DNA of 64,000 bases from a virus, in IMG/VR virus record IMGVR_UViG_3300046747_000566, positions 1-64,000 of that record; one strand, 5' to 3'. How positions within the stretch are numbered: position 1 is the first letter of the stretch; every line of letters begins with the position of its first letter. The translations under genes were made by a program, and so were the position numbers. Shown piece after piece: positions 1 to 64,000 of the stretch. The notes under the pieces are model-generated. The model did no database searches. It was not told the DNA's origin and saw only the letters and a program-made list of their open reading frames with translations.

Positions 1-637
1 CATTCAGGCCAGAATGTGGGTCCCAGATCCAAACCTCTGCGCCAGCCTTGAGCAGGATGAGAATGTAGTACAGCAATGCAGTGCTCTTGCCGCGTCCAGG
101 CTTGCCAACGACGCACATGCTGAGCAGGTCTGCGACCGTTCCGAATACCGGACCCTCCTGCGTGTAGCAGAGTACCAAGCGCTGGTCAGTGATGAGAGCA
201 TCGACCTCTGCATACACAGGAGCTTGCGGTACCACAGGAGCAAGTAATGCATTTTGAGGTTGTTGGGCAGGTATTTCCTGTACTTTAGTTTGGAATGGAT
301 TGTGAACCTTGAGCGTTCTGCCCTTATCATCGTGGTGAAATTCCACATGATGACCATTCTTTAGACTCTGGGTTGCGCCACTGAGGAGATTGAGATGCGC
401 CCTCTTTGTCTGTATGTCTAAATCGTGGTGATCAAACGCTACCTTGGCTTTCCAAATGATCGGTGTTGCAAAACACACACCTCCTACAGCCAGCACAATC
501 CCTCCTACAACGCAAATCACAATGATTTGCGACATAATAGCTGGAATAATCCAATATACGACAACATAGTAAATTAGTGATATTGCCGCACCTGCGCCAG
601 CTAGATACTCCAGCCAGTTTTTCTTAGTTATACCCAT
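1..637 (-). CDS. membrane-anchored P-loop NTPase, FtsK/TraG-like (5' part only; gene runs off the window start)
   Basis: Absent from the ORF track because it has no stop in the window. My translation of the third minus frame from ATG at 637 (GGAGG upstream) gives MGITKKNWLEYLAGAGAAISLIYYVVVYWIIPAIMSQIIVICVVGGIVLAVGG (2 TM helices). It continues to MCVVGKPGRGKSTALLYYILILLKAGAEVWIWDPHSG (Walker A, then hydrophobic strand plus D). Confidence 0.6.
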   Translation of the reverse strand, partial: MGITKKNWLEYLAGAGAAISLIYYVVVYWIIPAIMSQIIVICVVGGIVLAVGGVCFATPIIWKAKVAFDHHDLDIQTKRAHLNLLSGATQSLKNGHHVEFHHDDKGRTLKVHNPFQTKVQEIPAQQPQNALLAPVVPQAPVYAEVDALITDQRLVLCYTQEGPVFGTVADLLSMCVVGKPGRGKSTALLYYILILLKAGAEVWIWDPHSGLN

Positions 638-921
638 AATCTACCTCCTGTTAGGTTGAGTTCTGACTTTGTCTGTAAATATCTGTGCAACATTCTAAGT
701 AACCTCGCACTCTGTAAGAGCACTCCATATGTGCTTGTGCATAAGCCAATAACGAGAGTCACCCCAAATATGAGGATATGCGCAATTACGATTAATGAAA
801 GTACGATGGCTTGTAAAAGTGTTATTAGTGCAGATTTAATGATGATCCTGCCTGACTCCAAAGTATTGTCTATTTGTTGCTCTTCTGAACTGAGTGTCAT
901 CATGCCTAGCTCTCCTTGCAT
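628..921 (-). CDS. small membrane protein
   Basis: ORF track. Hydrophobic core LITLLQAIVLSLIVIAHILIFGVTLVIGL. Its stop overlaps the start of the downstream P-loop gene. Confidence 0.4.
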   Translation of the reverse strand: MQGELGMMTLSSEEQQIDNTLESGRIIIKSALITLLQAIVLSLIVIAHILIFGVTLVIGLCTSTYGVLLQSARLLRMLHRYLQTKSELNLTGGRLWV

Positions 922-1008
922 GGCCAGGCAATATGCTATAATTTGCTCTGGCCCCTATGGTTTGCTACCCCTGCCCTTAGTGCCAACCTCGTGGCAGGGG
1001 AGCATCTT

Positions 1009-1215
1009 TTACTGTCGAACTCGTTTTCGTTCGGCATTGAGAAATTTGATGAGATCAGGCTTTGAATATTCCTGATCCTGGATATGGGCCAGGGCTGAAT
1101 CCTCAAGCTCATAGACATCTCGCTCATCATAGAGATGCTCTAGACTATCAGCCATGTGTTGCGATAGTTCTCGCTCTAAATCTGATCTATCGCGAAACAA
1201 ATCAAAAAGTGACAT
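1009..1215 (-). CDS. hypothetical acidic protein (start moved to internal ATG preceded by AGGAGG)
   Basis: ORF track 1009..1257. AGGAGGAAACA precedes the Met of MSLFDLF. Confidence 0.4.
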   Translation of the reverse strand: MSLFDLFRDRSDLERELSQHMADSLEHLYDERDVYELEDSALAHIQDQEYSKPDLIKFLNAERKRVRQ

Positions 1216-1238
1216 TGTTTCCTCCTTCGTCTCCTCTG

Positions 1239-1460
1239 CTAGAATATTTTTTGCCACCAGGGTCTTGGTGCTTCTTCCTCAAGAAACCGGATATTCTTCA
1301 ATTCGCCGTTCTCAAGTTGCTGAAGACAGCTCCAATTCTTGCCTGGATAATCTGTAAAATTGTTGTTGTCGCTAAGATCTAATTCATTCTTGCCTGAATA
1401 GATCTCCTCGTTTTCTCCTGTAGTTCGGTTTGTACCCACTACTTTGTAGTATTTGTTCAT
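1239..1460 (-). CDS. hypothetical early protein
   Basis: ORF track. Member of a tightly packed co-directional small-gene array. Confidence 0.4.
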   Translation of the reverse strand: MNKYYKVVGTNRTTGENEEIYSGKNELDLSDNNNFTDYPGKNWSCLQQLENGELKNIRFLEEEAPRPWWQKIF

Positions 1461-1660
1461 GTTCCTCCTTTGCGACGCGCTAATTCTTTATCGACACTAC
1501 GGAATTGTCTGTACCAAGCGACAACATTTTCTTCATCTGCATCTTCACATCCATACTCATCGCGGATTGCTTGTAGCGCTTCATCGCGTTCCTTGTGGAG
1601 CTCTTCAGATGAGGAGAATTTACTCACTAAATCATGCAGCATCCTGTCTAGTATTCTCAT
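1457..1660 (-). CDS. hypothetical early protein
   Basis: ORF track. 4-nt overlap with the downstream gene. Confidence 0.4.
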   Translation of the reverse strand: MRILDRMLHDLVSKFSSSEELHKERDEALQAIRDEYGCEDADEENVVAWYRQFRSVDKELARRKGGT

Positions 1661-1668
1661 AAACGTTA

Positions 1669-1887
1669 CTACCTACGATTGCCACATTTATGCTCAGCAT
1701 ACACATTCACTAGTACCCACTTCTTACAGTTAGTGCACTGCATGGATGTAGTATCTGTTACCTCTAGGCCTCTTTGATCTAGACCGTGATAGACGCAAGC
1801 GACTTCAAGTTCCTGAGACAAGTTGTCAGGAACTTCTACACAAACCTGGCCAGTGAGCAGTTCACGTGCTCTATCAAAAAATCCCAT
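1669..1887 (-). CDS. hypothetical Cys-rich small protein
   Basis: ORF track. Contains CTNCKK ... HKC, a possible zinc site. Confidence 0.4.
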   Translation of the reverse strand: MGFFDRARELLTGQVCVEVPDNLSQELEVACVYHGLDQRGLEVTDTTSMQCTNCKKWVLVNVYAEHKCGNRR

Positions 1888-1889
1888 GA

Positions 1890-2114
1890 CTATTCTCCTA
1901 AGTGTGGATGCGGGAAAGACGATATCGGGACCCAGCCTCGTGTGGAGGTATTGCTACACAATCCACAAAAGTACTCGTTGTCTTTTCCGTGTACTAATTC
2001 CTCTTCTTCTGCCGCTTGGTTAACGTTCTGTAGCGCTTCTTCAAGCGTGTTGCCGCTTGCAGTAAGTGCAATATCTTCTTCTTTGACTCTGAAGAAATCA
2101 GTTAGCCAGTTCAT
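1890..2114 (-). CDS. hypothetical early protein
   Basis: ORF track. 2-nt gap to the neighbouring gene. Confidence 0.4.
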   Translation of the reverse strand: MNWLTDFFRVKEEDIALTASGNTLEEALQNVNQAAEEEELVHGKDNEYFCGLCSNTSTRGWVPISSFPHPHLGE

Positions 2115-2172
2115 GCTTTAACTCCTCTAATGAATGTGGGGATAGGCTCCCCACGGGCCACTAGCAAGCGCG

Positions 2173-2373
2173 CTACTTGGACTGTTCAGGGTAGTATCCG
2201 TATTTAGCCGCAAACTCTTGTATTTTACTGTCCCTCAATTGTCTAAATTCGTGTGCTTGTTCGTACTTCTCCATTTCAGCAGATATTCTGAATACATTGT
2301 CTGCACTATGAATGTCGAATAGATCGCTATCCTCTTCCATCTGTTGAGGAGTACGTTCTAAAGAAAATCTCAT
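2173..2373 (-). CDS. hypothetical early protein
   Basis: ORF track. Confidence 0.35.
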   Translation of the reverse strand: MRFSLERTPQQMEEDSDLFDIHSADNVFRISAEMEKYEQAHEFRQLRDSKIQEFAAKYGYYPEQSK

Positions 2374-2437
2374 GTTATTGGTCCTTTCGTGTGTAAAGTG
2401 GGCATCCCCTTTGATGCCCGACCCGCTAGCAAACGCG

Positions 2438-2671
2438 CTAATTATTTAAACTTTTTTGACGAATAAGTTCGTCAACATCACGTTTTGCGTCTTTCTCAGC
2501 AAGTTGTCTCACGATGGACCGAATATTCATCATTGAGACATCACCAGACTGCTGAGCAATCTTGATAGCCTCGTTCACGCGAACGCGTGCTTCTTCTTTA
2601 GAAGGTCTTCCAATGGGCATAAGTTTAACCTTTCTTTCTGCTCTACTGAGCAATTTGTCGAATGAAAACAT
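2438..2671 (-). CDS. hypothetical early protein
   Basis: ORF track. Confidence 0.35.
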   Translation of the reverse strand: MFSFDKLLSRAERKVKLMPIGRPSKEEARVRVNEAIKIAQQSGDVSMMNIRSIVRQLAEKDAKRDVDELIRQKSLNN

Positions 2672-2724
2672 TTCACTCGTTCCAGGCCGCTACAAGCTGC
2701 AACGACCTGAGCCGATGAAACGCG

Positions 2725-2940
2725 CTATTTCAGTAATTGTATGTCTTTGGCGGATACACCGCATCTCGTACATATTCCGGTAACAGCGTCCTCTGGAGTC
2801 TCACCACACTCACTGTACATCTTTCCCATGTTCCTCTTTCCAATACCTCTGAAGCTCCATGTCTTCCATGATGATGGAATCTCTGCATCATAAGCTTTGT
2901 TTGGCTGGAGGCATGATCTCGACTCGAATAGATTTAGCAT
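2725..2940 (-). CDS. hypothetical early protein
   Basis: ORF track. Overlaps the upstream gene by 7 nt. Confidence 0.35.
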   Translation of the reverse strand: MLNLFESRSCLQPNKAYDAEIPSSWKTWSFRGIGKRNMGKMYSECGETPEDAVTGICTRCGVSAKDIQLLK

Positions 2941-3164
2941 CTCTCACCAAGCCTTTTGAGTCTTTTTACTAGGAGATTCTTCTTTTCTTGCTTTTTATGA
3001 TACTCACACATTCCGTGTGATTTACCTTCGCCTTGGTGCTTTTCGAGCTGACCTTGCTCCTCTAGGCACCATGCGCAAGGCCTTACTGCTGTTTCTGACG
3101 ACATCTTTTGTCTTTCCGCCGAGTGTGCTATAATGAGCACAGTTTTAGCCCCGACTTCTTTCAA
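2934..3164 (-). CDS. hypothetical Cys/His-rich small protein
   Basis: ORF track. Contains CAWC ... HGMCEYH. Confidence 0.35.
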   Translation of the reverse strand: MKEVGAKTVLIIAHSAERQKMSSETAVRPCAWCLEEQGQLEKHQGEGKSHGMCEYHKKQEKKNLLVKRLKRLGERC

Positions 3165-3225
3165 ACCTGCGAGCTGCGACGACCAAATCTTCAGCTCGCA
3201 GGTGCCACAACTACTTCAAATTGCT

Positions 3226-3474
3226 TCAATTCGAGAATAATTCCCGTGAGTATGTGCCATCGACATGTGCTGCAAGGATTCCCGTGTCGACGAGCTCGTT
3301 TAAGTCGGCCAGCAAATCGCTCTTGCGCTCGTAGTAACTGCATACGTATATGCCGTCGAGCGACACAGACTCGTTATTCTCTTGCAGCATGTTCATGACA
3401 CGCATGATCTCGTTTTGGCTTCTGTGCATGTTATTTGCCTTTCTTATACAGCCTGAAATCGCGGTTTGCGACAT
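3226..3474 (-). CDS. hypothetical early protein
   Basis: ORF track. Confidence 0.35.
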   Translation of the reverse strand: MSQTAISGCIRKANNMHRSQNEIMRVMNMLQENNESVSLDGIYVCSYYERKSDLLADLNELVDTGILAAHVDGTYSRELFSN

Positions 3475-3750
3475 CGACTGACCTAAGATAACTCATCAAA
3501 CGCGCTACATTCCTAAATACGATGAAACGTTTATTGCTGGTATAGATCAGCTTATACATACAATGTGCCTTTCTGCTACATCCTGCTACTTTTGCAGGAT
3601 AATGAGCAATGCAGGACTCGGACCCGTTGCACGCCTTGTTATCGCCTTGTCTTCTCTGGCTTTCCGTACGTTTGCTGAGAGGTGGCATGCCTCCGAAGAA
3701 GCTTCTCGGAGATCCCTCCGATGGCCCTGCCCGAGCCAGATTAGTGTGAA

Positions 3751-3996
3751 CTATGCCACCTGGCCTGCGATGTACCGACTGATGTCATCATCTTGCGGTA
3801 CATCCTCTTCTATCCACTTCTCACCGTCGTATCTCACCAGGACATTGCCGCCTTTCAGACGGACTGTTCTTCCTGTATCGACGATCGCGTCATTCAGCCA
3901 TATTGACACTTTTACAACATCACCGTTGTTCAGATGAACATCTTGGCGTTTCGTGAATGTGCCGTATTTATTGATACGGCTGATCTCCACGCTCAT
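3751..3996 (-). CDS. hypothetical early protein
   Basis: ORF track. Confidence 0.35.
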   Translation of the reverse strand: MSVEISRINKYGTFTKRQDVHLNNGDVVKVSIWLNDAIVDTGRTVRLKGGNVLVRYDGEKWIEEDVPQDDDISRYIAGQVA

Positions 3997-4048
3997 TGCT
4001 TTCTCCTCGTTTCACTGGGAAGCATCAGCGACACTTCCCGCCTTACCA

Positions 4049-4897
4049 CTAGCGCATTAACTGAAAACCTTGATTCGTCGTTAAAGCTGCATTCATCATG
4101 GAATGCTCAACACGCTTGCGGCCCTTGATCTCATTGATCTCAGCTCTTAGCAGAGCCTTTGCAGTGTTTTTGACTTGACGACCTGGCGCGTACCAACCAG
4201 CCGCCGCAAGCTCTGCCTGGTGATCAATGGGTTCACCGCTTGGTGGCATGACCCAATCACAAATGTCGCTGTCCCACACTTTGCCATCGGGTTGTGGCTC
4301 ACAAACTTTGTTGCTATCGCTCCATTTGTAGCAGCATCTGTTAGGACACCAGTAGTATTTCCTTGGCTCGGCAACCACCTCAGCAGGCTTCGCTATTGCA
4401 GCAAGCCTCTCGCGGACTCCTTGCGACATTTGATACTGCTGGATGGCCACCGGAGCGCTCTCGACAACCTCCTGAGCAGACGTCTCAATGACAGGCTCTT
4501 CGTTCTCGAGATGCCGCAGAACAGCCTCCCTGTGTACGCAGGTTTCGCTGTTTCCGCAAGAGCAGAGCCACTTGCCGTCTTGTAACCATACCTGCTGTGA
4601 ATGGTCACAAATGTACCATCGTCCTGCTTCAACTTCACAGGTGATCTCTGATGCTTTGTGTGCAAATGCTGCATTTGCCATGGCAATGTGTTTACATGGT
4701 TTTTTCGAGTAACATTGACACCTTATGGCTGTCATTGCCTCATCCATGTCCACGCGGTAGATCAGGCCTTCAATGCGCTCGCTGGCGACTTCGCAGTACA
4801 GGCCTCTGTCGTCGGTCGATAAGACCAAATGTTCCATTATGTACCGTGCATACCAATCAATTTTCTTGGTTGCTTTCTTAGTAATCTGTGCTATCAT
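4049..4897 (-). CDS. SWIM zinc-finger protein
   Basis: Two CxC...CxH signatures: CQCYSKKPCKH and CSCGNSETCVH. Confidence 0.55.
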   Translation of the reverse strand: MIAQITKKATKKIDWYARYIMEHLVLSTDDRGLYCEVASERIEGLIYRVDMDEAMTAIRCQCYSKKPCKHIAMANAAFAHKASEITCEVEAGRWYICDHSQQVWLQDGKWLCSCGNSETCVHREAVLRHLENEEPVIETSAQEVVESAPVAIQQYQMSQGVRERLAAIAKPAEVVAEPRKYYWCPNRCCYKWSDSNKVCEPQPDGKVWDSDICDWVMPPSGEPIDHQAELAAAGWYAPGRQVKNTAKALLRAEINEIKGRKRVEHSMMNAALTTNQGFQLMR

Positions 4898-4976
4898 GGG
4901 TTCTGAGCCTTTCTTTGGTTCGCTAGACCCTCGCGCTGGTGATTTATCAGGTCCTCCAGCCCGGGGGTTGTTTTGT

Positions 4977-5168
4977 TTAACTTGCTACTGGTAAGACACT
5001 ACGAAACTTCTCCAAATCGGATTGCCTATAAAGCAACCACTTGCAGCCCTCCTTCTTGTAAGTCTGCACCTTCGCTTTCACATTGTAGTAAAACATGAAG
5101 CGCGTGATGTGGAGATACCTCGCTGCACTAGCGGCGTTGTGATATACCTCGCCGTCAAGCTCAATCAT
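4977..5168 (-). CDS. small excisionase/MerR-type HTH DNA-binding protein (first gene of the leftward operon)
   Basis: AASAARYLHITRFMFYYNVK ... WLLYRQSDLEKF. GGAG RBS. Lies directly downstream of a consensus promoter. Confidence 0.5.
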   Translation of the reverse strand: MIELDGEVYHNAASAARYLHITRFMFYYNVKAKVQTYKKEGCKWLLYRQSDLEKFRSVLPVAS

Positions 5169-5200
5169 GTTCTGTTCTCCTACACATTTTCAATATTTTT

Positions 5201-5217
5201 TACTTTCTACACATTAT
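5201..5217 (-). promoter_or_regulatory. 17-nt operator-like box AATAATGTGTAGAAAGT (copy 1)
   Basis: Identical 17-mer recurs at 6267..6283 on the plus strand. In both copies it overlaps or abuts the -10. Confidence 0.5.
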
Positions 5218-5243
5218 TATAAACTCTGGCTTCCCCATTGTCA
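5215..5243 (-). promoter_or_regulatory. sigma70-type promoter for the leftward early operon
   Basis: Minus strand reads TTGACA, 17 nt, TATAAT. It is followed by AATGTGTAG boxes. Confidence 0.6.
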
Positions 5244-5353
5244 AGGCTTTTTCTTACCAATTTTTGATAGATTACACAATTCACACAATATCTGGTATAC
5301 TTGTCTTATCAAACCAGACATAATTGACACATTAGACACAGAAGGAGAAAACC

Positions 5354-6217
5354 ATGGTACGTCGCAACGAAAAACTGATGCTAGATGAAAATATTGCTAG
5401 GATCTACTATACAGCTCAGCAAGCGCAAAAAAGGCTGGGTATGGACAGGGATCGCTTTAATTACATAATGAAAACAAGGAATATCGAAAGAGTGCCTTTC
5501 TTAGGAGGGCACGGATATTACAGAAAGGGAGACATAGACATGCTGGCAAGCGAGATTGATGCATTTCTCTTAGCAGGTGAAACCAGTAAATTTGAGTTCA
5601 GAGCAGCAACTATTGATGATTTAGGAGCAGAGGATTATATGGCCTATCTTAATTTTGGGGAGGGCTCTCGGTCTCCAGAAAGGAATGCCAGCCGCAGGCG
5701 CTATCTAGAGGCGAACCCTTTCACTTCGTTTCATCTCTATAGTGCAAATGTACTGGTGGCACTGATAAACCTTGTACCACTAAAGCATGAGGCTATCCTT
5801 GAGTTCAGGCAAGGCAAGAGAGGGTGGATGTTCCCCAATGAGATGATAGAGCAATATGAACCAGGAAAGCCACTAGAATGCATCGTGATTGATCTGGCTA
5901 CACTCAACACTGCTCCTGAGAAGCGCATTAGATACGCAGGCTACCTGCTCCATGAGTTTGCTAAACAACTCACAAAGTGGGGAAGTCAGGGTATCGATAT
6001 TAAGAGTATCGATGCTTGCGGAGGGACACCGGATGGAAGGAAGATACTTGAGAGAGCAGGCTTTGAATACACGGGGACTTACAAAATTCCTGCGATCGGA
6101 AAGCCTGAAATAATGTCAAACAGGCCAATGTACCATCTAGATCTTGGGAAGTCTGAACGAGTGCTGCTGCAACCCTACAAGAAAGCTCTAGCTGAGTGGC
6201 AAGAACAACATAACTAA
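5354..6217 (+). CDS. HTH (excisionase/MerR-like) N-domain fused to a GNAT-like C-domain; candidate switch regulator
   Basis: N-terminus IYYTAQQAQKRLGMDRDRFNYIMK ... GYYRKGDIDML. C-terminus GRKILERAGFEYTG is GNAT-like. Divergent from the leftward operon. Confidence 0.45.
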   Translation: MVRRNEKLMLDENIARIYYTAQQAQKRLGMDRDRFNYIMKTRNIERVPFLGGHGYYRKGDIDMLASEIDAFLLAGETSKFEFRAATIDDLGAEDYMAYLNFGEGSRSPERNASRRRYLEANPFTSFHLYSANVLVALINLVPLKHEAILEFRQGKRGWMFPNEMIEQYEPGKPLECIVIDLATLNTAPEKRIRYAGYLLHEFAKQLTKWGSQGIDIKSIDACGGTPDGRKILERAGFEYTGTYKIPAIGKPEIMSNRPMYHLDLGKSERVLLQPYKKALAEWQEQHN

Positions 6218-6223
6218 CCTCCA

Positions 6224-6256
6224 AAATAGCCCCATCAGTATTGACAGGGCTATTTT
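6224..6256 (+). terminator. hairpin plus T-run after the 5354..6217 gene
   Basis: AAATAGCCC, 14-nt loop, GGGCTATTT, then a T-run. The loop contains the next -35. Confidence 0.35.
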
Positions 6257-6269
6257 CTTGTAGTAAAAT
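6241..6269 (+). promoter_or_regulatory. sigma70-type promoter for the rightward block
   Basis: TTGACA, 17 nt, TAAAAT. Confidence 0.55.
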
Positions 6270-6283
6270 AATGTGTAGAAAGT
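6267..6283 (+). promoter_or_regulatory. 17-nt operator-like box AATAATGTGTAGAAAGT (copy 2)
   Basis: Identical to the reverse complement of 5201..5217. Followed by further GTGTAG/GTGTAA repeats. Confidence 0.5.
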
Positions 6284-6481
6284 GTAGACTGTGTAAACTA
6301 AAACGCGGTTTTATACGAACAAAAAACCCTCTGCTGAGAACAGAGGGTAATCGAAGCCACCGGGCTTCTAGAAAATCTACCTATGGAGATTATAGCATAG
6401 GCATGATTACACAAGGCAAGTAATCTTCTCTACTCAGTGTAATCACCCCTTCAAAATCTCCCCAATGAAGGATATTATCAG

Positions 6482-7114
6482 ATGGAAGAAAGAGATTATG
6501 ACAAAAGCAAAGTCACTAACAAATTTGCCGTGGGTGAACAAATTGAATGGGTGAAAGGAGTAACCGAATCAAACCCAGGATCAGACAATAGCGAGATGGT
6601 CGTTATTTTTCAGACGGGTATCATTAAGGAAATTTACAAGTGGGTGGTAGTTCTAGAGATTGATGGAGAGGAAAAAGTATTAAAGAAAGTATATCTTGAA
6701 AATAGCGCTGATGACCCCGCCCTAGCAGAAGCAATTGTAGCAAGCCTTGAATGGAATTATCTCCATGGGAGACCAAGTAAAACCGAATTGCCTCCCAATA
6801 AGCCACGCAAAAGTGGACCTCCCCACGATATCTATAGGCTAAGAGACCCACGTGATAAGGCCATTTTCTACATTGGCATATCCAAGAATTCCCAGAGACG
6901 GTACAAACAACATTTGGCATGTGTTGGTCTCAATTTCAAGCTGAATATCCGCATACAAGAGATACTCCAGTGTGGTCTCATCCCAGAAATGGAGATTATA
7001 GAGCAGGACGTAGATGGAACTGAGAGAGCAAAAGAGCGTGAAAGGTTCTGGATTAGACATCATCAAAGCCTAGGGGATGTATTGACCAATATAGCCGATT
7101 GCTTCCCTCATTAG
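6482..7114 (+). CDS. GIY-YIG nuclease domain protein
   Basis: C-terminal IYRLRDPRDKAIFYIGISKNSQRRYKQH ... ERERFWIRHH ... LTN. Confidence 0.65.
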   Translation: MEERDYDKSKVTNKFAVGEQIEWVKGVTESNPGSDNSEMVVIFQTGIIKEIYKWVVVLEIDGEEKVLKKVYLENSADDPALAEAIVASLEWNYLHGRPSKTELPPNKPRKSGPPHDIYRLRDPRDKAIFYIGISKNSQRRYKQHLACVGLNFKLNIRIQEILQCGLIPEMEIIEQDVDGTERAKERERFWIRHHQSLGDVLTNIADCFPH

Positions 7115-7128
7115 ATAGAAGGTGAAAC

Positions 7129-8337
7129 ATGGATGACAAGACAACTGGAGCACCTACCAAGAAGGAAAAGCCCGTATTTCCAGGATTTAATACCTCTTTT
7201 AAAGGGTTCTCTCAGATGCCTAATGAATGGCTGGATGAGATCATTTCACAAATAGACAATATAGCAGAACTTAAGGTTGTCCTCTATATATATCGTCATA
7301 CTTGGGGATTTCAAGAGAAGAAAATCAACCCCGATGACCCTGCCAAGCATGATGAAATTAAGCATATTACTACGGACGAATTTATGCATGGAAGGAAGAA
7401 AGCAGATGGGTCCCGCATGGACAGAGGAACAGGTCTCAGCAATCGAAGCGTGATAGATGGGCTCCGAAACGCTGCCAAGCACGGCTACATCTCAGAGGAG
7501 ATTAACGACACAGATAAGGGTAGAGTGGCTAAGTCTTATGCTCTTAATCTTCTGAAATCTACTGAAAATAGCTGTGAAGAAAGTTCACAGGGTGATGTGA
7601 AGAATCTTCATAGGGGTATGAAGACAACTCATAGCAATTGTGAGGAGACTTCACACCGATCAGAGAAAAGAACTCGAGCAGGACACTTTGAGAAAAATAC
7701 TAAAGAAAGAAAGAATGACGCGTCTGAGCAAAGCACCAACATCACGACCATCGAAGGTTCTTTCTCTCATCCATCCTCCTCTTTGTCTTCTTCTCTTTCT
7801 GGAGAGGGAACGAAAACCGAACTCTCACCAGAGGTAAAGCATACGTATGATCTTATCTGCCAAGAGATGTATCCTAATTGCTATCCAAATCTCACCACAA
7901 AGGCCATAGAGCACTTTACCAAGTTGGCTAAGGACATCAAGACGGTAGAGGATATCAAGAGCCTTGTGGCCTATTGTAGGCAAGAACAGCCTATACTCAA
8001 CACATCAAAGATCCACCCAGGGAACTTGGTACGTTGGCTAGATGGCTGGTTGTTACAAACACAGACTCCAGTAACCGAGTCGTTGCCTGAGCTGCCTGGT
8101 GATCCAGCGGTCACTGACGAGGAACTAGCAGAGGATGTATGGGGTTTTGTTCGAGCATATCGGGGTGAAGAGCGCTTTGAAGAATGTCTAAACCGCGTAA
8201 AGGCCATGAAGAGAGAAGGAGAGTTGAGCAACTATAAAATGTGCGATAAGATGGCAGATGCTTGCAGGAGAGCACCATCTAGTAGATATGAAATTGATGA
8301 ATTTTTTGAGCAGCTACGACAAAATTTGTACTGGTAG
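7129..8337 (+). CDS. replication initiator/replisome-organizer-like protein
   Basis: N-terminal FSQMPNEWLDEIISQIDNIAELKVVLYIYRHTWGFQEK resembles the phage replication-protein wHTH. Central low-complexity linker. Confidence 0.4.
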   Translation: MDDKTTGAPTKKEKPVFPGFNTSFKGFSQMPNEWLDEIISQIDNIAELKVVLYIYRHTWGFQEKKINPDDPAKHDEIKHITTDEFMHGRKKADGSRMDRGTGLSNRSVIDGLRNAAKHGYISEEINDTDKGRVAKSYALNLLKSTENSCEESSQGDVKNLHRGMKTTHSNCEETSHRSEKRTRAGHFEKNTKERKNDASEQSTNITTIEGSFSHPSSSLSSSLSGEGTKTELSPEVKHTYDLICQEMYPNCYPNLTTKAIEHFTKLAKDIKTVEDIKSLVAYCRQEQPILNTSKIHPGNLVRWLDGWLLQTQTPVTESLPELPGDPAVTDEELAEDVWGFVRAYRGEERFEECLNRVKAMKREGELSNYKMCDKMADACRRAPSSRYEIDEFFEQLRQNLYW

Positions 8338-8567
8338 CAACTCAGCAATATTTTTGGACAGAAAGGACCCAACTATGTTAGACGAGAAACGCATCCAGGA
8401 ATTGAAGGCTATGCCCTATCTTGCAGTGATCCCACTAGTCCATTGACCGCAAAAGTGGTATTATAGAGTTTCGTAACTATTTGTAACTGTTAGCGAGACA
8501 ATGGAAGGAGGTAGTTTTTGATTATTTTGCACAATAACCAGCTCTGGCAGGCATCGAGGAGGACACC

Positions 8568-8819
8568 ATGAGTGAGGGGATACAGCAGCATATCACTGAT
8601 ATCCACCAGCGAGTGAAGGACTTTGTCGAGGGAAAATATCAAGGATATCGAGTATTTAGCATTAGGAACTACTCCAGCACGTTTTATGCTGAAGAGACGG
8701 TGTCAATCGTTGAAATGAGCGTTGAAGCTGCGAAAGGAGGCAATGATTTGCATTGCTTTGTTTCAGTGAATGATGATACAATGAGCATATCAAGAGAACA
8801 AGAGTCACCATTTGGATAG
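8568..8819 (+). CDS. hypothetical protein
   Basis: ORF track. GAGG upstream. Confidence 0.35.
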   Translation: MSEGIQQHITDIHQRVKDFVEGKYQGYRVFSIRNYSSTFYAEETVSIVEMSVEAAKGGNDLHCFVSVNDDTMSISREQESPFG

Positions 8820-8949
8820 AAGGCGCAAAACACCGCTATAGCACAAGGAGAGGCGTCATTGCCTCTCTTTTTTGTTGCCAACCAGAGTATCACCTTAAAG
8901 TACTGTACTGTTACTGCTGATCGTATCACTCGTCGAACACTATACCGAA

Positions 8950-9159
8950 TTGGTACATGTAGACACAAGAAACAACAAAGGAGTATCAATGGACGCAGTA
9001 GCTTTAGTAATCGTATTGCTCATTGTATTTGCATTAGTCTTTTCGACTGGTAGCGGCAAGACACTGAAATGTGAGAAATGTGGGTTTTGCACTGACGACC
9101 CGTTACGTGCAGAAGGTCACAAGGTCACTGAAAATGCGCACAAATTCAAAGAAGTGTGA
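8950..9159 (+). CDS. small TM protein with CxxC motif
   Basis: Contains VALVIVLLIVFALVF, then KCEKCGFC. Confidence 0.35.
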   Translation: MVHVDTRNNKGVSMDAVALVIVLLIVFALVFSTGSGKTLKCEKCGFCTDDPLRAEGHKVTENAHKFKEV

Positions 9160-9269
9160 TCTAGGAACAATCTTGCATAAGATGCTTAAAGACTAACAAC
9201 TGAAGAGAGCCTAAGATTTTTTCTAGGCTCTTATTGCATAAGCAAATAGGAAAACAAATAGCCATAAAC

Positions 9270-9298
9270 TTGCTTCTGATGCGGGTTTATGGTATAAT
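9270..9298 (+). promoter_or_regulatory. HNH cassette promoter, copy 1
   Basis: TTGCTT, 17 nt, TATAAT. Flanked by CCATAAAC/GTTTATGG inverted repeat. Confidence 0.55.
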
Positions 9299-9320
9299 TG
9301 GATGAGTTAAAAATGTTGTT

Positions 9321-9349
9321 GCCCCGGCGTTGCTGAAACAACCCAGGGC
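9321..9349 (+). ncRNA. conserved 5' UTR hairpin, copy 1
   Basis: GCCCCGGCGTTG-CTGAAA-CAACCCAGGGC. Confidence 0.5.
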
Positions 9350-9379
9350 GTGAGCTAAACCTGTTTCGGAGGTCTAACC

Positions 9380-10225
9380 ATGAACAGTCTATACCTTTTT
9401 CCCCCAGATGACAATACCCCAATGAAAACCTGTAAAGGTATTTGTGGGCGTACTCTTCCTGCAACTCCTGAGTATTTTTACAAGCACCCACAATGTAAAG
9501 ACGGATTAATGGGAAAATGCAAGAAATGTCGTGATATCCCAAACGTGGTTCCAGTTGCTCCAGATGGGCATAAAATATGTAAAGGCCCGTGTGGGCGTAC
9601 ACTGCCTGCCACTCTCGAATTTTGGTATCACAAAGATAGAGGCAAATATGGCCTGAATTCACACTGCAAGGAATGTATAGCGGAAGAATGGAAGTGGAGT
9701 GATCGGCATCCTGACACAAAGAAACGCATGATAGCGAAGCAAAAAGAATATCAAGCACGCCCTGAAGCAAGAAACAAAAAACGTGCCCATGATAAGTTGT
9801 ATCACGCACGGCCTGAAATAAAAAAGCATAAACAAGAATATTCTAAAGAGTATCGATCTCTTCCAGAGACAAAAGAGCACGGAAAAGAGTACCGGAGACG
9901 TCCTGAGATAAAAGAGTATAATAGAATACAGCGACACAAACGGCGTGCCCTTCAAGGATCTATCGGAGGGACTCACACGCCTGAGCAGATACAGGACCAG
10001 TTAAAAAGACAGAAGCATAAGTGTTATTATTGCCGCAAGAGATTTGAAAAGAAAGATAGCAGGTACATTTATCACATTGAGCACACTTTCCCCCTTTCTC
10101 GTGTTGCAGGTACCGACATTCCCGCCAATAGCATGGGCTACTTGGTGCTAGCATGTCCTTCATGTAACAGCAGCAAAGGCAACAAGTTCCCCTGGGAATG
10201 GCCTGAAGGTGGTAGATTGTGCTGA
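9380..10225 (+). CDS. HNH endonuclease with N-terminal CxxC...CxxC modules
   Basis: Modules CKGICGRTLPATPEYF...CKKC and CKGPCGRTLPATLEFW...CKEC. HNH core YHIEHTFPLS...LACPSCNSSKGNK. Confidence 0.8.
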   Translation: MNSLYLFPPDDNTPMKTCKGICGRTLPATPEYFYKHPQCKDGLMGKCKKCRDIPNVVPVAPDGHKICKGPCGRTLPATLEFWYHKDRGKYGLNSHCKECIAEEWKWSDRHPDTKKRMIAKQKEYQARPEARNKKRAHDKLYHARPEIKKHKQEYSKEYRSLPETKEHGKEYRRRPEIKEYNRIQRHKRRALQGSIGGTHTPEQIQDQLKRQKHKCYYCRKRFEKKDSRYIYHIEHTFPLSRVAGTDIPANSMGYLVLACPSCNSSKGNKFPWEWPEGGRLC

Positions 10226-10306
10226 GTAGTTACACTGCTGATGAAGTGTAATTAGAGTTCCATAGCGTGCCACACTGTACACGACAAGCGCGGTGTGGCA
10301 CAATAG

Positions 10307-10519
10307 GTGATAGTGAGTACACGAAAGGATGAGATGAGAAACGAAGAACAATACAGAGAAGAGCTCGAAAAGCTTGTGAGAGACTGGCAAGAATTTGCAG
10401 AAAGCATTCTTGTTTTGCAGGACTTGCCACAAGAGCATCAGCACCCATGGATGCTGCGAAAGCGCAAAGCACACCTTGACCAGCGGACGAGCGATGTTCT
10501 AGCAGAGCAGCCAAAATAG
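10307..10519 (+). CDS. hypothetical protein
   Basis: ORF track. Confidence 0.3.
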   Translation: MIVSTRKDEMRNEEQYREELEKLVRDWQEFAESILVLQDLPQEHQHPWMLRKRKAHLDQRTSDVLAEQPK

Positions 10520-10619
10520 CCCTAGCATCCACTGAGCAGCGCAAGAGAGCCGCTGTCATTGCAGAGACGGCCAAAGACTAGCTCAGCAGACAATGCCACC
10601 ACAGCGGCTCTCTCAGAGA

Positions 10620-11069
10620 TCAGTAACCCAGCAACTGCATAATTTCCTTCGCCTTGCTTGGCTTTACAAAGCTAGCCACCACGCGCTCACCGCCTTGACC
10701 GTGAAACATAAGCGTTGCGGCACCCCCAAATCCAAAGAGCGACACAGCTACCAGCCTGTAATCCACACCAGTGAGAGCAGCTCTTGACATCGACTGCTCT
10801 CGACCCCAACGGCCTATCTTGATTTGATAATCGGTGATGGTAAGAAAGCCCTGCTTGCAGCGTACCTTGATCAGCTCTCTCGGTGGCTGTTGCGGTCCAG
10901 GCGGCGGATAGCCTGGATGTTGTTGATAGGGTCCTTGCCCAGGTTGCTGAGGAGGCAAATACTGCTGTCCAAGTGGCTGATAGGGCTGTTGAGGCCCATT
11001 CGGATATTGGTTCACGATAAACCTTTCTTTTGCGCAAAGATAGTAGGTGTGCATCTTACAAATAGGCAC
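10620..11069 (-). CDS. P/Q-rich protein with C-terminal PH-like domain (start uncertain, possibly GTG near 11015)
   Basis: QYPNGPQQPYQPLGQQYLPPQQPG... then FLTITDYQIKIGRWGREQSMSRAALTGV. Confidence 0.35.
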   Translation of the reverse strand: MPICKMHTYYLCAKERFIVNQYPNGPQQPYQPLGQQYLPPQQPGQGPYQQHPGYPPPGPQQPPRELIKVRCKQGFLTITDYQIKIGRWGREQSMSRAALTGVDYRLVAVSLFGFGGAATLMFHGQGGERVVASFVKPSKAKEIMQLLGY

Positions 11070-11214
11070 ATGTTGATTAACGAGCGGAAGATGGCAAGGA
11101 TAACAATTAGCACAGAGGTTCGATAAAGAACACTTGTGCCATTGACACGCATTGATACACTGTTGTACTTTCTAAGGCAAGATATTATCCAAGTACGAAA
11201 GTGGTGTTTCGCGT

Positions 11215-11550
11215 ATGCCATGGCAAAAACAGCGTTATCCTGATGATTGGGATGAACGCGCAAGAGCACGCAAAGAGCTAGCGGGCTGGCGATGTGAGCA
11301 GTGTGGCGCAAAACAAGGCGAGGTGCTCATTGGGAAGATCCACAAGCGCCCATATGTTGTCTGGCTAGCCGCAGCACATCTCGACCATGATCCAGAGAAC
11401 CCCAATGCACGCCTTGCCGTCTTCTGCCAAGGCTGTCACCTCAAGTATGACGGATACCTACACTCCTCCAATGCACGCAGAAAACGATATCAAAGAGAAC
11501 GAGAGAACATGCTGCTCGCTGGACAGTTGCAGATGTTTGAGAACGAATAG
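11215..11550 (+). CDS. small HNH endonuclease
   Basis: CEQCG ... AAHLDHDPENPN ... FCQGCHLKYD. Confidence 0.75.
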   Translation: MPWQKQRYPDDWDERARARKELAGWRCEQCGAKQGEVLIGKIHKRPYVVWLAAAHLDHDPENPNARLAVFCQGCHLKYDGYLHSSNARRKRYQRERENMLLAGQLQMFENE

Positions 11551-11683
11551 TGGATAGCTGAGCATCGCCTAGCGCGTCCCTGTGGCGCTTTAGAGAGCCT
11601 CGCCAGTGCTGGCCACGTCGCAATGACAAGGCCGTCTGGTGAGGCTCTCAGCGTGATTTAGAAGCGTTCGAAAAGACCGAACG

Positions 11684-12226
11684 TTATTCCTCTGATTTTC
11701 TCTCTCCGCTAAATTCGAACGTCTTTAGCGCGTCTGGTAGAAAGGTATCCAGCACCTCCCGAATGAGCCTAGAAGCTGATAGTTTCGTCCCAGTGGCTTG
11801 CTCATAGAGGTCGCAAAGCTGCTGAATGTCGTCTTTCTGATCACTATAGATCTCAAAACTATACCGCTCCGTAGCACGCTTATCAACTTCTAAAATAGCC
11901 TGCACATCCTTACTGCTAAACACCTTTGGTTTCCTCCTAGAAGTCGAACGGTTTGGGCGCTCGACTTTGTTGCTTGATTTGGTAGATCGCTTTTCCTTTT
12001 CGGTAGATTTACTCGGCTCGTCCGATGCTTGTACCGAACTACTTTCTATGGCGGCGGTAGCACTCGGCTCTTCTTCTCTCTTTTTATCATCGGGTTTATC
12101 AGCCTCTTCTACCGATGAAGATAAAGCTTCGGATGCCTCCTTCAGAATATCGATCGATTGTATCCCTTTGCGTAGCTCAGTAGGGGACTTTTTGCCGAGC
12201 AGATCCTTCAAATCTTTTTTAGCCAT
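11684..12226 (-). CDS. ParB-like partition adaptor (by position; acidic N-region, structured C-domain)
   Basis: Its start overlaps the parA stop. No family motif recognised. Confidence 0.35.
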   Translation of the reverse strand: MAKKDLKDLLGKKSPTELRKGIQSIDILKEASEALSSSVEEADKPDDKKREEEPSATAAIESSSVQASDEPSKSTEKEKRSTKSSNKVERPNRSTSRRKPKVFSSKDVQAILEVDKRATERYSFEIYSDQKDDIQQLCDLYEQATGTKLSASRLIREVLDTFLPDALKTFEFSGERKSEE

Positions 12227-12986
12227 GATCGCTCTCCAGTCTGTCTATGATGATATCGACCAGCCCCATGTACTCCTTTGCGCCCGCGTGATTTGGAGCG
12301 GAAATAACGAGCGGTTTTCCCTCCAATGTGCTATTCACAAACTGGACAGAAAGTCTAATTTCAACAGGTAAAACAAGGCCTGGATAATCCTCTTTTGTCT
12401 TGTCCAGAACGCCGCGTGCAATCGTTGTACCCTGTACCATACACGGCACAATTCCGAGCACTGACAGGCCTGGGTTAAGCCCGTTTTTGACCTTTGAAAT
12501 ATCATCCATAATTCTGGCCACACCTTCCATTGCGAGGTAGTGTGCCTGTAATGGAATAACTACATAGTCAGAGGCTACCAGAGCGCTAAGAGAGAGGTAT
12601 CCGTGCCCTGGCTGGGTATCTATCACGATATAATCATTGTCCGTTTTAAGGTCCTCTACAATCGGTTTTAGCTGACCTATAGATCGGGCAGTCATACCAG
12701 CCGCCACTTGCTCGAGTTCCTGCGATGCTGGGATGACAGATAGTCCGTACTCAGTCTGCTGAACAACGTCCTGCGTCGAAAGTGAGACATTGGTAAAGAG
12801 ATCGGCTATTGAGTATTTCAAATCGAACGGATTGATGCCCAAGCACATACTCCCGTTCGCTTGGTCGTCCAGATCTACAAATGCAGTTTTCTTCCCGCGT
12901 AGTTGCAGGCCAGCCGCTATGTTTGTGGAAGTGGTTGTTTTGCCGCTCCCACCTTTGCGCAGAGCAACACAAATCGTTTTTGCCAT
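12219..12986 (-). CDS. parA: ParA/Soj-type partition ATPase (small, type Ib-like)
   Basis: Deviant Walker A in MAKTICVALRKGGSGKTTTS; later IVIDTQPG. GGAGG RBS before this ATG (the ORF-track start 13028 is probably too long). Confidence 0.85.
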   Translation of the reverse strand: MAKTICVALRKGGSGKTTTSTNIAAGLQLRGKKTAFVDLDDQANGSMCLGINPFDLKYSIADLFTNVSLSTQDVVQQTEYGLSVIPASQELEQVAAGMTARSIGQLKPIVEDLKTDNDYIVIDTQPGHGYLSLSALVASDYVVIPLQAHYLAMEGVARIMDDISKVKNGLNPGLSVLGIVPCMVQGTTIARGVLDKTKEDYPGLVLPVEIRLSVQFVNSTLEGKPLVISAPNHAGAKEYMGLVDIIIDRLESDHG

Positions 12987-13054
12987 TCGGAATGGTCCTC
13001 CTGAAAATAGAATGATCCAGTATAGCATTACTTCCGAACGGGAAAAACGAACGC

Positions 13055-13090
13055 AAAAAAGTCGCGAGATTGTGGGTCTCGCGACTTTTT
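13055..13090. terminator. bidirectional intrinsic terminator
   Basis: A-run, GTCGCGAGA, TTGTGGG loop, TCTCGCGAC, T-run. Confidence 0.6.
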
Positions 13091-13102
13091 GAAGGATTGC
13101 TT

Positions 13103-13339
13103 TTAGAGCACTGAATATTTTTTCGCATAAAACATTTTTAATACCAACTTTGCAGAAATGCTATTGTCCTTCTCTATCTCCGCAATCGCTGATTTTTGCT
13201 GATCAGGAGGTAACAGCATGATCTTTTCCGCTGTTACCTCTACGAGAGCCAGCACTTCTATCTCGTCCTGCGATGGCATAGCATCCTCTGGTGCTGGTGT
13301 TTGGCCAAAGCCACGTCGGTAAATAACTCGCTTTTCCAT
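13103..13339 (-). CDS. hypothetical protein
   Basis: ORF track, trimmed to MEKRVIY, which has an AAAGGA RBS. Confidence 0.35.
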   Translation of the reverse strand: MEKRVIYRRGFGQTPAPEDAMPSQDEIEVLALVEVTAEKIMLLPPDQQKSAIAEIEKDNSISAKLVLKMFYAKKYSVL

Positions 13340-13352
13340 GAAAATCCTTTCT

Positions 13353-13790
13353 TTACTGAAGCGCGGCTTGTATGGCCTCACGCTCTGCCTCTAAATCTTT
13401 GCTATTTGGCCCGCTTGCACGCATCCGATACTTCGCAAGCGTGATAGCCTCGATTTGCTGTTGAGAGAGGCCAGAGCGCTCTAGCTCATTCTGGACCTGA
13501 GAAAGATATACACGCTGTCCCTGAGCCGCCAAGCAACAAGCGTAGTAGACAACGTCAGGCCATTCCTCTTCAGGATGAGCCGATTCTTGTAGTTCTTGGC
13601 ACTCTTTCTTATATTTGTCCTTAAGCCCGATTTTACGGCCAATCGTCTCTACTTCTTGTAATTTGCGCTCACCACGCTGATGGAACGCAATTTGCAAGGC
13701 AAGTTCCACTATTTCAGATAAGAATGATGCTGAAAAGCTATATTGCATAAATCCTCGAAAAATGGGCATTGCTGCCCCGCTAAAGCACAC
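13353..13790 (-). CDS. possible MazG-like nucleotide pyrophosphohydrolase (start uncertain)
   Basis: ExxE (SEIVE) and ExxD (EWPD) spaced as in MazG-type all-alpha NTP-PPases. Weak call. Confidence 0.3.
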   Translation of the reverse strand: MCFSGAAMPIFRGFMQYSFSASFLSEIVELALQIAFHQRGERKLQEVETIGRKIGLKDKYKKECQELQESAHPEEEWPDVVYYACCLAAQGQRVYLSQVQNELERSGLSQQQIEAITLAKYRMRASGPNSKDLEAEREAIQAALQ

Positions 13791-13791
13791 A

Positions 13792-14022
13792 CTACATCAT
13801 ATCGGGACACGTGCCCCAAACATTGACATCAGCATTTCTATGGAGATGTCCTTCATTGCAGTAGATGGCTCCATCAGGGTCCTCGTTCTGCATTTGTTCC
13901 TTGAACATATCTAGTGCATTATGCATCTTATGACAATCTTCTGCATTTGGAATATGTCCGGTTTGTTTCGCCATGCTTAGTATCAGATTGCCAAGATTTG
14001 TGTGATCTTCACGGTTTGCCAT
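13792..14022 (-). CDS. hypothetical protein
   Basis: ORF track. Confidence 0.35.
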   Translation of the reverse strand: MANREDHTNLGNLILSMAKQTGHIPNAEDCHKMHNALDMFKEQMQNEDPDGAIYCNEGHLHRNADVNVWGTCPDMM

Positions 14023-14114
14023 TGTGTATGCCTCTTTCTTTTATGCTACTTTTCGACCCATTTGGCCGCTTCTGCTCACACCGCAATCGATATGAGCAGA
14101 GCCGGAAAACGAGA

Positions 14115-14342
14115 CTACCAGTTATACTTACCATATATGCGGATGATTTTTCCATTCATTAAATCATCCAAATTCACATCATTAATTTTATAATCATAAT
14201 AACCTTCTTCCTCACTCTCGCTCTCCTTGACTTTTGCAAGGGCTTCTTCTTGATTTTGAGCATATATCAACTCACATGCGTCAAAATCTCTTTTGCTTTC
14301 GTAACCTGTAGTATACTTGATTGATACTGCAAATATTTTCAT
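14115..14342 (-). CDS. hypothetical protein
   Basis: ORF track 14115..14522, trimmed to MKIFAVSIKY. Confidence 0.35.
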   Translation of the reverse strand: MKIFAVSIKYTTGYESKRDFDACELIYAQNQEEALAKVKESESEEEGYYDYKINDVNLDDLMNGKIIRIYGKYNW

Positions 14343-14430
14343 TTGCTTGTTCCTTTCACTGTTAAATTTCGAGCCTCTTCGACTCATCCCAGAACGCCGC
14401 GATTGCGACGCGCTGGATGAATTGAGAGAA

Positions 14431-14712
14431 CTACTGCTTATTCGCTGCTCTCTGCTTACAGCTCTCACATGGAGGATTGAAATCGCACTCGATCTCTTCC
14501 TCACCATTTTCGATGATGTCATCTGCTTCTATTGCAGCCAATATGTCAGATGTCCATTCTCCATCTACAAATTTTTGAATGGAAATATTTCCTGCGAAAG
14601 AGGGATTCTCTTGCGCGAGATTCACTACTCCTCTGATTGCGCGATCTCTTTTATGGATTTCATCAGAATGCAGACGGATGATGCAATTTACAATAATACG
14701 GTATTTTTCCAT
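14431..14712 (-). CDS. hypothetical protein
   Basis: ORF track, trimmed to MEKYRIIV. Confidence 0.35.
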   Translation of the reverse strand: MEKYRIIVNCIIRLHSDEIHKRDRAIRGVVNLAQENPSFAGNISIQKFVDGEWTSDILAAIEADDIIENGEEEIECDFNPPCESCKQRAANKQ

Positions 14713-14797
14713 TTTTAATGTTCCTTTCTTACTGTTCAAGCCTCAAATTGGCTCGATGCTGCCGAGTACCGCGAAGCAATCGGCAGGGACGAGACAA

Positions 14798-15136
14798 CTA
14801 ATCGATCATCCACAGGCTGAAATTGAACACTGCACTATCAACCGTCTCCTGAGAATGCACTTCACCCTCTGCGAGACGAGGTAGGCGTGCCTGAAAGACC
14901 AGGACTTGATCTCCAGACACTAAAGATATCTGAGGTGCCTTATCGGGTACAGGGAGATCGATCCCGAATTTTCGGTTAAGAGCGTCAAACGTGCTAGCAT
15001 GCGTTGGATTGGCCGCGCTTACTACGCTATTGGACTTTAAAAAATCCCTTGCTGCTTTTGCTGTGACGGACCTCTTTCTAAAAGTCCCTTCAGGGAACAT
15101 CGTGTCAGATACTGCTAAACTAATGAATGTCGTCAT
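14798..15136 (-). CDS. DUF1874 / STIV B116-like protein
   Basis: FISLAVSDTMFPEG ... VVSAANPTHASTFDALNRKFGIDLPVPDKAPQISLVSGDQVLVFQARLPRLAEGE ... FNFSLWMI matches my memory of the B116-like pattern. Confidence 0.5.
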   Translation of the reverse strand: MTTFISLAVSDTMFPEGTFRKRSVTAKAARDFLKSNSVVSAANPTHASTFDALNRKFGIDLPVPDKAPQISLVSGDQVLVFQARLPRLAEGEVHSQETVDSAVFNFSLWMID

Positions 15137-15201
15137 TTTGTTTGACCTTTCTGCTGATTTTGCTATTTCTTCGAGAGCCCGTTGCTCTCTTCACTGTCCT
15201 T

Positions 15202-15230
15202 AGTATACTCCAAACGTTTGGAGTAGTCAA
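15202..15230 (-). promoter_or_regulatory. promoter with 16-bp perfect palindrome in the spacer (copy 1)
   Basis: Minus strand reads TTGACT-a-CTCCAAACGTTTGGAG-TATACT (17-nt spacer). Confidence 0.6.
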
Positions 15231-16198
15231 GGCTTTTTAGAGGTAATTTTCGCTTTCCTGTTATCTCGTTTTTGCTTGTTTTGCAGATATTTGAGATACC
15301 AAGCATTGAAGTCCCCTTGCTTGATTTTATACATGGTCCCCCACCGTGTTTTTGAAGCTGGGAGCCCCCATTTTTTGTCTGACTTGCCGTAATCCCGTAT
15401 AGCATTATTAATCACGGTATGCTCTATGCCATACTCATTAGCAAGCTCAGAAACAGATCGCTCAAAATCATCAGCGTACTTGAAAGACTCTTCCCCATAC
15501 ATAACGTATCCCCTTGCAAGGGGGATATAGAGCTGATCTCTAACGAGTAGCTCATAATGACCGCTATTGCCAGCTTGACGAGCCGCTATAACGGCTTGTT
15601 CACCTGCAAGCTGCTTCTGACTTTGCAGATGATGAGCGCGCCGTATGAACTGCTCAGTGGCTTCTGAGGCATAGGGAACTGACATGTCCCCTTTCTGGAT
15701 TGCATCGATGAGATTGTGATAGTCCTCATCAGGACTCTTATAATCAGGATGCCCATCAGGATTATCTAGAGCCTCAAAGAGCGCCGCTTTCTCCTCCTCT
15801 GCCCACTGGGAGGGATCGCGTGAAACTGTGTACTCAGAGACAATCTCATCTAGCAGATCCTCGTATGACTGTATGAGATCCCCATCTCGCAAGATTGCGC
15901 CATGCTCGAGCAAGAGCTTTTCAGCATCGAAGATGAAACCAAAATTAGCCTCATCAGGACTATGCCAGTAGCGTTTGCCGATGGAGAGAAACACATACTG
16001 GTCATCCCCCGCCAAACGATCAAGCGCAAATTGGCGGCTGTGCTCTTGTTTCTGAGCAGGACGAAGAGCGCCGGAATGAATAATAGCTACATGTTTGTCA
16101 CGTAGCTCATGGATAATTCTGGACTGATGATGAGCATCAGCAATTCGCGCGACATCAGCAACGCTATTGGGTCCGATGATGTGGTAAGCTTTTAACAT
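15227..16198 (-). CDS. hypothetical 323-aa protein with C-terminal HTH-like tail
   Basis: ORF track. No family recognised. Confidence 0.45.
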   Translation of the reverse strand: MLKAYHIIGPNSVADVARIADAHHQSRIIHELRDKHVAIIHSGALRPAQKQEHSRQFALDRLAGDDQYVFLSIGKRYWHSPDEANFGFIFDAEKLLLEHGAILRDGDLIQSYEDLLDEIVSEYTVSRDPSQWAEEEKAALFEALDNPDGHPDYKSPDEDYHNLIDAIQKGDMSVPYASEATEQFIRRAHHLQSQKQLAGEQAVIAARQAGNSGHYELLVRDQLYIPLARGYVMYGEESFKYADDFERSVSELANEYGIEHTVINNAIRDYGKSDKKWGLPASKTRWGTMYKIKQGDFNAWYLKYLQNKQKRDNRKAKITSKKP

Positions 16199-16243
16199 AG
16201 CAAAAATCGGATGAGAGAACCCTCATCCGCCTTTCTTTCTTGA

Positions 16244-16798
16244 TTAGAAACCTTCTGTCCTTGCAGCTTTAGCAGCAGCTTTCTTTGCTGCAAGGACATC
16301 TTTGACAAGTCGAACGCGGCCCTTAAAGTCTGTATCGCGCTTTCCGCATTTGAACTGCATGTCAGTGACCTCTTGCGTACTATCGACTTCGTAGACGTTG
16401 TGGTACCACACGCCGTCCTCACGCTTGCAGATGATTTCAAATTGCGTACCATCTTGCAGCTCCCAGATGTTCTCGCAGTAGCTTGAGTGGCGATCTCGTG
16501 GATACCACTTCGTATTGACAATGAGATTTTTAGCCTGATACATCGGCTTGCCATCCATTGCGCCGCCTACAAATTTTGCTTGTACAGATAGACGGGAGCT
16601 TGTATGCTCTTCAGATCCAGTCTCGATTAAAATCTTTGCCATTTTCTTCTCCTTCACAATGGCAGCGCACTGTATAGCAGCGGGCTTTTCTGCAATTTTT
16701 CGTATTTTTGCAGGAACCACTTTAAGTCCTGCTTTAGTTTTGCGGGTCGTGTATCCCTCTGGAATTTGAAGCTCTGCTACTATTGCGCTGATTGCCAT
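16244..16798 (-). CDS. hypothetical protein
   Basis: ORF track. AAGGAG RBS. Confidence 0.45.
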   Translation of the reverse strand: MAISAIVAELQIPEGYTTRKTKAGLKVVPAKIRKIAEKPAAIQCAAIVKEKKMAKILIETGSEEHTSSRLSVQAKFVGGAMDGKPMYQAKNLIVNTKWYPRDRHSSYCENIWELQDGTQFEIICKREDGVWYHNVYEVDSTQEVTDMQFKCGKRDTDFKGRVRLVKDVLAAKKAAAKAARTEGF

Positions 16799-16851
16799 TG
16801 TTTTGATCTCCTTGATTTTATTTCTGTAAGCTCAATCAACTTACAAAACGA

Positions 16852-16880
16852 AGTATACTCCAAACGTTTGGAGTTGTCAA
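16852..16880 (-). promoter_or_regulatory. promoter with 16-bp perfect palindrome in the spacer (copy 2)
   Basis: Minus strand reads TTGACA-a-CTCCAAACGTTTGGAG-TATACT. Confidence 0.6.
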
Positions 16881-16957
16881 GAGATAAAGCGATGGATTTT
16901 CCAAGAGGCAAAAATTGCTCTAGCAGCAGCTCTCTATGATGTTGGTACAACCGGATA

Positions 16958-16986
16958 TTGACAGGCGTAACAATACAGTGTATTAT
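16958..16986 (+). promoter_or_regulatory. divergent promoter for the HTH gene
   Basis: TTGACA, 17 nt, TATTAT. Confidence 0.5.
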
Positions 16987-17028
16987 AGATGCATAGTGTG
17001 TACAGCACAAAAAAGGAGAATATTTATC

Positions 17029-17232
17029 ATGCCAGAACAAACACAAGCCAACGAACTCATGACTGTCCGTGAGATAGCACAAGCTTTGCGTGTCGATAGT
17101 ACAACAGTTCGAAGGTGGATCAAGCACCAGACATTAGAAGCGGTCTCGTTGCCCCATGTTGGCAAGCGCCAGGCCTATCGCATCAGGCTTGCCACGCTAA
17201 ACAAGCTGCTGGAGACACCAGCAATCGCATAG
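17029..17232 (+). CDS. excisionase-family HTH DNA-binding protein
   Basis: LMTVREIAQALRVDSTTVRRWIK. AAGGAG RBS. Confidence 0.6.
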   Translation: MPEQTQANELMTVREIAQALRVDSTTVRRWIKHQTLEAVSLPHVGKRQAYRIRLATLNKLLETPAIA

Positions 17233-17250
17233 TTCCCGGCAAAGAAGACA

Positions 17251-17280
17251 GAGTCAGGCCTCACGGCTTGGCTCTTTTTT
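17251..17280 (+). terminator. intrinsic terminator
   Basis: 10-bp stem GAGUCAGGCC/GGCUUGGCUC, UCAC loop, T6. Confidence 0.6.
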
Positions 17281-17357
17281 GTTGACCGCGATGCTATAAT
17301 CTATTTAAGCGATTTACAGCAGTTTGCAATTAATGCTCTACAAGTAGGAGATATGCA

Positions 17358-17852
17358 ATGATGCAACATAAGCAACAAGAAAACACGTATGTTCCTGGAA
17401 TGTACGTGCGAGCATGGCATCGGCAAAATAGCGGACAACTGAGGAGCATAAAGAAGCCGTGGCAGCCAGTGAGGCTGGAGAGAGTAACCGATGAGATCCA
17501 CGTAGACGACATGCCAACCATGCCTATTCCCGCCATCAAGACCACGAGACGCCTCCTCGCACTGGACAATCAAGGTCGACCCTACCTCAAAAAAGCCGAT
17601 AAGGACCGAGCGCTCCTCGACTTGTGCGATGAGATGATTAGTGAATATCGCACGCTCTCTGGTGAGTTTCCTGCTGAACTTGTGCTAAGCGCTTTTCGTT
17701 ATCTCACGCTTGATCCCGTAAGCAAGAGATACGGTGGATATTGCACATCAGATGGAGGAATGTACATTCCATACACCTATGATGCAAATATAAGATTTCC
17801 AGATTATTGCATCATGGCACGTGGCATTGCTAAAGATGTATGGACTCGGTGA
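17358..17852 (+). CDS. hypothetical protein
   Basis: ORF track. Confidence 0.4.
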   Translation: MMQHKQQENTYVPGMYVRAWHRQNSGQLRSIKKPWQPVRLERVTDEIHVDDMPTMPIPAIKTTRRLLALDNQGRPYLKKADKDRALLDLCDEMISEYRTLSGEFPAELVLSAFRYLTLDPVSKRYGGYCTSDGGMYIPYTYDANIRFPDYCIMARGIAKDVWTR

Positions 17853-18166
17853 GCAGATAGTAAATAACAATGGTGGTGATAATGATGATGTAGAGCGATA
17901 CCACAAGCAAGATGAGCACAAACGGGAACCACCTGAACTTACAGGTGTGTTTGCACTGGCATTCACGTTGTTGAGACGTGGCAGACGTTTGTACAGTATT
18001 CAGGTCGTGGAAGTATGGTCGAGGATTTTTGAGAAGCATAAGCGTGCTCCTGGAGTGACATGCCAATCCACAATTAAATTACGCATTGGAGGAACACGAT
18101 CTGGTTTCTAAGCAAACCGTGCAGAGGATTGGCATGCATCAATTATACTGCATAAAACATGTACGG

Positions 18167-18640
18167 TCAAGTCGTGATGGCTTTCCAATTCTTGGCAATC
18201 TCAGTCTGTGCGTCTTTTAGCGCTATTTTGCCGCTGCACACCTGATCATGCAGATAGTTCTCCACCTTGTCTTTTTCGTGTGCATTATATGGGCCTGTAT
18301 AGGGTTCAGGCCAAAGGTTCGCGATATCATTAGATCCCCCAATTTCTAAAGGAATTTCGTGGTCAACTTCGTACTCTCCAGGCGCATGGTTTGCAATGCC
18401 ATACTCCGCATACACCTTGTCTTTCACGGGTTGCGACACATTGCGTACTGAGCTAGCATAGCCCGCCGTGCACACCTGAGCGGCTGTGACGTTCGGAAAG
18501 ACTGCGCCAGTAGTGCAATGTGGGTCCGGTAGGGCGTCGTGAGCTACACAATGCGCTGGAGTGATCTGCACGGCCTGCTCTGGTGTAGCCGTGCAACTGG
18601 CAATGGTCAAGAAAAGCACAAAAAGGACAATATACCTCAC
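18167..18640 (-). CDS. lipoprotein with HNH-like nuclease motif
   Basis: Lipobox in MRYIVLFVLFLTIASC. Nuclease-like motif EVDHEIPLEIGGSNDIANLWPEP. Confidence 0.5.
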   Translation of the reverse strand: MRYIVLFVLFLTIASCTATPEQAVQITPAHCVAHDALPDPHCTTGAVFPNVTAAQVCTAGYASSVRNVSQPVKDKVYAEYGIANHAPGEYEVDHEIPLEIGGSNDIANLWPEPYTGPYNAHEKDKVENYLHDQVCSGKIALKDAQTEIAKNWKAITT

Positions 18641-19005
18641 ACTTTTCCCCCCTTACCATTATCGTGTATTCGAGTCGCTGTGGTTCTGCCTGTTTTCACA
18701 TCTTCAATGGTTATCAACTCTCCTTGCACGGTGATGATCATGCCACGCGTTTTCAGAGCTGAGCAAATTGTTTGCACAACCTGTTCTAAACGAGCATTCT
18801 CTTTTGTTAAATCTTCTACATTGTTCCTGAGCGCGGAAACCTGAGCTTGTAAGGCCACAATAGCATCTTGTTGTGCTTCACTTGTTGTTTTGCGCACTCC
18901 ACTTCTGATAATGTAGAAACTGCCGATAGCTGCAATAACTATCAATGTACCTGTTGTGACCAATCCTGATAATGCAGAGATAGTTTGGATTAAGCTCAGG
19001 TTCAT
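18637..19005 (-). CDS. N-terminal TM plus coiled-coil protein (lysis accessory?)
   Basis: LSGLVTTGTLIVIAAIGSFYII, then heptad-like ALQAQVSALRNNVEDLTKENARLEQ. Confidence 0.4.
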   Translation of the reverse strand: MNLSLIQTISALSGLVTTGTLIVIAAIGSFYIIRSGVRKTTSEAQQDAIVALQAQVSALRNNVEDLTKENARLEQVVQTICSALKTRGMIITVQGELITIEDVKTGRTTATRIHDNGKGGKV

Positions 19006-19007
19006 GG

Positions 19008-19346
19008 CTAACTACCTGACACTATGTCTTTACCAATGAGTTGATTGATTTCGAATACCGCTGCTTCTATGGCTATGTCGATGACATCAGGAGGTGGAAC
19101 CGGAAGTCCAAATTCGCGAAACAACACCATGATCTGCTGTACCGCTTGAGCCTTCTTTTGAGCGTTGTCAAGCGTTGTGCCTTCCTGCTCTACCTTTTTT
19201 ACAACTAATAGCGCAAACTGCTGAAGAGCTAGACGTGTGTGAGCTGGCAAGCGCTGTATGAGGTAGTGAAACAGCCAAAATGCTATTCCAATCATAACAG
19301 GCCATAAGAAAAACAACACACTATTAATCCACTGAGCTTGTGACAT
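19008..19346 (-). CDS. holin, LL-H-like
   Basis: GGAGG RBS. N-terminal TM segment, then the VEQEG...AQKKAQAV...IEAAV pattern. Confidence 0.55.
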   Translation of the reverse strand: MSQAQWINSVLFFLWPVMIGIAFWLFHYLIQRLPAHTRLALQQFALLVVKKVEQEGTTLDNAQKKAQAVQQIMVLFREFGLPVPPPDVIDIAIEAAVFEINQLIGKDIVSGS

Positions 19347-19418
19347 GATAACCTCCGATATTAGGATGCAACAAGGACAACCCAAGAAACCAATGCTAAA
19401 CATTAATAGTCCATAAAC

Positions 19419-19447
19419 TTGCTTCAGAGGCTGGTTTATGGTATACT
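19419..19447 (+). promoter_or_regulatory. HNH cassette promoter, copy 2
   Basis: TTGCTT, 17 nt, TATACT. Same CCATAAAC/GTTTATGG flank as copy 1. Confidence 0.55.
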
Positions 19448-19472
19448 GATGAGGTCAAATTGACATGTGTTT

Positions 19473-19502
19473 GGCCCCGCGTTGCTAGTAACAACCGGAG
19501 CC
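19473..19502 (+). ncRNA. conserved 5' UTR hairpin, copy 2
   Basis: GGCCCCGCGTTG-CTAGTAA-CAACCGGAGCC. Two stem pairs are swapped compensatorily relative to copies 1 and 3. Confidence 0.5.
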
Positions 19503-19515
19503 GTGATAACAGAAA

Positions 19516-20340
19516 GTGACTTCCGTTATGTCTAACAGTATACCAGAAAAAGCCTCTCAGTATACCTTTAATTTTGACGCGCTCATCAGTACGCAACACA
19601 TTGAAGATGCGGTTCATAACAATCCTCCTTTTGAGAGACAGTGTTCCCAATGTCTCAAAACAAAGCCTCTTTCCGAATTTGAAGCACGCAAAAACAGTAA
19701 AAATAAACGATGTAAAGTCTGTATCAATAAATACGGCTATCAGGCGAATCTTCAAAAACAATGTGACACGTGCCTTGAGGTGAAATCGCCCTCTGAATTT
19801 GGAGCAAATTCGAAGTACGGGAGAAACCAATCCTGTAAAGTTTGTGTCAAGAAAGCTAAATATCACAAGGCGGTTGCAGAGCCAGGGCAGACCAAACAGT
19901 GCACTGGCTGTCTTGAAACAAAACCTATCACCTCTTTTTCCCCTGCTGCATCTGGTCGCTATGGTGTCAGGGGTGCTTGTAAGGTGTGTTGTACTGCCTA
20001 CCAAAAAGAACGGTACAGAACAGGCCCAAAAACCCCGAAAAAGCGCAATCCAAATTCCGGAAGAATTCACAAACTCAGAACGGAGTTTGGTATGACCCTT
20101 GCTGATTATGAGAAAATGTTTATTCAGCAGAAAGGAGTTTGTGCCATTTGTGGCAATCCTGAAAAATCGAGGAATCCCAAAACAGGAAAGATCAAGAATT
20201 TGAGCGTAGACCATTGTCACACCACAGGTACGATACGAGGACTCCTTTGTCTCAATTGCAATCATATGCTTGGCAGTGGTCAAGACACCCCTGATCTTCT
20301 GAGGAAAGGCGCGGATTACCTCGAAAAGTACAGCAAGTAG
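19516..20340 (+). CDS. endonuclease VII-type HNH nuclease with three CxxC...CxxC modules (start GTG 19516 or ATG 19528)
   Basis: Modules CSQCLKTKPLSEF..CKVC, CDTCLEVKSPSEF..CKVC and CTGCLETKPITSF..CKVC. Core SVDHCHTTGTIRGLLCLNCNHMLG. Confidence 0.8.
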   Translation: MTSVMSNSIPEKASQYTFNFDALISTQHIEDAVHNNPPFERQCSQCLKTKPLSEFEARKNSKNKRCKVCINKYGYQANLQKQCDTCLEVKSPSEFGANSKYGRNQSCKVCVKKAKYHKAVAEPGQTKQCTGCLETKPITSFSPAASGRYGVRGACKVCCTAYQKERYRTGPKTPKKRNPNSGRIHKLRTEFGMTLADYEKMFIQQKGVCAICGNPEKSRNPKTGKIKNLSVDHCHTTGTIRGLLCLNCNHMLGSGQDTPDLLRKGADYLEKYSK

Positions 20341-20415
20341 CGATATGTTCTTGGAGGGGAGGTAACTGTTATCTTCCTTCCTCATGTATTCCTCTTCTTT
20401 CATCTCAGGTCCCCA

Positions 20416-20598
20416 TTATGATGCTACAAGCATAATCCAAGATACCAAGGCTAATATGCCAACTGCAAGCCAAAGCAACCAAAGAAAGCTGCTCTGTGAT
20501 TTGTATCCTGGAAAGGCATATCCTGCCAGGCAAGATGCGGCTACAAAAAGCATCAGGATAGCTGTTGGATTAAGACAATTCTGCAAGAAATGCATCAT
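20416..20598 (-). CDS. two-TM holin-like protein
   Basis: Two hydrophobic helices. Lies immediately downstream of the endolysin. Confidence 0.45.
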   Translation of the reverse strand: MMHFLQNCLNPTAILMLFVAASCLAGYAFPGYKSQSSFLWLLWLAVGILALVSWIMLVAS

Positions 20599-20607
20599 AT
20601 AAATCTC

Positions 20608-21846
20608 CTACTGTATCTGGGCAAGTTTCTTGATCAACTCAATATCATCTTGAATTGTCTGGCCAATTGTCTGAATTTGCTGCATATTGGCGACGACTGG
20701 CAATGCTTGCAGTGCAACGATCTCAGCTTGCAAGGCGGAGTTTTGAGCTTGCAGATCTGCTATTCTTGGATCTTGACCAATACCGCTATCGATATGCAGG
20801 AGGTAGACACTGCTCTGCTCAGATCCAGGAGGCGTATCAACCACGTGAGGACGATTGGGATCATAGCATAATACGCCTCTTTCAAAGCGTTGATATACCA
20901 CGCCTTTAATTCCCGAAACGTTTTTTTCGTTCGATAAAGGTAAGCCGAGGTAACTAAGACCACATAGCGCGTCTCCTCCGAACTTGCGATAGAAGTCAAG
21001 GATCGCATGGCCTACAAGAAAGCCATTGTCTTTACATGTCCAGATGCTGTTGTCTGCATTGCCAGTAAAATGACTGGCAACAGTGCTGTTTGCAAGATCA
21101 ATAGTGGTCATAGTTTCCTCCTCTGATTTCGGGAATGCCGCTAGGATTTGGCCTAGCAGCTCTGGATTTGCAATAGCCGTGTCGTAATGCCAAATCGAGA
21201 TGGCTGTGTGACCTTGGTCGTATGCAGCTTTGGCCAGAGCCACGGGGTCATTTAGGCCAAAGTCTTGTGTCATATCCAGCGTGGGCTGGAGACACGCTGC
21301 TCCTGCATTGGCGAACTCTGGCCAGAACGTGCCGAGGTAGTCGCTGTACTGCTGAGGCATATAGGCACTCACACACGGATTAAGCGCTTGGAGTACACCT
21401 TGCCAATTCTGCAAGCTTGGATCTGCCCACGTCGAGACAAGGAAGGTTCCCAGACCCTGCATGCGCCCGCACAAATGCTGAGCCCACGCAACCTGGCCAT
21501 TCCACTCTTGCTCTGCATCCATGCACACAATACCGTCCTCTTGCATGAACGATGTCAATATGTCTATCTCGGCATCTAGAACGTTGTATTTATTGCCATA
21601 GGAATAAATATAGGGAATGACTCCCACTCCTATTCCTTTCATAATATCTCTTCGTACCCTGTATCCATCCATGCCTCCATACCAGTGATACGCACCATCA
21701 GCAACTTTCAAGAGCAACGAACTGACATCATGCGCTTTTGCAAACTGCGCAGCTTGCGCAAACTGAGCAAACGACCAGCCCATGGTGTTTACCCCCAGAA
21801 AAAGCAGGTGTTGTCCAGTGATTTTTGCAGTGTCCGTGCAAGACAT
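20608..21846 (-). CDS. endolysin-like: TIM-barrel glycosidase-like N-domain, LGFP-like wall-binding region, C-terminal coiled coil
   Basis: Position in the lysis cassette. YSYGNKY...CMDAEQEW and LSYLGLPLSNE...VYQRFERGVLCYD. Confidence 0.5.
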   Translation of the reverse strand: MSCTDTAKITGQHLLFLGVNTMGWSFAQFAQAAQFAKAHDVSSLLLKVADGAYHWYGGMDGYRVRRDIMKGIGVGVIPYIYSYGNKYNVLDAEIDILTSFMQEDGIVCMDAEQEWNGQVAWAQHLCGRMQGLGTFLVSTWADPSLQNWQGVLQALNPCVSAYMPQQYSDYLGTFWPEFANAGAACLQPTLDMTQDFGLNDPVALAKAAYDQGHTAISIWHYDTAIANPELLGQILAAFPKSEEETMTTIDLANSTVASHFTGNADNSIWTCKDNGFLVGHAILDFYRKFGGDALCGLSYLGLPLSNEKNVSGIKGVVYQRFERGVLCYDPNRPHVVDTPPGSEQSSVYLLHIDSGIGQDPRIADLQAQNSALQAEIVALQALPVVANMQQIQTIGQTIQDDIELIKKLAQIQ

Positions 21847-21855
21847 AATCCCTCC

Positions 21856-22185
21856 TCAAGTTGGTTCTATCGCTAACAATCCAAAGTCAAATGTTTGTGG
21901 CTTCCCGCTCGTTGTGACTTTTATGTGTTGCAGAAAGTTGCCAAGATTTGCCACATCGTTGGAAGACTGCTGGTAGGTAATTTGAGCGGGGTTGCCACCA
22001 CTAGCTGCCGTTAAGTTGTTAAATACACCATCTCCTTGCCTTTCTACATCATTCGACATATTGCGCATATAATATGTAAAGTTAGCGGTGGTGAGACCTG
22101 ATATATCAAAGTCTCCTGAGTCTGGCTCAAGTTCAAATGTCCAGGGCTCGCGTGTATCGCCTTGAGGCCATGGTGATTGCGCCAT
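21856..22185 (-). CDS. hypothetical structural protein
   Basis: ORF track. Its start overlaps the stop of the repeat protein. Confidence 0.4.
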   Translation of the reverse strand: MAQSPWPQGDTREPWTFELEPDSGDFDISGLTTANFTYYMRNMSNDVERQGDGVFNNLTAASGGNPAQITYQQSSNDVANLGNFLQHIKVTTSGKPQTFDFGLLAIEPT

Positions 22186-25100
22186 TATCTGTTCCTTCCT
22201 GTAACAATGCCATCTCGTGCATTTCTTCTTGAAATGCTTACACTGCCATCTCTGCTATTCCCTGCTATCCTGCCGTCTCTACTGTTGCCTATAATTGGTC
22301 CTGATGTGGCTTCAAGGACAAATCGGCAACTAATGTCAGTTGGCCTGCCAATGGATAACAAAAACCTCAATGCCACATCTCGTGTATCCACGGCTTCGAG
22401 AATAAAGCGAGCGGCTAGGTCATTGCTGAGTGTTATGCCGTGAAGCAGGAGGCGCATTGAGAGGTCTCTGGCGCGACCTAAACGCAGCCTTGATGCGAGA
22501 TCTTGACCGATGGCAAGTTTTAGTCTTGTCGAGAGATTTAATGCTTTAGCTAGCAAAAAGCGAGTGAGAAGGTTTAAGCCTTTGGCTAGTCTGAAGCGAG
22601 ATGAGAGGTCGATATTTTTGATAACGGACAATTTAAGTCTGGAGGATATATCCAATCCTCTCGCTACTTTCAGCCTAGATGCAAGATCTTGATCTCTACC
22701 CAGCCTGAGCCTGATTGCCAAATCCTGAGCACGACCTAATAAGAAGCGAGTGAGAAGGTTTAAGCCCTTCTGGAGACGAAAACGGGATGAGAGATCTAGT
22801 GCTTTTCCAAGCTTGAGACGGGATGCAAGGTCAAGACCCTTTTGAAGACGAAAACGGGATGCAAGATCTAGTGCCCTCCCAAGCAAAAATCGAGAGGATA
22901 CATCAAATGCTTTTGTTATGCTTAATCGAAACCTTGTTGCTGTATCAAGACCCTTTGCTAATTTCAGCCTGGACATTAAATCCAGTGCTTGTCCTAGCCT
23001 CAACCGTGTTGAGAGGTTGAGTCCCTTGCCAAGCTTGAAGCGGCTGGAGAGATCAAGCGATTTGATGGCAGACAAGCGAAGCCTTGAAGCAAGATCTAAG
23101 GCTTTGCCGATCCGTAATCTAGTAGCGAGGTCCTGCCCCCTAGCTAATTTGAGCCTTGAAGCAAGATCTAAGGCTTTGCCAAGTCTGAAGCGAGAAGCAA
23201 TATCCTTGGCAGCATTGGCAAGTAATTTAAAGCGTGCCGCAACATCATTAGCAGATTGATTAATGATAATAAGCTTAAAGCGTGCTGATAAGTCTTTGTT
23301 GACTATTGCGTCTAATCGTAGCCTTGCCGCTAAATCTAGCGCTTTGCCTAATCGAAGCCTGGAGATTAAGTCGAGAGCCTTACCCAGCTTCAATCTACTT
23401 GATAGGTCTAGCGCCTTTGTTACTGACAGCTTCAGTCGAGATGAGAGATCCAAGCCTTTCGCTAATTTGAGTCTGGAGATTAAGTCCAGTGCTTTGCCTA
23501 GCTTCAATCTACTTAAGAGATCTAGCGCTTTTCCTAGCCTGAGACGAGAAACAAGGTCGAGAGACTTGATAGCAGATAAGCGTACACGAGCCGCTAGGTC
23601 ACGCGCTTTTGCTAAACGTAATCTAGAGGCAAGATCCTGGCCACGACCTAGCAGGAAGCGAGCAGCAAGGTCCAGACCTTTTTGCAATCGGAATCTAGTT
23701 GCTGTATCTACTGTCTTATTTACGGCTAATTTGAGCCTTGTAGCTAAATCAAGTCCTTTTGCCAGTCGTAAACGAGCAGAAAGATCAAGCGACTTGATAG
23801 CGGATAATTTGAGCCTCGTTGCCAGGTCCTGAGCACGCCCGAGTTTGAGCCTACTTGCCAGGTCCTGAGCACGCCCGAGTTTGAGCCTACTTGCCAGGTC
23901 CTGGCCACGGCCTAACCGTAGCCTTGAGGCGAGATCCAAAGACTTGATTGCCGATAAACGTACACGAGCAGCAAGGTCCCGTGCTTTTGCTAAGCGCAAT
24001 CTAGAGGCAAGATCCTGAGCACGGCCTAATAACAAGCGAGCAGCAAGGTCTTGCGCTTTCTGGAGACGCAATCGAGAGGCTATATCCTTCGATTTATTGG
24101 CGAGTAATTTGAAGCGAGAGGTTAAATCACGCGATATTCCCAGACGTAGCCTTGTTGTAAAGTCTTTCGCCTTGCCCAGCCTGAATCTACTGGATAGGTC
24201 CTGAGCACGACCTAGCAAGAACCGACTTGAAAGGTCAAGCGATTTAATGACAGACAACTTGAAACGTGAGGCTAAATCCTGAGCTTTTGCTAGTCTCAGT
24301 CGTGTTGCTAGGTCCTGTGCGCGTCCTAATCTGAAGCGTGCTGATAGGTCAAGTGCTTTTCCTAATCTGAAGCGGGATGGTAAATCTACTATTTTTGTTG
24401 CTGAGAGTTTGATGCGTGACGCTAGATCAAGCGCTTTTCCAAGCAAGAAGCGAGCCGATAAATCATTCTTAATTAATGCGTCACTTAATGTAAAATTGTC
24501 GAATTGTGTATTGGCTCCTGAAGCCGGAAAAGTGCGCACACCGAATTGACCGGAACTGTAGGTACTATCCGTTGCAGTCAGTGTCCATGCAGATGGCTCA
24601 CTGCTTCCATCTTGCCAGATTTTTGCAAAGAGCGATGAGCCCACCGCGCGAAATCTTATCCAATAGAAAGTGGCAGCAGAAAGAGTGAAATTCGTTCCGG
24701 TCAGTGTTGTGACCGATCCGCTATCAATACGTCCTATTTCTAGTTGTGCAGACCCACCTGGAGATATTTGTGCTTGATAGCAGTTTGTCCCTGCGCTATT
24801 CGAGCGAAGGATAATACCTGTGCCATTATCGCCTGTCGTGCTACACGCTAAGCGCACAGTGGCATCACATGTAGTAGACGTCTGAGAGCCCAACAACATG
24901 ATCTGACGAGCTGACTGTGCAGAAACGTTACCCTCGTTGGAGGCAATGGAGAGCGCGGCTGATCCCACTGGATGCGACCACGTTTCACCATCTGAGGCCG
25001 TCCCCCATGATGAGGCATTATCAGCTCTGGTGAAGGTGTCACTTGAAATTATGGTGAAAGCACTTTTTAGATTAAAACGAGCGACAAGATCAAGCGCTTT

Positions 25101-25976
25101 ACCTAATCTGAGCCTAGACGCTAAATCAATATTTTTAAGCGCTGATAATTTTAGCCTGCTTGATAGATCCTGTGCTCTCCCAAGCAAAAACCGTGCGCTC
25201 AAGTCAAGTGCTTTGCCTAATCTGAAGCGTACTGCTAAATCAAGTGCTTTTTGGAGTCTGAAACGAGATGATAAGTCTTTTGTGATTATAGCAGAGAGTT
25301 TTAAACGCGATGCCAAATCGAGAGCTTTTGCCAAGCGTAGCCGAGTGGCAAGGTCTTGAGCGCGGCCAAGCAAGAAACGAGCTGATAGGTCAATAGGCGT
25401 TTTAAAGACGGATGTGGTAACTTGTACATCATTAGCAACACCAGTCGATGCAGAGGTAGACTCAAATATAACAGGATTATCACCACCAATAGCCGTTTGG
25501 TTGTCTTTAAACCATAAATCAACATAGAGCAAATCAGAAGGACCAAATACAATAGAGGACATGCTTGTAGCTGAAAAATTATAAGTCGTCTTTGCAGTCG
25601 TAGCAGTCGCAACATTAATCGTTCCGATCTGCGTATAAGTTCCACCAGAGTATCTGAAGAAGCGAATGGTTGTGTTTGAGTTCGCCCCTTGCGCTCCTGA
25701 CAATGACATCGTGATACTAGCAGACCAGTTGCCAGTGCCGAACTCACCAGCCCCGGGTTGATAGACCCAGCCCTTGCCAGTCGGCGTCGCTGGTATAGAC
25801 ACATTGCCAGTCGTTGAGCCACCTTGCGAAAAGATCTCCCCAAAGGTATTAGAAGTTGCCCCAAAGGTTGTCGTCTTACTTGTCTCGGTTCCACCCGTCG
25901 TGTTGAGCGACATGTCAGAGGCAGTTGTCAGCGTCCCGTCTAATACAGAACTACCTCGAAGCGTCAAGCTTGCCAT
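22185..25976 (-). CDS. 1263-aa fibre-like protein: jelly-roll-like N-domain, 9 repeats, LamG/ConA-like domain, about 58 more 12-aa repeats
   Basis: Repeat unit is DLASRLRLGKAL and variants. Central domain has FYWIRFRAVGSSLFAKIWQDG...QFDNFTL. Confidence 0.7.
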   Translation of the reverse strand: MASLTLRGSSVLDGTLTTASDMSLNTTGGTETSKTTTFGATSNTFGEIFSQGGSTTGNVSIPATPTGKGWVYQPGAGEFGTGNWSASITMSLSGAQGANSNTTIRFFRYSGGTYTQIGTINVATATTAKTTYNFSATSMSSIVFGPSDLLYVDLWFKDNQTAIGGDNPVIFESTSASTGVANDVQVTTSVFKTPIDLSARFLLGRAQDLATRLRLAKALDLASRLKLSAIITKDLSSRFRLQKALDLAVRFRLGKALDLSARFLLGRAQDLSSRLKLSALKNIDLASRLRLGKALDLVARFNLKSAFTIISSDTFTRADNASSWGTASDGETWSHPVGSAALSIASNEGNVSAQSARQIMLLGSQTSTTCDATVRLACSTTGDNGTGIILRSNSAGTNCYQAQISPGGSAQLEIGRIDSGSVTTLTGTNFTLSAATFYWIRFRAVGSSLFAKIWQDGSSEPSAWTLTATDSTYSSGQFGVRTFPASGANTQFDNFTLSDALIKNDLSARFLLGKALDLASRIKLSATKIVDLPSRFRLGKALDLSARFRLGRAQDLATRLRLAKAQDLASRFKLSVIKSLDLSSRFLLGRAQDLSSRFRLGKAKDFTTRLRLGISRDLTSRFKLLANKSKDIASRLRLQKAQDLAARLLLGRAQDLASRLRLAKARDLAARVRLSAIKSLDLASRLRLGRGQDLASRLKLGRAQDLASRLKLGRAQDLATRLKLSAIKSLDLSARLRLAKGLDLATRLKLAVNKTVDTATRFRLQKGLDLAARFLLGRGQDLASRLRLAKARDLAARVRLSAIKSLDLVSRLRLGKALDLLSRLKLGKALDLISRLKLAKGLDLSSRLKLSVTKALDLSSRLKLGKALDLISRLRLGKALDLAARLRLDAIVNKDLSARFKLIIINQSANDVAARFKLLANAAKDIASRFRLGKALDLASRLKLARGQDLATRLRIGKALDLASRLRLSAIKSLDLSSRFKLGKGLNLSTRLRLGQALDLMSRLKLAKGLDTATRFRLSITKAFDVSSRFLLGRALDLASRFRLQKGLDLASRLKLGKALDLSSRFRLQKGLNLLTRFLLGRAQDLAIRLRLGRDQDLASRLKVARGLDISSRLKLSVIKNIDLSSRFRLAKGLNLLTRFLLAKALNLSTRLKLAIGQDLASRLRLGRARDLSMRLLLHGITLSNDLAARFILEAVDTRDVALRFLLSIGRPTDISCRFVLEATSGPIIGNSRDGRIAGNSRDGSVSISRRNARDGIVTGRNR
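22310..24464 (-). repeat. 36-bp in-frame tandem repeat array (block 2)
   Basis: Includes two perfectly identical adjacent units at 23821..23856 and 23857..23892. Confidence 0.85.
25055..25391 (-). repeat. 36-bp in-frame tandem repeat array (block 1)
   Basis: Nine 12- to 14-aa units. Confidence 0.8.
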
Positions 25977-26174
25977 TCATTCTCACCTCCTTTCTTGCGT
26001 AGCAGTAGACATGTGCTGCATTCTGTGCTAGACTTGCCGCTATGAAAGAGATATCTAGATTTATTTCTCGTATCCGTTGTGAACTTTCGTTCGGCCATAC
26101 TTGGCAAGTACACGTCAGCGACACTGCTATCACCCATGTCTGCAAGCACTGCGGCAAAACCACCGTGCGCAAAA

Positions 26175-26723
26175 TCACGCCAAGTTCAACCCCACAACCG
26201 AATGACTGATATTGTTAATTGGAGCTATTCCTTCGCGCCACGATCCAAAGTTGTATATTGATGTTTTGTAGGCAACGAGGCCTAGCTCCCTATCCCAGAT
26301 ATAACAATGGCAATCCCCCGTTTCTTTGTTGCCTACCGCTCCAATGATCTGGCATTCGAATGTTGACGTATTTGCACCGAAGCCGTCGAGAGTCTTGATC
26401 TTCATTTGAAAGACACACCCGCGCTCTTTGACAGGCAATACAGCACTTGAGAATTTACCTTGCTGTACTTGATGGATATCGTTGCCTTTTTCGATGCATG
26501 TGACCTGCGTTAAGTCGTTAGGAAACATGAGCCAGATCTCCTTGACCTTGAAGATGTCCCCCGTCGTGACCAAATCTAAGCTCCAATCCACTGGCTTGAT
26601 GCCGTCTCTTAGGACAAAGCCACGCTCAGAAATGGTCTTGCCAGTGGTCAACGTACATTCCCACCATGGACGCTGCGGTTTGACGGCGTTTGCTACTGTT
26701 GCCAGGCTTGTTTTGATGTTCAT
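26175..26723 (-). CDS. hypothetical structural protein
   Basis: ORF track. Confidence 0.45.
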   Translation of the reverse strand: MNIKTSLATVANAVKPQRPWWECTLTTGKTISERGFVLRDGIKPVDWSLDLVTTGDIFKVKEIWLMFPNDLTQVTCIEKGNDIHQVQQGKFSSAVLPVKERGCVFQMKIKTLDGFGANTSTFECQIIGAVGNKETGDCHCYIWDRELGLVAYKTSIYNFGSWREGIAPINNISHSVVGLNLA

Positions 26724-26761
26724 AATCCCTCATTTCTAGACATGCTAAATAGCCCATAGAG

Positions 26762-26790
26762 TTGCTCTATAGGCTGGTTCGTGGTATAAT
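26762..26790 (+). promoter_or_regulatory. HNH cassette promoter, copy 3
   Basis: TTGCTC, 17 nt, TATAAT. Confidence 0.55.
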
Positions 26791-26815
26791 AAGCTCATAA
26801 ATTGAGCATGTTTTT

Positions 26816-26845
26816 GCCCCGGCGTTGCTACTAACAACCCAGGGC
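26816..26845 (+). ncRNA. conserved 5' UTR hairpin, copy 3
   Basis: GCCCCGGCGTTG-CTACTAA-CAACCCAGGGC. Confidence 0.5.
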
Positions 26846-26873
26846 GTGACGACAAGAAAGGTGATTTCTTATC

Positions 26874-28136
26874 ATGACTGAATTGTACCATGCTGGTCAA
26901 CTGTCCCAGCAGTCCCTCTTCTCTGATGCTGATTACATCGAACTCCAGCAGTTGACTTTGATTAACCCCACTGAAGACACTGCTACTCTTCCCCAGACAT
27001 CGAGCAAAATCAAGAGATGCTCCAAATGCAAAGAGTATAAGACTCTTGATGATTTTTATCGCAACAAGAACGCAAGGTTTGATGGACATGATCATCAATG
27101 CAAGGATTGTAGAAGCAAATATCGCTATGAGCATGTTGACTTGCAAAAAGAGCGAAACAGGCAAAGATATCTTGATCCCGTACGCCGTGAAGCTCATAAT
27201 TCTCAATGCAGAGAAAAGCGTCTTCGAGAAAATCCTCCTCCACCGCCACCCAAACGAGGACATAAGGTTTGTAATGAATGCAATCTGGAAAAGTCTCTTG
27301 CTGAATTTAATAAGTCCTCTGGGATTAAAGATGGGTATGCCGGTAAATGCAAAGAATGCCATCGTGAATATTACCGAAAATATCAAGAAGCACAGATGGC
27401 TAAACCTCCACAGCCATTGTCTGAATCCAAGGTATGCAGACAATGTGGAGAAGAGAAGTCTATTGATCAGTACCATTTCAGGGATAACAAACCTCTTGCC
27501 CGTTGCAAAGAATGCATTCGTGCTTATGATAGATCGAGAGATCTTCAACATAATCCTCGTAAAAACCCTCCTAGACCACGCGCTACCAATGAGGGCTATA
27601 AAGTTTGCACTATCTGTCTCACAGAAAAACGATTTACAGAATTTAACAAGAACACACAGCAGAAAGACGGATATTCTGGCAAGTGCCGAGAATGCACGAA
27701 AGAACGCTGGAAGAACCGAACACCAGAGGAGAAAAAGGCTCAAAGACAAAGACGATATCAGCTTGAAGAAGCAAGAAGAGACGCGATAAGGGCTTACGAT
27801 CAAGTAAGACTTCATACCCCTCAACGTCAAATGTATAGGCATAATCATGCAAACAGGCGAAAGGCCATTATGAACGGTAATTATGCTGAAGAGGTTAATT
27901 ATCAGCGCATTATTGATAGAGAGGGATATCATTGCTATATATGTAATCAAGACATCCTCCCTCATCACAAACTTGCTTTTGATCATTTTATACCTCTTTT
28001 GCCTAGAAATGGAGACCCAATAGGGACTCACACAGAAGATAACCTATACCCCACGCATCGGGAATGTAATGCCAGAAAGTCAAATCGAAAATTTGAAGAT
28101 CTAACAGACTTCGATAAGCGAGGTCCTGATAACTAA
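26874..28136 (+). CDS. HNH endonuclease with four CxxC...CxxC modules
   Basis: Modules CSKCKEYKTLDDF..CKDC, CNECNLEKSLAEF..CKEC, CRQCGEEKSIDQY..CKEC and CTICLTEKRFTEF..CREC. Core FDHFIPL...HRECNARKSN. Confidence 0.8.
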   Translation: MTELYHAGQLSQQSLFSDADYIELQQLTLINPTEDTATLPQTSSKIKRCSKCKEYKTLDDFYRNKNARFDGHDHQCKDCRSKYRYEHVDLQKERNRQRYLDPVRREAHNSQCREKRLRENPPPPPPKRGHKVCNECNLEKSLAEFNKSSGIKDGYAGKCKECHREYYRKYQEAQMAKPPQPLSESKVCRQCGEEKSIDQYHFRDNKPLARCKECIRAYDRSRDLQHNPRKNPPRPRATNEGYKVCTICLTEKRFTEFNKNTQQKDGYSGKCRECTKERWKNRTPEEKKAQRQRRYQLEEARRDAIRAYDQVRLHTPQRQMYRHNHANRRKAIMNGNYAEEVNYQRIIDREGYHCYICNQDILPHHKLAFDHFIPLLPRNGDPIGTHTEDNLYPTHRECNARKSNRKFEDLTDFDKRGPDN

Positions 28137-28146
28137 GATTGGCTCA

Positions 28147-28172
28147 GGAGTAGGGTAAACCCTACTCCTTTT
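28147..28172 (+). terminator. intrinsic terminator of HNH cassette 3
   Basis: GGAGTAGGG, TAAA loop, CCCTACTCC, TTTT. Confidence 0.65.
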
Positions 28173-28803
28173 GCCTGTATTGCTCAAGAATAGGCATATT
28201 GGAAAGTCAGTACGGGTAAGAGCGTCAATTTTGTTACTCACCACGCATGGCGGGCAAAGTCATTTCTGCTTTGCTCTGCACCTTCATTATTAGGATATAC
28301 GTGCAGTTCAGACTATATCATCCGTTTCCGGTCTCGCGTGTAGTCGTTACGGTGTCCCCCATCTCTGAAGGTTCCCTCGGTGTTATCATCCTCATGACTT
28401 TCACCGATATAGCGAGATTTGCAAATTATGCAGCTTTTTTCGCTACATAACTGGGGCTCGCTTTTTTCAAACCCGTGCTCATGTTAACCCCTGTGTACAA
28501 CACTAAACTGAATACCCACGTGTTTGCTGTGGTTGCTGCTGGTGTTGCTGTGCAGAGAATGTATTGTGTCCCATTATGTTCTGTGTAGGCTCTTTATCCT
28601 GCACTCTCCTCGTTTCCAAGGAGTATCGGATCATCTCATATTCCCAAAGGGAACCCGCGCACTCGTGGGCTTTTACTGTCCGTTCTGGACTCCCTAGCCT
28701 GATCTCTGAAGCTTCTAAGCATTCCTGCCTAGCTTGCCTGCGGATTGCCATGCATCATCTCCTTGATGTTTAGGTTTTCCGACAATTCACGCGGTTATTG
28801 CCT

Positions 28804-29406
28804 CTATATTGCTATAGAGCGGGGCAGCTTTACATACCCCTGGGCACTCTGCCATGTTGACAACCATGCTGCGCTTCCTGGTGATACAGCTCCAGCCGTT
28901 CCTGATGTTACCGCAAGAGTTGTGCCAGCCGCGCCTGCCGATGGTGCTTGTGATGATCCATTGCCGTAAGCATTGATCTTGAGGTAGCTGGTAGAACTGG
29001 TGTCACTACTGTGTCCGTTGACGATAGGACTGCCTGACTGAGCGCCTGGTTGTGTACCTGCCGATGGTGTAGCGTGGGTGTTATCGCCAAATGCTGAGAA
29101 CTGTGGAGCTGCTGCAAAGGTGCCAGTATTGTCCCAGTTCCACCTGAGCACGTTAGATTTTGCGTTGGTGCCATCGTACGTAGCAACCTGCAAGCCTGTG
29201 GTGTTAGCCGTGAACGCCCATAACTCAGGGACAGCCGCCGTTCCTGAGCTTGGCCTTGTAAAGTAGGGCCATGATGCCGACGCAGTTGTTGCGCCGCCAC
29301 CTCCCGTGTTACACCAACGCAGCTCGTTCGCACCACTAGAGCCGCCAAATGCCAACGCCGTTGATGTCCAAGTGGCCGAGGCATCCGTATTTGTATTGTA
29401 TTGCAC
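28804..29406 (-). CDS. G/S/T/A-rich fibre-associated protein
   Basis: ORF track. Composition and position among the fibre genes. Confidence 0.4.
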   Translation of the reverse strand: MQYNTNTDASATWTSTALAFGGSSGANELRWCNTGGGGATTASASWPYFTRPSSGTAAVPELWAFTANTTGLQVATYDGTNAKSNVLRWNWDNTGTFAAAPQFSAFGDNTHATPSAGTQPGAQSGSPIVNGHSSDTSSTSYLKINAYGNGSSQAPSAGAAGTTLAVTSGTAGAVSPGSAAWLSTWQSAQGYVKLPRSIAI

Positions 29407-29542
29407 GTTTATTGTGGTAAAGTCCGCTATTTTGTTTATTCCTTCCCTCTACACGCTTTACGAATGTATTGCATGCAGGCTATTCAATGGTAGCATTACG
29501 ATGATGTAAGCCAATATTGTGTATGAATTAACATGGAACCTC

Positions 29543-31057
29543 CTATCCAATGACGATATACTCCACTGCATACGTATTGCCTGCTTGTGAAGCACTTGGA
29601 GCTGTAGCGCATCCAAAGTTAAAACCTGTTGTAGATAGGCTTGGCCCGTCCACATATGGGTTTAATGCTGCTGTTGCTTGGTTTCCCGCTGTGAGCACTA
29701 TCACTGGCGTGCTTGCATAGCTTTTAGCGAACGTTACGCTGACCTGTGCTCCTGATGAAGGTGATGTTCCACTGCCAAACAGTACTCTGCCTCGCATGTC
29801 CGTTGTGTCGCCATTGCCAGCGCTGGGAGCAGGAGGGGAACCACCATTCGCTGTGAGAGCCGCTAGAGCAGGAACACCTGAGAGTGTGCTGCTTGACACG
29901 AGATGTCTATCGAGCTGAACATCCCCCACATGCTCAACAGCAGATGGTGTGATATAGCTATCAAGAAAGATGTCATTGCCTGTATTGCGGTAGTGATTAT
30001 GCGATGCAATCAGATATGCAGGTTGACCGCCTCCGGTCTGCGTGCTATTAACCTGATAGGCGATGGCTTGGGAGAACGCGGGATCGCTTGGATTATTGGG
30101 GCTAGCATCCCATCCACCTTGAATGATGTTGCCAAGGACAAGACACCGTGTTTCAGTCAATCCGCCAAATGTGATAGAAAGGTGTCGATAGTGGTAATTA
30201 GCAGCGGGCTCGGTAGTGGCGATGTTATTTCCTGAGACGATTGTTGGATGTGGGCCAATAGCAGTGATTTCAATGCCTGATATAAAGTCATTCCCGCTAA
30301 CGTCCTGCCCATATCCATCAATCTTGTTGTCAATGACAAAAGTTGAGTAGCAATTGCTGAGCGATATGCCAGATGCTTGATTGTCGTAACAGTAATTGCG
30401 AGAGACAAAAAAGCCAGTAGAACGTTCAATTCTTATTGCGTCAAGTGTTGCATCACTAACTATGCAAGAGTCGATATAGCCGTCTATGAGCTTTCCATTG
30501 ATGTCACGCCCATATATGCCATGCCCTAAGCAGTTCGACACTTTGCATGACTCTAGCCTATTTTCTACGCAAGTATTCGATATAGCTGAGCCCGATTGGT
30601 TTACACTGGAGATCATAATACCGTTATTAACGCAGTTTTGCACCGTGCATTCTCTCATAATGGAATTGTAGTTCATAAGGACTATTCCGTGACCTGATAA
30701 ATTATTAGAGGAATTAGCATCAATTGTTATATTTGTAATTATTATGGGGTTCCCGCTTGTTGATTCATTTGTTATCCATGCTTGGGAGGCAACAACAGCA
30801 ACGAGATTAGCGCCGTCTTTCATCTTGATAGTTGAATTATTTGTGCCAAGGTAGGATCGCTTGCCAGGAAGCTGAATGACTGTCCCAACGACGTAGGTCC
30901 CAGGAGGAAAAAAGATAATAGAGTCATCCATCGAAGCATTGATGCATGTCTGGATGGCAGTAGAATCGTCCGTGAAACCGTCGCCAACCGATCCATAGTC
31001 GCGAACATTGAAATACAGTATTCCGTACCCAGGATCAACACTAGAAGGATATGGCAT
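29543..31057 (-). CDS. right-handed beta-helix (pectate-lyase-fold) tailspike/depolymerase-like protein
   Basis: N-terminus FNVRDYGSVGDGFTDDSTAIQTCINAS. Repetitive N/G-rich rungs. Confidence 0.65.
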   Translation of the reverse strand: MPYPSSVDPGYGILYFNVRDYGSVGDGFTDDSTAIQTCINASMDDSIIFFPPGTYVVGTVIQLPGKRSYLGTNNSTIKMKDGANLVAVVASQAWITNESTSGNPIIITNITIDANSSNNLSGHGIVLMNYNSIMRECTVQNCVNNGIMISSVNQSGSAISNTCVENRLESCKVSNCLGHGIYGRDINGKLIDGYIDSCIVSDATLDAIRIERSTGFFVSRNYCYDNQASGISLSNCYSTFVIDNKIDGYGQDVSGNDFISGIEITAIGPHPTIVSGNNIATTEPAANYHYRHLSITFGGLTETRCLVLGNIIQGGWDASPNNPSDPAFSQAIAYQVNSTQTGGGQPAYLIASHNHYRNTGNDIFLDSYITPSAVEHVGDVQLDRHLVSSSTLSGVPALAALTANGGSPPAPSAGNGDTTDMRGRVLFGSGTSPSSGAQVSVTFAKSYASTPVIVLTAGNQATAALNPYVDGPSLSTTGFNFGCATAPSASQAGNTYAVEYIVIG

Positions 31058-31084
31058 TTATTGTCTCTCTTTCATCTTTGCTCG

Positions 31085-31441
31085 TTATTTGCCAATGAGC
31101 GAAACTGAATAAACGTAGCCTGGACTACTAGAGCCACCGATCACCCATCGAAACTGCACAGTCCCCCCAAAGGACTGGCTGATAGCAAGGCCTGCTCCAA
31201 TCGAAGTTGAGCACCCGGTGAAAGGCGTTGTTGACTGTATCGAGCTCGCCCAAAGCGGATAATAAATACCATCAACACCTAATCTATCAATAAAAAACTG
31301 TATTGTCGGTGATGTTCCTTGTTTACTGGTACCATTGATATCAACCGCTATCTCAGCGTAGTTTCCTACCAAGAGAATGCCGCTGTTATTCGATGCTACT
31401 ATTAGCTGAGATGTCTGTGTCCATATGGTCTGAGCGCTCAT
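31085..31441 (-). CDS. small structural protein paralogous to a segment of the 1521-aa protein
   Basis: IAVDINGTSKQGTSPTIQFFIDRLGVDGIYYPLW here, versus IAVDINITAVSGTSPTIQFFVDRKDVNGIYYQLW in 33119..37684. Confidence 0.5.
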   Translation of the reverse strand: MSAQTIWTQTSQLIVASNNSGILLVGNYAEIAVDINGTSKQGTSPTIQFFIDRLGVDGIYYPLWASSIQSTTPFTGCSTSIGAGLAISQSFGGTVQFRWVIGGSSSPGYVYSVSLIGK

Positions 31442-31459
31442 TCATTTCGTCCTTGATTT

Positions 31460-31651
31460 CTAAGGCACAACAAGATGTGATCCGATTGCGCTAATAGTCG
31501 TGATGGCGGCGGCAAGATTAGGAGCACGTGGATCTACCCAGAGCCACACCAGAAAAGCGGCGTCTGTATAGAGCAGTGTTGTCCCACTATAACTATTCAT
31601 AGCATTTGATGCTGTTGTTGAATTTTCTGTTGTTACAATGTATTTCGCCAT
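31460..31651 (-). CDS. hypothetical small protein
   Basis: ORF track. Confidence 0.3.
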   Translation of the reverse strand: MAKYIVTTENSTTASNAMNSYSGTTLLYTDAAFLVWLWVDPRAPNLAAAITTISAIGSHLVVP

Positions 31652-31660
31652 CTTATACTC

Positions 31661-33109
31661 CTATAGAAACACATGATAGAAAAAGCCGTACACAGTATTG
31701 GCTTGGCTTGCGCTAGGTGCATTGACAGATGAAACAGTAAAGTTTGTCGTTGTTGTAGCCACGTAAAGGTTAAGCGATGCTGAAGCTGAGTTGATCGGCG
31801 TGATGGTGACTTTCGGGGCATTGGCATAGGCAACGTTAAAGGTAACGACGGCCATAGCGCCCGCCACTGGTGAGGTCCCCGTGCCAAATGTGATCTTGCC
31901 AGAGATATCTGTAGCAGTTGTAAGTGCTGGCGCTGGTGGTGATGTTCCAGCATTAGCGCCAGCCGCTGCCGTGGGACTCACTGGACTCACTGATCCAATG
32001 TGCCCCAATATTGTGAAATCGCCACCTACTACGTGTGCATCGCCGCCGTATGTGGTGTTTGTCGCAACATTTTTTGCATCATTATCATGAAAGTAGCATT
32101 TCCATGAAGTTGTGTTGTTGGTTTGAATAAGGTATCCAATGCTTCCGCTTTGATTACTACCATTTACAGTATTATTGGTAACTATCGCTATTGGAGATAA
32201 TGAACTAAGGCCATTCCCATTAATGCTGATCCCATAGTATGGTCCCGTAGCCGCTCCACCTTCAAAACCTATATGGTTTGCTATACATGATGATGCTCGG
32301 CCATCGTTAATATTCATGATAATACCAGAAATATTTGTAGAAGAACCAGAGCCAAATCCATCAATGTAATTGCCGATTACACGCGTTGCATAGCATTGAT
32401 CAATCTTCATTGCATCAGTGCCCGTGCCGTAAATATGGTTTCCTTGTATGAGCCACCCTCCACCAGAGTTGACACTTATTCCTCTAGCACCTGCATTAGC
32501 AATAATACAATCCTCAAGGAATCCATCAGTGCATACATTGGCACTATCAGAAATATAAATGCCGTTTCCCCCACATGATCTTGCTTGGATGCGCCTAATT
32601 TTTGCTTCTACACAAGTATTCGATATATGCATACTGTTCCGTGAATTAGCAGTATGAACAAAGCCTGCGCCAGCAACAGTTGTAATCGAGATATTATCAA
32701 AGCTGCTCCAAAAATTCATCGAAACAAAGCCATGTGCATTGCTTCCAGTAGTTGCGCTGTTTCCGTCAATTTGAATGTCGCTTATTTCTACAGGATTACC
32801 ACATGTTGTGCTGTTGTTATACCAATCCTTAGAACACAATACAGGCGTCGTGAGCGCCGTGCCTGTCTTCACTTTTATGACGGTTCCACTGTTGCTGTCG
32901 CCAGCTCCGACGATCCTGATGTTCCCAGGGAATAGAATGCTGGCAGATACGATGTATGTCCCCGAGGGAAATACCACCATTGACCCGGATGGCACTGAAT
33001 TTAGGCAGGTCTGAATGGCTGCCGTATCGTCAGTGCTCCCGTCGCCTTTCGCTCCGTAATCTTTTACGCTTGCTGTGTATATTGGTGTGTCTACAATAAA
33101 AAGCGGCAT
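31661..33109 (-). CDS. second beta-helix tailspike/depolymerase-like protein
   Basis: VKDYGAKGDGSTDDTAAIQTCLNS. C-terminal module resembles that of 29543..31057. Confidence 0.65.
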   Translation of the reverse strand: MPLFIVDTPIYTASVKDYGAKGDGSTDDTAAIQTCLNSVPSGSMVVFPSGTYIVSASILFPGNIRIVGAGDSNSGTVIKVKTGTALTTPVLCSKDWYNNSTTCGNPVEISDIQIDGNSATTGSNAHGFVSMNFWSSFDNISITTVAGAGFVHTANSRNSMHISNTCVEAKIRRIQARSCGGNGIYISDSANVCTDGFLEDCIIANAGARGISVNSGGGWLIQGNHIYGTGTDAMKIDQCYATRVIGNYIDGFGSGSSTNISGIIMNINDGRASSCIANHIGFEGGAATGPYYGISINGNGLSSLSPIAIVTNNTVNGSNQSGSIGYLIQTNNTTSWKCYFHDNDAKNVATNTTYGGDAHVVGGDFTILGHIGSVSPVSPTAAAGANAGTSPPAPALTTATDISGKITFGTGTSPVAGAMAVVTFNVAYANAPKVTITPINSASASLNLYVATTTTNFTVSSVNAPSASQANTVYGFFYHVFL

Positions 33110-33118
33110 GCTATTCTC

Positions 33119-36100
33119 CTATTTCAGTGTCGTTGCCAGTAGTTGCCACGGGCTGCCTATGTTCGCGTTCTCAGTGCAAGTAATATTTTGCCAATAAATT
33201 TGCGTAGGATTACCATTTTCAGTGCCTATACTTTGAGATGTAGATATTCCTGTAATAAGCATAGATGCATCATTTATATTGAATTCTGGTAGAAAAACAG
33301 GGAGATATTGACCGATAGCAAGCGATGGGTTGCGTCTCCATGTCTTGAAGGTGATAGTGCGTCCCTGAGTACCGTATTTCTGAAGCAGTGCGTTTCCATA
33401 GGCCGTAGCCGCCGCGACATTCAAGCTCTGGCTAGATACATCCTCTACAACCGCGACAATGCCAAGGCCTGCACTCTGCACATCGAGAGTGCCTGTGACA
33501 GAAGCTGAGAAGGTGAAAGACGGGGTTGTCCCTGTGATAGTCCAGCGAAGTCTGGCGATTGCTCCGAGCGCTTGATTGATCGTTGAAAACGCACCTATCG
33601 TGGTCGATATTGGGCTTGCAGCGCTCACTACATTGCTAGACCAGAGTTGATAATAAATGCCATTGACATCTTTACGGTCAACAAAGAATTGGATGGTTGG
33701 CGATGTGCCTGAAACAGCCGTGATATTGATATCTACTGCTATTCTTCTGCACTTGCTTACATCCAAGTCTCCAAAGTCAGATGAGGTAGTATGAGCAGCA
33801 CTCGCGCCATTCAATACATTCTGGATAGCCTGTGTGCGACCCATGCGCTGAGCAAACTGCTTTTGTGTGACAGTGCCTGCGAGATTGGTGTTATCTACAG
33901 TAATGCTTGTGATGTATTGATATGTATAGTTTTGAAAGAGCAATATATCTGTTTGCTGTAATACCGTGCCTGATGGGTCTTGATCTATCGCGTTGCTGCC
34001 AGGCGTATAGTAGAAATCTTTCCCGCTGTCGATACCTTTAATGCCAATAGTTTTGAGCTGATTATTTAGATAAACAAGAGGAGGACTGATAATCTCGCCA
34101 CCAAGTGCCCATGATGTGCTCGTGCCATCCCCGATCTTGGTCTCGCTCTTGGTGCCTGTGGCTACTACACCATCCAAGACCATCTCATTTCTATAGAGAT
34201 CTGCACTGTAATCCACGGTGAGGGGCCCGTCGAGCAAGAGTTGCTGATCAGCAGATTGCAGTATCCATGGCGCTGGTTGCGCAACCCGTGGGCCAAAGAT
34301 AAAATTCAAGTTTTGATCGATAAACCATGTGTAGTCTGATTTCTTGGCAAGATCATTGATATTATCTGAAAGGTAGGTATTGGTGTAATCTGCCGTTGGG
34401 ATGAGCGAACCAATCCCGATATTGGGATGCAATGCTGCCACCGTCAGATCGGTTAACTGTGGCGTCTGGGTTGGATCGGTGCTCGTCAGTGTGACTTTCG
34501 AATACACGACTTTATTGCTGAGATTATCGCCTTGAGGCTGGACTCTGAAGTTGTAGAAGTGCGCTGTACCTGTATCGTTGCTCATGCCGACCTGACCAGC
34601 GCTAAGCGGGCTTGGATCAGTGTAGGTTAGGATCGGCACCCCATCAAAGTACGCTGCAATCACACCGCCTGTCATGGTAACTCGAATACGGCGCTTTGTG
34701 CTTCTTGTAAACGAGATGGCACCTGCTGCTAAGAGGTTCCTAATGCCGCTCACGCGCTTAACCAGCATCATGGTATTAGGATCATTTGACGATGACGCAT
34801 CATTTACTATCAATTGATAATAATTATTGATATTAGCGTATCTCCAAACGATGCCTCCTGTGTCGCTTTGATCCATGTCAACGATGATGTCAATATTCGA
34901 TGCTGAAATTGCATTGTAGAGCAGTAAGCCTAAAGATCCACCTGAAGCGGCTAAGCGGCTATTGAGCGTGTCCCAAAACCACGGGACGGCACTGCCACCC
35001 GTAAAGAATGTCGAAGTGTAGTTTGGATTGCTATTTGTTGCGAAAGTGTCGAGGGTAGCATTGGGCTGTGAAGTGATGCCACTAATCGAACCACCATTGG
35101 TGGCACCTGAGTAGCTCACCCCATTCAGGCTTGTAGCCACAGCCACACTCGTGCCGTTCGGCGTGGTAGCTACCCAGGACGTGAGGGTTGAGCCCGCCGT
35201 ACCTGCATTGGAGAGCGAGAGAAATGGAGCGATACGGGTGCCTGATGAGCTGAAGCCACCCAGAACACGCGCCAAAAGATACCTGAGCTGCGGCATGCTG
35301 GTAGCGGTTGCGGTCGTTAGCGTCACCTTAAATCTAAGGTTGACACCTGAGAGCGACTGACCGAGTGTGAGGCCTGGAATAGCCGCGCCATTGGTGGCAG
35401 TTGCGTAGGTCGAGCCACCGTTAATACTACTCTCGACGAGCAGGGTAGTGCTCTGCGAGTTGAGTGAGTCATCTTCCCAGTAGATCACGCTATTCCCGTA
35501 GTTGGCAGCTCCTGTGAGTGAAATATTATTCGATATCCATGTGCCTGTAAGCGCCTTCATTAAGCCAAAGTTGTCAAAGAATGAAATATATCCATTAGAT
35601 GCATCGCCATTTGAGACGCGAAAACCAACATAGCCCGCCGCCGTATACGTGCCATCTGTAGCGTTTATTACTTGTACATCATCAAGGAATATCTGATGGG
35701 ACGATCCGCTAAAAATAACCTTTATGCGATGCGTTGCTTGTGACGTGAGGTTGACAGTAGCAGTGGCAACCTGTGTACGTGTTCCTGCTGAAGCTGCTGA
35801 GCTGTTTGATCCTCTCTGAAGCGCGATAGTGGTACCGAATATTTCTACGGCATAGGCATAATTCGCGTCATAGTTACTCCATCCTGTTGTGCGATAGACA
35901 CAACCGACTTTCATAGCAGTATTGTCTACATACACATCAAATTCGAATGTTCCATCTGCAATCTGACCAGCAAAATCCATGCGCGAGCGTGCTTCCGTGC
36001 TTTGGTGAACTTGCAAGCTAAATTGCTTCTTATTCACGTACTGCAAGCAAGAATTCACATTATTTGGCCCAGTTGCAGCACCTCCAAAGAGTGTTATGCT

Positions 36101-37684
36101 TGATATATCATTGTTTGTTTGATTGTCATCAAAATAATTATTAGAGCCTACTAATTGCAAAAAGAGTCCTGATGCTTGCGTATTCGTAAATGTTCCTGTA
36201 TTCTGAAATGCTGCACTTACTGTGGCAGAATATGTCACATCTGATTTTGTTGCTGCATACGATGGATTGAGCACTAATTTTATTGAATTGAGGATAGGTG
36301 GCGTTTCTGGGTTTGCTCCTTTGCTCTGAATGGGCTCCTCAGCTATGATGATGGAGGTGCCAGCCAAACTTGAGCCAGCCGGAAGGATTGGCAATGCAGC
36401 ATTGTTTGTGCACTTGATATATGAATTGCCACCATCTACTGAATATTTGATGATCACACTAGTATTGTCTGGTTCTGTTGAATTCCAAGTGATAAACGAG
36501 TTCTTGAGTATTCCAACTGAGCTAATATCATAAGATGGTGAAAGACGCTCTGCAACCGTACAATCATAAGTATCAACAACTTTCACAGTTGTTGATGCAA
36601 AGCCTTGATTTTGCAACTGCTGCGGAGGATTGACATTGAGTGAATTTTGAAAGAAATATTGATTATTAGAAAAGTCAGCATTCAAATATTGAATATCCTT
36701 AAACCAAGCGGTATACGTCCCTGGCTTATCGCCTTCGCAAGCAACTGAAATGTAGGCAATATTTTTACCTGCAAAATTGCCGAGATTAAAAGTACGGCCA
36801 TACCATCTGCCTTGGTCGGCATAACCTTGCAGGTCGGTGCCTGGATGAGGCGAGAGATTGTTTTGCGAAACCTCTCCTGATGTGAAGTTGTCCCTTAAAG
36901 TTGTATTATCAGTGAATGTAATATCAACGCCGAATCTACCTTCAGGTGATGTGGGATCTATCCATATATTATAGAAGAGGTAACGCGTTGAAACAACGGT
37001 AAAAGTGCTGGAAGGCGAATATATCTTCACGTATGTGTAGGTATTGCTCTGTCCTACCCCTGTTTGAGTGCATTGCAGCCTAATGGCTTTCTCTGATATT
37101 GGGAGCAAAGTATTATTTGATGCAATAACATTTTGAAGAGTTCCGGTTGAAAATGCTGCTGTAGTGTTTTCAGTGATTGTTACGGTACTTCCTGCGGGTG
37201 CTAGCTCTAAATCGCCTCCAAGATTGGAGGTTGCTACGGTGCCGTTGAGAGTTCCTTGAGCAAATTCAGGCTGAGTATTGTCATCGCGTATAGCATAGTT
37301 GGCGACAACCCCGTCCTGAGACAAATGATCATTGACCATCGAAGCCGCCGCCACACCTGCATACTGCTGATTAACGACTCTATTGGTTGTCTTCTTGCCA
37401 GCTAGGAATTGATTATCCATGCAATCCAGTTGCCAAGCAAGAGCAGCATTTGCATCGTATTTGGTGGCCACAGGCTTGGCAACAAATCCAGTGAATTTGA
37501 TGCCTTCAAGCGTATCTGAGACGGTGACGGGTTGACCGAATTGGAAGCTATAGGTATTGTTCGCATCAAATATCGTGAGACGCACGGTAGATCTCTCGTC
37601 TACCTTGTCGTCTAAAGAGTGCGTCGTATTGAGCACTGGATAGATTATGCCTGCTATGGAAGCGGTGAGATTTGTGGCTGTCAT
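33119..37684 (-). CDS. 1521-aa tail tip/baseplate fibre protein with several jelly-roll-like domains
   Basis: Lies immediately downstream of the tape measure gene. Size and composition fit. Confidence 0.6.
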   Translation of the reverse strand: MTATNLTASIAGIIYPVLNTTHSLDDKVDERSTVRLTIFDANNTYSFQFGQPVTVSDTLEGIKFTGFVAKPVATKYDANAALAWQLDCMDNQFLAGKKTTNRVVNQQYAGVAAASMVNDHLSQDGVVANYAIRDDNTQPEFAQGTLNGTVATSNLGGDLELAPAGSTVTITENTTAAFSTGTLQNVIASNNTLLPISEKAIRLQCTQTGVGQSNTYTYVKIYSPSSTFTVVSTRYLFYNIWIDPTSPEGRFGVDITFTDNTTLRDNFTSGEVSQNNLSPHPGTDLQGYADQGRWYGRTFNLGNFAGKNIAYISVACEGDKPGTYTAWFKDIQYLNADFSNNQYFFQNSLNVNPPQQLQNQGFASTTVKVVDTYDCTVAERLSPSYDISSVGILKNSFITWNSTEPDNTSVIIKYSVDGGNSYIKCTNNAALPILPAGSSLAGTSIIIAEEPIQSKGANPETPPILNSIKLVLNPSYAATKSDVTYSATVSAAFQNTGTFTNTQASGLFLQLVGSNNYFDDNQTNNDISSITLFGGAATGPNNVNSCLQYVNKKQFSLQVHQSTEARSRMDFAGQIADGTFEFDVYVDNTAMKVGCVYRTTGWSNYDANYAYAVEIFGTTIALQRGSNSSAASAGTRTQVATATVNLTSQATHRIKVIFSGSSHQIFLDDVQVINATDGTYTAAGYVGFRVSNGDASNGYISFFDNFGLMKALTGTWISNNISLTGAANYGNSVIYWEDDSLNSQSTTLLVESSINGGSTYATATNGAAIPGLTLGQSLSGVNLRFKVTLTTATATSMPQLRYLLARVLGGFSSSGTRIAPFLSLSNAGTAGSTLTSWVATTPNGTSVAVATSLNGVSYSGATNGGSISGITSQPNATLDTFATNSNPNYTSTFFTGGSAVPWFWDTLNSRLAASGGSLGLLLYNAISASNIDIIVDMDQSDTGGIVWRYANINNYYQLIVNDASSSNDPNTMMLVKRVSGIRNLLAAGAISFTRSTKRRIRVTMTGGVIAAYFDGVPILTYTDPSPLSAGQVGMSNDTGTAHFYNFRVQPQGDNLSNKVVYSKVTLTSTDPTQTPQLTDLTVAALHPNIGIGSLIPTADYTNTYLSDNINDLAKKSDYTWFIDQNLNFIFGPRVAQPAPWILQSADQQLLLDGPLTVDYSADLYRNEMVLDGVVATGTKSETKIGDGTSTSWALGGEIISPPLVYLNNQLKTIGIKGIDSGKDFYYTPGSNAIDQDPSGTVLQQTDILLFQNYTYQYITSITVDNTNLAGTVTQKQFAQRMGRTQAIQNVLNGASAAHTTSSDFGDLDVSKCRRIAVDINITAVSGTSPTIQFFVDRKDVNGIYYQLWSSNVVSAASPISTTIGAFSTINQALGAIARLRWTITGTTPSFTFSASVTGTLDVQSAGLGIVAVVEDVSSQSLNVAAATAYGNALLQKYGTQGRTITFKTWRRNPSLAIGQYLPVFLPEFNINDASMLITGISTSQSIGTENGNPTQIYWQNITCTENANIGSPWQLLATTLK

Positions 37685-37757
37685 GCAGGCCCTCCCACAT
37701 CTTTGTAGAATGGCTTCATACTATAGATTGGCTTCTGGAGCAAGTTTACAGGATTTT

Positions 37758-40739
37758 TCATCGTGAACGCACGTCTCCCTTCAGGCGTATCATGTTTGCC
37801 ATGTGAGGAGCCATGCGATTTGTCAGCTCATGACCGTCAATATAGATAGGAGCGGGTTTATCATTATGGACCTGCACGATGATCTGAGGCGAGTATGATG
37901 CTTGCCCTGCCATGCTCGGATACTTGAAATTGTTGTTCATGCCTGAAAAGGCGCTAGCCGTTTTGTCGTGATTGAGCACACTAGAGCCCTTTGGCAGATT
38001 GACAAGCTCAGGTCCCTTTTCACCTACGAGCGCTAATCCACCCGTGAAGTTCTCTATGCCTGATGCAAGATGCGGGATGAGAGGTATATGCACGCTAAAA
38101 CCGGCAACATTGATAGAGTTGATTCCACTGATAAATCCATTAATCTGGTCAATAAGCCAGTTAATACCCGTTCTGAATGCTCCTACGATACCATCCATTA
38201 TGCCGCCAAAGAAGCCTACAAGGCCTCCCCACACACCTTGTAGCCACTTGACGATGTCTCCCCAGTGCTGCACAGCAAGGATGATGCCGAAAATCACAGC
38301 CGCAATGATTATGCCTACGAGGATAAAAGGGGCTGCGAGAATTAATGCTTCTATCACAACGCCGCCCATGGCAATAGCCCAGCCAATAAAAGCAGGAATA
38401 AGAATAGATGCGATGATAATACCAACAGCAGATAAAACAGATACCAAGGCATCCATTGCCAATTTATGATCTTTAAAGAAGTTTGTTGTATTTATTACAG
38501 CTTGACCAACGTTTTTTATGCCATTGTACAAGTCTATGAGAGAGCCAGTCACGAAAGCTCCGACATCCTTTATAAATGTACCAAATTCAGGTGAAGACAC
38601 TGCATTCATAAAATTCTTAAAGCCATTTACAAGATCTACCCCCACCTCTTTTGCGAACGTCTTTATATCTGGATTGCTGAAAAAGCCAGACAGATTTTTA
38701 CCCAGTTCTTGTATTTTGCCGCCGATATCATTTTTTGTAACAAAGTCTCCAATACTCTTGAATGCATCTGCTACCTTTTTGCCAACATTACTACCAAAAT
38801 CCTTGAAGCCTTGCGAGGAGAGAGCATTGCCAATATTGCTCACTATTGGCTCAAGACCTTTTAGGATTGGAGATCCAAACGAGGCAAGCATCTGGTCCCA
38901 ATTCGATTTGAGAGTAGAGAGGAGACCAGCCATTGTTGCAGACTGCTTCGCCATTCCCCCGGCGTAGAGTGGATTAGCTTCAATGCCTTTGGTAAGAGCC
39001 GCCATTGCGTCCTTTGCCGGAAAGAGCCCCGCTGATATCATCTGCTCTAATTGAGCTTGCGTCTTACCTGTTTGCTTCTCTAATATTCCCCATGCATTGA
39101 TGCCATCTGCTGAAAATTGCTGCATATCCTGGCCTGTAAGCTTGCCACTCGTCTGCATCTTGCCAAAGATATTGACGATCTGACCAAGATTGGCCGCCGA
39201 TCCTTTGCCAACAGCTGAGAGCGCATCACCAATAGATGTCAGGTCCGGTATCACATCCTTTGCATTTACGCCAAAACCAATGAGCTGAGAAGCGGCTTGG
39301 TCAATCTCCATCGTCTTAAAAGGTGTTTTTGATGCAAAAGCGTCAAGCTTGTTAAGCTCATCGGTAGCGGCTTTTGTTGAGCCCATGAGCGTATCAAAAG
39401 CCGTTTCCATAGTTTCGGCAGACTCAGCAGGACCTAGAAGTTGCTCAGCAGTAGACATGGCTGTTTGCCCAATGATCTGGAGATTCATGATGCCAAAGCC
39501 GAGATTGCCAACAAAATCCATCACGCTTGAACCTGCGTTCATAATGCCGCCGACAAAGCTCTGCGCCCCGCTTACCACACTAGAGAAGCCTGTTTTAAGG
39601 CCTTCCATGCGACCTGACCCGGTGAGCACTTGCTGAAACATGCCTCCCATACTGGAACCCATGTCAGACATACCTTGCTTGAAGCTATTTAATGGTCCTG
39701 ATGCCGCTTCACTGAGGTTAGATGATAGACTCCTAATGCCACTGATAAGGTCTGCTAATGGACCGCTTGCTGCTGCTTCGATATCTGATGCAAAACTTTG
39801 AATACTGCTGATAAAGCTATTAAATGGACCAGAAACGGCACTGTTGACTTTAGAAGCGATGTCTTGCACGCCACTGGTAAAGTTGTTCAATGGGCCTGAT
39901 ACGGCGTCACTAACTTTTGAAGATATATCCTGTATGCCACTCTTGAAAGCATTTAATGGGCCCGATACGGCATCATTGATAGTGGAATTTATTCTCTGAA
40001 TGCTGGTCGTGAACTTATCCAGCGCATTTGAAGCAGCATCACTGATATTCGAAGCTACCTGCTGCACACCATTAGAGAAAGCGTTGAGCGGACCCGATAC
40101 GGCATCATTGACTTTAGACGCAATATCCTGCACACCACTGGAAAACTTATCAAATGCGCTAGACGCAACGCCTCCAATGGTAGACGAAATATCCTGTACT
40201 CGACTTGAAAATGCATCAAATGCACTTGAGGCAACTCCGCCGATTGTAGAGGAGAGATTCTGGATACGCCCAATAAGATTATTGATCGGGCCTGATGCGG
40301 CATTGCCCATCTTTATACCAATGTCCGCTATGCCATTGCCAAGAATACTTAGACGCCCAACGAGCACGCCTCCAATATTTTGCGCTAGCTGCGTGGTAGC
40401 ACTGCCGATCAGCGCCAGACTGTCTTTAAATCCTGTAGTAGCCGCAGAGGCCTCTACAATCTTCTCGGACGTCGTGTCTGAGGCATCGCCAACCTCTGCA
40501 ATCGCATCAGATGAAACAATAGCCGCACTGGCCACTTCATCCAATCCGCTCGTGATTTCGCTTGTGTCAATCGCCGGGGAGCCAATATTGCCGAAACGGC
40601 TGGCAAGGTCGTCGCACATGCCAAGAGCTGATGAGCCAAAATCGCTCAAGAGACTCTTTGCTTGCGATATCCCTTCCTGGAGTTTCGTCGTATCAGCATA
40701 GAAGCTGACAAACATATTTCCTAAGCTTGTGTCTGCCAT
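37758..40739 (-). CDS. tape measure protein
   Basis: 993 aa. About nine internal 23-aa repeats (AVSGPLNxFxSGxQDIxSKV). C-terminal TM cluster. Lies after the G/GT chaperone. Confidence 0.8.
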   Translation of the reverse strand: MADTSLGNMFVSFYADTTKLQEGISQAKSLLSDFGSSALGMCDDLASRFGNIGSPAIDTSEITSGLDEVASAAIVSSDAIAEVGDASDTTSEKIVEASAATTGFKDSLALIGSATTQLAQNIGGVLVGRLSILGNGIADIGIKMGNAASGPINNLIGRIQNLSSTIGGVASSAFDAFSSRVQDISSTIGGVASSAFDKFSSGVQDIASKVNDAVSGPLNAFSNGVQQVASNISDAASNALDKFTTSIQRINSTINDAVSGPLNAFKSGIQDISSKVSDAVSGPLNNFTSGVQDIASKVNSAVSGPFNSFISSIQSFASDIEAAASGPLADLISGIRSLSSNLSEAASGPLNSFKQGMSDMGSSMGGMFQQVLTGSGRMEGLKTGFSSVVSGAQSFVGGIMNAGSSVMDFVGNLGFGIMNLQIIGQTAMSTAEQLLGPAESAETMETAFDTLMGSTKAATDELNKLDAFASKTPFKTMEIDQAASQLIGFGVNAKDVIPDLTSIGDALSAVGKGSAANLGQIVNIFGKMQTSGKLTGQDMQQFSADGINAWGILEKQTGKTQAQLEQMISAGLFPAKDAMAALTKGIEANPLYAGGMAKQSATMAGLLSTLKSNWDQMLASFGSPILKGLEPIVSNIGNALSSQGFKDFGSNVGKKVADAFKSIGDFVTKNDIGGKIQELGKNLSGFFSNPDIKTFAKEVGVDLVNGFKNFMNAVSSPEFGTFIKDVGAFVTGSLIDLYNGIKNVGQAVINTTNFFKDHKLAMDALVSVLSAVGIIIASILIPAFIGWAIAMGGVVIEALILAAPFILVGIIIAAVIFGIILAVQHWGDIVKWLQGVWGGLVGFFGGIMDGIVGAFRTGINWLIDQINGFISGINSINVAGFSVHIPLIPHLASGIENFTGGLALVGEKGPELVNLPKGSSVLNHDKTASAFSGMNNNFKYPSMAGQASYSPQIIVQVHNDKPAPIYIDGHELTNRMAPHMANMIRLKGDVRSR

Positions 40740-40748
40740 GTGTCCCCT

Positions 40749-41314
40749 TTATGCATCTAACTCAGCCCTTTGTTTCTCCAGCTTATCCTCTAGCTCTTCT
40801 TCTTCAAGTTGGTACAGTGCCTGCCATTTCATAAATTGCTGGTTGCTCATCCGATCAAAAAACTCTTCAACATCTAGCCCGCTTGCGGCTGCTCCGAGTT
40901 CCCTGTAGAGGAAGAGTTCGAACCTTTCGCGTGGCGACTCTGATAGTTTTTTTTCGTCTCCTCGAATCCCTTCTGGTCAAGCCCCGATATTTGCCCAATC
41001 AGGTCCCCAATAGGCTTGAGGACGGAAAGCCCAAAGCCTGCCACTCCTTCAAAATCTGTATCTGAGAAAACGCGCTCTTTTGTTTCGCGTTCGATGAGCC
41101 CCATGCACACAGTAGCCGCTTGTGCAAGAATAGGGTCTTTTGTGCCGTCTTCCACTAGGGCCAATCTGTTGACAAGTGATGTTTGTGTTCCGGTCAATTC
41201 GACAACAGAAAGCTGTCCTGTAAATTCTTCTAGTCCAGGGATGGGATCATCAATGGGGAACTCTTGCAACTTGCGATTGAACAATGCTGCTCGTAATCCG
41301 TGTACTTTGCCCAT
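40749..41314 (-). CDS. tail assembly chaperone GT, made by -1 programmed frameshift
   Basis: The zero frame reads ACG AAA AAA AAC (A8 at 40947..40954). I translated the -1 frame and it stays open to TAA at 40749, 10 nt upstream of the tape measure ATG. Confidence 0.6.
40874..41314 (-). CDS. tail assembly chaperone (G)
   Basis: Sits between the tube and tape measure genes. Contains the slippery run. Confidence 0.7.
   Translation of the reverse strand: MGKVHGLRAALFNRKLQEFPIDDPIPGLEEFTGQLSVVELTGTQTSLVNRLALVEDGTKDPILAQAATVCMGLIERETKERVFSDTDFEGVAGFGLSVLKPIGDLIGQISGLDQKGFEETKKNYQSRHAKGSNSSSTGNSEQPQAG
40947..40954 (-). promoter_or_regulatory. slippery sequence A_AAA_AAC
   Basis: Read directly in the sequence. 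Confidence 0.6.
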
Positions 41315-41325
41315 AATACTTTTTC

Positions 41326-42249
41326 CTACGCTGAATAAAATTCGTCTGTAAGCTTAAAGGTCAGATCTTCGCGATTGGCCTTCTTTGGATCAATTTTGAT
41401 ATTGCTATCAGTAGCCCAGCAGTATCCGGTATTGATATCTCCTCCACTGTCCCGCACATCAAGGATAAGCAGATCACGCGCTTTAAGCGATATTACACGT
41501 GCTGAGCTGACGTGGAATGTCGAGAATTTGAGCGTTCCTGAGAATGTCGTGGGGATGCTAGACTCGCTGCCATCTGTCGAGAAGACAGTCGTGTCATCAG
41601 TCGCTACTTTCCCTGCAAACTCGCCATTTGAGGCGTTACCTATCGTTACGATGACATAGTAGCTGCCGCTATGGAACCTTACCTGTGTAGTTGCAGCCTG
41701 CGCCACCGCAAAAACAGCACGAGCATAGACTTTGTAGAGCGTAAATCCGGTCGTAATCGTGGTCCAAGTTGATCCTGCCTTGACTTCAGCAATAGCCACG
41801 CTTGGCGATGAGCCCCCTGTCAGGCTGTTTGTTTGCAGTGTGATCAATGCCTGCGATGCATATCCCAGCGTGCCAGTGAACTCTACCTGAAATGCTGTAC
41901 CAGGCCCTGGGCCGCCTGTAACCAGGGCATTACCAGAACCAATGCTAGACAGTGCCTGTAACGCCGTTTGCATCTGTGGAGCAGTGCAGTTCCAGTTGAG
42001 TGCAGATGTATTTTGTCCGCCAAATCTGAGCACAAACGTTCCGCCAGCAGGGGTACCGGTGATGGTGACACTTTGCAGCTCGTCATAGCGGGCTTGGGTC
42101 ACAACGGCAACATCACGGTCAAAAAACTGCTTTGCTACGTTCGTTATCGAGTACGTGAGCTGATCGCTCGTACTCGTTGCCTCATCTGTAAAAGCTACGG
42201 ACGGCTGTGATGTTGCACGTATTGTTGTATTGTATCCTGCTGTAGCCAT
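41326..42249 (-). CDS. major tail (tube) protein, long paralog with about 170-aa insertion
   Basis: Shares MA.AGY..TI, IPTT and DPKKAN motifs with 42256..42648. Confidence 0.55.
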   Translation of the reverse strand: MATAGYNTTIRATSQPSVAFTDEATSTSDQLTYSITNVAKQFFDRDVAVVTQARYDELQSVTITGTPAGGTFVLRFGGQNTSALNWNCTAPQMQTALQALSSIGSGNALVTGGPGPGTAFQVEFTGTLGYASQALITLQTNSLTGGSSPSVAIAEVKAGSTWTTITTGFTLYKVYARAVFAVAQAATTQVRFHSGSYYVIVTIGNASNGEFAGKVATDDTTVFSTDGSESSIPTTFSGTLKFSTFHVSSARVISLKARDLLILDVRDSGGDINTGYCWATDSNIKIDPKKANREDLTFKLTDEFYSA

Positions 42250-42255
42250 GTCGTG

Positions 42256-42648
42256 CTAAACCACCGTTTCTGCTCCATTGAGGAGTAAAGTGACATCAAG
42301 AGTGTTGGCCTTCTTTGGATCGAGCTTTGTGCCCCAGTCTGTCACCCAGTAGGAGCCTGAATAAGTCTCTGATGCGTCGCCATTAATATCCAGGACAATT
42401 GCGACCGCTGTCTTGTTACGGAATGCTGTCTTGAGAGCATTCTGGCCTGTATCGGTCGTGTTTCTGAGTCCGGACAGCTTAATGCTTGCAGCAGATGTTG
42501 TCGGTATGTGCGTTTCAGTGCCTGGTGTCGTTGCGCTGAACGAGGTTATATCGTCGGTGTTGACTTTCGGTGAGTAGTCGATGGTCTTTATCTCTTTGAC
42601 TACGGTTCCTCCAGCAGTGATCGTCGCCGAGTACCCAGCTTTAGCCAT
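42256..42648 (-). CDS. tail tube-like protein, short paralog
   Basis: YWVTDWGTKLDPKKANTLDVTL here, versus YCWATDSNIKIDPKKANREDLTF in the long paralog. Confidence 0.55.
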   Translation of the reverse strand: MAKAGYSATITAGGTVVKEIKTIDYSPKVNTDDITSFSATTPGTETHIPTTSAASIKLSGLRNTTDTGQNALKTAFRNKTAVAIVLDINGDASETYSGSYWVTDWGTKLDPKKANTLDVTLLLNGAETVV

Positions 42649-42663
42649 AATTTAACCTCCTAC

Positions 42664-42984
42664 CTATGGATTCTTCAATTCGTCTATAAGGTGCTGACTT
42701 GCTGTTAACGCTGCTGGGAATAGGAATGGATGAGCAGCCATCTTGTATGTCCCGAATTCCTGATCAGGCCCGTAGGACACATTAGTGCCTACTGAACATC
42801 TCATTTTTCCTTGCTTTGCGTACTGGATGCTAGATCGCAGCCTGCCTGTATCCACACGTACAGTCTTCTTCGCCTCTGCTTGACACTCGATGCCAGCCCC
42901 TTGCACAGCCTGGCCAGCCTTGTTTTCCAGATTTGCAACGTAAGCATCCATCGCTGAAAAGATAGCGCCAAGTCCATCACTCAT
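42664..42984 (-). CDS. HK97 gp10-like head-tail component
   Basis: VRVDTGRLRSSI motif. GGAGG RBS at the internal Met. Confidence 0.6.
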   Translation of the reverse strand: MSDGLGAIFSAMDAYVANLENKAGQAVQGAGIECQAEAKKTVRVDTGRLRSSIQYAKQGKMRCSVGTNVSYGPDQEFGTYKMAAHPFLFPAALTASQHLIDELKNP

Positions 42985-42994
42985 GTCTCGCCTC

Positions 42995-43441
42995 CTAGCC
43001 TTGCGTTTGCAGCTTATAACGATGTGCGATAAGTTGCGTAATACCATCGGATTGCGGTACTTCCTGCTCATTATCGAGTAGAAGCAAGTATTGGTTAAAT
43101 CCACTTGACGACAAATCTAATGCTTTCTCGTGCACAATATCGTAAATCTTTTTTGCTATGCCTCTTGCCTGAGAAAAGCCCCCACTTGCACCTACCTGCG
43201 TGAAAACGCTAATCTGAACGAAAGAGTCAACAGCATCAGTGCCAAAGCTCAAATCCTCTCCTGACTGCGACAAGATCGGGAAGACGACGACGTATGGGAA
43301 TGACTGACCAACAGGTACACCACCACTATCAAAGATGTTCCATGTTGGCGTTGTCGAGCCCGCGAGCAAACCTTGCAAGGGGGCATCCCCTCTGAGCCTT
43401 GCGATAAATGCGGTTTGAATTGCTCCCGTTGGCAGTGCCAC
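42995..43441 (-). CDS. tail completion/terminator-like protein (DUF3168-like)
   Basis: IQTAFIARLRGDAPL ... PYVVVF pattern, plus position. Confidence 0.45.
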   Translation of the reverse strand: MALPTGAIQTAFIARLRGDAPLQGLLAGSTTPTWNIFDSGGVPVGQSFPYVVVFPILSQSGEDLSFGTDAVDSFVQISVFTQVGASGGFSQARGIAKKIYDIVHEKALDLSSSGFNQYLLLLDNEQEVPQSDGITQLIAHRYKLQTQG

Positions 43442-43629
43442 TATTTCACCTCATAGCCGCGCTGAAGGCTTTGACGAATAGCCACAAGCTGTTGCTTTTG
43501 TCTCTCATCAATTTCTTCTCGAACGATTTGCCGAATACGCTCCTCAGAAAGAACCTCTTGCGCTTTCTTTAGTTCTGTTATTAAGTCTTTCGCATCAAGC
43601 TTAACCACTACTTCATTGCTAGCCATCAC
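43441..43629 (-). CDS. hypothetical small protein
   Basis: ORF track. Start/stop overlaps with both neighbours. Confidence 0.4.
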   Translation of the reverse strand: MMASNEVVVKLDAKDLITELKKAQEVLSEERIRQIVREEIDERQKQQLVAIRQSLQRGYEVK

Positions 43630-44021
43630 ACCGATCCTTTCGCCTGCTCTTCAATGCATGGCATGATCGTTTCCATGTGCCTCAAGTCCTCGTCAATAGC
43701 TCCAAGGATACGGAAATTACGACCATTCACGACAAGACGCATACCAGCCACAATAGCCACATCTGAGCTATAGCGCATCTCTGCATAATGATCAGCGGTT
43801 GGGTAGAGTTGACCATAGCGAAACGAGAGCCGAGCGCCACGCCCAAACTTGCCTGCATGCAGGCCAATCATGAGCGGCAATGATCCGCCGCCGCGAACTG
43901 TTGTCCAGACGTTAGCGTTGGCGTTTCCTCCCTGGCCATTGTCAGCATACGCCGCTTCTTTTTGAATGATTGCAGGCCGGCTGTAGCTTCCTGCGTCAGG
44001 CGTGGTCGTGGTGCGTGCCAT
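43626..44021 (-). CDS. head-tail joining (head closure) protein
   Basis: VWTTVRG ... MRLVVNGRNFRILGAID pattern. Confidence 0.55.
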   Translation of the reverse strand: MARTTTTPDAGSYSRPAIIQKEAAYADNGQGGNANANVWTTVRGGGSLPLMIGLHAGKFGRGARLSFRYGQLYPTADHYAEMRYSSDVAIVAGMRLVVNGRNFRILGAIDEDLRHMETIMPCIEEQAKGSV

Positions 44022-44036
44022 TATTCCTCCTCGCTA

Positions 44037-44726
44037 TCAGGATGACAGATTTACGGCATACGGGCGCACTTCATGACTGAGGCGCTTCACCTCTTCATCA
44101 CCATAGTGATAGTTTGCCTCATCTCTTTCCAGGAACATGTCATAGGTGATCTCAAGAGTGGTGAGATGCCCACACTTCACATCAAAGTCAAGGACAATGG
44201 GATAGCCGAGCTGCCTCACGCGTCTGCAAAATGCGAGGTCTTCTGACATGTTTTGAGAAAAATCGAACCAGGGCTCACCTGTCTCTTGGATGGCTCGCAG
44301 CACATCAGTTCTTATCAAAAGGCACCCAGCACCGCATGCATCAACCTCCTGTAAGCCATCGCAAAATTTTGTAAGACTAATGTGCTGACCTTTTTCGTTG
44401 CATCGGAAGACGACTGGAAGCATCGGTATGCTCCGATGAACATAAAGGCCCGTCACAACTGGGAGATTATGCGAAAGCAGACGCAACAGCCCATCAGGAG
44501 GCATTATTATGTCATCATCAATGAAAAAGAGATGTGTTGCCTCTGGATGCTGCTCAAGCGTGGCTTTCACAATGTCGTTCCGTGCGACATGCACGATTTG
44601 TCGCTTGGCACTCCAAGTAATCCAGTCTGGCGAACCATCAGGCTTGGTTGGTTTTTTCAATTCCTCCCAAGCCACCAACCATTCAGGCTGTACTGCTCCA
44701 ATATGAAGTCTTCCGATGGCGATCAT
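44037..44726 (-). CDS. GT-A fold glycosyltransferase (family 2-like)
   Basis: LFFIDDDIIMP (DxD), GAGCLLIRTDVL, EDLAFCRRVRQLGY. ATGA overlap with the upstream structural gene. Confidence 0.65.
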   Translation of the reverse strand: MIAIGRLHIGAVQPEWLVAWEELKKPTKPDGSPDWITWSAKRQIVHVARNDIVKATLEQHPEATHLFFIDDDIIMPPDGLLRLLSHNLPVVTGLYVHRSIPMLPVVFRCNEKGQHISLTKFCDGLQEVDACGAGCLLIRTDVLRAIQETGEPWFDFSQNMSEDLAFCRRVRQLGYPIVLDFDVKCGHLTTLEITYDMFLERDEANYHYGDEEVKRLSHEVRPYAVNLSS

Positions 44727-45523
44727 GCATACCCCACGGTGCATGCAGGAGTGTTCGTGGTTCCACCGGCATAGATGCCAACCACAGCCGGTAATTCAGG
44801 ATTGAACATTGTCCCTACAGCCGTAGATGCAGGGATAGAGGCGATAATGGTACCTGATGCTGCATTGGTATTGTCATAAAAATTCAATAAAGCAGTTGCG
44901 GTAGAGGTAACGATGATTCGGCAAATTCTACCAGCACTCGCTTTGACAGCAGCCGCTCCAGCGGTTTGCGCAGTGACGGCAACGGTAGCAGTTCCACCGC
45001 TGGCCACAATTTGACAGTGACTCGCGTCTACGCCAGCTTTATTGGTCCCTGCGCTATCAACAAGATTTACGCCACCAATAAGTGCAGAACCAGCCGCTAG
45101 CACTGCCGAGGAGAGAGTAACGCCGAGCGGCACGCTATTCGGGAATGGTGAAGCGAATCCTGTGACTGTACAGCTTGTCCCGCCGCTGCTAGACATGACC
45201 GCGCGAATTTTGGCAAGTCCTGCCGTCTGGAATGTCCAGATGGACGCGGTAGAACCAGGGTTCGCTACATTGTCCGCAATGGTTGTGGTGTCCTGCCGAT
45301 TGCCTTTGATCTTATCGAATGTGGTACCGTCAGGACTTGCCCAGAATGTGACCGTGCCTGTGTACGATGTAGGATTGACAAGCAGTACAGCCGTCGCCAT
45401 GCCTGTGATGTCAAAATCAGTGCCGTTCCCATCACCGGTAGCTGCATTTTGCAATGTAGCACTCAGGACTACTCCCACGTTGATTGGTTTGCCTCCAGGC
45501 GGTGAAGGTACAATAACTCCCAT
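44723..45523 (-). CDS. A/G/T-rich virion protein (decoration or fibre?)
   Basis: ORF track. Lies in the head module. Confidence 0.4.
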   Translation of the reverse strand: MGVIVPSPPGGKPINVGVVLSATLQNAATGDGNGTDFDITGMATAVLLVNPTSYTGTVTFWASPDGTTFDKIKGNRQDTTTIADNVANPGSTASIWTFQTAGLAKIRAVMSSSGGTSCTVTGFASPFPNSVPLGVTLSSAVLAAGSALIGGVNLVDSAGTNKAGVDASHCQIVASGGTATVAVTAQTAGAAAVKASAGRICRIIVTSTATALLNFYDNTNAASGTIIASIPASTAVGTMFNPELPAVVGIYAGGTTNTPACTVGYA

Positions 45524-45541
45524 GTGATTTATCTCCTGCTG

Positions 45542-46195
45542 TTATAGCGTGAATATCCTTCGTTCTACAAATTGTTGTCTAATACCATCTGGTATAGGCT
45601 CGCCCCCGCGATACTCATACCAGAAATTGATCAAGCTGAGCATTGCAGGTTTTAAGTCCAGCACCTTTGGGTCTAATGTGCTACTGCCAGCCACATAGAT
45701 AAGCCTAAAGCGAGACGCAGCAAGGATTGTGAATACATTGATCTCGTTGGGCTCAGCATAGGGGTCCAAGCGGTAGTTTGGATTGCCGCCTGAGTCGGTC
45801 GGATCAACCAACGTCCATTCTGGATTATCCATACGTGTGAGTTGGTACTCTAGGCTCGTGAAAGTCTGTACAGGCCCCATGAGGCAATGGATGCAAATCC
45901 TCGCAGTCCCGAGCAGGGGGACATTCGGTCGCTCCCAAAGATCCTCGTCATAACGAATGCCCACGGGACCCGACAATTCACCTTGCGCTATTCTGTCCGG
46001 TTCATAAATGAGTTGAATGGTTTGCGTGAGAAAACTCTTGCCGAGCAGGTTCTCAGCATAACGCCGCGCATTCGTGATGAGATTTGCAATAAGCATATCC
46101 TCAGACGAGAAATCGACTCTCAGATAGCTCTTTGCTTCTGTAAGAGTGATAGGCTCGTATTCTGGCGGTGTAATGATTTTGTATGAATATCCCAC
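45542..46195 (-). CDS. gp6-like head-tail connector
   Basis: ITLTEAKSYLRVDFSSEDMLIANLITNARRYAENLLG. Confidence 0.6.
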   Translation of the reverse strand: MGYSYKIITPPEYEPITLTEAKSYLRVDFSSEDMLIANLITNARRYAENLLGKSFLTQTIQLIYEPDRIAQGELSGPVGIRYDEDLWERPNVPLLGTARICIHCLMGPVQTFTSLEYQLTRMDNPEWTLVDPTDSGGNPNYRLDPYAEPNEINVFTILAASRFRLIYVAGSSTLDPKVLDLKPAMLSLINFWYEYRGGEPIPDGIRQQFVERRIFTL

Positions 46196-46212
46196 GGCAA
46201 ACCTTTTCTAAT

Positions 46213-46680
46213 CTATGCAGCAGGCTCATTCTGCGGATACCCGAGAATTGCTATGGCTGTGATATATCCGCCGGTACTGGGCGATCCGCTCACCGTATCA
46301 ACGATCCTCACCAGGACCTTACCGTTGGCGGTTGGCGTTGCACTGTTAGCAATCGTTCCTACATTGGCATTCCCCAGGTAGCCAAACTTCAGAATGGTCC
46401 CCGCCGCTGTAGCGCTGGTGACAACGCTGCTCTGTCCTGATGGTGTCTGTAGGTAATTGCCAGACACTGCTACCCAGTTCGAGCCACCATCAATCGTATC
46501 TTGCAGGCTCAACGTGTGCGTGCCATCAGTCACCGTGCCGACAGCCACTACGAAGCAGAGGCCATCATTGCCGCCATTTGTTGCGGTCACGTCAATGCTG
46601 GTCCCGTTTGCGGTGGACGTGATGGGAGCGCCATTGCCTAACGCCTTCTTGGCGGAAAAGTAATTCATGAAATCTTTCAT
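46213..46680 (-). CDS. putative head decoration protein
   Basis: Lies immediately downstream of the capsid gene. Beta-rich composition. Confidence 0.35.
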   Translation of the reverse strand: MKDFMNYFSAKKALGNGAPITSTANGTSIDVTATNGGNDGLCFVVAVGTVTDGTHTLSLQDTIDGGSNWVAVSGNYLQTPSGQSSVVTSATAAGTILKFGYLGNANVGTIANSATPTANGKVLVRIVDTVSGSPSTGGYITAIAILGYPQNEPAA

Positions 46681-46706
46681 GATCTGTTGTCCTCCTTCTC
46701 TGCCAA

Positions 46707-47996
46707 TCAGGCAATCTTTAGCACATGCCCAGCTTCAGAAAGTGTCACATTTCCACCAAAGCGGTAATAGCCCATATAGCCGAATGCGTCTTCATCGGCA
46801 TAGCGTTCTTGCAATACACGAACACTAACCTGTTTACGCACAACAAGCGTGTACCACTGTTTCCAGTTTGCGAAAGCGATCGGGAAATTTCCGGAGCTGA
46901 CTGAAGGCATGTCAATCATTTCCTGATAGGGATACTCCAAGAGCCGCCCAGGCAAGTCGCCTCCCATTGGTCCCCACAATGGACGCCCTACAGAGTCCGT
47001 GAGTTTGCGCATGTCTGCCAGTGTCTCGGTAGAAAAAGCCCAGGATGAGCCTTTGCGGTATGCCGGTTTGAGCGCGTGCACAAGGTCTACTAAGTCGGCA
47101 TAGCCAAAGCCACCAGTTGCCGAGGATGTGGTATAGCCAGTGGTACCGCCAGTGCCGGGGTAAGCAGTGCTCACAATGTCAGCATCCTGTAGAAAGCCCA
47201 CGCACTGATTGGCTCCTGCTCCGTTCCCATTGGCAATCTCATAGCCTTCCAACTTTGCGAATTGTTCGGCAAACTCAGTCATGATAAATGCAGGCAAGTC
47301 AAGCTCTGAATCGTCCAAGTCTTGTGTACTGATTTTGGTTAAGGCGTAGGCAGCATAGGGCTGGACCTGCACCATGCCAAACTTCGGTGTCTGAGTCTCG
47401 GTACGTGTTGCCTGTTCTGGTGTCCTTGATGCGCTCCCTGTCTGGATACGTTTGCGGATCATGACCCACGGATTTGCGGTCATACGGACATTAACCAGGC
47501 TGTGAAAGTCTGAAATCTGCACAACGGCTTTGATTAGCTCATCTGCCACCTCTGGCGTGGCAAGAAATCCGCCGGTTGTAGCATCGGACCCGAACATTGT
47601 CTTGTGCTCAGTAAGTTGCCCATGTCCAACTTTTTCCTGATTGGCAAGTTGATGATCGTGTGGAACAAGCTTCTTCTCCTCTGGAGAAAGCACTCCCCAA
47701 CCGTGGCGCAATGCCTTGGTAAACGCCTCTCGACTGGCTTTCATCTTTTCTTCAGGAGAGTCATAGCCGGTGACCGTGCCAGGTCGATTCATTAGCGTTT
47801 TCAATGCTTTCAAGTCCGCTTCATTCTGGCGAACCTGACCTTCTAAGCGCTCAATATATTGCTTGGTTTCGGCGCTCATCTTGCCTTTGACTTCATTTAA
47901 CTCCGTTCTAATCGGCCCCACTTCTTCATCGAGCACTTGAGTAAGTAGATGTGCGACACTGGCATTCTTTTCTGCCAGATTTTGTAATGCTCCCAT
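46707..47996 (-). CDS. major capsid protein, HK97 fold
   Basis: N-terminal coiled delta-like region. FAEQFAKLEGYEIANGNG ... LVHALKPAYRKGSSWAF. Confidence 0.8.
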   Translation of the reverse strand: MGALQNLAEKNASVAHLLTQVLDEEVGPIRTELNEVKGKMSAETKQYIERLEGQVRQNEADLKALKTLMNRPGTVTGYDSPEEKMKASREAFTKALRHGWGVLSPEEKKLVPHDHQLANQEKVGHGQLTEHKTMFGSDATTGGFLATPEVADELIKAVVQISDFHSLVNVRMTANPWVMIRKRIQTGSASRTPEQATRTETQTPKFGMVQVQPYAAYALTKISTQDLDDSELDLPAFIMTEFAEQFAKLEGYEIANGNGAGANQCVGFLQDADIVSTAYPGTGGTTGYTTSSATGGFGYADLVDLVHALKPAYRKGSSWAFSTETLADMRKLTDSVGRPLWGPMGGDLPGRLLEYPYQEMIDMPSVSSGNFPIAFANWKQWYTLVVRKQVSVRVLQERYADEDAFGYMGYYRFGGNVTLSEAGHVLKIA

Positions 47997-48022
47997 ATCT
48001 ATATTTCCTTTGCACTAATGTT

Positions 48023-49228
48023 TCAACTCAAGAAAAATTCCGCGATGGGGTCATCCTCCACAGTGCTCTTGTGAAGCGGCTGCAATCCTTGGCGTGGGAG
48101 TGCTGGTGATGGCGGCTCCCGGCGCGTTAGTCGTGATTTCCCATCGTTATCATCATTTCCGTAGGCTTCGCCCTGGTTTTCTTCCTGCCAGAGCTGCGTA
48201 AGATCGCTCATCTTCTGCTGCATGGTTTTCACATGCTCACCAACAGCATCAAGTGATGCTTTCATGTCGGCTTGATGCGCCTCTAGCGTGCCTTTCGTGG
48301 CTGAGCTAATTCTGGCCCCAACTTTGCCATCAGGACGGCTGCCACGGGTCATGTATCCCCAGTCGTCTCCCACGCGCAAACTATAGGGCACATAGGGACT
48401 GCTGTCGTTGCCATAGCGACTGCTGATATATTCAGACAATCCGCACTGCATGCCTGCATCGACCCACTCCATGACGGCCTTATTGAACTGATCCAGGCAT
48501 TCCTGCATATCCTGTTGGGGTTGATCACCCATGCAGAGCAGTTGTATCATGGCCTGCGTCAGTGTATTGATGAGATCGCCCCAGTCCTCCAGCACATCAG
48601 CAGCTCGCGTGGCCAAATAGAGATCAGAAAAGTCCTTTCGTTGTGGCTTATCTGGCTCTTTGTCTTCGATAGGTGTTTTGTCTTCCATGCTTTTTACTCC
48701 TGAGCTTGCTACAAGCGCTTCTGGATTTGCTGCAAATAAAGCAGTGCACGCACTAGCTTCGACTATTGCGCATTCTTTTAGGTTTCGTATACCTTGCTTA
48801 TCATAGTCTTTTTGAATAGCAATGTACCCCATAGACATCTCTGATATGTACGATTGCTTAAAGCCAGAAAAAACCATAGCGGCTTTTGGATTATTGAATT
48901 CATTGCCTGTCATGGAAATATCAAGTTGAGCAGTGATAAGCAATCCTTTATCATCCTCTTCCACATCAATGACTTTTCCAATTGGCTGCTCTGGATTATG
49001 AAACCATAAAGCAGGCCAAATCATACCACGCGTCTGCATTCGTGATTTACCCTCTGTGACCGTTTTGGAGAATGCGCCTTTTTGCACTCGATCCCCTTGG
49101 AGGTCCACATTGCCGAATGTAGAAAGATACCCAACAACAATCCCTTGATCCTCGTCTATCGATTTCCGCTCAAATTGAAAGGATTTGAATTCTGTTTTTG
49201 GTGGAAGGACCGGTTTATTTTTAATCAC
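48023..49228 (-). CDS. prohead protease (HK97 family) fused to a scaffold-like C-terminal half
   Basis: GYLSTFGNVDLQGDRVQKGAFSKTV. Acidic helical C-terminus. Confidence 0.7.
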   Translation of the reverse strand: MIKNKPVLPPKTEFKSFQFERKSIDEDQGIVVGYLSTFGNVDLQGDRVQKGAFSKTVTEGKSRMQTRGMIWPALWFHNPEQPIGKVIDVEEDDKGLLITAQLDISMTGNEFNNPKAAMVFSGFKQSYISEMSMGYIAIQKDYDKQGIRNLKECAIVEASACTALFAANPEALVASSGVKSMEDKTPIEDKEPDKPQRKDFSDLYLATRAADVLEDWGDLINTLTQAMIQLLCMGDQPQQDMQECLDQFNKAVMEWVDAGMQCGLSEYISSRYGNDSSPYVPYSLRVGDDWGYMTRGSRPDGKVGARISSATKGTLEAHQADMKASLDAVGEHVKTMQQKMSDLTQLWQEENQGEAYGNDDNDGKSRLTRREPPSPALPRQGLQPLHKSTVEDDPIAEFFLS

Positions 49229-51582
49229 GCGTATGCCTCCATAAACGACCTATAAGGGGTTCTTTTTCTATTGATCGCAATCACATGATTAATAGCAGTT
49301 TCTTGATTAGCGCTATCTTCATCTTTCACGCGCTCATAGTATTGAGTGCATCGGCAGCATATAATGTTTGATGCGCTCCCCGCAGTATCTCCAGCATACA
49401 TAAGTTTTTCCCCTCCAACCTCAAACGGCTCATTCAGCGCTACTTTTTGACCATCTGCCTCTGCATGAGCGGGCCTCGTTCTGCTGTCCTCTGTGGCCAA
49501 CCATACTTTATTGAGTGTTAAGCCGCTACCCTCTGCACTTGCCTGAGATGCCCAGTTCGAGCTTGATACCACCTCAGTCCTCGATATGACGGTACTACGG
49601 TTAGGAATGATCTGCTGTAGATAGAGCTGATCAATCCTCTTCGCAATTTCGGGAATGCTCTCACCAGCCTCTACGCCCTCTGCGAGCGATTGACGGATCT
49701 GTGTACGCGTCGTCTCAGTAACAGCCACTACTTTTGTCGATGACAGGCTAAGTATCCATGAGATTATTTTAGAAGTAAATATGCTAAAGAACCCTTTTGT
49801 TTCATATCGTGGATTATAAGTCTTCTCAGCTTCTTGCAGTTGTTTTATTGTGCTCTCACTGAAATCTTTTGCAACGTCGTACCAGATGTTGTATATGAGT
49901 TGCTTTAGCGTGTCTTCCTGGCCAGATAGCGTCTTATCTATCGCGCCTTCTATCTGTTGTTGTGTGTTACATGCCTCCAGCGCTTTTGTCATAGTCTTTC
50001 GTTCACTCTTGAAATACTTCTGCATGCGCTGCTCTACTTCGCTCTCCCATGTTGCTCTTTGCTCTTCAAGCTTTGCTATATATGCGGCTTTTTCTTCTTT
50101 GGTCGAGAGATCGAGAATTTTGGCCTCTTGAGATGACAGCAAACGTTTGCCGCTGTCAGAAGTATCACTATCAGGATTGTCTGTCTCATTTGGCTCCTCT
50201 GTTACGGTTGTCGCACCAGGCTTTGGTGCTGGCAGTTGTGGCTGACCTGGGTGCTGCATGAGCGGTGCAGGGGCTGGTGCTCCAATTTTTTCAAGGCAGG
50301 CTTGTGCGTACGCTTCAAGATCTTCTTCGCGTACAAGTGTTGTCGGGCCAAGCTTATACACATCAAGATAGATTTTTTTCTTTGGCTCCATCCCTTGCGC
50401 TTCTTGCAGGTAGCGCAAGCTGCAACCACCATTGTTGTATAGATTTAGTGCACGCTCTGCAAATGCCTGCTCTACAGATGTATATAGCTCTGCCAGGACT
50501 TCAATGTCTCGTTTGTCGTAGGAGAGATATCCTACTGGATTGCCCTTGCGGTCACATAGATCTGGGTACATCGGTATGAGCCAAATATTTGCATGATCCA
50601 CCATGCGGTACAGCTTTGGCAGCACGTTTTCAGTGAAGAGGCTCTGCTTTGCTTCCTTGAGATTGGCATAAGTTTGGCCCACCTGATCCCCAACGAGAAT
50701 CGGAGGAACATCAAGAATAGCTGCGATTTCACGCCAATTGAAGCTACGAGATGCCAGCCAGTCTAGCTCTTTTGGAGGTATTGCCATGTTCTGATAGCTC
50801 ATGTCCGCCTCAAGAACAAGCGGCTTGCCAGCATTCGCCTTGCCAGAATATTTGCTCCGAAGCTCCTTTTTGATTTGATTGCGCTGCTCTGTAGTGAGGT
50901 ATCCTTTACTTGCAAATAGTCCTGATGGTCTAGCATCATTTTGCATCAATGCCACATTCCAATCATTGCCAGCGTTCATTTGATCAACAGAGCGCATCGA
51001 CACTTCAATTGGCGAAAGGCCATAATGAGGCTTATCATCATAGCTTGTGAATTTTAGATGCATCAATTCATCAGGCTCGAAGCTCTGTACTCCAGGCGTT
51101 CCCCAGCCGTAGACATAGCCCTGGACATCGAGTTTACCAGCAACCACTTTGATCATATTTGGATGCAGTGGCCATAGCTCAACAGGAGGATCTTTAGGAT
51201 TAAGGCGATTAGCCCAGAGATAACAGTTGCCATCCATGTGCCAAAAGCCAAAGAGCTGCTCTATCATCTCAGCAGTTCCCATGCGAGGATTGGGGTGCTT
51301 CCATAGATCAAGCAGAGGATGAGACTCGATCTCACGCTGCATTGTGTTATCTGTGTAGAGCTTCCATTTGATGCTAGCCGCTGCTCCTGCAATCTTATTG
51401 ATGCAAGCATAGACCGCGCCGCACTTCTTGTATCCTTCTCTGACGAAGCTGGCATAGTTGCGATCTGACCATATCGGCTGCCCAGGGGAATAGAATTGCA
51501 TGGCGACTTGATAGGTTGGATCTGCCTTTGTCTCGACATCGAAGCGGCGCTTGAACCAGGAGGAAGGAGAGTACCAACTCAT
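49225..51582 (-). CDS. portal protein fused to Mu F / SPP1 gp7-like minor head domain
   Basis: Portal-like N-terminal 440 aa. C-terminus WLATEDSRTRPAHAEADGQKVALNEPF...CRCT. Confidence 0.7.
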   Translation of the reverse strand: MSWYSPSSWFKRRFDVETKADPTYQVAMQFYSPGQPIWSDRNYASFVREGYKKCGAVYACINKIAGAAASIKWKLYTDNTMQREIESHPLLDLWKHPNPRMGTAEMIEQLFGFWHMDGNCYLWANRLNPKDPPVELWPLHPNMIKVVAGKLDVQGYVYGWGTPGVQSFEPDELMHLKFTSYDDKPHYGLSPIEVSMRSVDQMNAGNDWNVALMQNDARPSGLFASKGYLTTEQRNQIKKELRSKYSGKANAGKPLVLEADMSYQNMAIPPKELDWLASRSFNWREIAAILDVPPILVGDQVGQTYANLKEAKQSLFTENVLPKLYRMVDHANIWLIPMYPDLCDRKGNPVGYLSYDKRDIEVLAELYTSVEQAFAERALNLYNNGGCSLRYLQEAQGMEPKKKIYLDVYKLGPTTLVREEDLEAYAQACLEKIGAPAPAPLMQHPGQPQLPAPKPGATTVTEEPNETDNPDSDTSDSGKRLLSSQEAKILDLSTKEEKAAYIAKLEEQRATWESEVEQRMQKYFKSERKTMTKALEACNTQQQIEGAIDKTLSGQEDTLKQLIYNIWYDVAKDFSESTIKQLQEAEKTYNPRYETKGFFSIFTSKIISWILSLSSTKVVAVTETTRTQIRQSLAEGVEAGESIPEIAKRIDQLYLQQIIPNRSTVISRTEVVSSSNWASQASAEGSGLTLNKVWLATEDSRTRPAHAEADGQKVALNEPFEVGGEKLMYAGDTAGSASNIICCRCTQYYERVKDEDSANQETAINHVIAINRKRTPYRSFMEAYA

Positions 51583-51815
51583 AATGACCTCACCTCCAAG
51601 TCAAACATTTCCCCCTCATCTCCATCGGGATCGATCGGGCCCATGATGTCATTCCATGTGAGTTTTTCGAGATCCTCCTGCTTATAGCAGCCCACTCCGT
51701 CTCGTTTGTATGCTTTTAAGCGCTTGCATCTTACCAAATCCTTAAATCGCTCTAGATTGATAGAGATATATTCTGCTGCCTTTTCTTCAGTGAGCAATAT
51801 TACTTTCATCGCCAT
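51579..51815 (-). CDS. small protein between terL and portal
   Basis: ORF track. Overlaps both neighbours. Confidence 0.4.
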   Translation of the reverse strand: MAMKVILLTEEKAAEYISINLERFKDLVRCKRLKAYKRDGVGCYKQEDLEKLTWNDIMGPIDPDGDEGEMFDLEVRSL

Positions 51816-53338
51816 TCCTCCAATTCTTCTTCATCCACTTCTATAATGCCTTTATCTTCAAAAATAGATGGAATAGGTTTACCGCTACTTGGTGCTCGTT
51901 CGGGAGATGCGGAGACAGACTCATCATTCATGTCTTCAGCAGACCAGATCATAGGACCATCAGGCACAAGATATAATTCATTCATTGCGCCACTAGAAGC
52001 GTCAACAGGATCATCATGGATAGCAGGGTTAGGAAATGCGCACAAGAAGTTAATAAGACCTTTATTCCAGTGGGCTCTAATCATGCCTACATTGCCAAAC
52101 TTGGCTTGTGCTGACATGGTGTTAGCTCTTAGTTCTTTTGATCCCCCAGGGAGAACACCATCAACATCATATCCAGGTAGCACTTTGGTCACAAGATTGT
52201 AGATATAGCTTTTTCCTGAAGCTCCAGGCTCTTGCTCAATTCGAATGATACTATCACGCCCGTCTTTAGCGGCCATCTCTTTGAGGAGGTCTTCGACTCC
52301 TCCAGGATCACGCCTTTCCCAAATGGCGTGGAGGATTACATAGCGTGGATAACACCCTTCCTTGCGACGGGCCATAAGAACACCCGCTGTATAGTCAGGG
52401 CCATTCTTCTTAGAATTGGACTTCACTTCTTCAGTAGCAGCAAGGTCCCAGAACCGGACTTTGCGTTCAATATCATCAGGTACACCATCAAGAATGCGCT
52501 TTTCAAACCATTCCCGTCTAAATTTCTTGCCAGAGGGACGAGCTGACCAATCCCCAAACTTTAACCGTTGTTTCTCTACCTCGGGTAAAGCGTCTAGTCC
52601 TGCTTCATATCCAGGATCTTTCTCCATCAGGATTTTATTATCATAGAGATTGGCAAAAACAAAGGTTATAGAGATTGCATTTTTCTCATCAGAGTTACAC
52701 CACCTGATGTTTTCATCCTCTACCACAAAATAGCGAACTTCCCCGCTCTCAGCTTTCTTGCGTAAGTGCTCAGGAGTGTTGCTATTTCTCTCAGGATCTT
52801 CCCACTCATCATCTACCCACGGTGCTAGCACAACTTTGACCCATGACTCAGGATCAGGATTAGTGTAAGCACGCATGTATGGTCTTACGCCTGATAGAGA
52901 GCGGTTTCTGGAGAAGAGATAAAAGAACTGAGCAAAGGACATCTCAGTGACTTCATCAACCTCAATAAGTGGTATCTCACTACCTTTCCAAGATTGCACG
53001 TCACTCTCGTATTGCATATATGCAAACTTGATCGTAGCACCACTAGGGAATGTCCATTGAAGCTCTGACTTGTTTGGCTTGCCACCTAATTGGGGATATA
53101 TTTCAAAGGAACGTCTCCAGAGACCCCCAGGAGCTATGAGTTGTCTGTGATACTTTCTGAAGATAACTGCTTGAAATTCAGGATTGTCAATGTGATATGT
53201 TGGTTCCAACAAACACGCATACGACTTCCCGCCACCAGCTGCGCCGCCATAAAATGCAATACGGGTATTGGCTCTCAAGAATAACTCTTGAGGTCCTGGC
53301 TGTGGCTTAATCGGTTGTGTAATCGTGGCTGTTACCAA
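51806..53338 (-). CDS. terL: terminase large subunit
   Basis: Walker A FYGGAAGGGKSY. Nuclease-like C-terminal half. Position. Confidence 0.8.
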   Translation of the reverse strand: MVTATITQPIKPQPGPQELFLRANTRIAFYGGAAGGGKSYACLLEPTYHIDNPEFQAVIFRKYHRQLIAPGGLWRRSFEIYPQLGGKPNKSELQWTFPSGATIKFAYMQYESDVQSWKGSEIPLIEVDEVTEMSFAQFFYLFSRNRSLSGVRPYMRAYTNPDPESWVKVVLAPWVDDEWEDPERNSNTPEHLRKKAESGEVRYFVVEDENIRWCNSDEKNAISITFVFANLYDNKILMEKDPGYEAGLDALPEVEKQRLKFGDWSARPSGKKFRREWFEKRILDGVPDDIERKVRFWDLAATEEVKSNSKKNGPDYTAGVLMARRKEGCYPRYVILHAIWERRDPGGVEDLLKEMAAKDGRDSIIRIEQEPGASGKSYIYNLVTKVLPGYDVDGVLPGGSKELRANTMSAQAKFGNVGMIRAHWNKGLINFLCAFPNPAIHDDPVDASSGAMNELYLVPDGPMIWSAEDMNDESVSASPERAPSSGKPIPSIFEDKGIIEVDEEELEEWR

Positions 53339-53959
53339 CTATTTTTCCTCATCCTTCTGAGGTAGATAAACTGCTATACCGCTTGTTTCAATAGGTCCGC
53401 CATCCTTGCCAGTAAGTTCAGACTTCGTTAATTTAACCCTTTCGCCTTTTTCAGCAGCTATACTAGCAAGATATTTGTCTATTGTTCCATATAATCCATC
53501 ATTAAACTTTGTTTCTTTTGCACCCACTAGATACATGTTACTTATGTTTTCTGCCTCTTCTACTAGTTGCTCAGTCAATTTATTTAATACCTGTATACGA
53601 CTATGCTTTAGCGCATATCTAGACTTTAGTATCTCTTCTTCTTCTAACGCTATAAGCCTATCTCGTTCTTTTCTTTGCTCTTCATCCCAAGCCTTTGCTC
53701 TTTCATTCCACTCCCATTGCTTAGCTGTGTCGTACCAATTTTTACTTATTTTAGTCCTTGTTTTTCCTTGTTTTTCCTTGTTTTCTGCTTCAAAGACAGC
53801 ATTAACGGAACGCCTCCATCCCATAAGGCGGAATCGGTTAAATCTGGAAAACCACTTTGCTGATTCTCCTTCCTTTCGATCCCATGGTTTACGTTCCTCA
53901 TTCACTGACTTATCCTGTAAACAAACAAAAAGGGCGTTGCTCTCGATTAGGAGAAACAA
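53339..53959 (-). CDS. terS: terminase small subunit-like protein (true start probably downstream of 53959)
   Basis: WFSRFNRFRLMGWRRSVNAV ... WYDTAKQWEWNERAKAWDEE. Abuts terL. Confidence 0.45.
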   Translation of the reverse strand: MFLLIESNALFVCLQDKSVNEERKPWDRKEGESAKWFSRFNRFRLMGWRRSVNAVFEAENKEKQGKTRTKISKNWYDTAKQWEWNERAKAWDEEQRKERDRLIALEEEEILKSRYALKHSRIQVLNKLTEQLVEEAENISNMYLVGAKETKFNDGLYGTIDKYLASIAAEKGERVKLTKSELTGKDGGPIETSGIAVYLPQKDEEK

Positions 53960-53991
53960 CGCCCGCGTGAAACACGATCTGAGCTGTTATG

Positions 53992-54204
53992 CTATTTTGC
54001 TGTTTTTGTTGTTCTTATTCTATTCCTACCTGAGACTTTGTGATAATACGTGTCTCTGTAGGTTATTGGGTGACCATCCTGGAACATGATCTCAATTGAT
54101 CCGTGCCCGCTAATCGATCTGAAATACTGTGACTTCTCATCGATCCACTGGGTCAGTTCAGATGGAAGACTGCCATCCTGATCAGCATCAATTGAAATAT
54201 CCAT
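53992..54204 (-). CDS. hypothetical small protein
   Basis: ORF track. AGGTGAT RBS. Confidence 0.4.
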   Translation of the reverse strand: MDISIDADQDGSLPSELTQWIDEKSQYFRSISGHGSIEIMFQDGHPITYRDTYYHKVSGRNRIRTTKTAK

Positions 54205-54461
54205 AACGATATCACCTAAATTTAGCTCTATTATAACTATACGTTATTGTGCAAGGTCTGTCAAGGCATTTGCGCTATCTGAGGAATCTGGTTGGAGCGA
54301 GAGATGGAACCGTTTACTCGCTCCGATCAGGAAAGATATCCTTTGGGGTTGTCGTCTGTCTTTGTCTGATAAAACAAGAGTAGCGCAGTTGCTACTCAAC
54401 ACGATGATAGCATGTCAGTATGAATTTGTAAAGCAATTGGGATATATTGCCGTGATGAACA

Positions 54462-54557
54462 TCACGGACAATCCCTGCTCTCCATCCATATCGCTAATCC
54501 GCACCCGATGAGCAGAAAGCCTGCTGCAAAGATTGCTAACCCGAATATTGCGTCCAT
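54462..54557 (-). CDS. possible 31-aa hydrophobic peptide
   Basis: My translation gives MDAIFGLAIFAAGFLLIGCGLAIWMESRDCP, preceded by AGGAAAG. Below the ORF-track cutoff. Confidence 0.2.
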   Translation of the reverse strand: MDAIFGLAIFAAGFLLIGCGLAIWMESRDCP

Positions 54558-54577
54558 TCAATCTTTCCTAAATTATT

Positions 54578-54741
54578 GGAGAGGTCAGGATTTGCACCTA
54601 ACATGACCAGAAACGTCATTTGCCGTGTCACGCCGTCCTACGTGTTTCAGAGCTAGCATCTTACTTTACGTAGTCGTGGATTCGAACCACAAAGCTGGTC
54701 TAAGCTGGCGATCTTAGCGTCTACCTATTGCGCCACTCTCC
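54578..54741 (-). tRNA. composite tRNA-like element, not a canonical cloverleaf
   Basis: 5' GGAGAG pairs with 3' CTCTCC 150 nt away. Leu-like D-arm GCGCAATAGGTAGACGC. Two T-arm-like hairpins: GTGG-TTCGAAT-CCAC and TTAGG-TGCAAAT-CCTGA. Confidence 0.35.
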
Positions 54742-54831
54742 AGAGTGTATGCCATCCATTCCTGCTAAAGAGGCCAGATGCAAAGTCTCCATTTGCGTCC
54801 AGCCCTCGCAGTTCGTAAGGAGATAGATGAG

Positions 54832-54840
54832 ATTATACCA
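54832..54840 (-). promoter_or_regulatory. possible extended -10 promoter (TGgTATAAT) upstream of the tRNA-like element
   Basis: Minus strand reads CATGGTATAAT. There is no good -35. Confidence 0.25.
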
Positions 54841-55154
54841 TGGTTGGCAACACAATCATAGCAATATCGCATTGTGCGGCAAATTTGAGAGGTTACTGCG
54901 TGCTAGGTACTTTGTATTGTCTGATGTGGGCAAGGCCATCTAGTGGTCATATGGTGAGGATGAGTTTGTAACGAAAAACCTCTCTACTGCTGTGACTTGA
55001 AGCACTTGGCTTCAAGATGTTGTCCGAGAGAGGCTTTGTTGGCTGTTGTGGTGGCAGCCGCACCGAATATCTTTTAACGCTGTGATATGTTAGCGGCTCT
55101 AACGAGCATCCTCATCTTAGCAGGGCTGTCAACTGTCCGATTTTTGCGGACGGC

Positions 55155-55382
55155 TCAATTTTCAGGGAAGCCCCCTTTCATAACTCTAGCTCTTTTTACC
55201 TTCTTCAGAGCTTCATTTAGAATTTTAGTATCCTCTAGTGTTTCGCACTCGAAGCCAATCAGTGAATAGCCGCGCGGCATGCCAATGTCTTCATCGAGAC
55301 CTGTAAATTCGACTTTCTCGCGCTCGTCTACCATAAAGTAGAGGCATTTGTTTTCATCGGCAACATGTGAGTTTTGGTCCAT
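55155..55382 (-). CDS. hypothetical small acidic protein
   Basis: ORF track. GGAAAGGA RBS. Confidence 0.4.
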   Translation of the reverse strand: MDQNSHVADENKCLYFMVDEREKVEFTGLDEDIGMPRGYSLIGFECETLEDTKILNEALKKVKRARVMKGGFPEN

Positions 55383-55395
55383 ATGGTGTCCTTTC

Positions 55396-55945
55396 CTATG
55401 CTGATTGCTTCATAGCAACACTGGCAAGATACTCACGAATACGCGCTAGGTTGTCGGAAGGGAAGATTTTACCCAAATCGTTTGGATGTATACTGCCTTT
55501 CTTGCTATTGCAACTAGCGCAAGCTGGTATGCAATTGTCGGCAGTAGTGCCACCTAACCTAGAAAGCGGCAAATAGTGTTCGAGTACTTGATATGGCTTT
55601 TTATTGCAATATCCACACTTATTATTAAAGTAGCTAATAGCTTCAGCCCATTCTCGAACTGTGAGAGTAGCTGGCGTGCCTGCTTTTATCGCTCTCTTTC
55701 TATGAGATGACACGGTTGACCAATCTGGATACCGCACATAGCACTTATCGCATATGGAGTGGTAGGTATAGTCAAGAGTCCTTTCGCCGCAACATTCACA
55801 TGTTGTCTTTGCTTTCTCCAGCTTGACGGCAAAACAATCTGGGCAATGTCCAAGCCATCTGCTTTCCACTTTAGGATGGTGCAGGCACTGCTTGTCAGAG
55901 AACATCGTATAGCATTCCTCGCACATTCGTGACCAATCATCAAAT
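55396..55945 (-). pseudogene. 3' fragment of the transposon-split, terminase-proximal HNH endonuclease gene
   Basis: HNH core LEHYLPLSRLGGTTADNCIPACASCNSKKGS. Joins in frame to 60629..60983 once the element is removed. Confidence 0.8.
55941..55945. repeat. target-site duplication CAAAT (left)
   Basis: Same pentamer at 60629..60633, directly abutting the inverted termini. Confidence 0.75.
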
Positions 55946-55949
55946 TGAC

Positions 55950-56045
55950 GTTTCTCATATAAAATTTCCCCTTTCTCAAGAATAATTTCCCATCACAAAT
56001 AGAGAGAACGAGCAAAACAGGCTCATTTTCTCGCATACCTTTTCC
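55950..56045 (+). repeat. left-end transposase-binding-site-like repeats L1-L3
   Basis: GTTTCTCATATAAAATTTCC, CCTTTCTCAAGAATAATTTCC and CATTTTCTCGCATACCTTTTCC. Confidence 0.65.
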
Positions 56046-56107
56046 TCCTGCCCTTCCTCTCACGAGACGTTAGCTTTTGAGGCTGTTTTCGCTCCGTTTT
56101 CGCTCCA

Positions 56108-56150
56108 GAAAAAAAGTTATCTGAGAAAAACGAAAAGTTATGCGAGAAAT
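56108..56150 (+). repeat. two further repeat copies in the opposite orientation, abutting the tnsAB start
   Basis: GAAAAAAAGTTATCTGAGAAAAA and CGAAAAGTTATGCGAGAAAT. Confidence 0.6.
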
Positions 56151-56159
56151 GCTTGCTAT

Positions 56160-58859
56160 GTGCGAGGCAAACGGATATACTCAATGGGAAGAGAGCATGA
56201 ACGCGAGCGGAGGCCGCGAGGAGGAAAGGAACACACCGTGTTGACTGACGATAGTTTTCACGCCTGGTGCTTGCAGAACAAGATTCCTGCGGAGACTGAA
56301 GCCTACATTGAGCGTATTCGTTCGTCGCAGCCTGTGCGAAAGGTGCGCAGCCGCGCTTCTAACGTCAGTGGGCGGTATCCTTCTGTCAAAATGGGCCGCT
56401 CCATCCAATTTGAAAGCCGCCACGTTGAGTTGTGGGGAATCTACGAGATGGAGCGAGATGACGATGTGCTGGAATACTACGATCAACCCACCCGTATCCA
56501 GCTTCAGTATCGCGCCCGCTCTGGTCGCAAGACGACCCAATGGCATACTCCAGATTTCTTCGTCATTCGGCAACACTCCGCTGGCTTTGAAGAGTGGAAG
56601 CCCGTTACTGCCCTGGATACGCTTACGGTGACGATGCCGGAGCGGTACCAAAGCGAAACATCAGGCGGCTGGCGCTGTCCCCCTGGAGAAAGCGCAGCAC
56701 AGGTGCATGGCTTGTTCTATCGGGTACGGACCAATGCAGAGGTCCATCCGCTCGTGATCCAAAATCTCAAGTTTCTCCAAGATTTCTGGATTCACCCATA
56801 CGAAGTTCCACCTGAGCAAGAAGCTCAAGTACTGACACTGGTCAGCACCGCTCCAGGGATCACGGTCCGTCAACTCCAGGAAGCCTGCCCTGATCCGCCT
56901 GTCGATGTGCTTTGGGCACTGCTGACCGATCAGCGTCTCTTTACCGATTTGTCTGCTTCCTCGCTCATGCAATGGGACCAAATACGTCTCTTCCGCTCCC
57001 AGGCTGAAGCAGAGGAGGCTCGTTCTCGTGCAGTGAGGTTTTCGCAGCCGATTCCGTTGTTTACTCGACTGAGCTTCGACGGGCGACTGTGGGAAGCAGA
57101 AAAACAGGGAGATCAGGTTGTCTTGCGCCCAGAAGTTGGCGTCGCTGTCACCTTGCCGACAACCCAAGTGCAACACCTTCTCGCCACGGGTGCTGCCACG
57201 CTCGTCGGGGAGGCTACCCCATCCAAACTTTCCGAGGAGGCCAGAACTTTGCTGCTTGGCGCTGGCCCGACTGCTTTAGCTGCTGCCAATCAACGCCTCA
57301 GCACCATCCTGGCATATATGAGCGGCGAAACGGTGACGGTCACGAAACGCTCCGTGCAAAACTGGCTGCGCAACTACCATGAAGCCGAGCGGACATATGG
57401 ATGTGGGTATCTCGGGTTACTGGACAAATCAGCGCGTCGTGGCAACCGAGCACCTCGCGTAGACGCGGCATCAAAACAGCTTCTGGAAACCGTTCTTCGT
57501 ACCCATTACGCGGTACCTCAAGCGAAACGTCGCCCTGCCGTCTATGCCCTCTACCGTGAGGAATGCGTCAAACAGCATGTTTCCCCTGTCAGTCAAGCCA
57601 CTTTTTATCGGGAATGTGCCCTCTTTACGACACCCGAAGTCACGACAGCCCGGAGGGGCAAGCGTGCTGCTTACGCTGATCAACCCCGCTTTTTCTACCT
57701 GGATCAGACCACTGCGCGTCATGGCGAACGGCCATTTGCTCTCGCACATCTTGATCATACGGAACTCGATATTCTGCTCGTCTCCTCCATCACCGGCAAA
57801 CCGCTGGCAAGGCCTTACGCAACGTTTCTGATTGACGCCTACAGCCGCCGCCTGCTGGCTGTCCATGTCAGTTATGAACCTCCCAGTTATCGGTCAGTGA
57901 TGATGGCCTTTCGACTCTGTGTCCAGCGCTACGGTCGTCTTCCCCAGGAAATCGTGGTCGATCATGGCCCAGAGTTTGGCAGCGTCTATTTTGAAGCATT
58001 ACTCTCCCAGTGCTTTGTGACGAAAATCAACCGACCACCTCAGCAGCCGCATTTTGGGTCCGTGATTGAGCGAATTTTCGGAACCACCACCAGCGAATTC
58101 CTCAATCAGCTCCGAGGCAACACACAAGCCAGTAAAGTGCCTCGCCTCCTTACACGAGAAGTGGACCCCAAACGGCTAGCTGTCTGGACACTGGAACGCT
58201 TTGCAGCACGGCTCACCGAATATGTCTACGAGGTCTATGATGTGATGGAGCATCCCGCATTATTCATGAGTCCACGCGAGGCCTACGCGCAAGGGATGGA
58301 GTTGGCAGGAGCGCGGAGTCATCGGGTTATTGCCTACTCTGAAGCGTTCCTGATGCAGACGCGGCCCACCACTCGAACTGGCAAGGCGAAAATCTACCGG
58401 GGACGCGGTATCACCGTTAACGGGTTGCAATACTGGCATGAGCGGATGATGGCCTCGGACATTGCTGGTCAAACTGTGCCAGTGCGTTTTGAACCCTACG
58501 ATATGGGAGTGGTCTATGCCTACATTGATGGCCAATGGCTTGGATGCATTGCCGATGCCTATGCGCAGGTGCATGGGCGCTCCGAAAAGGAGTGGAACCT
58601 GATCCTGGACGAGTGGCGTGAGCACCAGCGCCAACATGCGCAGAAGCGCGTAACACTCAATGGTCCGTTGCTCGCCCAATTTTTGCAACAGGTAGAACAG
58701 GAAGAAACATTCTCACTTCAGCACGAGCGCGAGTACGAAGAGCAGGCCCTGCGTTCGGCCAGCCTCGGATCGCACTCTCGGCTTCCTCGTTCGGATGAGA
58801 TCCCTCCAGAAATTACCATTGATTTGACCAAACTTCGTCACCTTGAGGAGTATCGCTGA
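56160..58859 (+). CDS. tnsAB: TnsA-TnsB fusion transposase (likely start GTG 56238 after GGAGGAAAGG)
   Basis: TnsA-like FESRHVELWGIYEMERDDDVLEYYDQP...WHTPDFFV...FEEWKP. DDE core HLDHTELD ... VVDHGPEF ... GSVIERIFG. Confidence 0.8.
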   Translation: MRGKRIYSMGREHERERRPRGGKEHTVLTDDSFHAWCLQNKIPAETEAYIERIRSSQPVRKVRSRASNVSGRYPSVKMGRSIQFESRHVELWGIYEMERDDDVLEYYDQPTRIQLQYRARSGRKTTQWHTPDFFVIRQHSAGFEEWKPVTALDTLTVTMPERYQSETSGGWRCPPGESAAQVHGLFYRVRTNAEVHPLVIQNLKFLQDFWIHPYEVPPEQEAQVLTLVSTAPGITVRQLQEACPDPPVDVLWALLTDQRLFTDLSASSLMQWDQIRLFRSQAEAEEARSRAVRFSQPIPLFTRLSFDGRLWEAEKQGDQVVLRPEVGVAVTLPTTQVQHLLATGAATLVGEATPSKLSEEARTLLLGAGPTALAAANQRLSTILAYMSGETVTVTKRSVQNWLRNYHEAERTYGCGYLGLLDKSARRGNRAPRVDAASKQLLETVLRTHYAVPQAKRRPAVYALYREECVKQHVSPVSQATFYRECALFTTPEVTTARRGKRAAYADQPRFFYLDQTTARHGERPFALAHLDHTELDILLVSSITGKPLARPYATFLIDAYSRRLLAVHVSYEPPSYRSVMMAFRLCVQRYGRLPQEIVVDHGPEFGSVYFEALLSQCFVTKINRPPQQPHFGSVIERIFGTTTSEFLNQLRGNTQASKVPRLLTREVDPKRLAVWTLERFAARLTEYVYEVYDVMEHPALFMSPREAYAQGMELAGARSHRVIAYSEAFLMQTRPTTRTGKAKIYRGRGITVNGLQYWHERMMASDIAGQTVPVRFEPYDMGVVYAYIDGQWLGCIADAYAQVHGRSEKEWNLILDEWREHQRQHAQKRVTLNGPLLAQFLQQVEQEETFSLQHEREYEEQALRSASLGSHSRLPRSDEIPPEITIDLTKLRHLEEYR

Positions 58860-60226
58860 TGCGTTCACTTCACCCGGCTCTCCAGGCTCGCTTAGCGGCA
58901 TTACAGCAGTACAAGATCAAACACGCTTCTTTGGAAAAAATGGATGATCTGCTGATGAATGCCATTGATGAGCACACCAGCTACAGCATCTTGGCCCTGT
59001 ACGGTCCTAGCGGGGTCGGAAAATCCACCGTCATGAAGCGGATTGCAGAACGGCGTCGGGAGGAGGAGTCTGATCCTTCCGTGGTACCTATCGTAGTCGT
59101 CCAGGCATCGCCGGAAGATGTCGGATCAGCAGCCCGTCTGGATTTTTACCGCCAGACGCTTCACCAACTCCGTGGGCATGTTGCGGTACGGGATCGTATC
59201 TTGAATCTCCCTCTGGCTCGCGAGCGAGGGAAAAAGAGTACTGACCCGGCAGAATGGCTCGAAATGCGTGATGCAGTGTCATATGCGCTCGATCTCCTCA
59301 AAGTTTCGGCTGTCTGCGTTGACGAAGCGCAACATCTGCTACAAGCAGATGCGGCACAAAAGCCTTCCATCCAACTGGACTGGCTCAAATCGCTCACCAA
59401 CCGGAGTAATCTGCTCTATATCCTCCTGGGAAACTTCTCCCTGTACGATTTCTGCCACCTGAACGGACAAGTAGCTCGGCGTGTGCACGAAGAACAATTT
59501 GCTCGATACCACCTGGACCAGCAAGCAGATGCAGTAGAATTTACCAGCGCATTGAAAGTGCTCTTAGAGCAGGTCCCACTCCAGGTTGATATCCCAGAGA
59601 TGCTCACCCATTGGAAATGGTTCGGCGAATGGAGCATCGGCTGTATTGGTATTCTCAGCGATTGGATCGTGGAAACGGCTGCGACGCTCTGCCGTACCGG
59701 AGAGACCGTATTCACCCTTGAGGCGCTGGCAAAGCATGCCCTAAAACCAGCACAGCGCCTCAAATTGGAAACGGAAGCACGCACCGGAGAATTCAAGATT
59801 GAAGAGGCTCGACGCGAAAGCGAACGAGAGCTTCAACGTCTATTGGGCAGACCCTCGACACAACCTCGTAGTTCACCACAACATCCTCCATTGTCCAACG
59901 GTGCCACGACGAGTCCGAGGCCCTCGAAGTCTCACACATCCCCCCATATTGAACGGGCAGCTCACCGCGATCCAGTGGGTGAGCAGGTCTTCACCGGAGC
60001 GAGCACCAAATGCTCCTATCTGGGTATGATTGAAGTGACACGCAACCAATTTCAAGAAACTGGTACTACCTGTGTCGAATGTCCGACCTGCAGCGCTCGC
60101 CGGACCCTCAAATCTCCCAAAGATTGGCCTCATTTTCCATCACACCAGCTGCGCAAAAGCCCGCCGCCAAAAGGAGAACGACGTTGGATATTACAGGAGC
60201 AGATCTGGAAACTGGGCGAAGACTGA
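58859..60226 (+). CDS. tnsC: TniB/TnsC-like AAA+ ATPase with about 165-aa C-terminal extension ending in a Cys cluster
   Basis: LYGPSGVGKST (Walker A), VCVDEAQHL (Walker B). C-terminus KCS...TCVECPTCS. TGATG overlap with tnsAB. Confidence 0.75.
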   Translation: MRSLHPALQARLAALQQYKIKHASLEKMDDLLMNAIDEHTSYSILALYGPSGVGKSTVMKRIAERRREEESDPSVVPIVVVQASPEDVGSAARLDFYRQTLHQLRGHVAVRDRILNLPLARERGKKSTDPAEWLEMRDAVSYALDLLKVSAVCVDEAQHLLQADAAQKPSIQLDWLKSLTNRSNLLYILLGNFSLYDFCHLNGQVARRVHEEQFARYHLDQQADAVEFTSALKVLLEQVPLQVDIPEMLTHWKWFGEWSIGCIGILSDWIVETAATLCRTGETVFTLEALAKHALKPAQRLKLETEARTGEFKIEEARRESERELQRLLGRPSTQPRSSPQHPPLSNGATTSPRPSKSHTSPHIERAAHRDPVGEQVFTGASTKCSYLGMIEVTRNQFQETGTTCVECPTCSARRTLKSPKDWPHFPSHQLRKSPPPKGERRWILQEQIWKLGED

Positions 60227-60245
60227 CGGACCAGTGGGCATACTT

Positions 60246-60401
60246 GATCAAGACAGAGGGGCTCTCTCACTTTGTGTGATTCTGAGACGAGAAAGCAGAT
60301 GGGAAAAAGGAGAGACATGCTAAGAAGCCAGATCATCTCTCCAGACTCTTCAGGTCTGTTCGAGCTTTCACACAAAGTGAGAGAGCCCCTCTGTCTTGAT
60401 C
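60246..60401. repeat. 34-bp perfect inverted repeat separated by 88 bp
   Basis: GATCAAGACAGAGGGGCTCTCTCACTTTGTGTGA at 60246..60279, with its exact reverse complement at 60368..60401. Confidence 0.9.
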
Positions 60402-60435
60402 GAGTAGACCAGCGGGTTTCTTCGCGAGCCTGAAA

Positions 60436-60628
60436 CGAAAAGTTATGTGAGAAAAAACAGTCATACAGCGTCGTTTGCCGAAAACAAAGTGACAAACACG
60501 GCATGGAAAAGTTATGTGAGAAAAAGCAACAGCAACGTTCGTCGATGATGTCCCTTTCCAGGCGGCTTGAGGAAATTCCCTAGAAAAGTTATCTGAGAGA
60601 AAAACGAAAAATATTCTGAGAAACATCA
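60436..60628 (-). repeat. right-end transposase-binding-site-like repeats R4-R1
   Basis: CGAAAAGTTATGTGAGAAAAAA, GGAAAAGTTATGTGAGAAAAAG, AGAAAAGTTATCTGAGAGAAAAA and CGAAAAATATTCTGAGAAACATCA. Confidence 0.7.
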
Positions 60629-60633
60629 CAAAT
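60629..60633. repeat. target-site duplication CAAAT (right)
   Basis: See 55941..55945. Confidence 0.75.
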
Positions 60634-60983
60634 GGTATTCTATATCGGCTTTCATTTTTCCTAATACAGCTTATGCAATACTTGCCATTCATTGGCGTGT
60701 ATTTTGATGTAATTCTGTATTCCTCGCTAGCCGATGAATCATGAGGGAAATTGAACAGTTTTACCACTAAATCATCACACTCATCACAGTACCCGCCCCC
60801 ATTATCTTTTATCCCCTGTACCTTTATCTGCTCTGCAATCTCAAACTGTTTAGCTCGTTCCTCCTGCTGGTTGAATATTTGTTGCCAGTCCAAAGATGAA
60901 AGGTACTCTACCATTTCCTGTGCCTCTTCTGGTGTTTTTACAATATTGAGTATTGCATATCTTGCTGAGTGCTCATTAATCAT
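60629..60983 (-). pseudogene. 5' fragment of the split HNH endonuclease gene
   Basis: Contains YCDECDD...YCISCIRK modules. As found, the ORF reads through into the transposon end as far as 60333. Confidence 0.8.
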
Positions 60984-61996
60984 CCTAGTTTTACCTCCTC
61001 GTTTGCTATTTCGGCATCACCTGCATACCGCAATGGCATAGCGGGACTCGACCAGCCACCGGCCTGTTGCAAGCTCTTGATATCAGTTCCCCCGCGTATA
61101 GCAGACTCTACCCATGCATGCCTACAATCATGAGCTGAGAGCCCTTCAATACCAAGAACACGTTGTCCTAAAACTTTCACGCGCTTGGTTATTGCCCTTC
61201 TACTCATCACTCCCTCTAGCTGACCCCCTTTTCTGCTACCAGCCAGTAACCTCTGTGTTGGCTGGTAGACTTCTAGATATCCAATGAGGGCTACAAGAGT
61301 ATCAGCAGACAACTTATGCCTTTGTGTTTTCTTGACCTTTTCTCTCCTGAAAACCATCAGACCTTCAGAGAGACGAATATCATCAGGTGCTAAATCAGCA
61401 ACTTCCCCACAGCGCAGACCATGGTCTAGAAGCAGGCACATCAACAGCGTATCGCGTCGCCCCTGTGGTGTCCCCATAGGTTTCTTGAGCAAGGCAACCT
61501 GCTCACGTGCAAGGGCAACTGGCTGGGACTTCTTTACCCCTTTGTTTGTATTGTTCCGTTGCTCATTGACATTCTCACCTTGAGCATAGCTATACCCCTT
61601 CACAAGCTGAAGCGCAACAAGCTCACTATAGGGAATAGATCCAGCTTTGGCAGCAAGCCTAAGATACGTTTTCACCGTAGAAAGTCGAATATTGATAGTT
61701 CCAATGGCAAACCCATCTTCTAGCATCCATTGCACAAAGTCAGACACTATTCCATGCGTTATGTCAGACCATGCCTCCGGTTTATGCAAAAGGTCCTCTG
61801 GGCTAATAATGATGTTGTGTCCTGCTATATACAAGCAGAAGAGAGACAAATCATACTTTTGCCTTGCGAGGGTATTAGGATCTATTCTCTTTTGATAGTC
61901 CTCAAAAGACCGCTCTGAAACCAAATCATTCTTTTCTTGTCCAAGCTGAGCAAGAGGAGACTTTCCTTCAGAGAATGGAATAAGGTCATATTCCAC
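60980..61996 (-). CDS. int: tyrosine recombinase / phage integrase
   Basis: GLRCGEV ... HDCRHAW ... GGWSSPAMPLRY. Confidence 0.8.
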   Translation of the reverse strand: MEYDLIPFSEGKSPLAQLGQEKNDLVSERSFEDYQKRIDPNTLARQKYDLSLFCLYIAGHNIIISPEDLLHKPEAWSDITHGIVSDFVQWMLEDGFAIGTINIRLSTVKTYLRLAAKAGSIPYSELVALQLVKGYSYAQGENVNEQRNNTNKGVKKSQPVALAREQVALLKKPMGTPQGRRDTLLMCLLLDHGLRCGEVADLAPDDIRLSEGLMVFRREKVKKTQRHKLSADTLVALIGYLEVYQPTQRLLAGSRKGGQLEGVMSRRAITKRVKVLGQRVLGIEGLSAHDCRHAWVESAIRGGTDIKSLQQAGGWSSPAMPLRYAGDAEIANEEVKLG

Positions 61997-62059
61997 TTTT
62001 CATTTTCCCTTTCTTTGGTACGCACTTTGTTAAATAATCGGTACCATTTTACTCCTATC

Positions 62060-62335
62060 TCAGCATTTTGTCAATCCCTCTGTCCCACTTCTGCCATCTT
62101 TGTTCAACCTTGTTCGTCCTTGTTCGTCCTTGTTCTCTACATCATTTACCGCTTCTTCACCATTGACAAAGCTTCTCAGCTCTCCCAACCAAAATCGCCA
62201 TGTACCTCCTACTTTGTGGCCTTTTATCTTGCCATCATCCATAAATCTGTAGAGTGTTGTTCTGCCTATTCTCAGGTACTCTAGTGCCTCTTTGAGGGTT
62301 AGCAGTTTCTCATCATCTAAGCTTCTTTCATTCAT
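62060..62335 (-). CDS. excisionase-family HTH protein
   Basis: LLTLKEALEYLRIGRTTLYRFMDDGKIKGHKVGGTWRF. Confidence 0.6.
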   Translation of the reverse strand: MNERSLDDEKLLTLKEALEYLRIGRTTLYRFMDDGKIKGHKVGGTWRFWLGELRSFVNGEEAVNDVENKDEQGRTRLNKDGRSGTEGLTKC

Positions 62336-62347
62336 TCTTATCTTCTT

Positions 62348-62581
62348 TCATCCTCTAATTGTTACTTCCTCTAATTTATAGATCCTGCTCTCCTTTTGTA
62401 TGTAAATATGATATTGCCATATTCTAGCAGACATAGTCACTAGCCACTTCTGTGCTATTTCTATACCTATAACGATGCCTTCTACTGTTTCTAACGGAGG
62501 AAACTTATCCTGCCATTCATCCGAAAACGGCCTGACCTCTCTCTCAAAGGTGATTGTTTCACCTATTCTTATATTATTCAT
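62348..62581 (-). CDS. hypothetical protein
   Basis: ORF track. Overlapping start/stop chain. Confidence 0.4.
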   Translation of the reverse strand: MNNIRIGETITFEREVRPFSDEWQDKFPPLETVEGIVIGIEIAQKWLVTMSARIWQYHIYIQKESRIYKLEEVTIRG

Positions 62582-62763
62582 GCTTTCATCCTTTCTATAA
62601 TCCCTTGCATGATTCTCTGGGCTACTTCTTTATTTTGATGTCCATACCCTGTAGGTCCTAAAACGTCGCTATATGGCGTGAACTTCCCATTATCCATGCT
62701 GCCAACCCAATAGATGCTTAGCCTATGGCCATGATACTTTCTCTTGCGTATCACGAATTTCAT
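62578..62763 (-). CDS. hypothetical protein
   Basis: ORF track. Confidence 0.4.
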   Translation of the reverse strand: MKFVIRKRKYHGHRLSIYWVGSMDNGKFTPYSDVLGPTGYGHQNKEVAQRIMQGIIERMKA

Positions 62764-63032
62764 TCTTTCACCTCGATTGGCTCCGTATAGCCGTATTCAC
62801 TCTCTATCTCTAGTTCATGTCCAACGTGTTCTTCTAGAGCAAATACAGTAATGCCAGACCATTTATGTCCCATGATGCTAAATTCGAGATAACCACTCTT
62901 GTCAGCATCAAAAGCTGCTTTAATATATGGCGTTGCTTTAACGAGACTTCTCAGTATCTCCTCGCCATGGTTGAAATCATGATTAGTGCTTACATCGCAT
63001 GTCTTGCAATGCAGTCCCCAGTATTCACTCAT
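62760..63032 (-). CDS. hypothetical protein
   Basis: ORF track. Confidence 0.4.
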   Translation of the reverse strand: MSEYWGLHCKTCDVSTNHDFNHGEEILRSLVKATPYIKAAFDADKSGYLEFSIMGHKWSGITVFALEEHVGHELEIESEYGYTEPIEVKE

Positions 63033-63226
63033 TTTACCTCCATATTTTGTGATGCCTTAACCAGCATCTCGAAGACTTTGGCCTGCTCAGTGCTGTCTTC
63101 GTGACACTTCACATGCTTTGCTGCTTTTATGCCTGTATGGAACTTGATAAGGTCACCCGCGTTTATTTTGTGTCCACAGTCGGTACAGCGGCTTGGAAAC
63201 TTTGCTGACATGATGATCTCGTTCAT
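63029..63226 (-). CDS. zinc-ribbon small protein
   Basis: Trimmed to MNEIIMSAKFPSRCTDCGHK...KHVKCH. ATGA overlap with the upstream gene. Confidence 0.4.
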   Translation of the reverse strand: MNEIIMSAKFPSRCTDCGHKINAGDLIKFHTGIKAAKHVKCHEDSTEQAKVFEMLVKASQNMEVK

Positions 63227-63870
63227 TCTTTCTCGCCTTTCTTGTGTGGTCCTAGGTCTCCGATGCCATTTTCTCCTGCGAGAATATCGACAATCCAAAG
63301 CCAGGACCCGCGATCAAGCTTTCGTGGATTAATCTCGCTTGGATGAGACAAAATAAACTCTCTAATATCCTTGCTCTTAAATATCCAATAATATCCCGAT
63401 ACGTCTTTTTTCCCTTTCAACCATCCTTTCTCTATCCAAGATCTTATAGTCTTCTCCTGAGCACCAAATGATACAACAAGATCGTGTAAAGAATAATAGT
63501 CCTCTGCACGTTCTTTAATTAGTCCCATCTCTTGCGCATGATTATAGATATTCATACGCGATTTCTTGAGTTTCTTCTCAAGATGATGGTATGATACTTT
63601 GCCTATATTCTTGCGTAAATACTCTTCTTCCTCATAAGACCATTGAGACTGCAATCTTGAGTGAGCTACGCCAAGTTCTTTTGCCCAGCGATAAATGATG
63701 TACCTCGGGACCGTGGGCATTGACTTTGCAATGAGATCTATCCGCTCAGTCGTGCCATCGTACAGCTCTAGAATGAGTTTGCGCCCTTTGTCATCAAGAA
63801 AGTACTTTTGTTTCTCGCCTCCTCTACGCGTGCGTAGCGCTCCAACTTGTTCTGGTGGTCGGTATGGCAT
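63223..63870 (-). CDS. DNA-binding protein with repeated HTH-like segments
   Basis: ORF track. IYRWAKELG, MNIYNHAQEMG and TIRSWIEKGWL. Confidence 0.45.
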   Translation of the reverse strand: MPYRPPEQVGALRTRRGGEKQKYFLDDKGRKLILELYDGTTERIDLIAKSMPTVPRYIIYRWAKELGVAHSRLQSQWSYEEEEYLRKNIGKVSYHHLEKKLKKSRMNIYNHAQEMGLIKERAEDYYSLHDLVVSFGAQEKTIRSWIEKGWLKGKKDVSGYYWIFKSKDIREFILSHPSEINPRKLDRGSWLWIVDILAGENGIGDLGPHKKGEKE

Positions 63871-64000
63871 TATCCCTTCTCCTCCAATTTAATAAGACGA
63901 TCAAGATAATCCCTCGCTTTTATCAAGTCTTCCACACCGTTTTTGTGTTTATACCGTGTTACGTATTTGATGATGTTGCCTAGATAAAATTCGGGTCCCC
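63870..64000 (-). CDS. DUF3310-like phage protein (3' part only; gene enters from beyond the window end)
   Basis: My translation gives GPEFYLGNIIKYVTRYKHKNGVEDLIKARDYLDRLIKLEEKG*. Absent from the ORF track. Confidence 0.5.
   Translation of the reverse strand, partial: GPEFYLGNIIKYVTRYKHKNGVEDLIKARDYLDRLIKLEEKG

Follow-up and report, generated by a model that had tools for sequence, protein, structure and literature searches.

The locus raises the question of why nuclease genes of different types are preceded by one and the same promoter and hairpin, and in which of the two possible transcripts this hairpin functions. We analyzed a stretch of 64,000 nucleotides of the viral record (hereafter, the window). 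The genes concerned are:

9380–10225, plus strand: HNH homing-endonuclease gene (PF01844; 281 aa; zinc-ribbon modules)
19008–19403, minus strand: holin gene, divergent from the second nuclease gene, starting 8 nt to the left of the inverted repeat at 19411–19441
19528–20340, plus strand: EndoVII-type homing-endonuclease gene (Endonuclease_7, PF02945, E 7e-22; 270 aa from the ATG at 19528)
26874–28136, plus strand: HNH homing-endonuclease gene (PF01844; 420 aa; four zinc-ribbon modules)

We refer to the cassettes upstream of the nuclease genes at 9380, 19528, and 26874 as c1, c2, and c3, respectively, and use L-numbers for loci on other contigs. As stated in a preliminary description of this DNA, two of the nucleases have HNH cores and one an EndoVII-type core (PF01844 was found twice and PF02945 once), and repeated CxxC zinc-ribbon modules are common to all three proteins. 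The start of the second gene had been placed at the GTG at 19516; the ATG at 19528 is most likely the actual start, as the GTG lies inside a second hairpin, P2, and the equivalent ATG is used by the relatives L149, L012, and L384. The nuclease genes of c2 and c3 are each reversed within a minus-strand operon, which for c2 is the late operon. The minus-strand genes overlapping the cassettes and nucleases (9231–9809, 19396–20403, and 26745–28031) were rejected as shadow ORFs, having no Pfam match and low-complexity products. The phage is an uncultured one, derived from a Logan assembly of SRR26077926. No DNA match was found among 50,697 records of cultured phages, and no protein from these records exceeds 35% identity to the HNH protein.

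The window has three copies of the promoter with the bulged-C hairpin, all of them ahead of the two HNH genes and the EndoVII gene. A covariance model run over the 64 kb recovered only the three cassette sites at 49–52 bits, the next match having 16 bits, and the combined promoter pattern yielded exactly three matches with 0.06 expected. Both searches thus confirm the earlier report that the unit recurs upstream of these genes. As each of them matches the three nuclease genes only, we rejected a general phage promoter or terminator. The sense promoters and the inverted repeats around them are:

9262–9292, no strand assigned: c1 inverted repeat CCATAAAC ... GTTTATGG, enclosing the -35 box and spacer of the sense promoter
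9270–9298, plus strand: c1 sense promoter, TTGCTT (9270–9275), 17 nt, TGG-TATAAT (extended -10; hexamer at 9293–9298)
19411–19441, no strand assigned: c2 inverted repeat CCATAAAC ... GTTTATGG, over the -35 box and spacer
19419–19447, plus strand: c2 sense promoter, TTGCTT (19419–19424), 17 nt, TGG-TATACT (hexamer at 19442–19447)
26752–26774, no strand assigned: c3 10-bp hairpin GCCCATAGAG-TTG-CTCTATAGGC, over the -35 box
26762–26790, plus strand: c3 sense promoter, TTGCTC (26762–26767), 17 nt, TGG-TATAAT (hexamer at 26785–26790)

The -35 box, the spacer of exactly 17 nt, and the -10 box are found at all three copies as originally described, and in addition each has the TGG of an extended -10; in c1 the predicted sense start is near 9305. 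The hexamers and the spacing assigned to the -35 box are right, but only three of its six positions agree with TTGACA, which explains why the generic promoter scan called none of the three sense promoters. By their sequence, they look like extended -10 promoters. The AATAG(C/T)CCATA.A box reported ahead of the -35 is also present, yet it proved to be the 5' arm of an inverted repeat which encloses the -35 and the spacer; the AATAGCCATAAAC box lies within the c1 repeat. The c3 promoter hairpin has a single mismatch, C·A on the plus strand and U·G on the minus strand, where UAUUUAG comes next.

The hairpin downstream of the sense promoter, P1 (P1' on the minus strand), and the adjoining linker are located as follows:

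9321–9349, minus strand: c1 P1/P1', 22 nt after the -10, bulged C at 9328
9350–9353, minus strand: c1 linker between P1 and P2, conserved and single-stranded, GUGA on the plus strand and UCAC on the minus strand
19473–19502, minus strand: c2 P1/P1', 25 nt after the -10, bulged C at 19480, followed by the linker GUGA (19503–19506)
26816–26845, minus strand: c3 P1/P1', 25 nt after the -10, bulged C at 26823, followed by the linker GUGA (26846–26849)

On the plus strand, P1 of c1 is composed of a 7-bp outer stem, the bulged C, and a 4-bp inner stem, with one C·A mismatch. The stems, the two full-pair swaps in the second copy, and the shifted C·A mismatch agree with what had been noticed in the window, and the homologous cassettes elsewhere bear out the claim of a conserved structure: compensatory changes occur at all 10 base pairs, in 36 distinct instances gathered partly by a structure-aware filter and including related cassettes that are not independent observations. 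In total, 94.7% of P1 cells are paired, compared with 73% in shuffles and 31–54% in slid controls. The inner stems covary as GUUG/CAAC, GAUG/CAUC, GGUA/UACC, AGUA/UACU, AGUG/CACU, GCUG/CAGC, and GUAA/UUAC. A metagenome pattern scan that did not require the outer stem returned 29 matches, ∼23 of which have a complementary one. The genome-wide pattern scan produced mostly chance matches, the genuine ones being only L172, L193, L220, L237, and L238. No family of Rfam 15 matched either strand of the window at the gathering threshold, and permissive E-values around c1 yielded chance-level matches only (E >= 0.39). Judging from these comparisons, P1 is a widespread, strongly covarying RNA motif not in Rfam.

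The distribution of mismatches indicates on which strand P1 is the better structure. Read on the plus strand, its non-Watson–Crick cells comprise 16 C·A and one G·U (binomial p = 3e-4), and every C·A is a G·U on the minus strand. In c1, the mismatch becomes U·G in P1', and the upper stem is extended to 5 bp by one U-A pair. Moreover, the conserved loop ends CU..AA pair on the minus strand as U·G and U-A; the U·G pair is predicted by RNAalifold and kept in 24 of the 26 sequences. The combination of covariation with the use of G·U pairs on the minus strand is what a structured antisense RNA should exhibit. Two other interpretations of P1 were considered and dropped. Mimicry of a tRNA anticodon loop (CU-NNN-AA) does not fit, as the loop ends are the minus-strand U·G and U-A pairs and the loop length varies. 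A Shine-Dalgarno mimic in the 3' arm as the cause of the C·A mismatches is not general, the arms CCAGGGC, CAAGAGC, and CCGACCG being unfit.

A second hairpin, P2 (P2' on the minus strand), missed by the preliminary description, spans the Shine-Dalgarno sequence:

9353–9379, minus strand: c1 P2/P2', 10-bp stem on the minus strand with three G·U pairs and the loop CCGAAAC
19506–19529, minus strand: c2 P2/P2', 10 bp on the minus strand with two G·U pairs; an A·C mismatch interrupts the plus-strand stem
26849–26875, minus strand: c3 P2/P2', 11 bp on the minus strand with two G·U pairs and the loop UCACC

In c1, the sense Shine-Dalgarno GGAGG is at 9368–9372, and the complementary CCUCC reaches from the last bases of the 5' arm of P2' into the first two loop bases. 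For P2, folding of the minus strand gives a mean free energy of -8.2 kcal/mol (z -3.3), and that of the plus strand -5.2 kcal/mol (z -0.8); 51 of 310 minus-strand pairs are G·U. These estimates come from per-sequence folding z-scores and inspection rather than a formal covariation count, as MAFFT with RNAalifold could not align P2'. The element as a whole is more stable on the minus strand in all 33 cassettes (-26.2 vs -20.6 kcal/mol); the minus- and plus-strand folding z-scores are, respectively, -4.0 and -1.3 for c1, -5.9 and -2.7 for c2, and -5.1 and -2.7 for c3. The conserved hairpins thus appear to belong mainly to an RNA of the opposite strand, and the structure appears to be selected there.

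This does not agree with the initial proposal, in which the hairpin acts mainly in the sense 5' UTR and P1 of the nuclease mRNA would be a stabilizing stem-loop, a translational element, or a protein site, possibly autoregulatory. P1 does occur at a constant location, downstream of the promoter and ahead of the Shine-Dalgarno sequence, ending 19–39 nt upstream of the start codon; in some cassettes, where the -10 box is 5–14 nt off, it is exactly at the predicted mRNA 5' end. It also still folds on the plus strand (z about -2), and an antisense regulator, too, would need a structured target. However, the 16 C·A against one G·U, a P2 significantly stable on the minus strand only, loop ends that are meaningful solely as minus-strand pairs, and the bias of all 33 cassettes argue against a mainly sense role, which we regard as unlikely. 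A hairpin of the T4 type, which sequesters the ribosome-binding site (RBS) in the sense transcript, does not match the data either, as P1 excludes the RBS and sense P2 has a mean z of -0.8. No intrinsic terminator was called on the plus strand at P1, downstream of which GUGA gives way to mixed sequence. Also unlikely is the autoregulation by the CxxC modules that had been proposed initially: on other contigs the module precedes genes of the NUMOD4/HNH_3, T5orf172, and LAGLIDADG families, in whose products Pfam found no CxxC zinc-ribbon domain.

Candidate minus-strand promoters are found within the first codons of the nuclease genes:

9386–9414, minus strand: c1 antisense promoter in codons 3–12, TTGTCA, 17 nt, TAGACT, called by the generic scan
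19537–19545, minus strand: c2 antisense extended -10 TGGTATACT in codons 4–6
26882–26890, minus strand: c3 antisense extended -10 TGGTACAAT in codons 3–6 (L-Y-H)

Such a minus-strand -10 box within codons 3–5, not reported previously, has the form TAnnnT in 34 of 37 cassettes, with its 3' end 6–10 nt from the complement of the start codon. The same box occurs in 10 of 76 EndoVII homologues without the hairpin and in 11 of 78 ORFs of the window (13–14%; Fisher p ~1e-16). It is often preceded by TGn or GG, and in 16 of 39 cassettes a TTGnnn -35 is found 16–18 nt upstream. In c1, the predicted antisense start is near 9379–9382, opposite the start codon. In part, the box could reflect a conserved N-terminal peptide, e.g., S/T-I-P. 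Still, it is found in every reading frame (22, 10, and 2 cassettes) and in 26 tripeptide contexts, and the nucleotides of the c3 box TGGTACAAT recur identically in another reading frame in L123. At the level of motifs, therefore, the 5' UTR is faced by an opposite-strand promoter, as expected for an antisense regulator.

The -10 region of the sense promoter is complementary to codons 3–5, strongly so in c2, where 19536–19557 is a 21-of-23 inverted copy of 19426–19448, and most cassettes have a GGTATA ... TATACC symmetry. This could point to a long-range helix of the kind established for I-TevI, segB, and mobE of T4 (PMC2988022), in which the sense -10 region would pair with codons 3–10 in read-through transcripts and hide the Shine-Dalgarno sequence and start codon, leaving for translation only transcripts from the cassette's own promoter. 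Indeed, the duplex between the sense-promoter region and the beginning of the coding sequence is modestly stronger within than between cassettes (-15.2 vs -13.3 kcal/mol, p = 0.003). On the other hand, variable positions of the hexamers do not covary (42 observed vs 40.7 permuted, p = 0.37), what is invariant in them (T, A, ..., T) corresponds to a -10 box, and the box persists in L009 and L011, where the upstream partner is absent. Moreover, sense read-through is not expected in reversed cassettes, and the helix would leave the minus-strand bias of P1 and P2 unexplained. We consider this mechanism very unlikely.

What we favor, giving it a slightly better than even chance, is that face-to-face promoters produce a two-hairpin cis-antisense RNA over the nuclease 5' UTR in the manner of IS10 RNA-OUT and IS200 art200. 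Each nuclease gene would come with a regulatory module of its own, ∼150 bp long, in which two promoters of the host type face each other. The sense promoter, with a weak -35, a 17-nt spacer, and a TGn-extended -10, would yield the nuclease mRNA with a 5' UTR of ∼75 nt, while the opposite-strand promoter, whose -10 is inside codons 3–5, would yield an antisense RNA starting opposite the start codon. In the predicted fold, this RNA has the hairpin P2' on its 5' side, the anti-Shine-Dalgarno being placed in the P2' loop or next to it, and then the UCAC linker and the GC-rich bulged P1'. With P2' across the Shine-Dalgarno sequence and the start predicted opposite the start codon, the RNA would be complementary throughout to the leader of the mRNA, including its Shine-Dalgarno sequence and start codon. 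Its pairing with the mRNA may block ribosome loading, cause cleavage of the duplex, or both, and convergent transcription would add transcriptional interference, with the combined effect that expression of a DNA-cutting selfish gene is kept low and buffered. What we infer from this arrangement is the activity of the antisense promoter, the place where its transcript ends, and the repressive nature of the effect.

With respect to the 3' end of the antisense RNA, a minus-strand U tract follows P1' in about 15 of 41 cassettes, and in L297 the generic scan called P1' with this tract terminator-like. In the cassettes of the window, P1' is followed by an A-rich sequence, which counts against a defined 3' end in cassettes of this type. 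On the minus strand of c1, the inverted repeat at 9262–9292 folds as a hairpin with CUAUUUGUUUUCC behind it and is a candidate for the 3' end. Among the window copies, only c3 has a nearby hairpin called terminator-like:

26793–26807, minus strand: c3 small hairpin P0, GCTCATAAATTGAGC, followed on the minus strand by TTATTATACC

The scheme resembles known antisense systems of mobile elements. In IS10/Tn10, RNA-IN and RNA-OUT are transcribed from face-to-face promoters, and RNA-OUT is a stable stem-loop RNA directed against the 5' end, RBS, and start codon of the mRNA. Here, too, a mobile-element gene is under face-to-face promoters, with a predicted stem-loop antisense RNA complementary to the same regions. 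By contrast with IS10, the overlap is ∼75 nt rather than ∼35 nt, the predicted antisense RNA has two hairpins, its promoter is inside the first codons of the gene, and the genes are phage homing endonucleases and recombinases rather than a DDE transposase; there is no sequence similarity. In IS200, translation initiation of tnpA is blocked by the cis-encoded small RNA art200, which lies opposite a 5' UTR that is itself structured (PMC4513863). The cassettes likewise combine a predicted antisense RNA and a structured 5' UTR in one compact module of a selfish element. However, sequence and fold are unrelated to art200 (as noted, no Rfam family matches the cassette), the sense-strand structures are weaker, and the module is common to several unrelated gene families. 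A third parallel is provided by CopA/CopT of plasmid R1 and by type I toxin–antitoxin systems, whose GC-rich hairpins are bulged a few pairs beneath their small loops. The bulged GC-rich hairpins and the fully complementary antisense and target loops, here at the Shine-Dalgarno sequence, would suit initiation by kissing loops, although the cassettes have no replication or toxin context and the resemblance is anatomical only.

How phages avoid harm from homing endonucleases is understood mainly from T4-like phages, where late promoters, RBS hairpins, and autorepression are involved. Specifically, T4 homing-endonuclease genes have a hairpin that sequesters the RBS and contains an embedded late promoter, and I-TevI represses itself (PMC2988022). 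The cassettes similarly equip free-standing endonuclease genes with their own promoter and an RNA structure near the RBS, suggestive of tight, multi-layered control. The differences are that P1 does not include the RBS, the sense promoter probably lies outside the hairpin arms, and the structures are favored on the antisense strand. If the cis-antisense reading is correct, the portable module would be a solution different from the T4-like one, resembling instead the control of IS10 and IS200 transposases. In the literature searched, we found no description of antisense-RNA control of homing endonucleases, while for transposons the scheme is known. For annotation, it follows that a "5' UTR hairpin" of this kind may be better read on the opposite strand.

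In about half of all loci the cassette is oriented backwards in an operon, and for this reason the minus-strand start could serve a downstream phage gene, such as the holin gene at 19403, instead. The minus-strand promoter would then mainly restart or maintain transcription of phage genes past the reversed nuclease gene, with P2' and P1' as a protective 5' leader. Consistent with this, c2, c3, and about half of the other loci are reversed between minus-strand genes, the holin gene begins just 8 nt beyond the c2 inverted repeat, and the -35 of L384 is 8 nt away from the start of a gene with a GGAGG Shine-Dalgarno. As pointed out in a review of mobile DNA in T4, promoters brought in by invading endonuclease genes can affect neighbors (PMC2988022). 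However, the same structures and -10 box are found in the co-oriented L009, L012 (4998), L072, L125, and L142 (11224), where no minus-strand gene follows, and the U tract behind P1' in a subset of cassettes would stop such a transcript. We therefore rate an outward promoter with a structured leader as rather unlikely to be the main function; it does not exclude cis-antisense control.

The preliminary description had also suggested a mobile expression cassette, and this is supported by unrelated genes downstream of the module on other contigs. The module of promoter, hairpin, and Shine-Dalgarno sequence precedes at least five unrelated nuclease and recombinase families there, including NUMOD4/HNH_3, T5orf172, LAGLIDADG, serine recombinase, and Rep, which argues that it acts independently of the protein it controls. 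Specificity for one protein family was rejected: only three or four of 80 EndoVII homologues in IMG/VR have the motif, yet it is found in other families. The portability could also be explained at the level of DNA, the inverted repeats serving as a cruciform, as an operator for a protein, or as the ends at which a small mobile module recombines, with no RNA role. Inverted repeats near the promoter, and module ends that in some cassettes are inverted copies of each other, would agree with this. But a duplex or a cruciform gives no reason for the C·A being on one strand in 16 of 17 P1 cases, or for the identical strand bias of P2, and such an explanation seems extremely improbable.

Returning to cis-antisense control, we tentatively suggest that the ∼150-bp stretch from the sense to the antisense promoter could be an exchangeable cartridge, providing expression together with an antisense brake and, if reversed, an outward promoter. 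It would comprise the Shine-Dalgarno sequence and, from the start codon on, the first 5–10 codons, and would have spread over at least five families, its users being HNH, EndoVII, NUMOD4/HNH_3, GIY-YIG-like T5orf172, LAGLIDADG, serine recombinase, and Rep genes. If so, a regulatory unit moves between unrelated selfish genes, first codons included, and its bidirectional promoter with an antisense brake might serve as a compact natural part for synthetic biology in poorly studied hosts. The contigs carrying cassettes are binned with, or have markers suggestive of, Chloroflexota, cyanobacteria, and other phyla.

Three nuclease genes in the window are preceded by the same promoter and hairpin unit, forming cassettes 1, 2 and 3:

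9380-10225, + strand, HNH gene, 281 aa (cassette 1)
19528-20340, + strand, EndoVII-type gene, 270 aa (cassette 2)
26874-28136, + strand, HNH gene, 420 aa (cassette 3)

The recurrence of this unit, reported in the preliminary description, was confirmed: the promoter pattern has exactly three matches in the window (0.06 expected), and a covariance model of the hairpin gives these sites 49-52 bits, the next best site in the window reaching 16 bits. All three copies have a weak -35 element (TTGCTT or TTGCTC), a 17-nt spacer and a TGG-extended -10 element (TATAAT or TATACT), and the hairpin, P1, begins 22-25 nt past the latter. P1 has an outer stem of 7 bp and an inner stem of 4 bp, with an invariant bulged C between them, and a loop of 6-7 nt; GUGA follows the hairpin. 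Its stems, with two full-pair swaps and a shifted C·A mismatch, had been described correctly. The second gene had been assigned a start at 19516; ATG 19528 is likelier, because relatives start at its equivalent. The mechanical ORF of this gene begins at GTG 19516, within a second hairpin, P2.

Pattern scans for P1 in IMG/VR, GTDB genomes and JGI metagenomes, in which the outer stem was not demanded, yielded many loci with complementary core flanks whose sequence varies by locus. The inner stem also covaries, in loci reached via protein homology. Structure-preserving substitutions, noted earlier among the three copies, are thus present in homologous cassettes elsewhere, with double changes at all 10 P1 pairs in 36 distinct instances. 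In this set, one part of which had passed a stem-requiring filter, 94.7% of P1 cells are paired; shuffled sequences reach 73% and slid controls 31-54%. P1 is a widespread conserved structure. It had been presented as an unrecognised RNA motif, and comparison with Rfam 15 indeed gave no match; the unit was found in none of the cultured phages searched.

The exceptions to pairing point to one strand. Non-Watson-Crick cells of P1 are C·A or A·C in 16 cases and G·U in one; they are spread over five stem positions, and the C·A and A·C cells become G·U wobbles on the minus strand. The conserved loop ends, CU..AA, similarly form U·G and U-A pairs there, and the U·G pair, predicted by RNAalifold, is retained by 24 of 26 sequences. 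The segment between GUGA and the start codon holds P2, with the Shine-Dalgarno sequence in, or adjoining, the P2 loop. Its stems vary by locus (CATCT/AGATG, CGTTT/AAACG, GACT/AGTC, AACCT/AGGTT, AAAGC/GCTTT, AGAC/GTCT, GAAGAA/TTCTTC), and its + strand interruptions are A·C, as in P1. When P2 is folded in isolation, its stability reaches significance on the minus strand (mean -8.2 kcal/mol, z -3.3, G·U in 51 of 310 pairs), whereas the plus-strand values of -5.2 kcal/mol and z -0.8 are not significant. Over the stretch running from P1 up to the start codon, the minus strand is stabler in 33/33 distinct cassettes (-26.2 versus -20.6 kcal/mol, Wilcoxon p ~5e-7). Cassettes 1, 2 and 3 have minus-strand z values of -4.0, -5.9 and -5.1; their plus-strand values are -1.3, -2.7 and -2.7. 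The layout of the minus-strand fold is uniform, with 1-4 unpaired nucleotides ahead of P2' (the minus-strand form of P2; 7-11 bp) and a conserved linker, UCAC, joining P2' to P1'. Hence, the conserved structure is favoured on the minus strand. P1 may have a secondary function in the sense 5' UTR, although such a role leaves the strand bias unexplained; nor can a DNA-level palindrome explain it, as the bias always points to the same strand.

A box A-N-N-N-T-A-(C-C) lies shortly inside each coding sequence. On the minus strand it becomes (GG)TAnnnT, which has the form of a -10 element, often with TGn ahead (TGGTATACT in cassette 2, TGGTACAAT in cassette 3). TAnnnT whose 3' end is 6-10 nt away from the start-codon complement occurs in 34/37 nuclease-type cassettes, compared with 10/76 EndoVII homologues without the hairpin and 11/78 window ORFs (Fisher p ~1e-16). 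The box occupies all three reading frames and 26 distinct tripeptide contexts (CTA-TAC in cassette 1 versus AGT-ATA in cassette 2; TTG-TAC in cassette 3 versus ATT-GTA in the related locus L123); therefore, the constraint is on nucleotides, not protein. A TTGnnn hexamer stands 16-18 nt upstream of it in 16/39 cassettes, and TTGTCA-17-TAGACT of cassette 1 was called independently by a generic promoter scan. The predicted antisense start is on or beside the start-codon complement, at the base of P2'.

Covarying structures, their strand bias, a promoter motif and the portability of the unit were observed, and the best-supported reading of them is that each cassette has two promoters facing each other at a distance of ~90 bp. 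From the one on the minus strand would come a structured cis-antisense RNA, spanning the nuclease mRNA from its leader through the Shine-Dalgarno sequence and the start codon; we infer promoter firing, the RNA end point and repression by the RNA. The earlier interpretation is partly right, as to the portable cassette and the covarying hairpin; the conserved RNA, however, is most likely the antisense transcript. A U tract follows P1' in ~15/41 cassettes, and none follows it in the window copies, where candidate 3' ends are P0', a small hairpin of cassette 3, or a hairpin at the sense -35 followed by CUAUUU. The + strand early block ends, directly upstream of cassette 1, with a hairpin AGAGCCTA ... 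TAGGCTCT (9205-9235), probably the block's terminator, which may also stop the antisense transcript of cassette 1; this hairpin was not called by the generic scan.

In IS10, face-to-face promoters produce RNA-IN and RNA-OUT, a case of cis-antisense RNA control. The proposed cassette arrangement is similar. As in kissing-loop antisense pairs, cassette RNAs would have fully complementary loops, here at the Shine-Dalgarno sequence, and P1 shares with them, in anatomy, a bulge a few pairs below the loop. The proposed RNA over the leader also resembles art200 of IS200 (PMC4513863). Antisense-RNA control of free-standing homing-endonuclease genes was not found in the literature searched; the motif is not in Rfam, and such control would extend a known type of regulation.

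A rival reading is a long-range helix of the T4 type (PMC2988022), in which the -10 region would pair with codons 3-10. Cassette 2 has a 21-of-23 inverted repeat joining 19426-19448, in the sense-promoter region, to 19536-19557 (codons 3-10), and complementarity within cassettes exceeds that between cassettes (p = 0.003). However, variable hexamer positions do not covary, and the excess may instead come from two promoters adapted to one host. A similar inverted repeat occurs in locus L012 at 1792; repeats of this type may stem from an inverted duplication of the promoter, form a closing helix or mark the ends of the module.

The window, from a Logan assembly of SRR26077926, is a tailed-phage genome, with tail-fibre and holin genes, a replication O-like protein and these features:

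51806-53338, minus strand, terminase
56160-58859, + strand, transposase-like gene, 899 aa (phrog_310, E 5e-39)

The latter sits in the window's sole GC-rich stretch (0.55 versus ~0.46) and may represent a Mu-like transposition module or else an inserted element. Positions 1-64000 yielded neither tRNA nor tmRNA genes, nor did either strand match an Rfam family. Three long minus-strand ORFs traverse the nuclease genes and leaders:

9231-9809, minus strand, 192 aa
19396-20403, minus strand, 335 aa
26745-28031, minus strand, 428 aa

With odd composition and no Pfam match, they are most likely shadow ORFs. Cassettes 2 and 3 are reversed within the minus-strand late operon, and a holin gene begins 8 nt past the cassette 2 inverted repeat (19411-19441). 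An outward promoter serving the interrupted operon is plausible for such cassettes and compatible with antisense control, but leaves co-oriented ones unexplained; related loci are reversed in about half of the cases, the remainder being co-oriented with their neighbours.

In other contigs the module precedes genes for zinc-ribbon HNH, EndoVII, NUMOD4+HNH_3, HNH_3, T5orf172/MUG113 and LAGLIDADG_3 proteins, a large serine recombinase and a rolling-circle Rep, including:

L220, position 6550 (Anaerolineae MAG, 331-kb contig), and L277, before a large serine recombinase
L298, before a rolling-circle Rep-like protein
L281, before a LAGLIDADG protein

The last three families mean that the module is not restricted to HNH-type nucleases. 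As only 3-4/80 EndoVII homologues of IMG/VR have the hairpin, it tracks certain phage lineages and selfish genes generally. This range of unrelated families bears out the portable cassette and argues against the suggested hairpin binding by the CxxC (zinc-ribbon) modules, the unit being tied to no single protein family.

True genome matches are in MAGs of Ktedonobacterales/Ktedonobacteraceae and Anaerolineae, and in a short contig (L238) of a MAG labelled 'delta proteobacterium'; L320, L355 and L370 carry high-GC versions. Some loci contain GCGATCGC palindromes, known as the cyanobacterial HIP1 repeat, as in the flanks of L286 and L302, and the P1 outer stem itself is GCGATCG/CGATCGC in L136/L295 and L302; the cassettes of these four named loci precede NUMOD4+HNH_3 genes. 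Such sequences suggest a cyanobacterial or cyanophage setting. A variant subgroup (L046, L047, L099, L138-L140, L143, L193, L274, L287) has the same P1 followed by GCGUGACCCA (e.g., L047 1486-1511, minus strand) and lacks the antisense -10 box. It lies after an A-rich stretch, before small ORFs without a nuclease domain. It had no match in cultured phages; Acinetobacter lwoffii SU1904 scaffold_31 carries one copy.

What the first reader, a model, noticed from the sequence alone, without database searches (positions are those of the whole stretch)
22185..25976. 1263-aa virion-module protein built from about 65 copies of a 12-residue D-L-x-x-R-[LF]-x-L-x-x-x-x repeat
- Nine repeats, then about 58 more (DLASRLRLGKAL and variants, occasionally 14 aa), flank a LamG/ConA-like jelly-roll domain.
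- A second jelly-roll-like domain forms the N-terminus.
- The C-terminus has short GNSRDG repeats.
- At DNA level this is a 36-bp in-frame array. It includes two perfectly identical adjacent units (23821..23892), which implies recent expansion or contraction.
- Strict 12-residue periodicity with conserved D, R and alternating L/F, plus a frequent G at position 9, does not match any fibre repeat I know (collagen, triple beta-spiral, beta-helix rungs).
- It could be a new solenoid or coiled fibre shaft whose length varies by repeat slippage.
Basis: partly seen in the sequence, partly recalled or inferred. Interest (0 to 1): 0.7.

Follow-up and report, generated by a model that had tools for sequence, protein, structure and literature searches.

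The report
Phage tail fibre with novel repeat
This is a 1263-residue tail-fibre-type protein of an uncultivated phage (its relatives sit in Chloroflexota genome bins) whose shaft is 66 copies of a 12/14-residue repeat found in no curated protein family or solved structure, so its fold is still unknown.

Summary
ORF 22185..25976 (-) encodes 1263 aa with 9 + 57 units of D-L-x-x-R-[LF]-x-L. They follow a regular 12-12-12-14 pattern and flank a lectin-like domain. The two identical adjacent 36-bp units are real.

The repeat hits nothing in Pfam, NCBIfam, PHROGs or PDB sequences, and nothing in 50,697 GenBank phages. It does define a rare family: about 100 proteins among 1.84 billion representatives, with periods of 14, 15 or 12. 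The window's array is the longest seen.

The array is old and selected at protein level. Third codon positions are 33% identical, and the invariant Arg uses all six codons. Copy number still differs between relatives (9 versus 19 units in the first array).

The gene lies at the end of a siphovirus tail module, before the lysis genes. Its stop overlaps the start of a conserved ~110-aa partner gene. A related phage has the same N-terminal domain, C-terminal motif and partner but a different shaft repeat.

Two AlphaFold2 monomer runs gave only low-confidence helices for the array. The sequence pattern excludes a canonical coiled coil and favours strand-plus-turn units in an oligomeric fibre. The fold is unresolved. 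I read it as a new variant of a known kind, the repeat-shaft tail fibre.

The parts
22185..25976 (-). Whole ORF, 1263 aa: tail-fibre-type protein with the repeat shaft
   Evidence: ORF listing. The start is confirmed by homologues that begin MASLTLRGSS / MATLVLRGSS.
25986..25990 (-). Shine-Dalgarno GGAGG, 9 nt before the ATG
   Evidence: Read directly from the sequence.
25392..25976 (-). N-terminal conserved domain (aa 1-195), fold unknown
   Evidence: 30-65% identical to about 35 metagenomic proteins, usually at their N terminus and sometimes duplicated. No Pfam, PDB or PHROG match.
25056..25391 (-). First repeat array, 9 units (aa 196-307)
   Evidence: Regex census. The IMG/VR relative L003 has 19 units at this place.
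24465..25055 (-). Central ConA/CBM66-like lectin domain (aa 308-504)
   Evidence: phrog_24476 hit on aa 311-490. Profile versus PDB: levanase CBM66, E=0.022. The model of the homologous domain has pLDDT above 90 and Foldseek gives CBM66 at E=5e-9, TM 0.8.
22302..24464 (-). Second repeat array, 57 units (aa 505-1225), mostly a 12-12-12-14 super-repeat
   Evidence: Hydrophobicity spectrum peaks at 180 degrees (1135) against 5.9 at 100 degrees.
23821..23892 (-). Two perfectly identical adjacent 36-bp units, the only recent duplication
   Evidence: Exact identity. TRF: 23808-23903 at 96% matches. The remaining units are 60-80% identical.
22302..22337 (-). Last unit, DISCRFVLEATS, with the family-conserved Cys (aa 1214-1225)
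   Evidence: The same D-[IL]-x-C-R-F-x-L terminal unit occurs in P0008, P0012, P0020, P0043, P0045, P0046, P0052, P0054, P0074 and, as a variant (DVSCLFRL), P0058.
22188..22301 (-). C-terminal tail with short GNSRDG-type repeats (aa 1226-1263)
   Evidence: Sequence. Analogous 2-6 short peptide repeats end many family members. Low-confidence beta strands in the AF2 model.
21856..22185 (-). Translationally coupled 109-aa partner gene (TAATG overlap with the fibre stop codon)
   Evidence: Overlap read from the sequence. A homologous 107-123-aa ORF starts -4 to +5 nt from the stop in 6 of the 9 other family loci examined. The family has at least 210 unannotated proteins. Weak Ig-like hints: BppU_N, Rib, FlgD_ig.
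26175..26723 (-). Conserved 182-aa Cys/His-rich protein, the ORF immediately upstream on the same strand (198 nt upstream)
   Evidence: 71-75% identical to the ORF that precedes the fibre gene in L003 and L027. No family match.

Best explanation
The gene encodes a tail fibre, or side fibre, of a siphovirus-like phage or prophage.

**Architecture**
- A conserved N-terminal module is followed by a short shaft of 9 units.
- Next comes a ConA/CBM66-like sugar-binding domain, then a long shaft of 57 units.
- The protein ends in a Cys-bearing terminal unit and a short C-terminal peptide-repeat cap.

**The shaft repeat**
- The shaft is built from a previously undescribed repeat family.
- Each unit has an 8-residue core, D-phi-a-[ST]-R-phi-[RK]-phi, plus a 4-, 6- or 7-residue linker.

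**Inferred mechanism**
- Each core forms an amphipathic strand-like element. Its even positions (L2, S/T4, L/F6, L8) are buried.
- The invariant D1 and R5 make polar contacts between units or between chains. The linkers are surface turns.
- The buried face is covered by oligomerisation, most likely a trimer, nucleated from the conserved C-terminal end.
- The shaft holds the lectin domain at a set distance from the tail, roughly 30-75 nm depending on the fold. Unit number sets the reach.
- The coupled ~110-aa Ig-like partner binds or helps assemble the distal end.

**Shown versus inferred**
- Shown: the repeat anatomy, the family, protein-level selection, the tail-module position, the lectin fold (through a homologue), the partner gene, and copy-number difference between relatives.
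- Inferred: beta conformation, oligomeric state, presence in the virion, sugar binding, and the partner's role.
For: **Context**
- The gene order on the minus strand is terminase, portal, major capsid, major tail, tape measure, a 1521-aa tail protein, two pectate-lyase-like tailspikes, this gene, the 109-aa gene, then an endolysin-like gene.
- The order fibre, ~110-aa gene, lysin-like gene (its product 40% identical to the window's endolysin-like protein) recurs in the distant locus L014.

**Link to the tail**
- In P0017 the N-terminal domain plus 4 units are fused to a homologue of the window's 1521-aa tail protein, directly downstream of genes carrying a tape-measure-type domain (PhageMin_Tail).
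- The family member P0047 has a PHROG 'tail protein' N terminus, E=1e-14.

**Domains typical of receptor-binding proteins**
- Family arrays link CBM66-like, LamG_3, SGNH-hydrolase and GH16 domains.

**Protein-level selection**
- Codon position 2 is 84% identical across units and position 3 is 33%.
- R5 uses all six Arg codons.

**Strand-plus-turn reading**
- Hydrophobic power at 180 degrees is 1135, against 5.9 at 100 degrees.
- V/I/T or aromatic residues are enriched at positions 2, 4, 6, 10 and 13.
- No Pro or Gly occurs at positions 1, 2, 5, 6 or 8, and Gly peaks in the linker.
- Linker lengths of 4, 6 and 7 are mixed within single arrays, which a continuous helix could not absorb.

**Oligomer reading**
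- Some members end in short heptad-like helices (PTWEEIQIQ...) and many in 2-6 short peptide repeats after a conserved Cys unit.
- The AF2 monomer gives pLDDT 40-67 for arrays but above 90 for the globular domain in the same run.

**Shaft as a swappable spacer**
- The related phage on L028 keeps the N-terminal domain (54%), the xTRDG tail and the partner (75%). Its shaft uses a different repeat of about 18-20 aa.

**Copy number**
- The first array has 9 units here and 19 in L003.
Against: - There is no direct evidence that the protein is in virions.
- Both AlphaFold2 runs predicted helices, not strands, for the array, although at low confidence.
- D1 and R5 at i/i+4, Asp/Asn at position 1 and Gly at position 9 also fit short capped helices.
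- The 180-degree signal would also arise from a hexad-spaced pattern (phi at 2, 6, 8, 12), so it does not prove beta strands.
- The N-terminal domain is sometimes duplicated or placed at the C terminus, which is odd for a baseplate anchor.
- The oligomeric state is untested.
Confidence: 0.6

Rival explanations
1. The protein has the same fibre role, but the shaft is helical rather than beta. One form would be a trimeric alpha/beta coiled coil, with short helical turns alternating with three-residue beta-layers at hexad or nonad spacing. The other would be a supercoiled helix-turn-helix as in the phi29 gp8.5 head fibre.
For: - AF2 predicts helices for both the 12-mer and the 15-mer arrays.
- The core contains [aliphatic]-A-[TS]-[RK] in 27% of family units and 34% of window units. 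This resembles the beta-layer consensus [aliphatic]-A-T-K-[polar]-[DE] (PMC4786415).
- The 12-mer splits into two phi-small-x-x-phi-x hexads: position 8 is aliphatic and position 9 small in 89% of window 12-mers.
- 12 = 6+6 and 15 = 6+9.
- D1/R5 lie at i/i+4, and Asp/Asn at position 1 and Gly at position 9 are good helix caps.
- Alpha/beta coiled coils occur in a prophage tail fibre, PDB 2C3F (PMC4786415).
Against: - The commonest period, 14, is not a sum of hexads and nonads. Its F-R-L-x-V-Q stretch alternates like a strand and is rich in V, I, T, Y and W.
- Positions 5-6 of the beta-layer motif are polar/acidic, whereas here they are F and R.
- L6/F6 would fall on an exposed 'f' position.
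- There is no Pfam hit to DUF3782 or DUF1640, and no PDB sequence hit to the alpha/beta coiled-coil constructs or to gp8.5.
- Helix pLDDT is only 40-67, whereas monomer predictions of true coiled coils are in my experience usually confident (own knowledge, not tested here).
Confidence: 0.2
2. The arrays are monomeric semi-flexible spacers. The chain would be beads on a string, displaying lectin and enzyme domains as Ig-domain strings do on Hoc or on bacterial adhesins, without an intertwined oligomeric shaft.
For: - Arrays act as linkers between globular domains in many architectures: P0008 has three lectin domains separated by 4-unit arrays, and P0011, P0020 and P0028 are similar.
- The shaft type is interchangeable.
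- AF2 finds no confident fold.
Against: - One face of every unit is strongly hydrophobic (three Leu/Phe per 12 residues), and D, R and L are invariant under strong purifying selection. That is not expected of a solvent-exposed flexible linker.
- A 12-residue rung is too small to bury these side chains in a monomer (inference).
- The conserved terminal Cys unit, and coiled-coil-like tails in some members, suggest a registration or oligomerisation signal.
Confidence: 0.12
3. The protein is not a virion component. It would be a phage-encoded secreted or cell-surface protein, for example a lysis-associated or lysogenic-conversion adhesin, that happens to sit between the tail and lysis genes.
For: The gene is the last large gene before the lysis cassette. 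Virion data are lacking.
Against: - It is on the same strand as the tail genes, at the end of their block, and is translationally coupled to the next gene.
- In P0017 the N-terminal domain and repeats are fused to the large tail-tip protein.
- I noticed no N-terminal signal-peptide-like or hydrophobic stretch when reading the translation; no predictor was run.
- Family members carry tail-protein PHROG domains.
Confidence: 0.05

Closest known systems
Triple beta-spiral shaft of adenovirus fibre, reovirus sigma1 and PRD1 P5
   Same: - A tandem short pseudo-repeat (about 15 residues) builds a viral attachment-fibre shaft.
- Hydrophobic positions alternate, a Gly/Pro turn is present and loops vary in length.
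- Folding needs a C-terminal registration domain (PMC8869412).
- Shaft length is set by repeat number.
   Different: - There is no sequence relationship: no Pfam hit, Adeno_shaft included, and no PDB hit.
- The signature here is D-x-x-x-R-phi-x-phi with invariant Asp and Arg and one strand-like core per unit, not two strands around a G/P turn.
- Periods are 12, 14 and 15, mixed within one array.
- Trimer state is untested.
Triple beta-helix of phage fibres and spikes (T4 gp5C and gp12, endosialidase stalk)
   Same: - One short amphipathic strand plus a corner per unit.
- Hydrophobic residues point inward from alternate positions.
- A three-unit super-repeat (12-12-14 or 12-12-15) is enriched in homologues, 36 observed against 16 expected. 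That would equal one turn of a chain around a three-sided prism.
   Different: - The window itself uses a four-unit super-repeat.
- No sequence similarity to solved examples.
- Like-charged Asp and Arg ladders would stack in register.
- Structure is untested.
Alpha/beta coiled coils with beta-layers (Hartmann et al. 2016, eLife, PMC4786415)
   Same: - Trimeric fibres made of very short repeats (hexads and nonads).
- The motif [aliphatic]-A-T-K-[polar]-[DE] resembles I-A-T-R in the family consensus.
- One occurs in a prophage tail fibre (2C3F).
- The 12-mer here has a hexad sub-period.
   Different: - Only 20-27% of units carry the A-T/S-R motif.
- Positions 5-6 differ (F and R instead of polar and acidic).
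- The dominant 14-residue period does not fit hexad or nonad arithmetic.
- No Pfam or PDB sequence hit.
Orsay virus delta beta-bracelet fibre (PMC7565637)
   Same: Strands (phi-x-phi-x-phi) alternate with short polar loops that contain Asp, Asn or Glu. An internal globular domain interrupts the shaft.
   Different: That repeat has 8 residues (5+3), forms a pentamer and comes from a eukaryotic RNA virus. Here the unit is 12-15 residues with an invariant Arg, and there is no sequence similarity.
[quoted passage not shown]
   Same: A phage fibre built from short repeated helix-turn elements. The unit length is similar as far as I recall, which I could not check. AF2 predicts short helices here.
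   Different: No sequence hit to PDB entries. The 14-mer flavour looks like a strand. This gene sits in the tail module, not beside the capsid gene.
CBM66 / ConA-like lectin domains in phage tail proteins (for example Mycobacteriophage Douge central fibre gp20)
   Same: The central domain family superposes on CBM66 (TM 0.8) and on the lectin-like domain of Douge gp20. Streptomyces phage minor tail proteins share it at 25-30% identity.
   Different: This applies only to aa 308-504, not to the repeat. Ligand specificity is unknown.

Membership tests
Phage tail fibre / receptor-binding protein (functional class) | Encoded in the tail morphogenesis module, after the tape measure and distal tail proteins | tested here: met
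   PHROG annotation of neighbours and Pfam hits on the tailspikes. Synteny in L001, L027 and L028.
Phage tail fibre / receptor-binding protein (functional class) | Conserved proximal module with variable distal or shaft modules among relatives | tested here: met
   The N-terminal domain is shared by about 35 proteins with unrelated C-terminal parts. The L028 orthologue has a different shaft.
Phage tail fibre / receptor-binding protein (functional class) | Physically present on the virion as a homo-oligomeric fibre | not testable with these tools
   This needs virion mass spectrometry or cryo-EM. No multimer prediction was available.
Phage tail fibre / receptor-binding protein (functional class) | Small accessory or assembly gene immediately downstream | tested here: met
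   109-aa ORF with a TAATG overlap. A homologous ORF sits immediately downstream in the window and in 6 of the 9 other family loci examined. Its function is unknown.
Triple beta-spiral (Pfam Adeno_shaft and relatives) | Sequence match to the family model or to solved shafts | tested here: not met
   hmmscan against Pfam at E<=1 returned 0 families. PDB phmmer and profile searches found no fibre hit.
Triple beta-spiral (Pfam Adeno_shaft and relatives) | Trimeric intertwined fold with two strands per repeat of about 15 residues | not testable with these tools
   Only monomer AF2 was available, and it was uninformative.
Canonical alpha-helical coiled coil | Hydrophobic periodicity near 3.5-3.67 residues (about 100 degrees) | tested here: not met
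   Power at 100 degrees is 5.9 against 1135 at 180 degrees for aa 505-1225. The 14-mer arrays behave the same way. Periods of 12, 14 and 15 are mixed within arrays.
Collagen-like phage fibre repeat | G-X-Y triplets | tested here: not met
   The sequence shows no G-X-Y periodicity. There is no Pfam Collagen hit.
Alpha/beta coiled coil (beta-layer family; DUF3782, DUF1640) | Motif [aliphatic]-A-T-K-[polar]-[DE] at hexad or nonad spacing | tested here: inconclusive
   [ILVM]-A-[TS]-[RK] occurs in 27% of family units and 34% of window units, but positions 5-6 are F and R. The 12-mer has a hexad sub-pattern. The 14-mer does not fit. There is no Pfam hit.
ConA-like lectin/glucanase fold, CBM66-like (central domain only) | Beta-sandwich fold superposable on CBM66 or legume lectins | tested here: met
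   Tested on the homologue P0072, whose domain hits the window-domain profile at E=9e-45. Its pLDDT is above 90. Foldseek gives 4B1M/4AZZ at E=5e-9, TM 0.8. The window-domain profile hits 4AZZ at E=0.022.
ConA-like lectin/glucanase fold, CBM66-like (central domain only) | Carbohydrate binding | not testable with these tools
   This needs a glycan array or a binding assay.
Beta-solenoid (monomeric) | A confident monomeric stacked-rung model | tested here: not met
   AF2 monomers gave no solenoid. By inference, a 12-residue rung cannot bury three Leu/Phe.

The most novel reading that the evidence does not exclude
The D-x-x-x-R-phi-x-phi repeat defines a new fibrous protein fold. It could be a new triple-stranded beta architecture. 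It could instead be the first natural fibre made of continuously hexad-spaced beta-layers, which Hartmann et al. (2016) predicted but had not found. In either case an 8-residue core would stack regardless of linker length (4, 6 or 7), so phages could tune fibre reach in steps of about 0.5-1.5 nm and insert globular domains at will.
Probability: 0.3. Interest if true: 0.75.

Novelty: new variant of a known kind. Interest (0 to 1): 0.55.

Why it matters
- **A likely new fibrous motif.** Fibrous viral folds are few: coiled coil, collagen, triple beta-spiral, triple beta-helix, beta-bracelet and alpha/beta coiled coil. Each new one has served as a model for protein folding and as a building block for nanomaterials.
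- **Unusually regular sequence.** The repeat has an invariant Asp and Arg and three aliphatic positions per 12 residues. One chain carries 66 copies. It tolerates linkers of different length and inserted lectin or enzyme domains.
- **Tractable design rule.** Those properties suggest a robust modular shaft.
- **Unannotated partner modules.** The work flags two companions that no database names: the ~190-aa N-terminal domain and the family of more than 210 partner proteins of about 110 aa.
- **A poorly known phage group.** It gives a handle on host-recognition proteins of soil phages linked to Chloroflexota, for which very few characterised phages exist to my knowledge.

Tried and rejected
- **AF2 monomer, window aa 925-1263, 18-row alignment.** Mean pLDDT was 44.7 and the model was all helix. 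Uninformative.
- **AF2 monomer, homologue P0072, 26-row alignment.** The lectin domain was excellent. The array again gave helices at pLDDT 40-67. No multimer option and no further jobs were available.
- **Pfam hits on arrays of homologues.** BRX_N, TRPM_tetra, HTH_28 and SAP had 0 stretches passing on their own. They are sums of tiny repeated matches and were rejected as spurious. The same applies to small unknown-function PHROGs and to the SARS-CoV-2 spike HR1 hits (E about 0.3).
- **Parity test for a beta-hairpin meander.** There is no even-number preference in the spacing of long units. Relatives favour 3 and the window favours 4, so the test gives no support either way.
- **Near-DNA search of phages and exact-protein look-up.** Nothing relevant.
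- **tblastn of three family members against 50,697 phage records.** Only the lectin domains hit.
- **Genome-collection pattern scan.** Seven stretches matched, and only one, in a Dehalococcoidales genome bin, is a true member. The pattern required GATATH at the first unit, so this is a lower bound.
- **Metagenome scans.** They found no full-length close relative. Seventeen loci carry the N-terminal domain and none carries the repeat.
- **Both IMG/VR relatives end inside the gene.** The main array's copy number could therefore not be compared.
- **Profile-profile comparison of the N-terminal and central domains.** Unrelated.
- **Paper PMC3064346 on phi29 gp8.5.** It was not held, so the repeat length of that fibre is quoted from memory only.

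Full report
**Observation**

The ORF 22185..25976 on the minus strand is real. It encodes 1263 aa and starts at an ATG, with GGAGG 9 nt upstream. A motif census finds 9 units at aa 196-307 and 57 units at aa 505-1225. Of the 66 units, 47 are 12-mers, 17 are 14-mers, one is a 15-mer and one a 16-mer.

The 12-mer consensus is D-L-[AS]-[STA]-R-[LF]-[RK]-L-[GA]-[KR]-[AG]-[LQ]. The 14-mer consensus is D-L-A-[SA]-R-[LF]-K-L-S-A-[IT]-K-[SN]-[LI]. The 14-mers are not occasional. They close a recurrent four-unit, 50-residue super-repeat of 12-12-12-14.

Positions 23821-23856 and 23857-23892 are identical (TRF). The C terminus carries two GNSRDG copies plus RNARDG.

**The array is old and selected as protein**

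- Most units are only 60-80% identical at DNA level.
- Across the 66 eight-residue cores, nucleotide identity averages 55%.
- Second codon positions are 84% identical and third positions 33%.
- The invariant Arg is written with all six Arg codons, and Leu-8 with all six Leu codons.
- Only one pair of units is a recent duplicate.

Copy number nevertheless differs between relatives. An IMG/VR contig (L003) encodes a protein whose best-matching segment is 78% identical. Its first array has 19 units where the window has 9. The flanking units are clearly orthologous.

**No assignment to a described family**

| Search | Result |
|---|---|
| Pfam at E<=1 | nothing |
| NCBIfam | nothing |
| PHROGs | only the central domain |
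| PDB sequences, single protein | only chance hits (E about 0.3) |
| PDB sequences, repeat profile | only chance hits (E about 0.3 and above) |
| tblastn, window protein and two family members, 50,697 GenBank phages | only lectin domains |

Apparent Pfam or PHROG hits on homologues' arrays have no stretch that passes on its own and are artefacts.

**A real but rare family**

- A word-indexed search with the array alone returned 50 proteins.
- An exhaustive phmmer scan of 1.84 billion representatives returned 175 at E<=1e-3 and 50 at E<=1e-10.
- Ninety-nine of the proteins collected up to that point carry at least 6 units.
- The dominant period is 14 in 66 proteins, 15 in 19 and 12 in 14.
- The next-longest array has 39 units, so the window's 66 is the largest seen.

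Over 805 14-mers the consensus is D-[IVA]-A-T-R-F-[RK]-L-x-[VA]-[QR]-[AGSN]-[YF]-[RK]. The 15-mer is D-I-A-T-R-F-R-L-[MR]-S-A-[ND]-Q-L-K. The family therefore shares an 8-residue core and differs in a linker of 4, 6 or 7 residues. The linker lengths are mixed within single arrays.

In ten of the members inspected the last unit carries a conserved Cys (D-[IL]-x-C-R-F-x-L). After it come 2-6 short peptide repeats, or a short heptad-like helix, or a larger domain.

The family is very scarce in cellular genomes. One true hit, a Dehalococcoidales bin, appeared in 185,579 species genomes with a restricted pattern. About a dozen IMG/VR contigs carry it.

**Flanking domains**

The central domain (aa 308-504) belongs to a module that recurs in 37 of the collected proteins. 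In many simple members it is the N-terminal domain, followed by an array and a short tail.
- A profile of it weakly hits levanase CBM66, E=0.022.
- An AlphaFold2 model of P0072, a simple member, gives this domain pLDDT above 90 as an all-beta sandwich.
- Foldseek places the model on CBM66 (E=5e-9, TM 0.8), on legume lectins and ERGIC-53, and on the lectin-like domain of the Mycobacteriophage Douge central fibre.

The N-terminal domain (aa 1-195) is a separate conserved module.
- It occurs in 35 proteins, sometimes duplicated or placed at the C terminus.
- Seventeen soil-metagenome loci carry it without any repeat.
- It has no Pfam, PDB or PHROG match and no profile similarity to the central domain.
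- Its fold was not tested.

**Genomic context**

The gene ends a siphovirus-type structural block on the minus strand. The order is terminase, portal, major capsid, major tail, tape measure, a 1521-aa tail protein, two pectate-lyase-like tailspikes, a conserved 182-aa protein, this gene, a 109-aa gene, then an endolysin-like gene.

The stop codon overlaps the start of the 109-aa gene as TAATG.
- In 8 of 10 family loci, counting the window, an ORF of 107-125 aa starts within -4 to +12 nt of the family gene's stop. All of these except the one in L002 are homologous to one another.
- This partner family has at least 210 members of 104-123 aa, none annotated.
- It shows only weak Ig-like hints.

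In the prophage protein P0017 the N-terminal domain and four units are fused to a homologue of the 1521-aa tail protein. That gene lies directly downstream of genes carrying a tape-measure-type domain (PhageMin_Tail).

A Ktedonobacteraceae genome-bin contig (L028) carries a related phage. Its tail protein is 49% identical, its endolysin 62% and its partner 75%. The fibre gene in the same position keeps the N-terminal domain (54%) and the xTRDG C-terminal repeats. Its shaft uses a different repeat of about 18-20 residues and has no lectin domain. The shaft thus behaves as an exchangeable spacer between conserved ends.

**Structure of the repeat**

Two AlphaFold2 monomer runs gave only low-confidence helices for the arrays.
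- Window aa 925-1263: mean pLDDT 44.7.
- P0072: array pLDDT 40-67.

The sequence statistics argue against a canonical coiled coil.
- The hydrophobicity power spectrum of aa 505-1225 has 1135 at 180 degrees and 5.9 at 100 degrees. The 14-mer arrays behave the same way.
- Mixed 12/14/15 periods would dephase any continuous helix.
- Beta-branched or aromatic residues dominate positions 2, 4, 6, 10 and 13.
- Pro and Gly never occur at positions 1, 2, 5, 6 or 8.
- Gly peaks in the linker.

I therefore favour an amphipathic strand-like core plus a surface turn. The hydrophobic face would be buried by oligomerisation.

This remains an inference. The 180-degree signal would also arise from a hexad pattern, with phi at positions 2, 6, 8 and 12. 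The core also partly resembles the beta-layer motif [aliphatic]-A-T-K of alpha/beta coiled coils, in 27% of family units. Against that reading, the dominant 14-mer does not fit hexad or nonad arithmetic.

Homologues favour a three-unit super-repeat of 12-12-long (36 observed, 16 expected). That would suit a three-sided triple beta-helix. The window uses four units, so this is only a hint.

Length estimates use rises quoted for known beta fibres in PMC7565637. They give about 30-40 nm for a beta-helix-like rise and about 70-75 nm for a spiral-like rise.

**Verdict**

The repeat is unassigned to any described family and forms the shaft of a probable tail fibre whose unit number differs between relatives. 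The array is ancient, not a product of ongoing slippage, and its fold is unresolved.

It is best filed as a new variant of a known kind, the repeat-shaft phage fibre. There is perhaps a one-in-three chance that it represents a new fibrous fold.

Noticed in passing
window 56160-60226 (+): A Tn7-like transposon core lies in a block of GC 0.55 (the rest of the window is about 0.46), between the terminase region and a tyrosine integrase gene (60980-61996, -). An 899-aa ORF combines a TnsA-like endonuclease N terminus, an rve integrase core and a Mu-transposase C domain. A 455-aa TniB/AAA_22 ATPase follows it.
   Followed up: no
window 26874-28136 (+): A 420-aa ORF with an HNH endonuclease domain lies on the opposite strand, inside the tail-fibre gene block. 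The fetched parts of the relatives L003 and L027 show no comparable opposite-strand ORF upstream of the conserved 182-aa gene. L001 has a GIY-YIG endonuclease in its tail block. This looks like a homing-endonuclease insertion.
   Followed up: partly
window 21856-22185 (-): A 109-aa ORF is translationally coupled to the fibre gene. It belongs to an unannotated family of at least 210 proteins of 104-123 aa. The family has no Pfam, NCBIfam or PHROG model and only weak Ig-like similarity (BppU_N, Rib, FlgD_ig).
   Followed up: partly
window 26175-26723 (-): A 182-aa protein is the ORF immediately upstream of the fibre gene on the same strand. It is 71-75% identical in two relatives and has invariant Cys/His positions (C103, C124, C138, H139, C140), which may bind metal. 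It matches no family.
   Followed up: partly
L028 7744-9999 (Ktedonobacteraceae bin contig DATATD010000173.1): The fibre gene of a related phage has the same N-terminal domain and xTRDG tail. Its shaft consists of roughly 25-30 units (not counted exactly) of a different 18-20-residue repeat, L-x-G-x6-E/D-..., which I also do not recognise; no family search was run on it. This contig is the only clue to the host, which would be Chloroflexota.
   Followed up: partly
window 25392-25976 (-) and loci L029-L045: The ~190-aa N-terminal domain is a widespread unannotated module. It occurs stand-alone (208-325 aa proteins), duplicated in tandem, or at both ends of larger proteins in soil metagenomes.
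   Followed up: partly
window 33119-37684 (-): A 1521-aa tail protein after the tape measure is 49% identical to 1750-aa proteins in two relatives. It contains a weak LamG-like region (3keto-disac_hyd) at aa 574-696. Parts of it are homologous to the C-terminal two thirds of P0017.
   Followed up: partly
window 29543-31057 and 31661-33109 (-): Two paralogous tailspike-like proteins with pectate-lyase/right-handed beta-helix domains lie upstream of the fibre gene. The phage probably carries depolymerases as well as the lectin fibre.
   Followed up: no
window 20608-21846 (-): A 412-aa endolysin-like protein has only weak hits: the PHROG endolysin family and an LGFP repeat at aa ~300-336. It is 62% identical to the equivalent protein in L028. 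A holin-like 131-aa ORF at 19008-19403 is 30% identical to a Phage_holin_6_1 protein in L028.
   Followed up: no

Follow-up and report, generated by a model that had tools for sequence, protein, structure and literature searches.

Organization of the element

The window, by which we mean the whole analysed stretch of 64,000 nucleotides of viral DNA, carries a transposon with exact ends at positions 55946-60628 (4,683 bp). Its tnsAB-proximal terminus is TGACGTTTCTCA, with the first base at 55946, and the tnsAB-distal one is TGATGTTTCTCA, the reverse complement of 60617-60628. The direct CAAAT flanks described in the initial annotation were reproduced as two perfectly matching copies of a target-site duplication, at 55941-55945 and 60629-60633, and homology to relatives ends exactly at 55946. 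Both 3' ends are CA, as had been noted before; the termini are of the form TGA...TCA and lack the TGT/ACA of the Tn7-like norm, 5'-TGT...ACA-3'. At its distal terminus this copy has TGATG in place of the TGACG of many relatives, a deviation (TGAT) that recurs in several other copies.

Motif searches delimited a proximal end at 55946-56149 and a distal end, terminating in ...TGAGAAACATCA, at 60429-60628 (both on the plus strand). Each end contains four 18-bp repeats, for which TnsB binding is a putative role. Two of the proximal repeats lie on the minus strand (55951-55968 and 56027-56044) and two, in the opposite orientation on the plus strand, just upstream of tnsAB (56111-56128 and 56132-56149), whereas the four distal ones are direct repeats on the plus strand (60437-60454, 60506-60523, 60583-60600 and 60606-60623). 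The proximal spacing (+6, +82, +166, +187) is conserved across 12 relatives, and so, in relatives, is the distal one, with repeats 174, 105, 28 and 5 nt from the tip. When up to three mismatches were allowed, the repeat GAAAAGTTATNTGAGAAA was found eight times in the window, always within the two ends, against 0.23 occurrences expected by chance; the repeats are therefore not a chance pattern. The higher G+C content of the element's interior, previously judged by eye, was computed as 53.4% against 46.3% for the remaining window.

The first of the two genes, tnsAB (56160-58859, plus strand), encodes a TnsA endonuclease fused to a TnsB DDE transposase. Its ORF spans 899 aa; homologues start near residue 27 (GTG at 56238), which would give a protein of about 873 aa. 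The succession of a TnsA pattern and a DDE TnsB/Mu-type core, proposed initially for this ORF, was borne out by HMM searches of the kind suggested at that time, with matches to Tn7_TnsA-like_N (PF08722) at residues 100-154, rve (PF00665) at 533-620 and Mu-transpos_C (PF09299) at 740-793. The best solved match in PDB was 9bw1_M, a TnsAB fusion transposase (E = 6.6e-193); the 9bw1 entry also contains PmcCAST TnsC. In an alignment of 21 diverged homologues (A4), the TnsA PD-(D/E)xK residues E60/D107/E120/K122, on which the predicted endonuclease activity would depend, and the DDE triad D507/D576/E612 are invariant. The C-terminus, ...LEEYR, resembles the hook of PmcTnsAB.

The tnsC gene (58859-60226, plus strand), whose start overlaps the tnsAB stop, encodes a TniB-type AAA+ ATPase of 455 aa. 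Its identification as TniB/TnsC-like was upheld by the proposed search with PF05621, by a match to AAA_22 and by alignment of residues 6-341 with PmcCAST TnsC (PDB 8fcu, E = 3e-40), and the Walker A (GPSGVGKS) and Walker B (DEAQH) motifs are invariant in the TnsC alignment. Beyond this core, alignments revealed an RDPVG motif (residues 370-374; 59966-59980, plus strand) common to the C-terminal ends of cyanobacterial TnsC proteins; ...KRD(T/D)VG... is found at the C-end of Tn5541-like TnsC and also of a TniQ-associated TnsC.

The motif is followed by a basic C-terminal domain of about 70 aa (60005-60223, plus strand; median pI 9.5), with C385, C408, C411 and H429 (C-x22-CxxC-x17-H) and two tryptophans invariant. 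The domain is conserved among homologues at 53-100% identity, with a variable linker preceding it, and occurs in 288 representative proteins, the best 150 of which are all colinear with TnsC. The initial annotation had pointed to a Cys-containing extension of the ATPase of about 165 aa; the cysteines are there, but the part beyond the residues aligned to PmcCAST TnsC is about 115 aa, and only its last 70 aa or so form the conserved domain. The structure prediction that it proposed was made with AlphaFold2 (pLDDT ~80-88), and Foldseek searches of PDB and BFVD with the domain gave nothing below E = 0.7. A profile search of PDB gave no match, Pfam offered no family and only faint zinc-ribbon matches for the domain, and the C-terminal 153 aa matched no Pfam family even at E<=1. 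Kinship with the zinc fingers of TniQ was considered and found no support. This CCCH domain was found only on TnsC of the Ktedonobacteria clade described below, cyanobacterial proteins being devoid of it, and such a zinc-finger-like tail on TnsC of this soil-bacterial branch is previously undescribed.

Only these two genes, which form an intact operon, lie between the ends. The reported lack of TniQ, TnsD, TnsE and a CRISPR module held good: neither TniQ (PF06527), for which a search had been suggested, nor any other Pfam family was detected in the other four reading frames of the element at E<=1, the search that included the TnsC tail being empty as well, and the element contains no CRISPR-like repeats, Cascade, CRISPR array, TnsD or TniR resolvase. 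Nor did TniQ turn up among the genes called in the neighbourhood of relatives. Between tnsC and the distal end, the large inverted repeat noticed earlier was confirmed as a 188-bp hairpin (60230-60417) with 50-nt arms (60230-60279 and 60368-60417, 88% complementary) and an 88-nt loop, folding at -108 kcal/mol (z = -9). We found no second copy of it in the window or among 70 related loci, no Rfam family, and no match of an arm in IMG/VR viral contigs; it may be a MITE, a deletion scar or a terminator. In relatives, the slot is filled with diverse cargo of 1-4 kb, so that the label 'cargo-less' is right for the window copy, with its hairpin only, but not for the clade.

The interrupted HNH gene

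The element splits a phage gene on the minus strand into an N-terminal fragment (60629-60983) and a C-terminal fragment with Cys modules and the HNH core (55396-55940). Removal of the element with one CAAAT fuses the two into a 299-aa ORF (...RYRIPF|DDWSRMCEE...), the single frame anticipated in the initial annotation, and the C-terminal half of the restored product matches Pfam HNH (PF01844). Uninterrupted homologues (P0241, P0242, P0244, P0245, P0247 and P0248) align over the junction at full length, the closest being 47% identical. An exact empty-site phage was not found among the HNH homologues and phage database matches; a nucleotide search of the phage database with the flanking 8 kb yielded no match, and when the restored HNH protein was searched there, matches were partial only and below 60% identity. 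A close reference phage did not emerge from these searches. The absence of further lesions in the HNH halves, together with the perfect duplication, argues for a recent, active insertion.

It had been suggested that HNH genes next to the terminase serve packaging in HK97-like cos phages and that the insertion may cripple the phage. Our results do not support this. This phage has a Terminase_6-type TerL and a portal in fusion with an SPP1-gp7/Mu-F-like head-morphogenesis domain, a combination typical of headful packagers rather than of HK97-like cos phages. The HNH gene overlaps by 4 bp the upstream integrase gene (60980-61996), the integrase-HNH pair is also present in relatives with no downstream terminase (L065-L067), and the phage has further HNH/endonuclease VII genes.

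Relatives and insertion sites

Searches returned 1,397 TnsAB homologues at E<=1e-20 and 466 TnsC homologues at E<=1e-10, and the few with a named source were from Chloroflexi, Ktedonobacteraceae or Ktedonosporobacter. The window element belongs to a large Ktedonobacteria (Chloroflexota) clade with more than 1,000 homologues. A scan of the genome collection gave two loci only, among them a rearranged copy in Ktedonobacter racemifer with 87% aa identity. The copy in Ktedonosporobacter rubrisoli is chromosomal and lies amid ABC-transporter and metabolic genes. The G+C content of the element (53%) fits the flanks of Ktedonobacteria copies (50-60%), that of the phage being 46%. Scanning of IMG/VR viral contigs with the TnsAB protein and alignment revealed no relatives.

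The search for the termini in other copies, proposed in the initial annotation, was productive. The termini of the element also delimit relatives at about 25 distinct, unrelated sites, and with the four relatives for which duplications were read, perfect 5-bp duplications are present in five independent copies (CAAAT in the window, GTTCC, AAAAT, AGCGC and ATGAG). No target consensus emerged from 25-37 flanks; a G+C content of 0.44 near the insertion site against 0.49 further off is a weak, non-significant AT lean (p = 0.07). The targets of relatives include UvrD-like, beta-lactamase-like, EamA and group II intron genes. Two copies (L069 and L072) lie amid integrase, ParA-like or HNH genes; the flanks of these and of L070 have nothing in common with the phage of the window. 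Some copies (L004, L068, L070) are decayed.

The element has a TnsB-type DDE transposase, a TnsA domain, an adjacent TnsC/TniB gene and a 5-bp duplication, as Tn7-like elements do, and a dedicated selector is what it lacks. The initial annotation held that known Tn7-like elements all rely on such a selector, which is contradicted by Tn5541, a cyanobacterial element reported by Schaefer and Kahn (1998), on which we rely here as presented by Hsieh and Peters (2022; PMC9881144), who place it among Tn7-like elements. Its branch is described there as combining a TnsAB fusion with a C-terminally extended TnsC and as lacking both TniQ and cargo, as occurring on plasmids only, and as a TnsAB group at >50% transposase identity; the activation of TnsC without a selector was flagged as an open point (PMC9881144). 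Thus, the type of element is not unprecedented, its selector-less two-gene make-up being already known from cyanobacterial Tn5541.

Indeed, we found the two-gene TnsAB and TnsC layout also on Nostoc, Trichormus and Tolypothrix plasmids. The cyanobacterial ends were unreadable by repeat searches alone and were read by comparing three copies; the Fremyella/Tolypothrix Tn5541-type copies are 4,751 bp long, with TGTG...CACA ends and 5-bp duplications. The window copy and this branch share the fused TnsA-TnsB, a TnsC longer than that of CAST relatives, the lack of TniQ (and, in this copy though not in its clade, of cargo), a size of about 4.7 kb, 5-bp duplications and many insertion sites. The window TnsC is also closer to Tn5541-type TnsC (33% identity, 205 bits) than to a TniQ-associated one (26%, 114 bits). 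On the other hand, the window TnsAB shares no more than about 41% identity with its counterparts in Nostoc, Trichormus and Tolypothrix, its clade has Chloroflexota instead of cyanobacterial hosts and TGAC...(G/A)TCA instead of TGTG...CACA termini, and its relatives often carry cargo and reside on chromosomes and in a phage, not on plasmids alone. The TnsC extensions differ as well, that of the Tn5541 type being a long Lys/Thr/Pro-rich tail ending in ...KRDTVGxE, and that of the window element consisting of a short linker, the RDPVG motif and then the extra CCCH domain.

Target choice in the absence of a selector

The Tn7-family transposase is the textbook case of an enzyme kept in an off-state until TnsC is nucleated by a selector, be it TnsD, TnsE or TniQ together with Cascade or Cas12k, and wild-type Tn7 TnsABC is inactive without TnsD or TnsE. 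Tn7 TnsABC with a gain-of-function TnsC ('TnsABC*') inserts at many sites of low specificity without TnsD/TnsE and generates 5-bp duplications, and may be regarded as a functional analogy to the selector-free insertion of the window element. However, TnsABC* was obtained by mutation in the laboratory, from an element of five genes in which TnsA and TnsB are separate, whereas in the clade of the window element the selector-free state is natural, clade-wide and accompanied by an added TnsC domain. The type I-B2 and I-D CASTs (PmcCAST, McCAST) and their tRNA-targeting relatives provide the best solved match to the window TnsAB (9bw1), and PmcCAST shares with the window element the AAA+ core of TnsC and, apparently, the C-terminal aromatic hook of TnsAB. 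These CASTs differ in having the Cascade, CRISPR array, TniQ and TnsD components that the window element lacks; its clade has no fixed attachment site either, and its TnsC has 455 aa against 383 aa. Cyanobacterial Tn5469 is likewise minimal and cargo-less, has a fused TnsAB and acts as a spontaneous insertion mutagen with no fixed site, but it encodes one TniQ.

We consider it highly probable that the element is an intact minimal Tn7-family transposon, itself probably autonomous, of a natural TnsA-TnsB-fusion clade whose nearest described relative is Tn5541, and that, originating from a Ktedonobacteria-type (Chloroflexota) host, it has entered the HNH gene of a temperate phage. By homology to PmcCAST/McCAST and Tn7, TnsAB would bind the end repeats and pair the ends, the DDE domain would cut the 3' ends and the TnsA domain the 5' ends, and ATP-bound TnsC would assemble on target DNA and recruit TnsAB through the ...LEEYR hook, with strands joined at a 5-bp stagger. 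The pair of repeats in opposite orientation just upstream of tnsAB might form an autoregulatory operator. Movement itself may be either cut-and-paste or replicative. Without nucleation by TniQ, TnsC would load itself on DNA with little sequence preference, and the clade-specific basic CCCH domain may act as a built-in target-loading module that aids this step; in Tn5541, the Lys-rich disordered tail may fill the same role. Alternatively, another locus of the host genome could provide a selector in trans.

A bolder proposal is that the CCCH domain is a true target selector, a self-contained substitute for TniQ that nucleates TnsC on the target and perhaps senses a DNA structure or protein of replicating phage or plasmid DNA, which would make the phage insertion targeted rather than accidental. 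The domain's conservation next to a variable linker, its restriction to TnsC of this clade, its basic character and confidently predicted fold would suit such a function, as would the plasmid-only occurrence reported for the Tn5541 branch, the phage location of the window copy and the neighbourhood of L069 and L072. Nevertheless, we find this possibility rather doubtful, as the K. rubrisoli copy is chromosomal, other targets are ordinary genes, the scans of IMG/VR viral contigs yielded no relatives, the domain resembles neither TniQ nor any DNA-binding fold, and the sites are too few for statistics.

The hairpin occupies exactly the cargo slot and is unique to the window copy, decayed copies exist, and a Tn5541-like element of Nostoc punctiforme adjoins a TnsAB-TnsC-TniQ element. 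These facts could be reconciled with a defective derivative that lost tniQ and cargo, the hairpin being the scar, and that either moves with TniQ from a related full-length element or is immobile. We regard such an origin as improbable, given that the TniQ-free two-gene layout is common to the whole clade (53-100% protein identity) and to the cyanobacterial branch, neither ORF is truncated and their motifs are intact, the abundance of near-identical short contigs points to multicopy spread, and the state of the HNH halves and of the duplication speaks for recent activity. As regards other DDE and AAA+ families, namely IS21 IstA/IstB, Tn552, Mu A/B and Tn5053/Tn402 (TniABQR), what would speak for one of them is that the window element consists of a DDE and an ATPase gene, has TG...CA-type ends with several repeats in each and is flanked by a short duplication. 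IS21 (IstA DDE and IstB AAA+) is also cargo-less, its ATPase bringing the transposase to loosely specified targets. However, it has no TnsA domain, belongs to another transposase clade, is about half the size and differs in end structure; a 4.7-kb element with an 873-aa transposase does not fit it. The N-terminal TnsA domain with conserved catalytic residues, the absence of TniQ and the TniR resolvase, and a similarity at the CAST level, the 9bw1 TnsAB fusion and PmcCAST TnsC being by far the best solved relatives, led us to reject IS21, Mu, Tn552 and Tn5053 identities as hardly conceivable.

The window has thus led to another clade without a selector, much larger than the cyanobacterial one and hosted by soil Chloroflexota. 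For comparative work, this clade provides clear material: its ends are exactly known, five duplications and dozens of insertion sites are at hand, the cargo slot is defined, and its TnsC bears a discrete conserved appendage open to deletion and mutation. If TnsAB and TnsC suffice, they would make up a two-protein cut-and-paste system, close kin of the I-B2/I-D CASTs, that could serve as a minimal chassis and as a route to the actual contribution of TniQ. Should the selector prove to be built in, the Ktedonobacteria clade would represent the simplest natural Tn7-type machine, of two proteins with the selector inside the ATPase. Moreover, the move of a host transposon into the genome of a temperate phage provides a route for the spread of the element between hosts.

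Boundaries of the element and the interrupted phage gene

The left terminus of the element, TGACGTTTCTCA, starts at 55946, and the opposite one, TGATGTTTCTCA, is the reverse complement of 60617-60628; CAAAT is present at both flanks (55941-55945 and 60629-60633). Upon re-reading, the termini and the duplication were found exactly where the initial annotation had placed them. When the element and one copy of CAAAT were deleted in silico, two minus-strand fragments merged into a single ORF of 299 aa (...RYRIPF joined to DDWSRMCEE...), bearing a Pfam HNH domain in its C-terminal part. Six uninterrupted homologues (288-347 aa, 34-48% identity, 92-100% coverage) span the insertion junction in the alignment, with Cys pairs kept on both sides, and the closest of them lies directly 3' of an integrase gene, with a 4-bp overlap as in the window. 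Judging from these alignments, the restored ORF is a real gene, as had been proposed. Since both flanks come from one gene and the duplication is present, the junctions did not arise by misassembly. The higher G+C content of the interior, previously estimated by eye, was borne out by calculation (53.4% vs 46.3% in the remaining window). It matches the chromosomes of Ktedonobacteria (50-60%) rather than the phage, and thus a jump of the element from host to phage fits the data.

The window is a temperate phage or prophage, encoding an integrase and an excisionase, terS (53339-53959), a Terminase_6-type TerL and a portal protein fused to an SPP1-gp7/Mu-F-like domain; this set of packaging genes we take to indicate headful packaging. 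It was suggested earlier that the insertion might cripple HNH-dependent packaging of the HK97 style. This idea, although still conceivable, is not supported, because the packaging genes are apparently of the headful type, the gene that was split is linked to that of the integrase and not to the terminase genes, and other HNH/endonuclease VII genes are present. Free-standing nuclease genes were found at 9380-10225 (+), 19516-20340 (+) and 6482-7114 (+), two of them HNH/endonuclease VII genes with Cys-rich N-terminal repeats (PHROG matches) and one with a GIY-YIG-like motif recognized by eye; the interrupted gene is therefore one of several.

The integrase gene (60980-61996) and the adjacent HNH fragment (60629-60983) overlap by 4 bp. 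The same pair is kept in three distantly related loci (L065-L067), and at least at L065 its neighbours are ordinary bacterial genes; this suggests an integrase-HNH module. An O-like replication initiator gene (7129-8337, +) and a ParA-like partition gene (12219-13028, -) lie beside the integrase and excisionase genes, and besides integrating, the phage may be capable of plasmid maintenance. A separate observation concerns about 950 bp (54205-55154) devoid of any ORF of at least 50 aa, located between a 75-aa ORF (55155-55382, minus strand) and a small ORF with terS upstream of the terminase. This region, which has no Rfam match and no notable repeat, could contain a pac/cos site or an unannotated RNA.

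Transposition proteins and end repeats

The 899-aa ORF of tnsAB (56160-58859) has Pfam matches to the TnsA N-terminal endonuclease, the rve core and the Mu-transposase C-terminal domain; its homologues begin near residue 27, giving a protein of about 873 aa. The best solved relative is an 898-aa TnsAB fusion transposase (PDB 9bw1, E = 6.6e-193), in an entry that also contains TnsC of the CRISPR-associated transposon PmcCAST. In an alignment of 21 homologues, with identity down to 41%, the PD-(D/E)xK residues E60, D107, E120 and K122 and the DDE triad D507, D576 and E612 are invariant. The C-terminus, ...LEEYR, resembles the short aromatic hook by which PmcTnsAB binds TnsC.

The second gene, tnsC (58859-60226), encodes a TniB/TnsC AAA+ ATPase (Pfam) of 455 aa, whose residues 6-341 align to PmcCAST TnsC and whose Walker motifs are invariant. 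Past the AAA+ core it consists of a Ser/Pro-rich linker that varies, the conserved motif RDPVG at residues 370-374 and a domain of about 70 aa, kept in every clade member (53 to 100% identity). C385, C408, C411 and H429 (C-x22-CxxC-x17-H) and two Trp residues are invariant in this CCCH domain; C405, possibly the fourth cysteine of the initial annotation, is not conserved. The domain is basic (median pI 9.5) and was predicted by AlphaFold2 to be folded (36-sequence alignment, pLDDT about 80-88). No significant match to it was found in Pfam, among PDB sequences or by Foldseek against PDB and BFVD; only faint zinc-ribbon matches appeared. When 1.84 billion representative proteins were searched with a profile, the domain was recovered in 288 (E ≤ 1e-3), and since the best 150 of these 288 are all colinear with TnsC or its C-terminal fragments, the domain is, by this measure, specific to the Ktedonobacteria-type TnsC clade. 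The RD.VG motif also terminates TnsC of the cyanobacterial two-gene elements and of one TniQ-associated element, and so is a general feature of the TnsAB-fusion group. In Tn7, the C-terminus of TnsC binds TnsA; by analogy, the motif could be a putative contact for the TnsA domain.

All eight occurrences of the 18-bp repeat GAAAAGTTATNTGAGAAA in the 64-kb window fall within the element ends, with 0.23 expected by chance. Four direct copies form the distal end, while the tnsAB-proximal end bears two inward-facing copies and two of opposite orientation just before tnsAB. The latter TnsB-type repeats (56111-56149) keep their position in 12 relatives and may be a candidate autoregulatory operator. 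At E ≤ 1, no Pfam match was found in the other four reading frames or in the TnsC tail alone, in agreement with the reported lack of TniQ or another selector. Identification of the element as Tn7-like, selector-less and with fused TnsAB was correct.

Relatives, cargo and a possible mechanism

Homologues of TnsAB (1,397 at E ≤ 1e-20) and TnsC (466 at E ≤ 1e-10) are nearly all metagenomic; the few with a source name come from Chloroflexi, Ktedonobacteraceae or Ktedonosporobacter, and Ktedonobacter racemifer carries a copy 87% identical. Often the contig that carries them is about 4.6-6 kb long, as is expected of a multicopy repeat. In a comparison of 59 loci from metagenomes, together with several longer contigs, homology to the window element started exactly at the TGAC terminus, and the positions of the end repeats were conserved. 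Perfect 5-bp duplications flank four further two-ended copies: GTTCC, AAAAT, AGCGC and, on the chromosome of Ktedonosporobacter rubrisoli, ATGAG. About 25 different flanking sequences yielded no target consensus and at most a weak AT lean, and the genes interrupted or adjoined are varied (UvrD-like, beta-lactamase-like, EamA transporter, group II intron maturase). TniQ was absent from the called neighbour genes of the relatives. At one locus (L030, 512-1171), a relative has inserted next to a group II intron reverse transcriptase, beside its maturase/HNH part. As a second insertion at an HNH-bearing mobile gene, this is probably a coincidence.

The relatives have element positions 1-4292 and 4484-4683 in common, and the slot between these segments, just behind tnsC, is filled with unrelated cargo of 1-4 kb, for example a methyltransferase, a short-chain dehydrogenase, an MCRA-type hydratase with an alpha/beta hydrolase, a ceramidase or an FRG-domain protein. 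The description of the element as cargo-less thus holds for the window copy, but not for its relatives. In the window nothing but a hairpin of 188 bp occupies the slot (arms of 50 nt, -108 kcal/mol, z = -9); no second copy of this hairpin was found in the window and 70 related loci, nor any match to its arm in IMG/VR viral contigs. An inverted repeat with 28-nt arms occupies the same place, directly after the tnsC stop, in a cyanobacterial two-gene element on a Nostoc sp. MS1 plasmid (L003, 10798-10922); hairpins at this position may recur among such elements, e.g. as terminators.

The element is bounded, has the integration hallmarks of the Tn7 family, intact genes and motifs and many unrelated target sites, and lacks a selector gene. 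As judged from homologues, TnsAB would bind the end repeats and cleave the two strands, and would be recruited, through its C-terminal hook, by rings of ATP-bound TnsC formed on the target DNA; joining would be staggered by 5 bp. One may hypothesize that TnsC, aided by the basic CCCH domain, dispenses with TniQ and loads onto target DNA by itself, and that autoregulation operates through the two outward-facing repeats, which overlap a weak promoter-like site (56153-56181). Both cut-and-paste and replicative movement were reported for related TnsAB fusions (PMC9881144).

Relation to the cyanobacterial elements

The selector-less architecture with a fused transposase, initially regarded as unprecedented, is not new, because elements of the cyanobacterial Tn5541 type share the design and nearly the size of the window element. 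In a plasmid collection, the two-gene layout was found in Trichormus, Nostoc, Tolypothrix and Fremyella. Comparison of three copies delimited the Fremyella/Tolypothrix element to 4,751 bp, with duplications of 5 bp (CAGTC, GTGTT); its ends read TGTG...CACA, and it is free of cargo. On the Nostoc punctiforme plasmid pNPUN03 (L002, 164-10118), a Tn5541-like two-gene element and a TnsAB-TnsC-TniQ element are divergently oriented, the former starting 447 bp from the latter; this head-to-head pair could reflect chance, or one element targeting the end of the other.

The Tn5541-type elements differ from the window element in host phylum and terminal bases, and identity between them is 41% for TnsAB and 33% for TnsC. 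In cyanobacterial TnsC a long tail rich in Lys, Thr and Pro extends to RD.VG and no further, whereas in Ktedonobacteria the CCCH domain is added after this motif. Unlike the Tn5541 type, the window clade is also found in a phage and a chromosome, and its members often carry cargo. Our literature search turned up no publication dealing with Tn7-like elements from Ktedonobacteria. What is new is a large Chloroflexota clade of selector-less elements with fused TnsAB, possessing a clade-specific, zinc-finger-like TnsC domain and a defined cargo slot, and with insertion into a phage genome documented.
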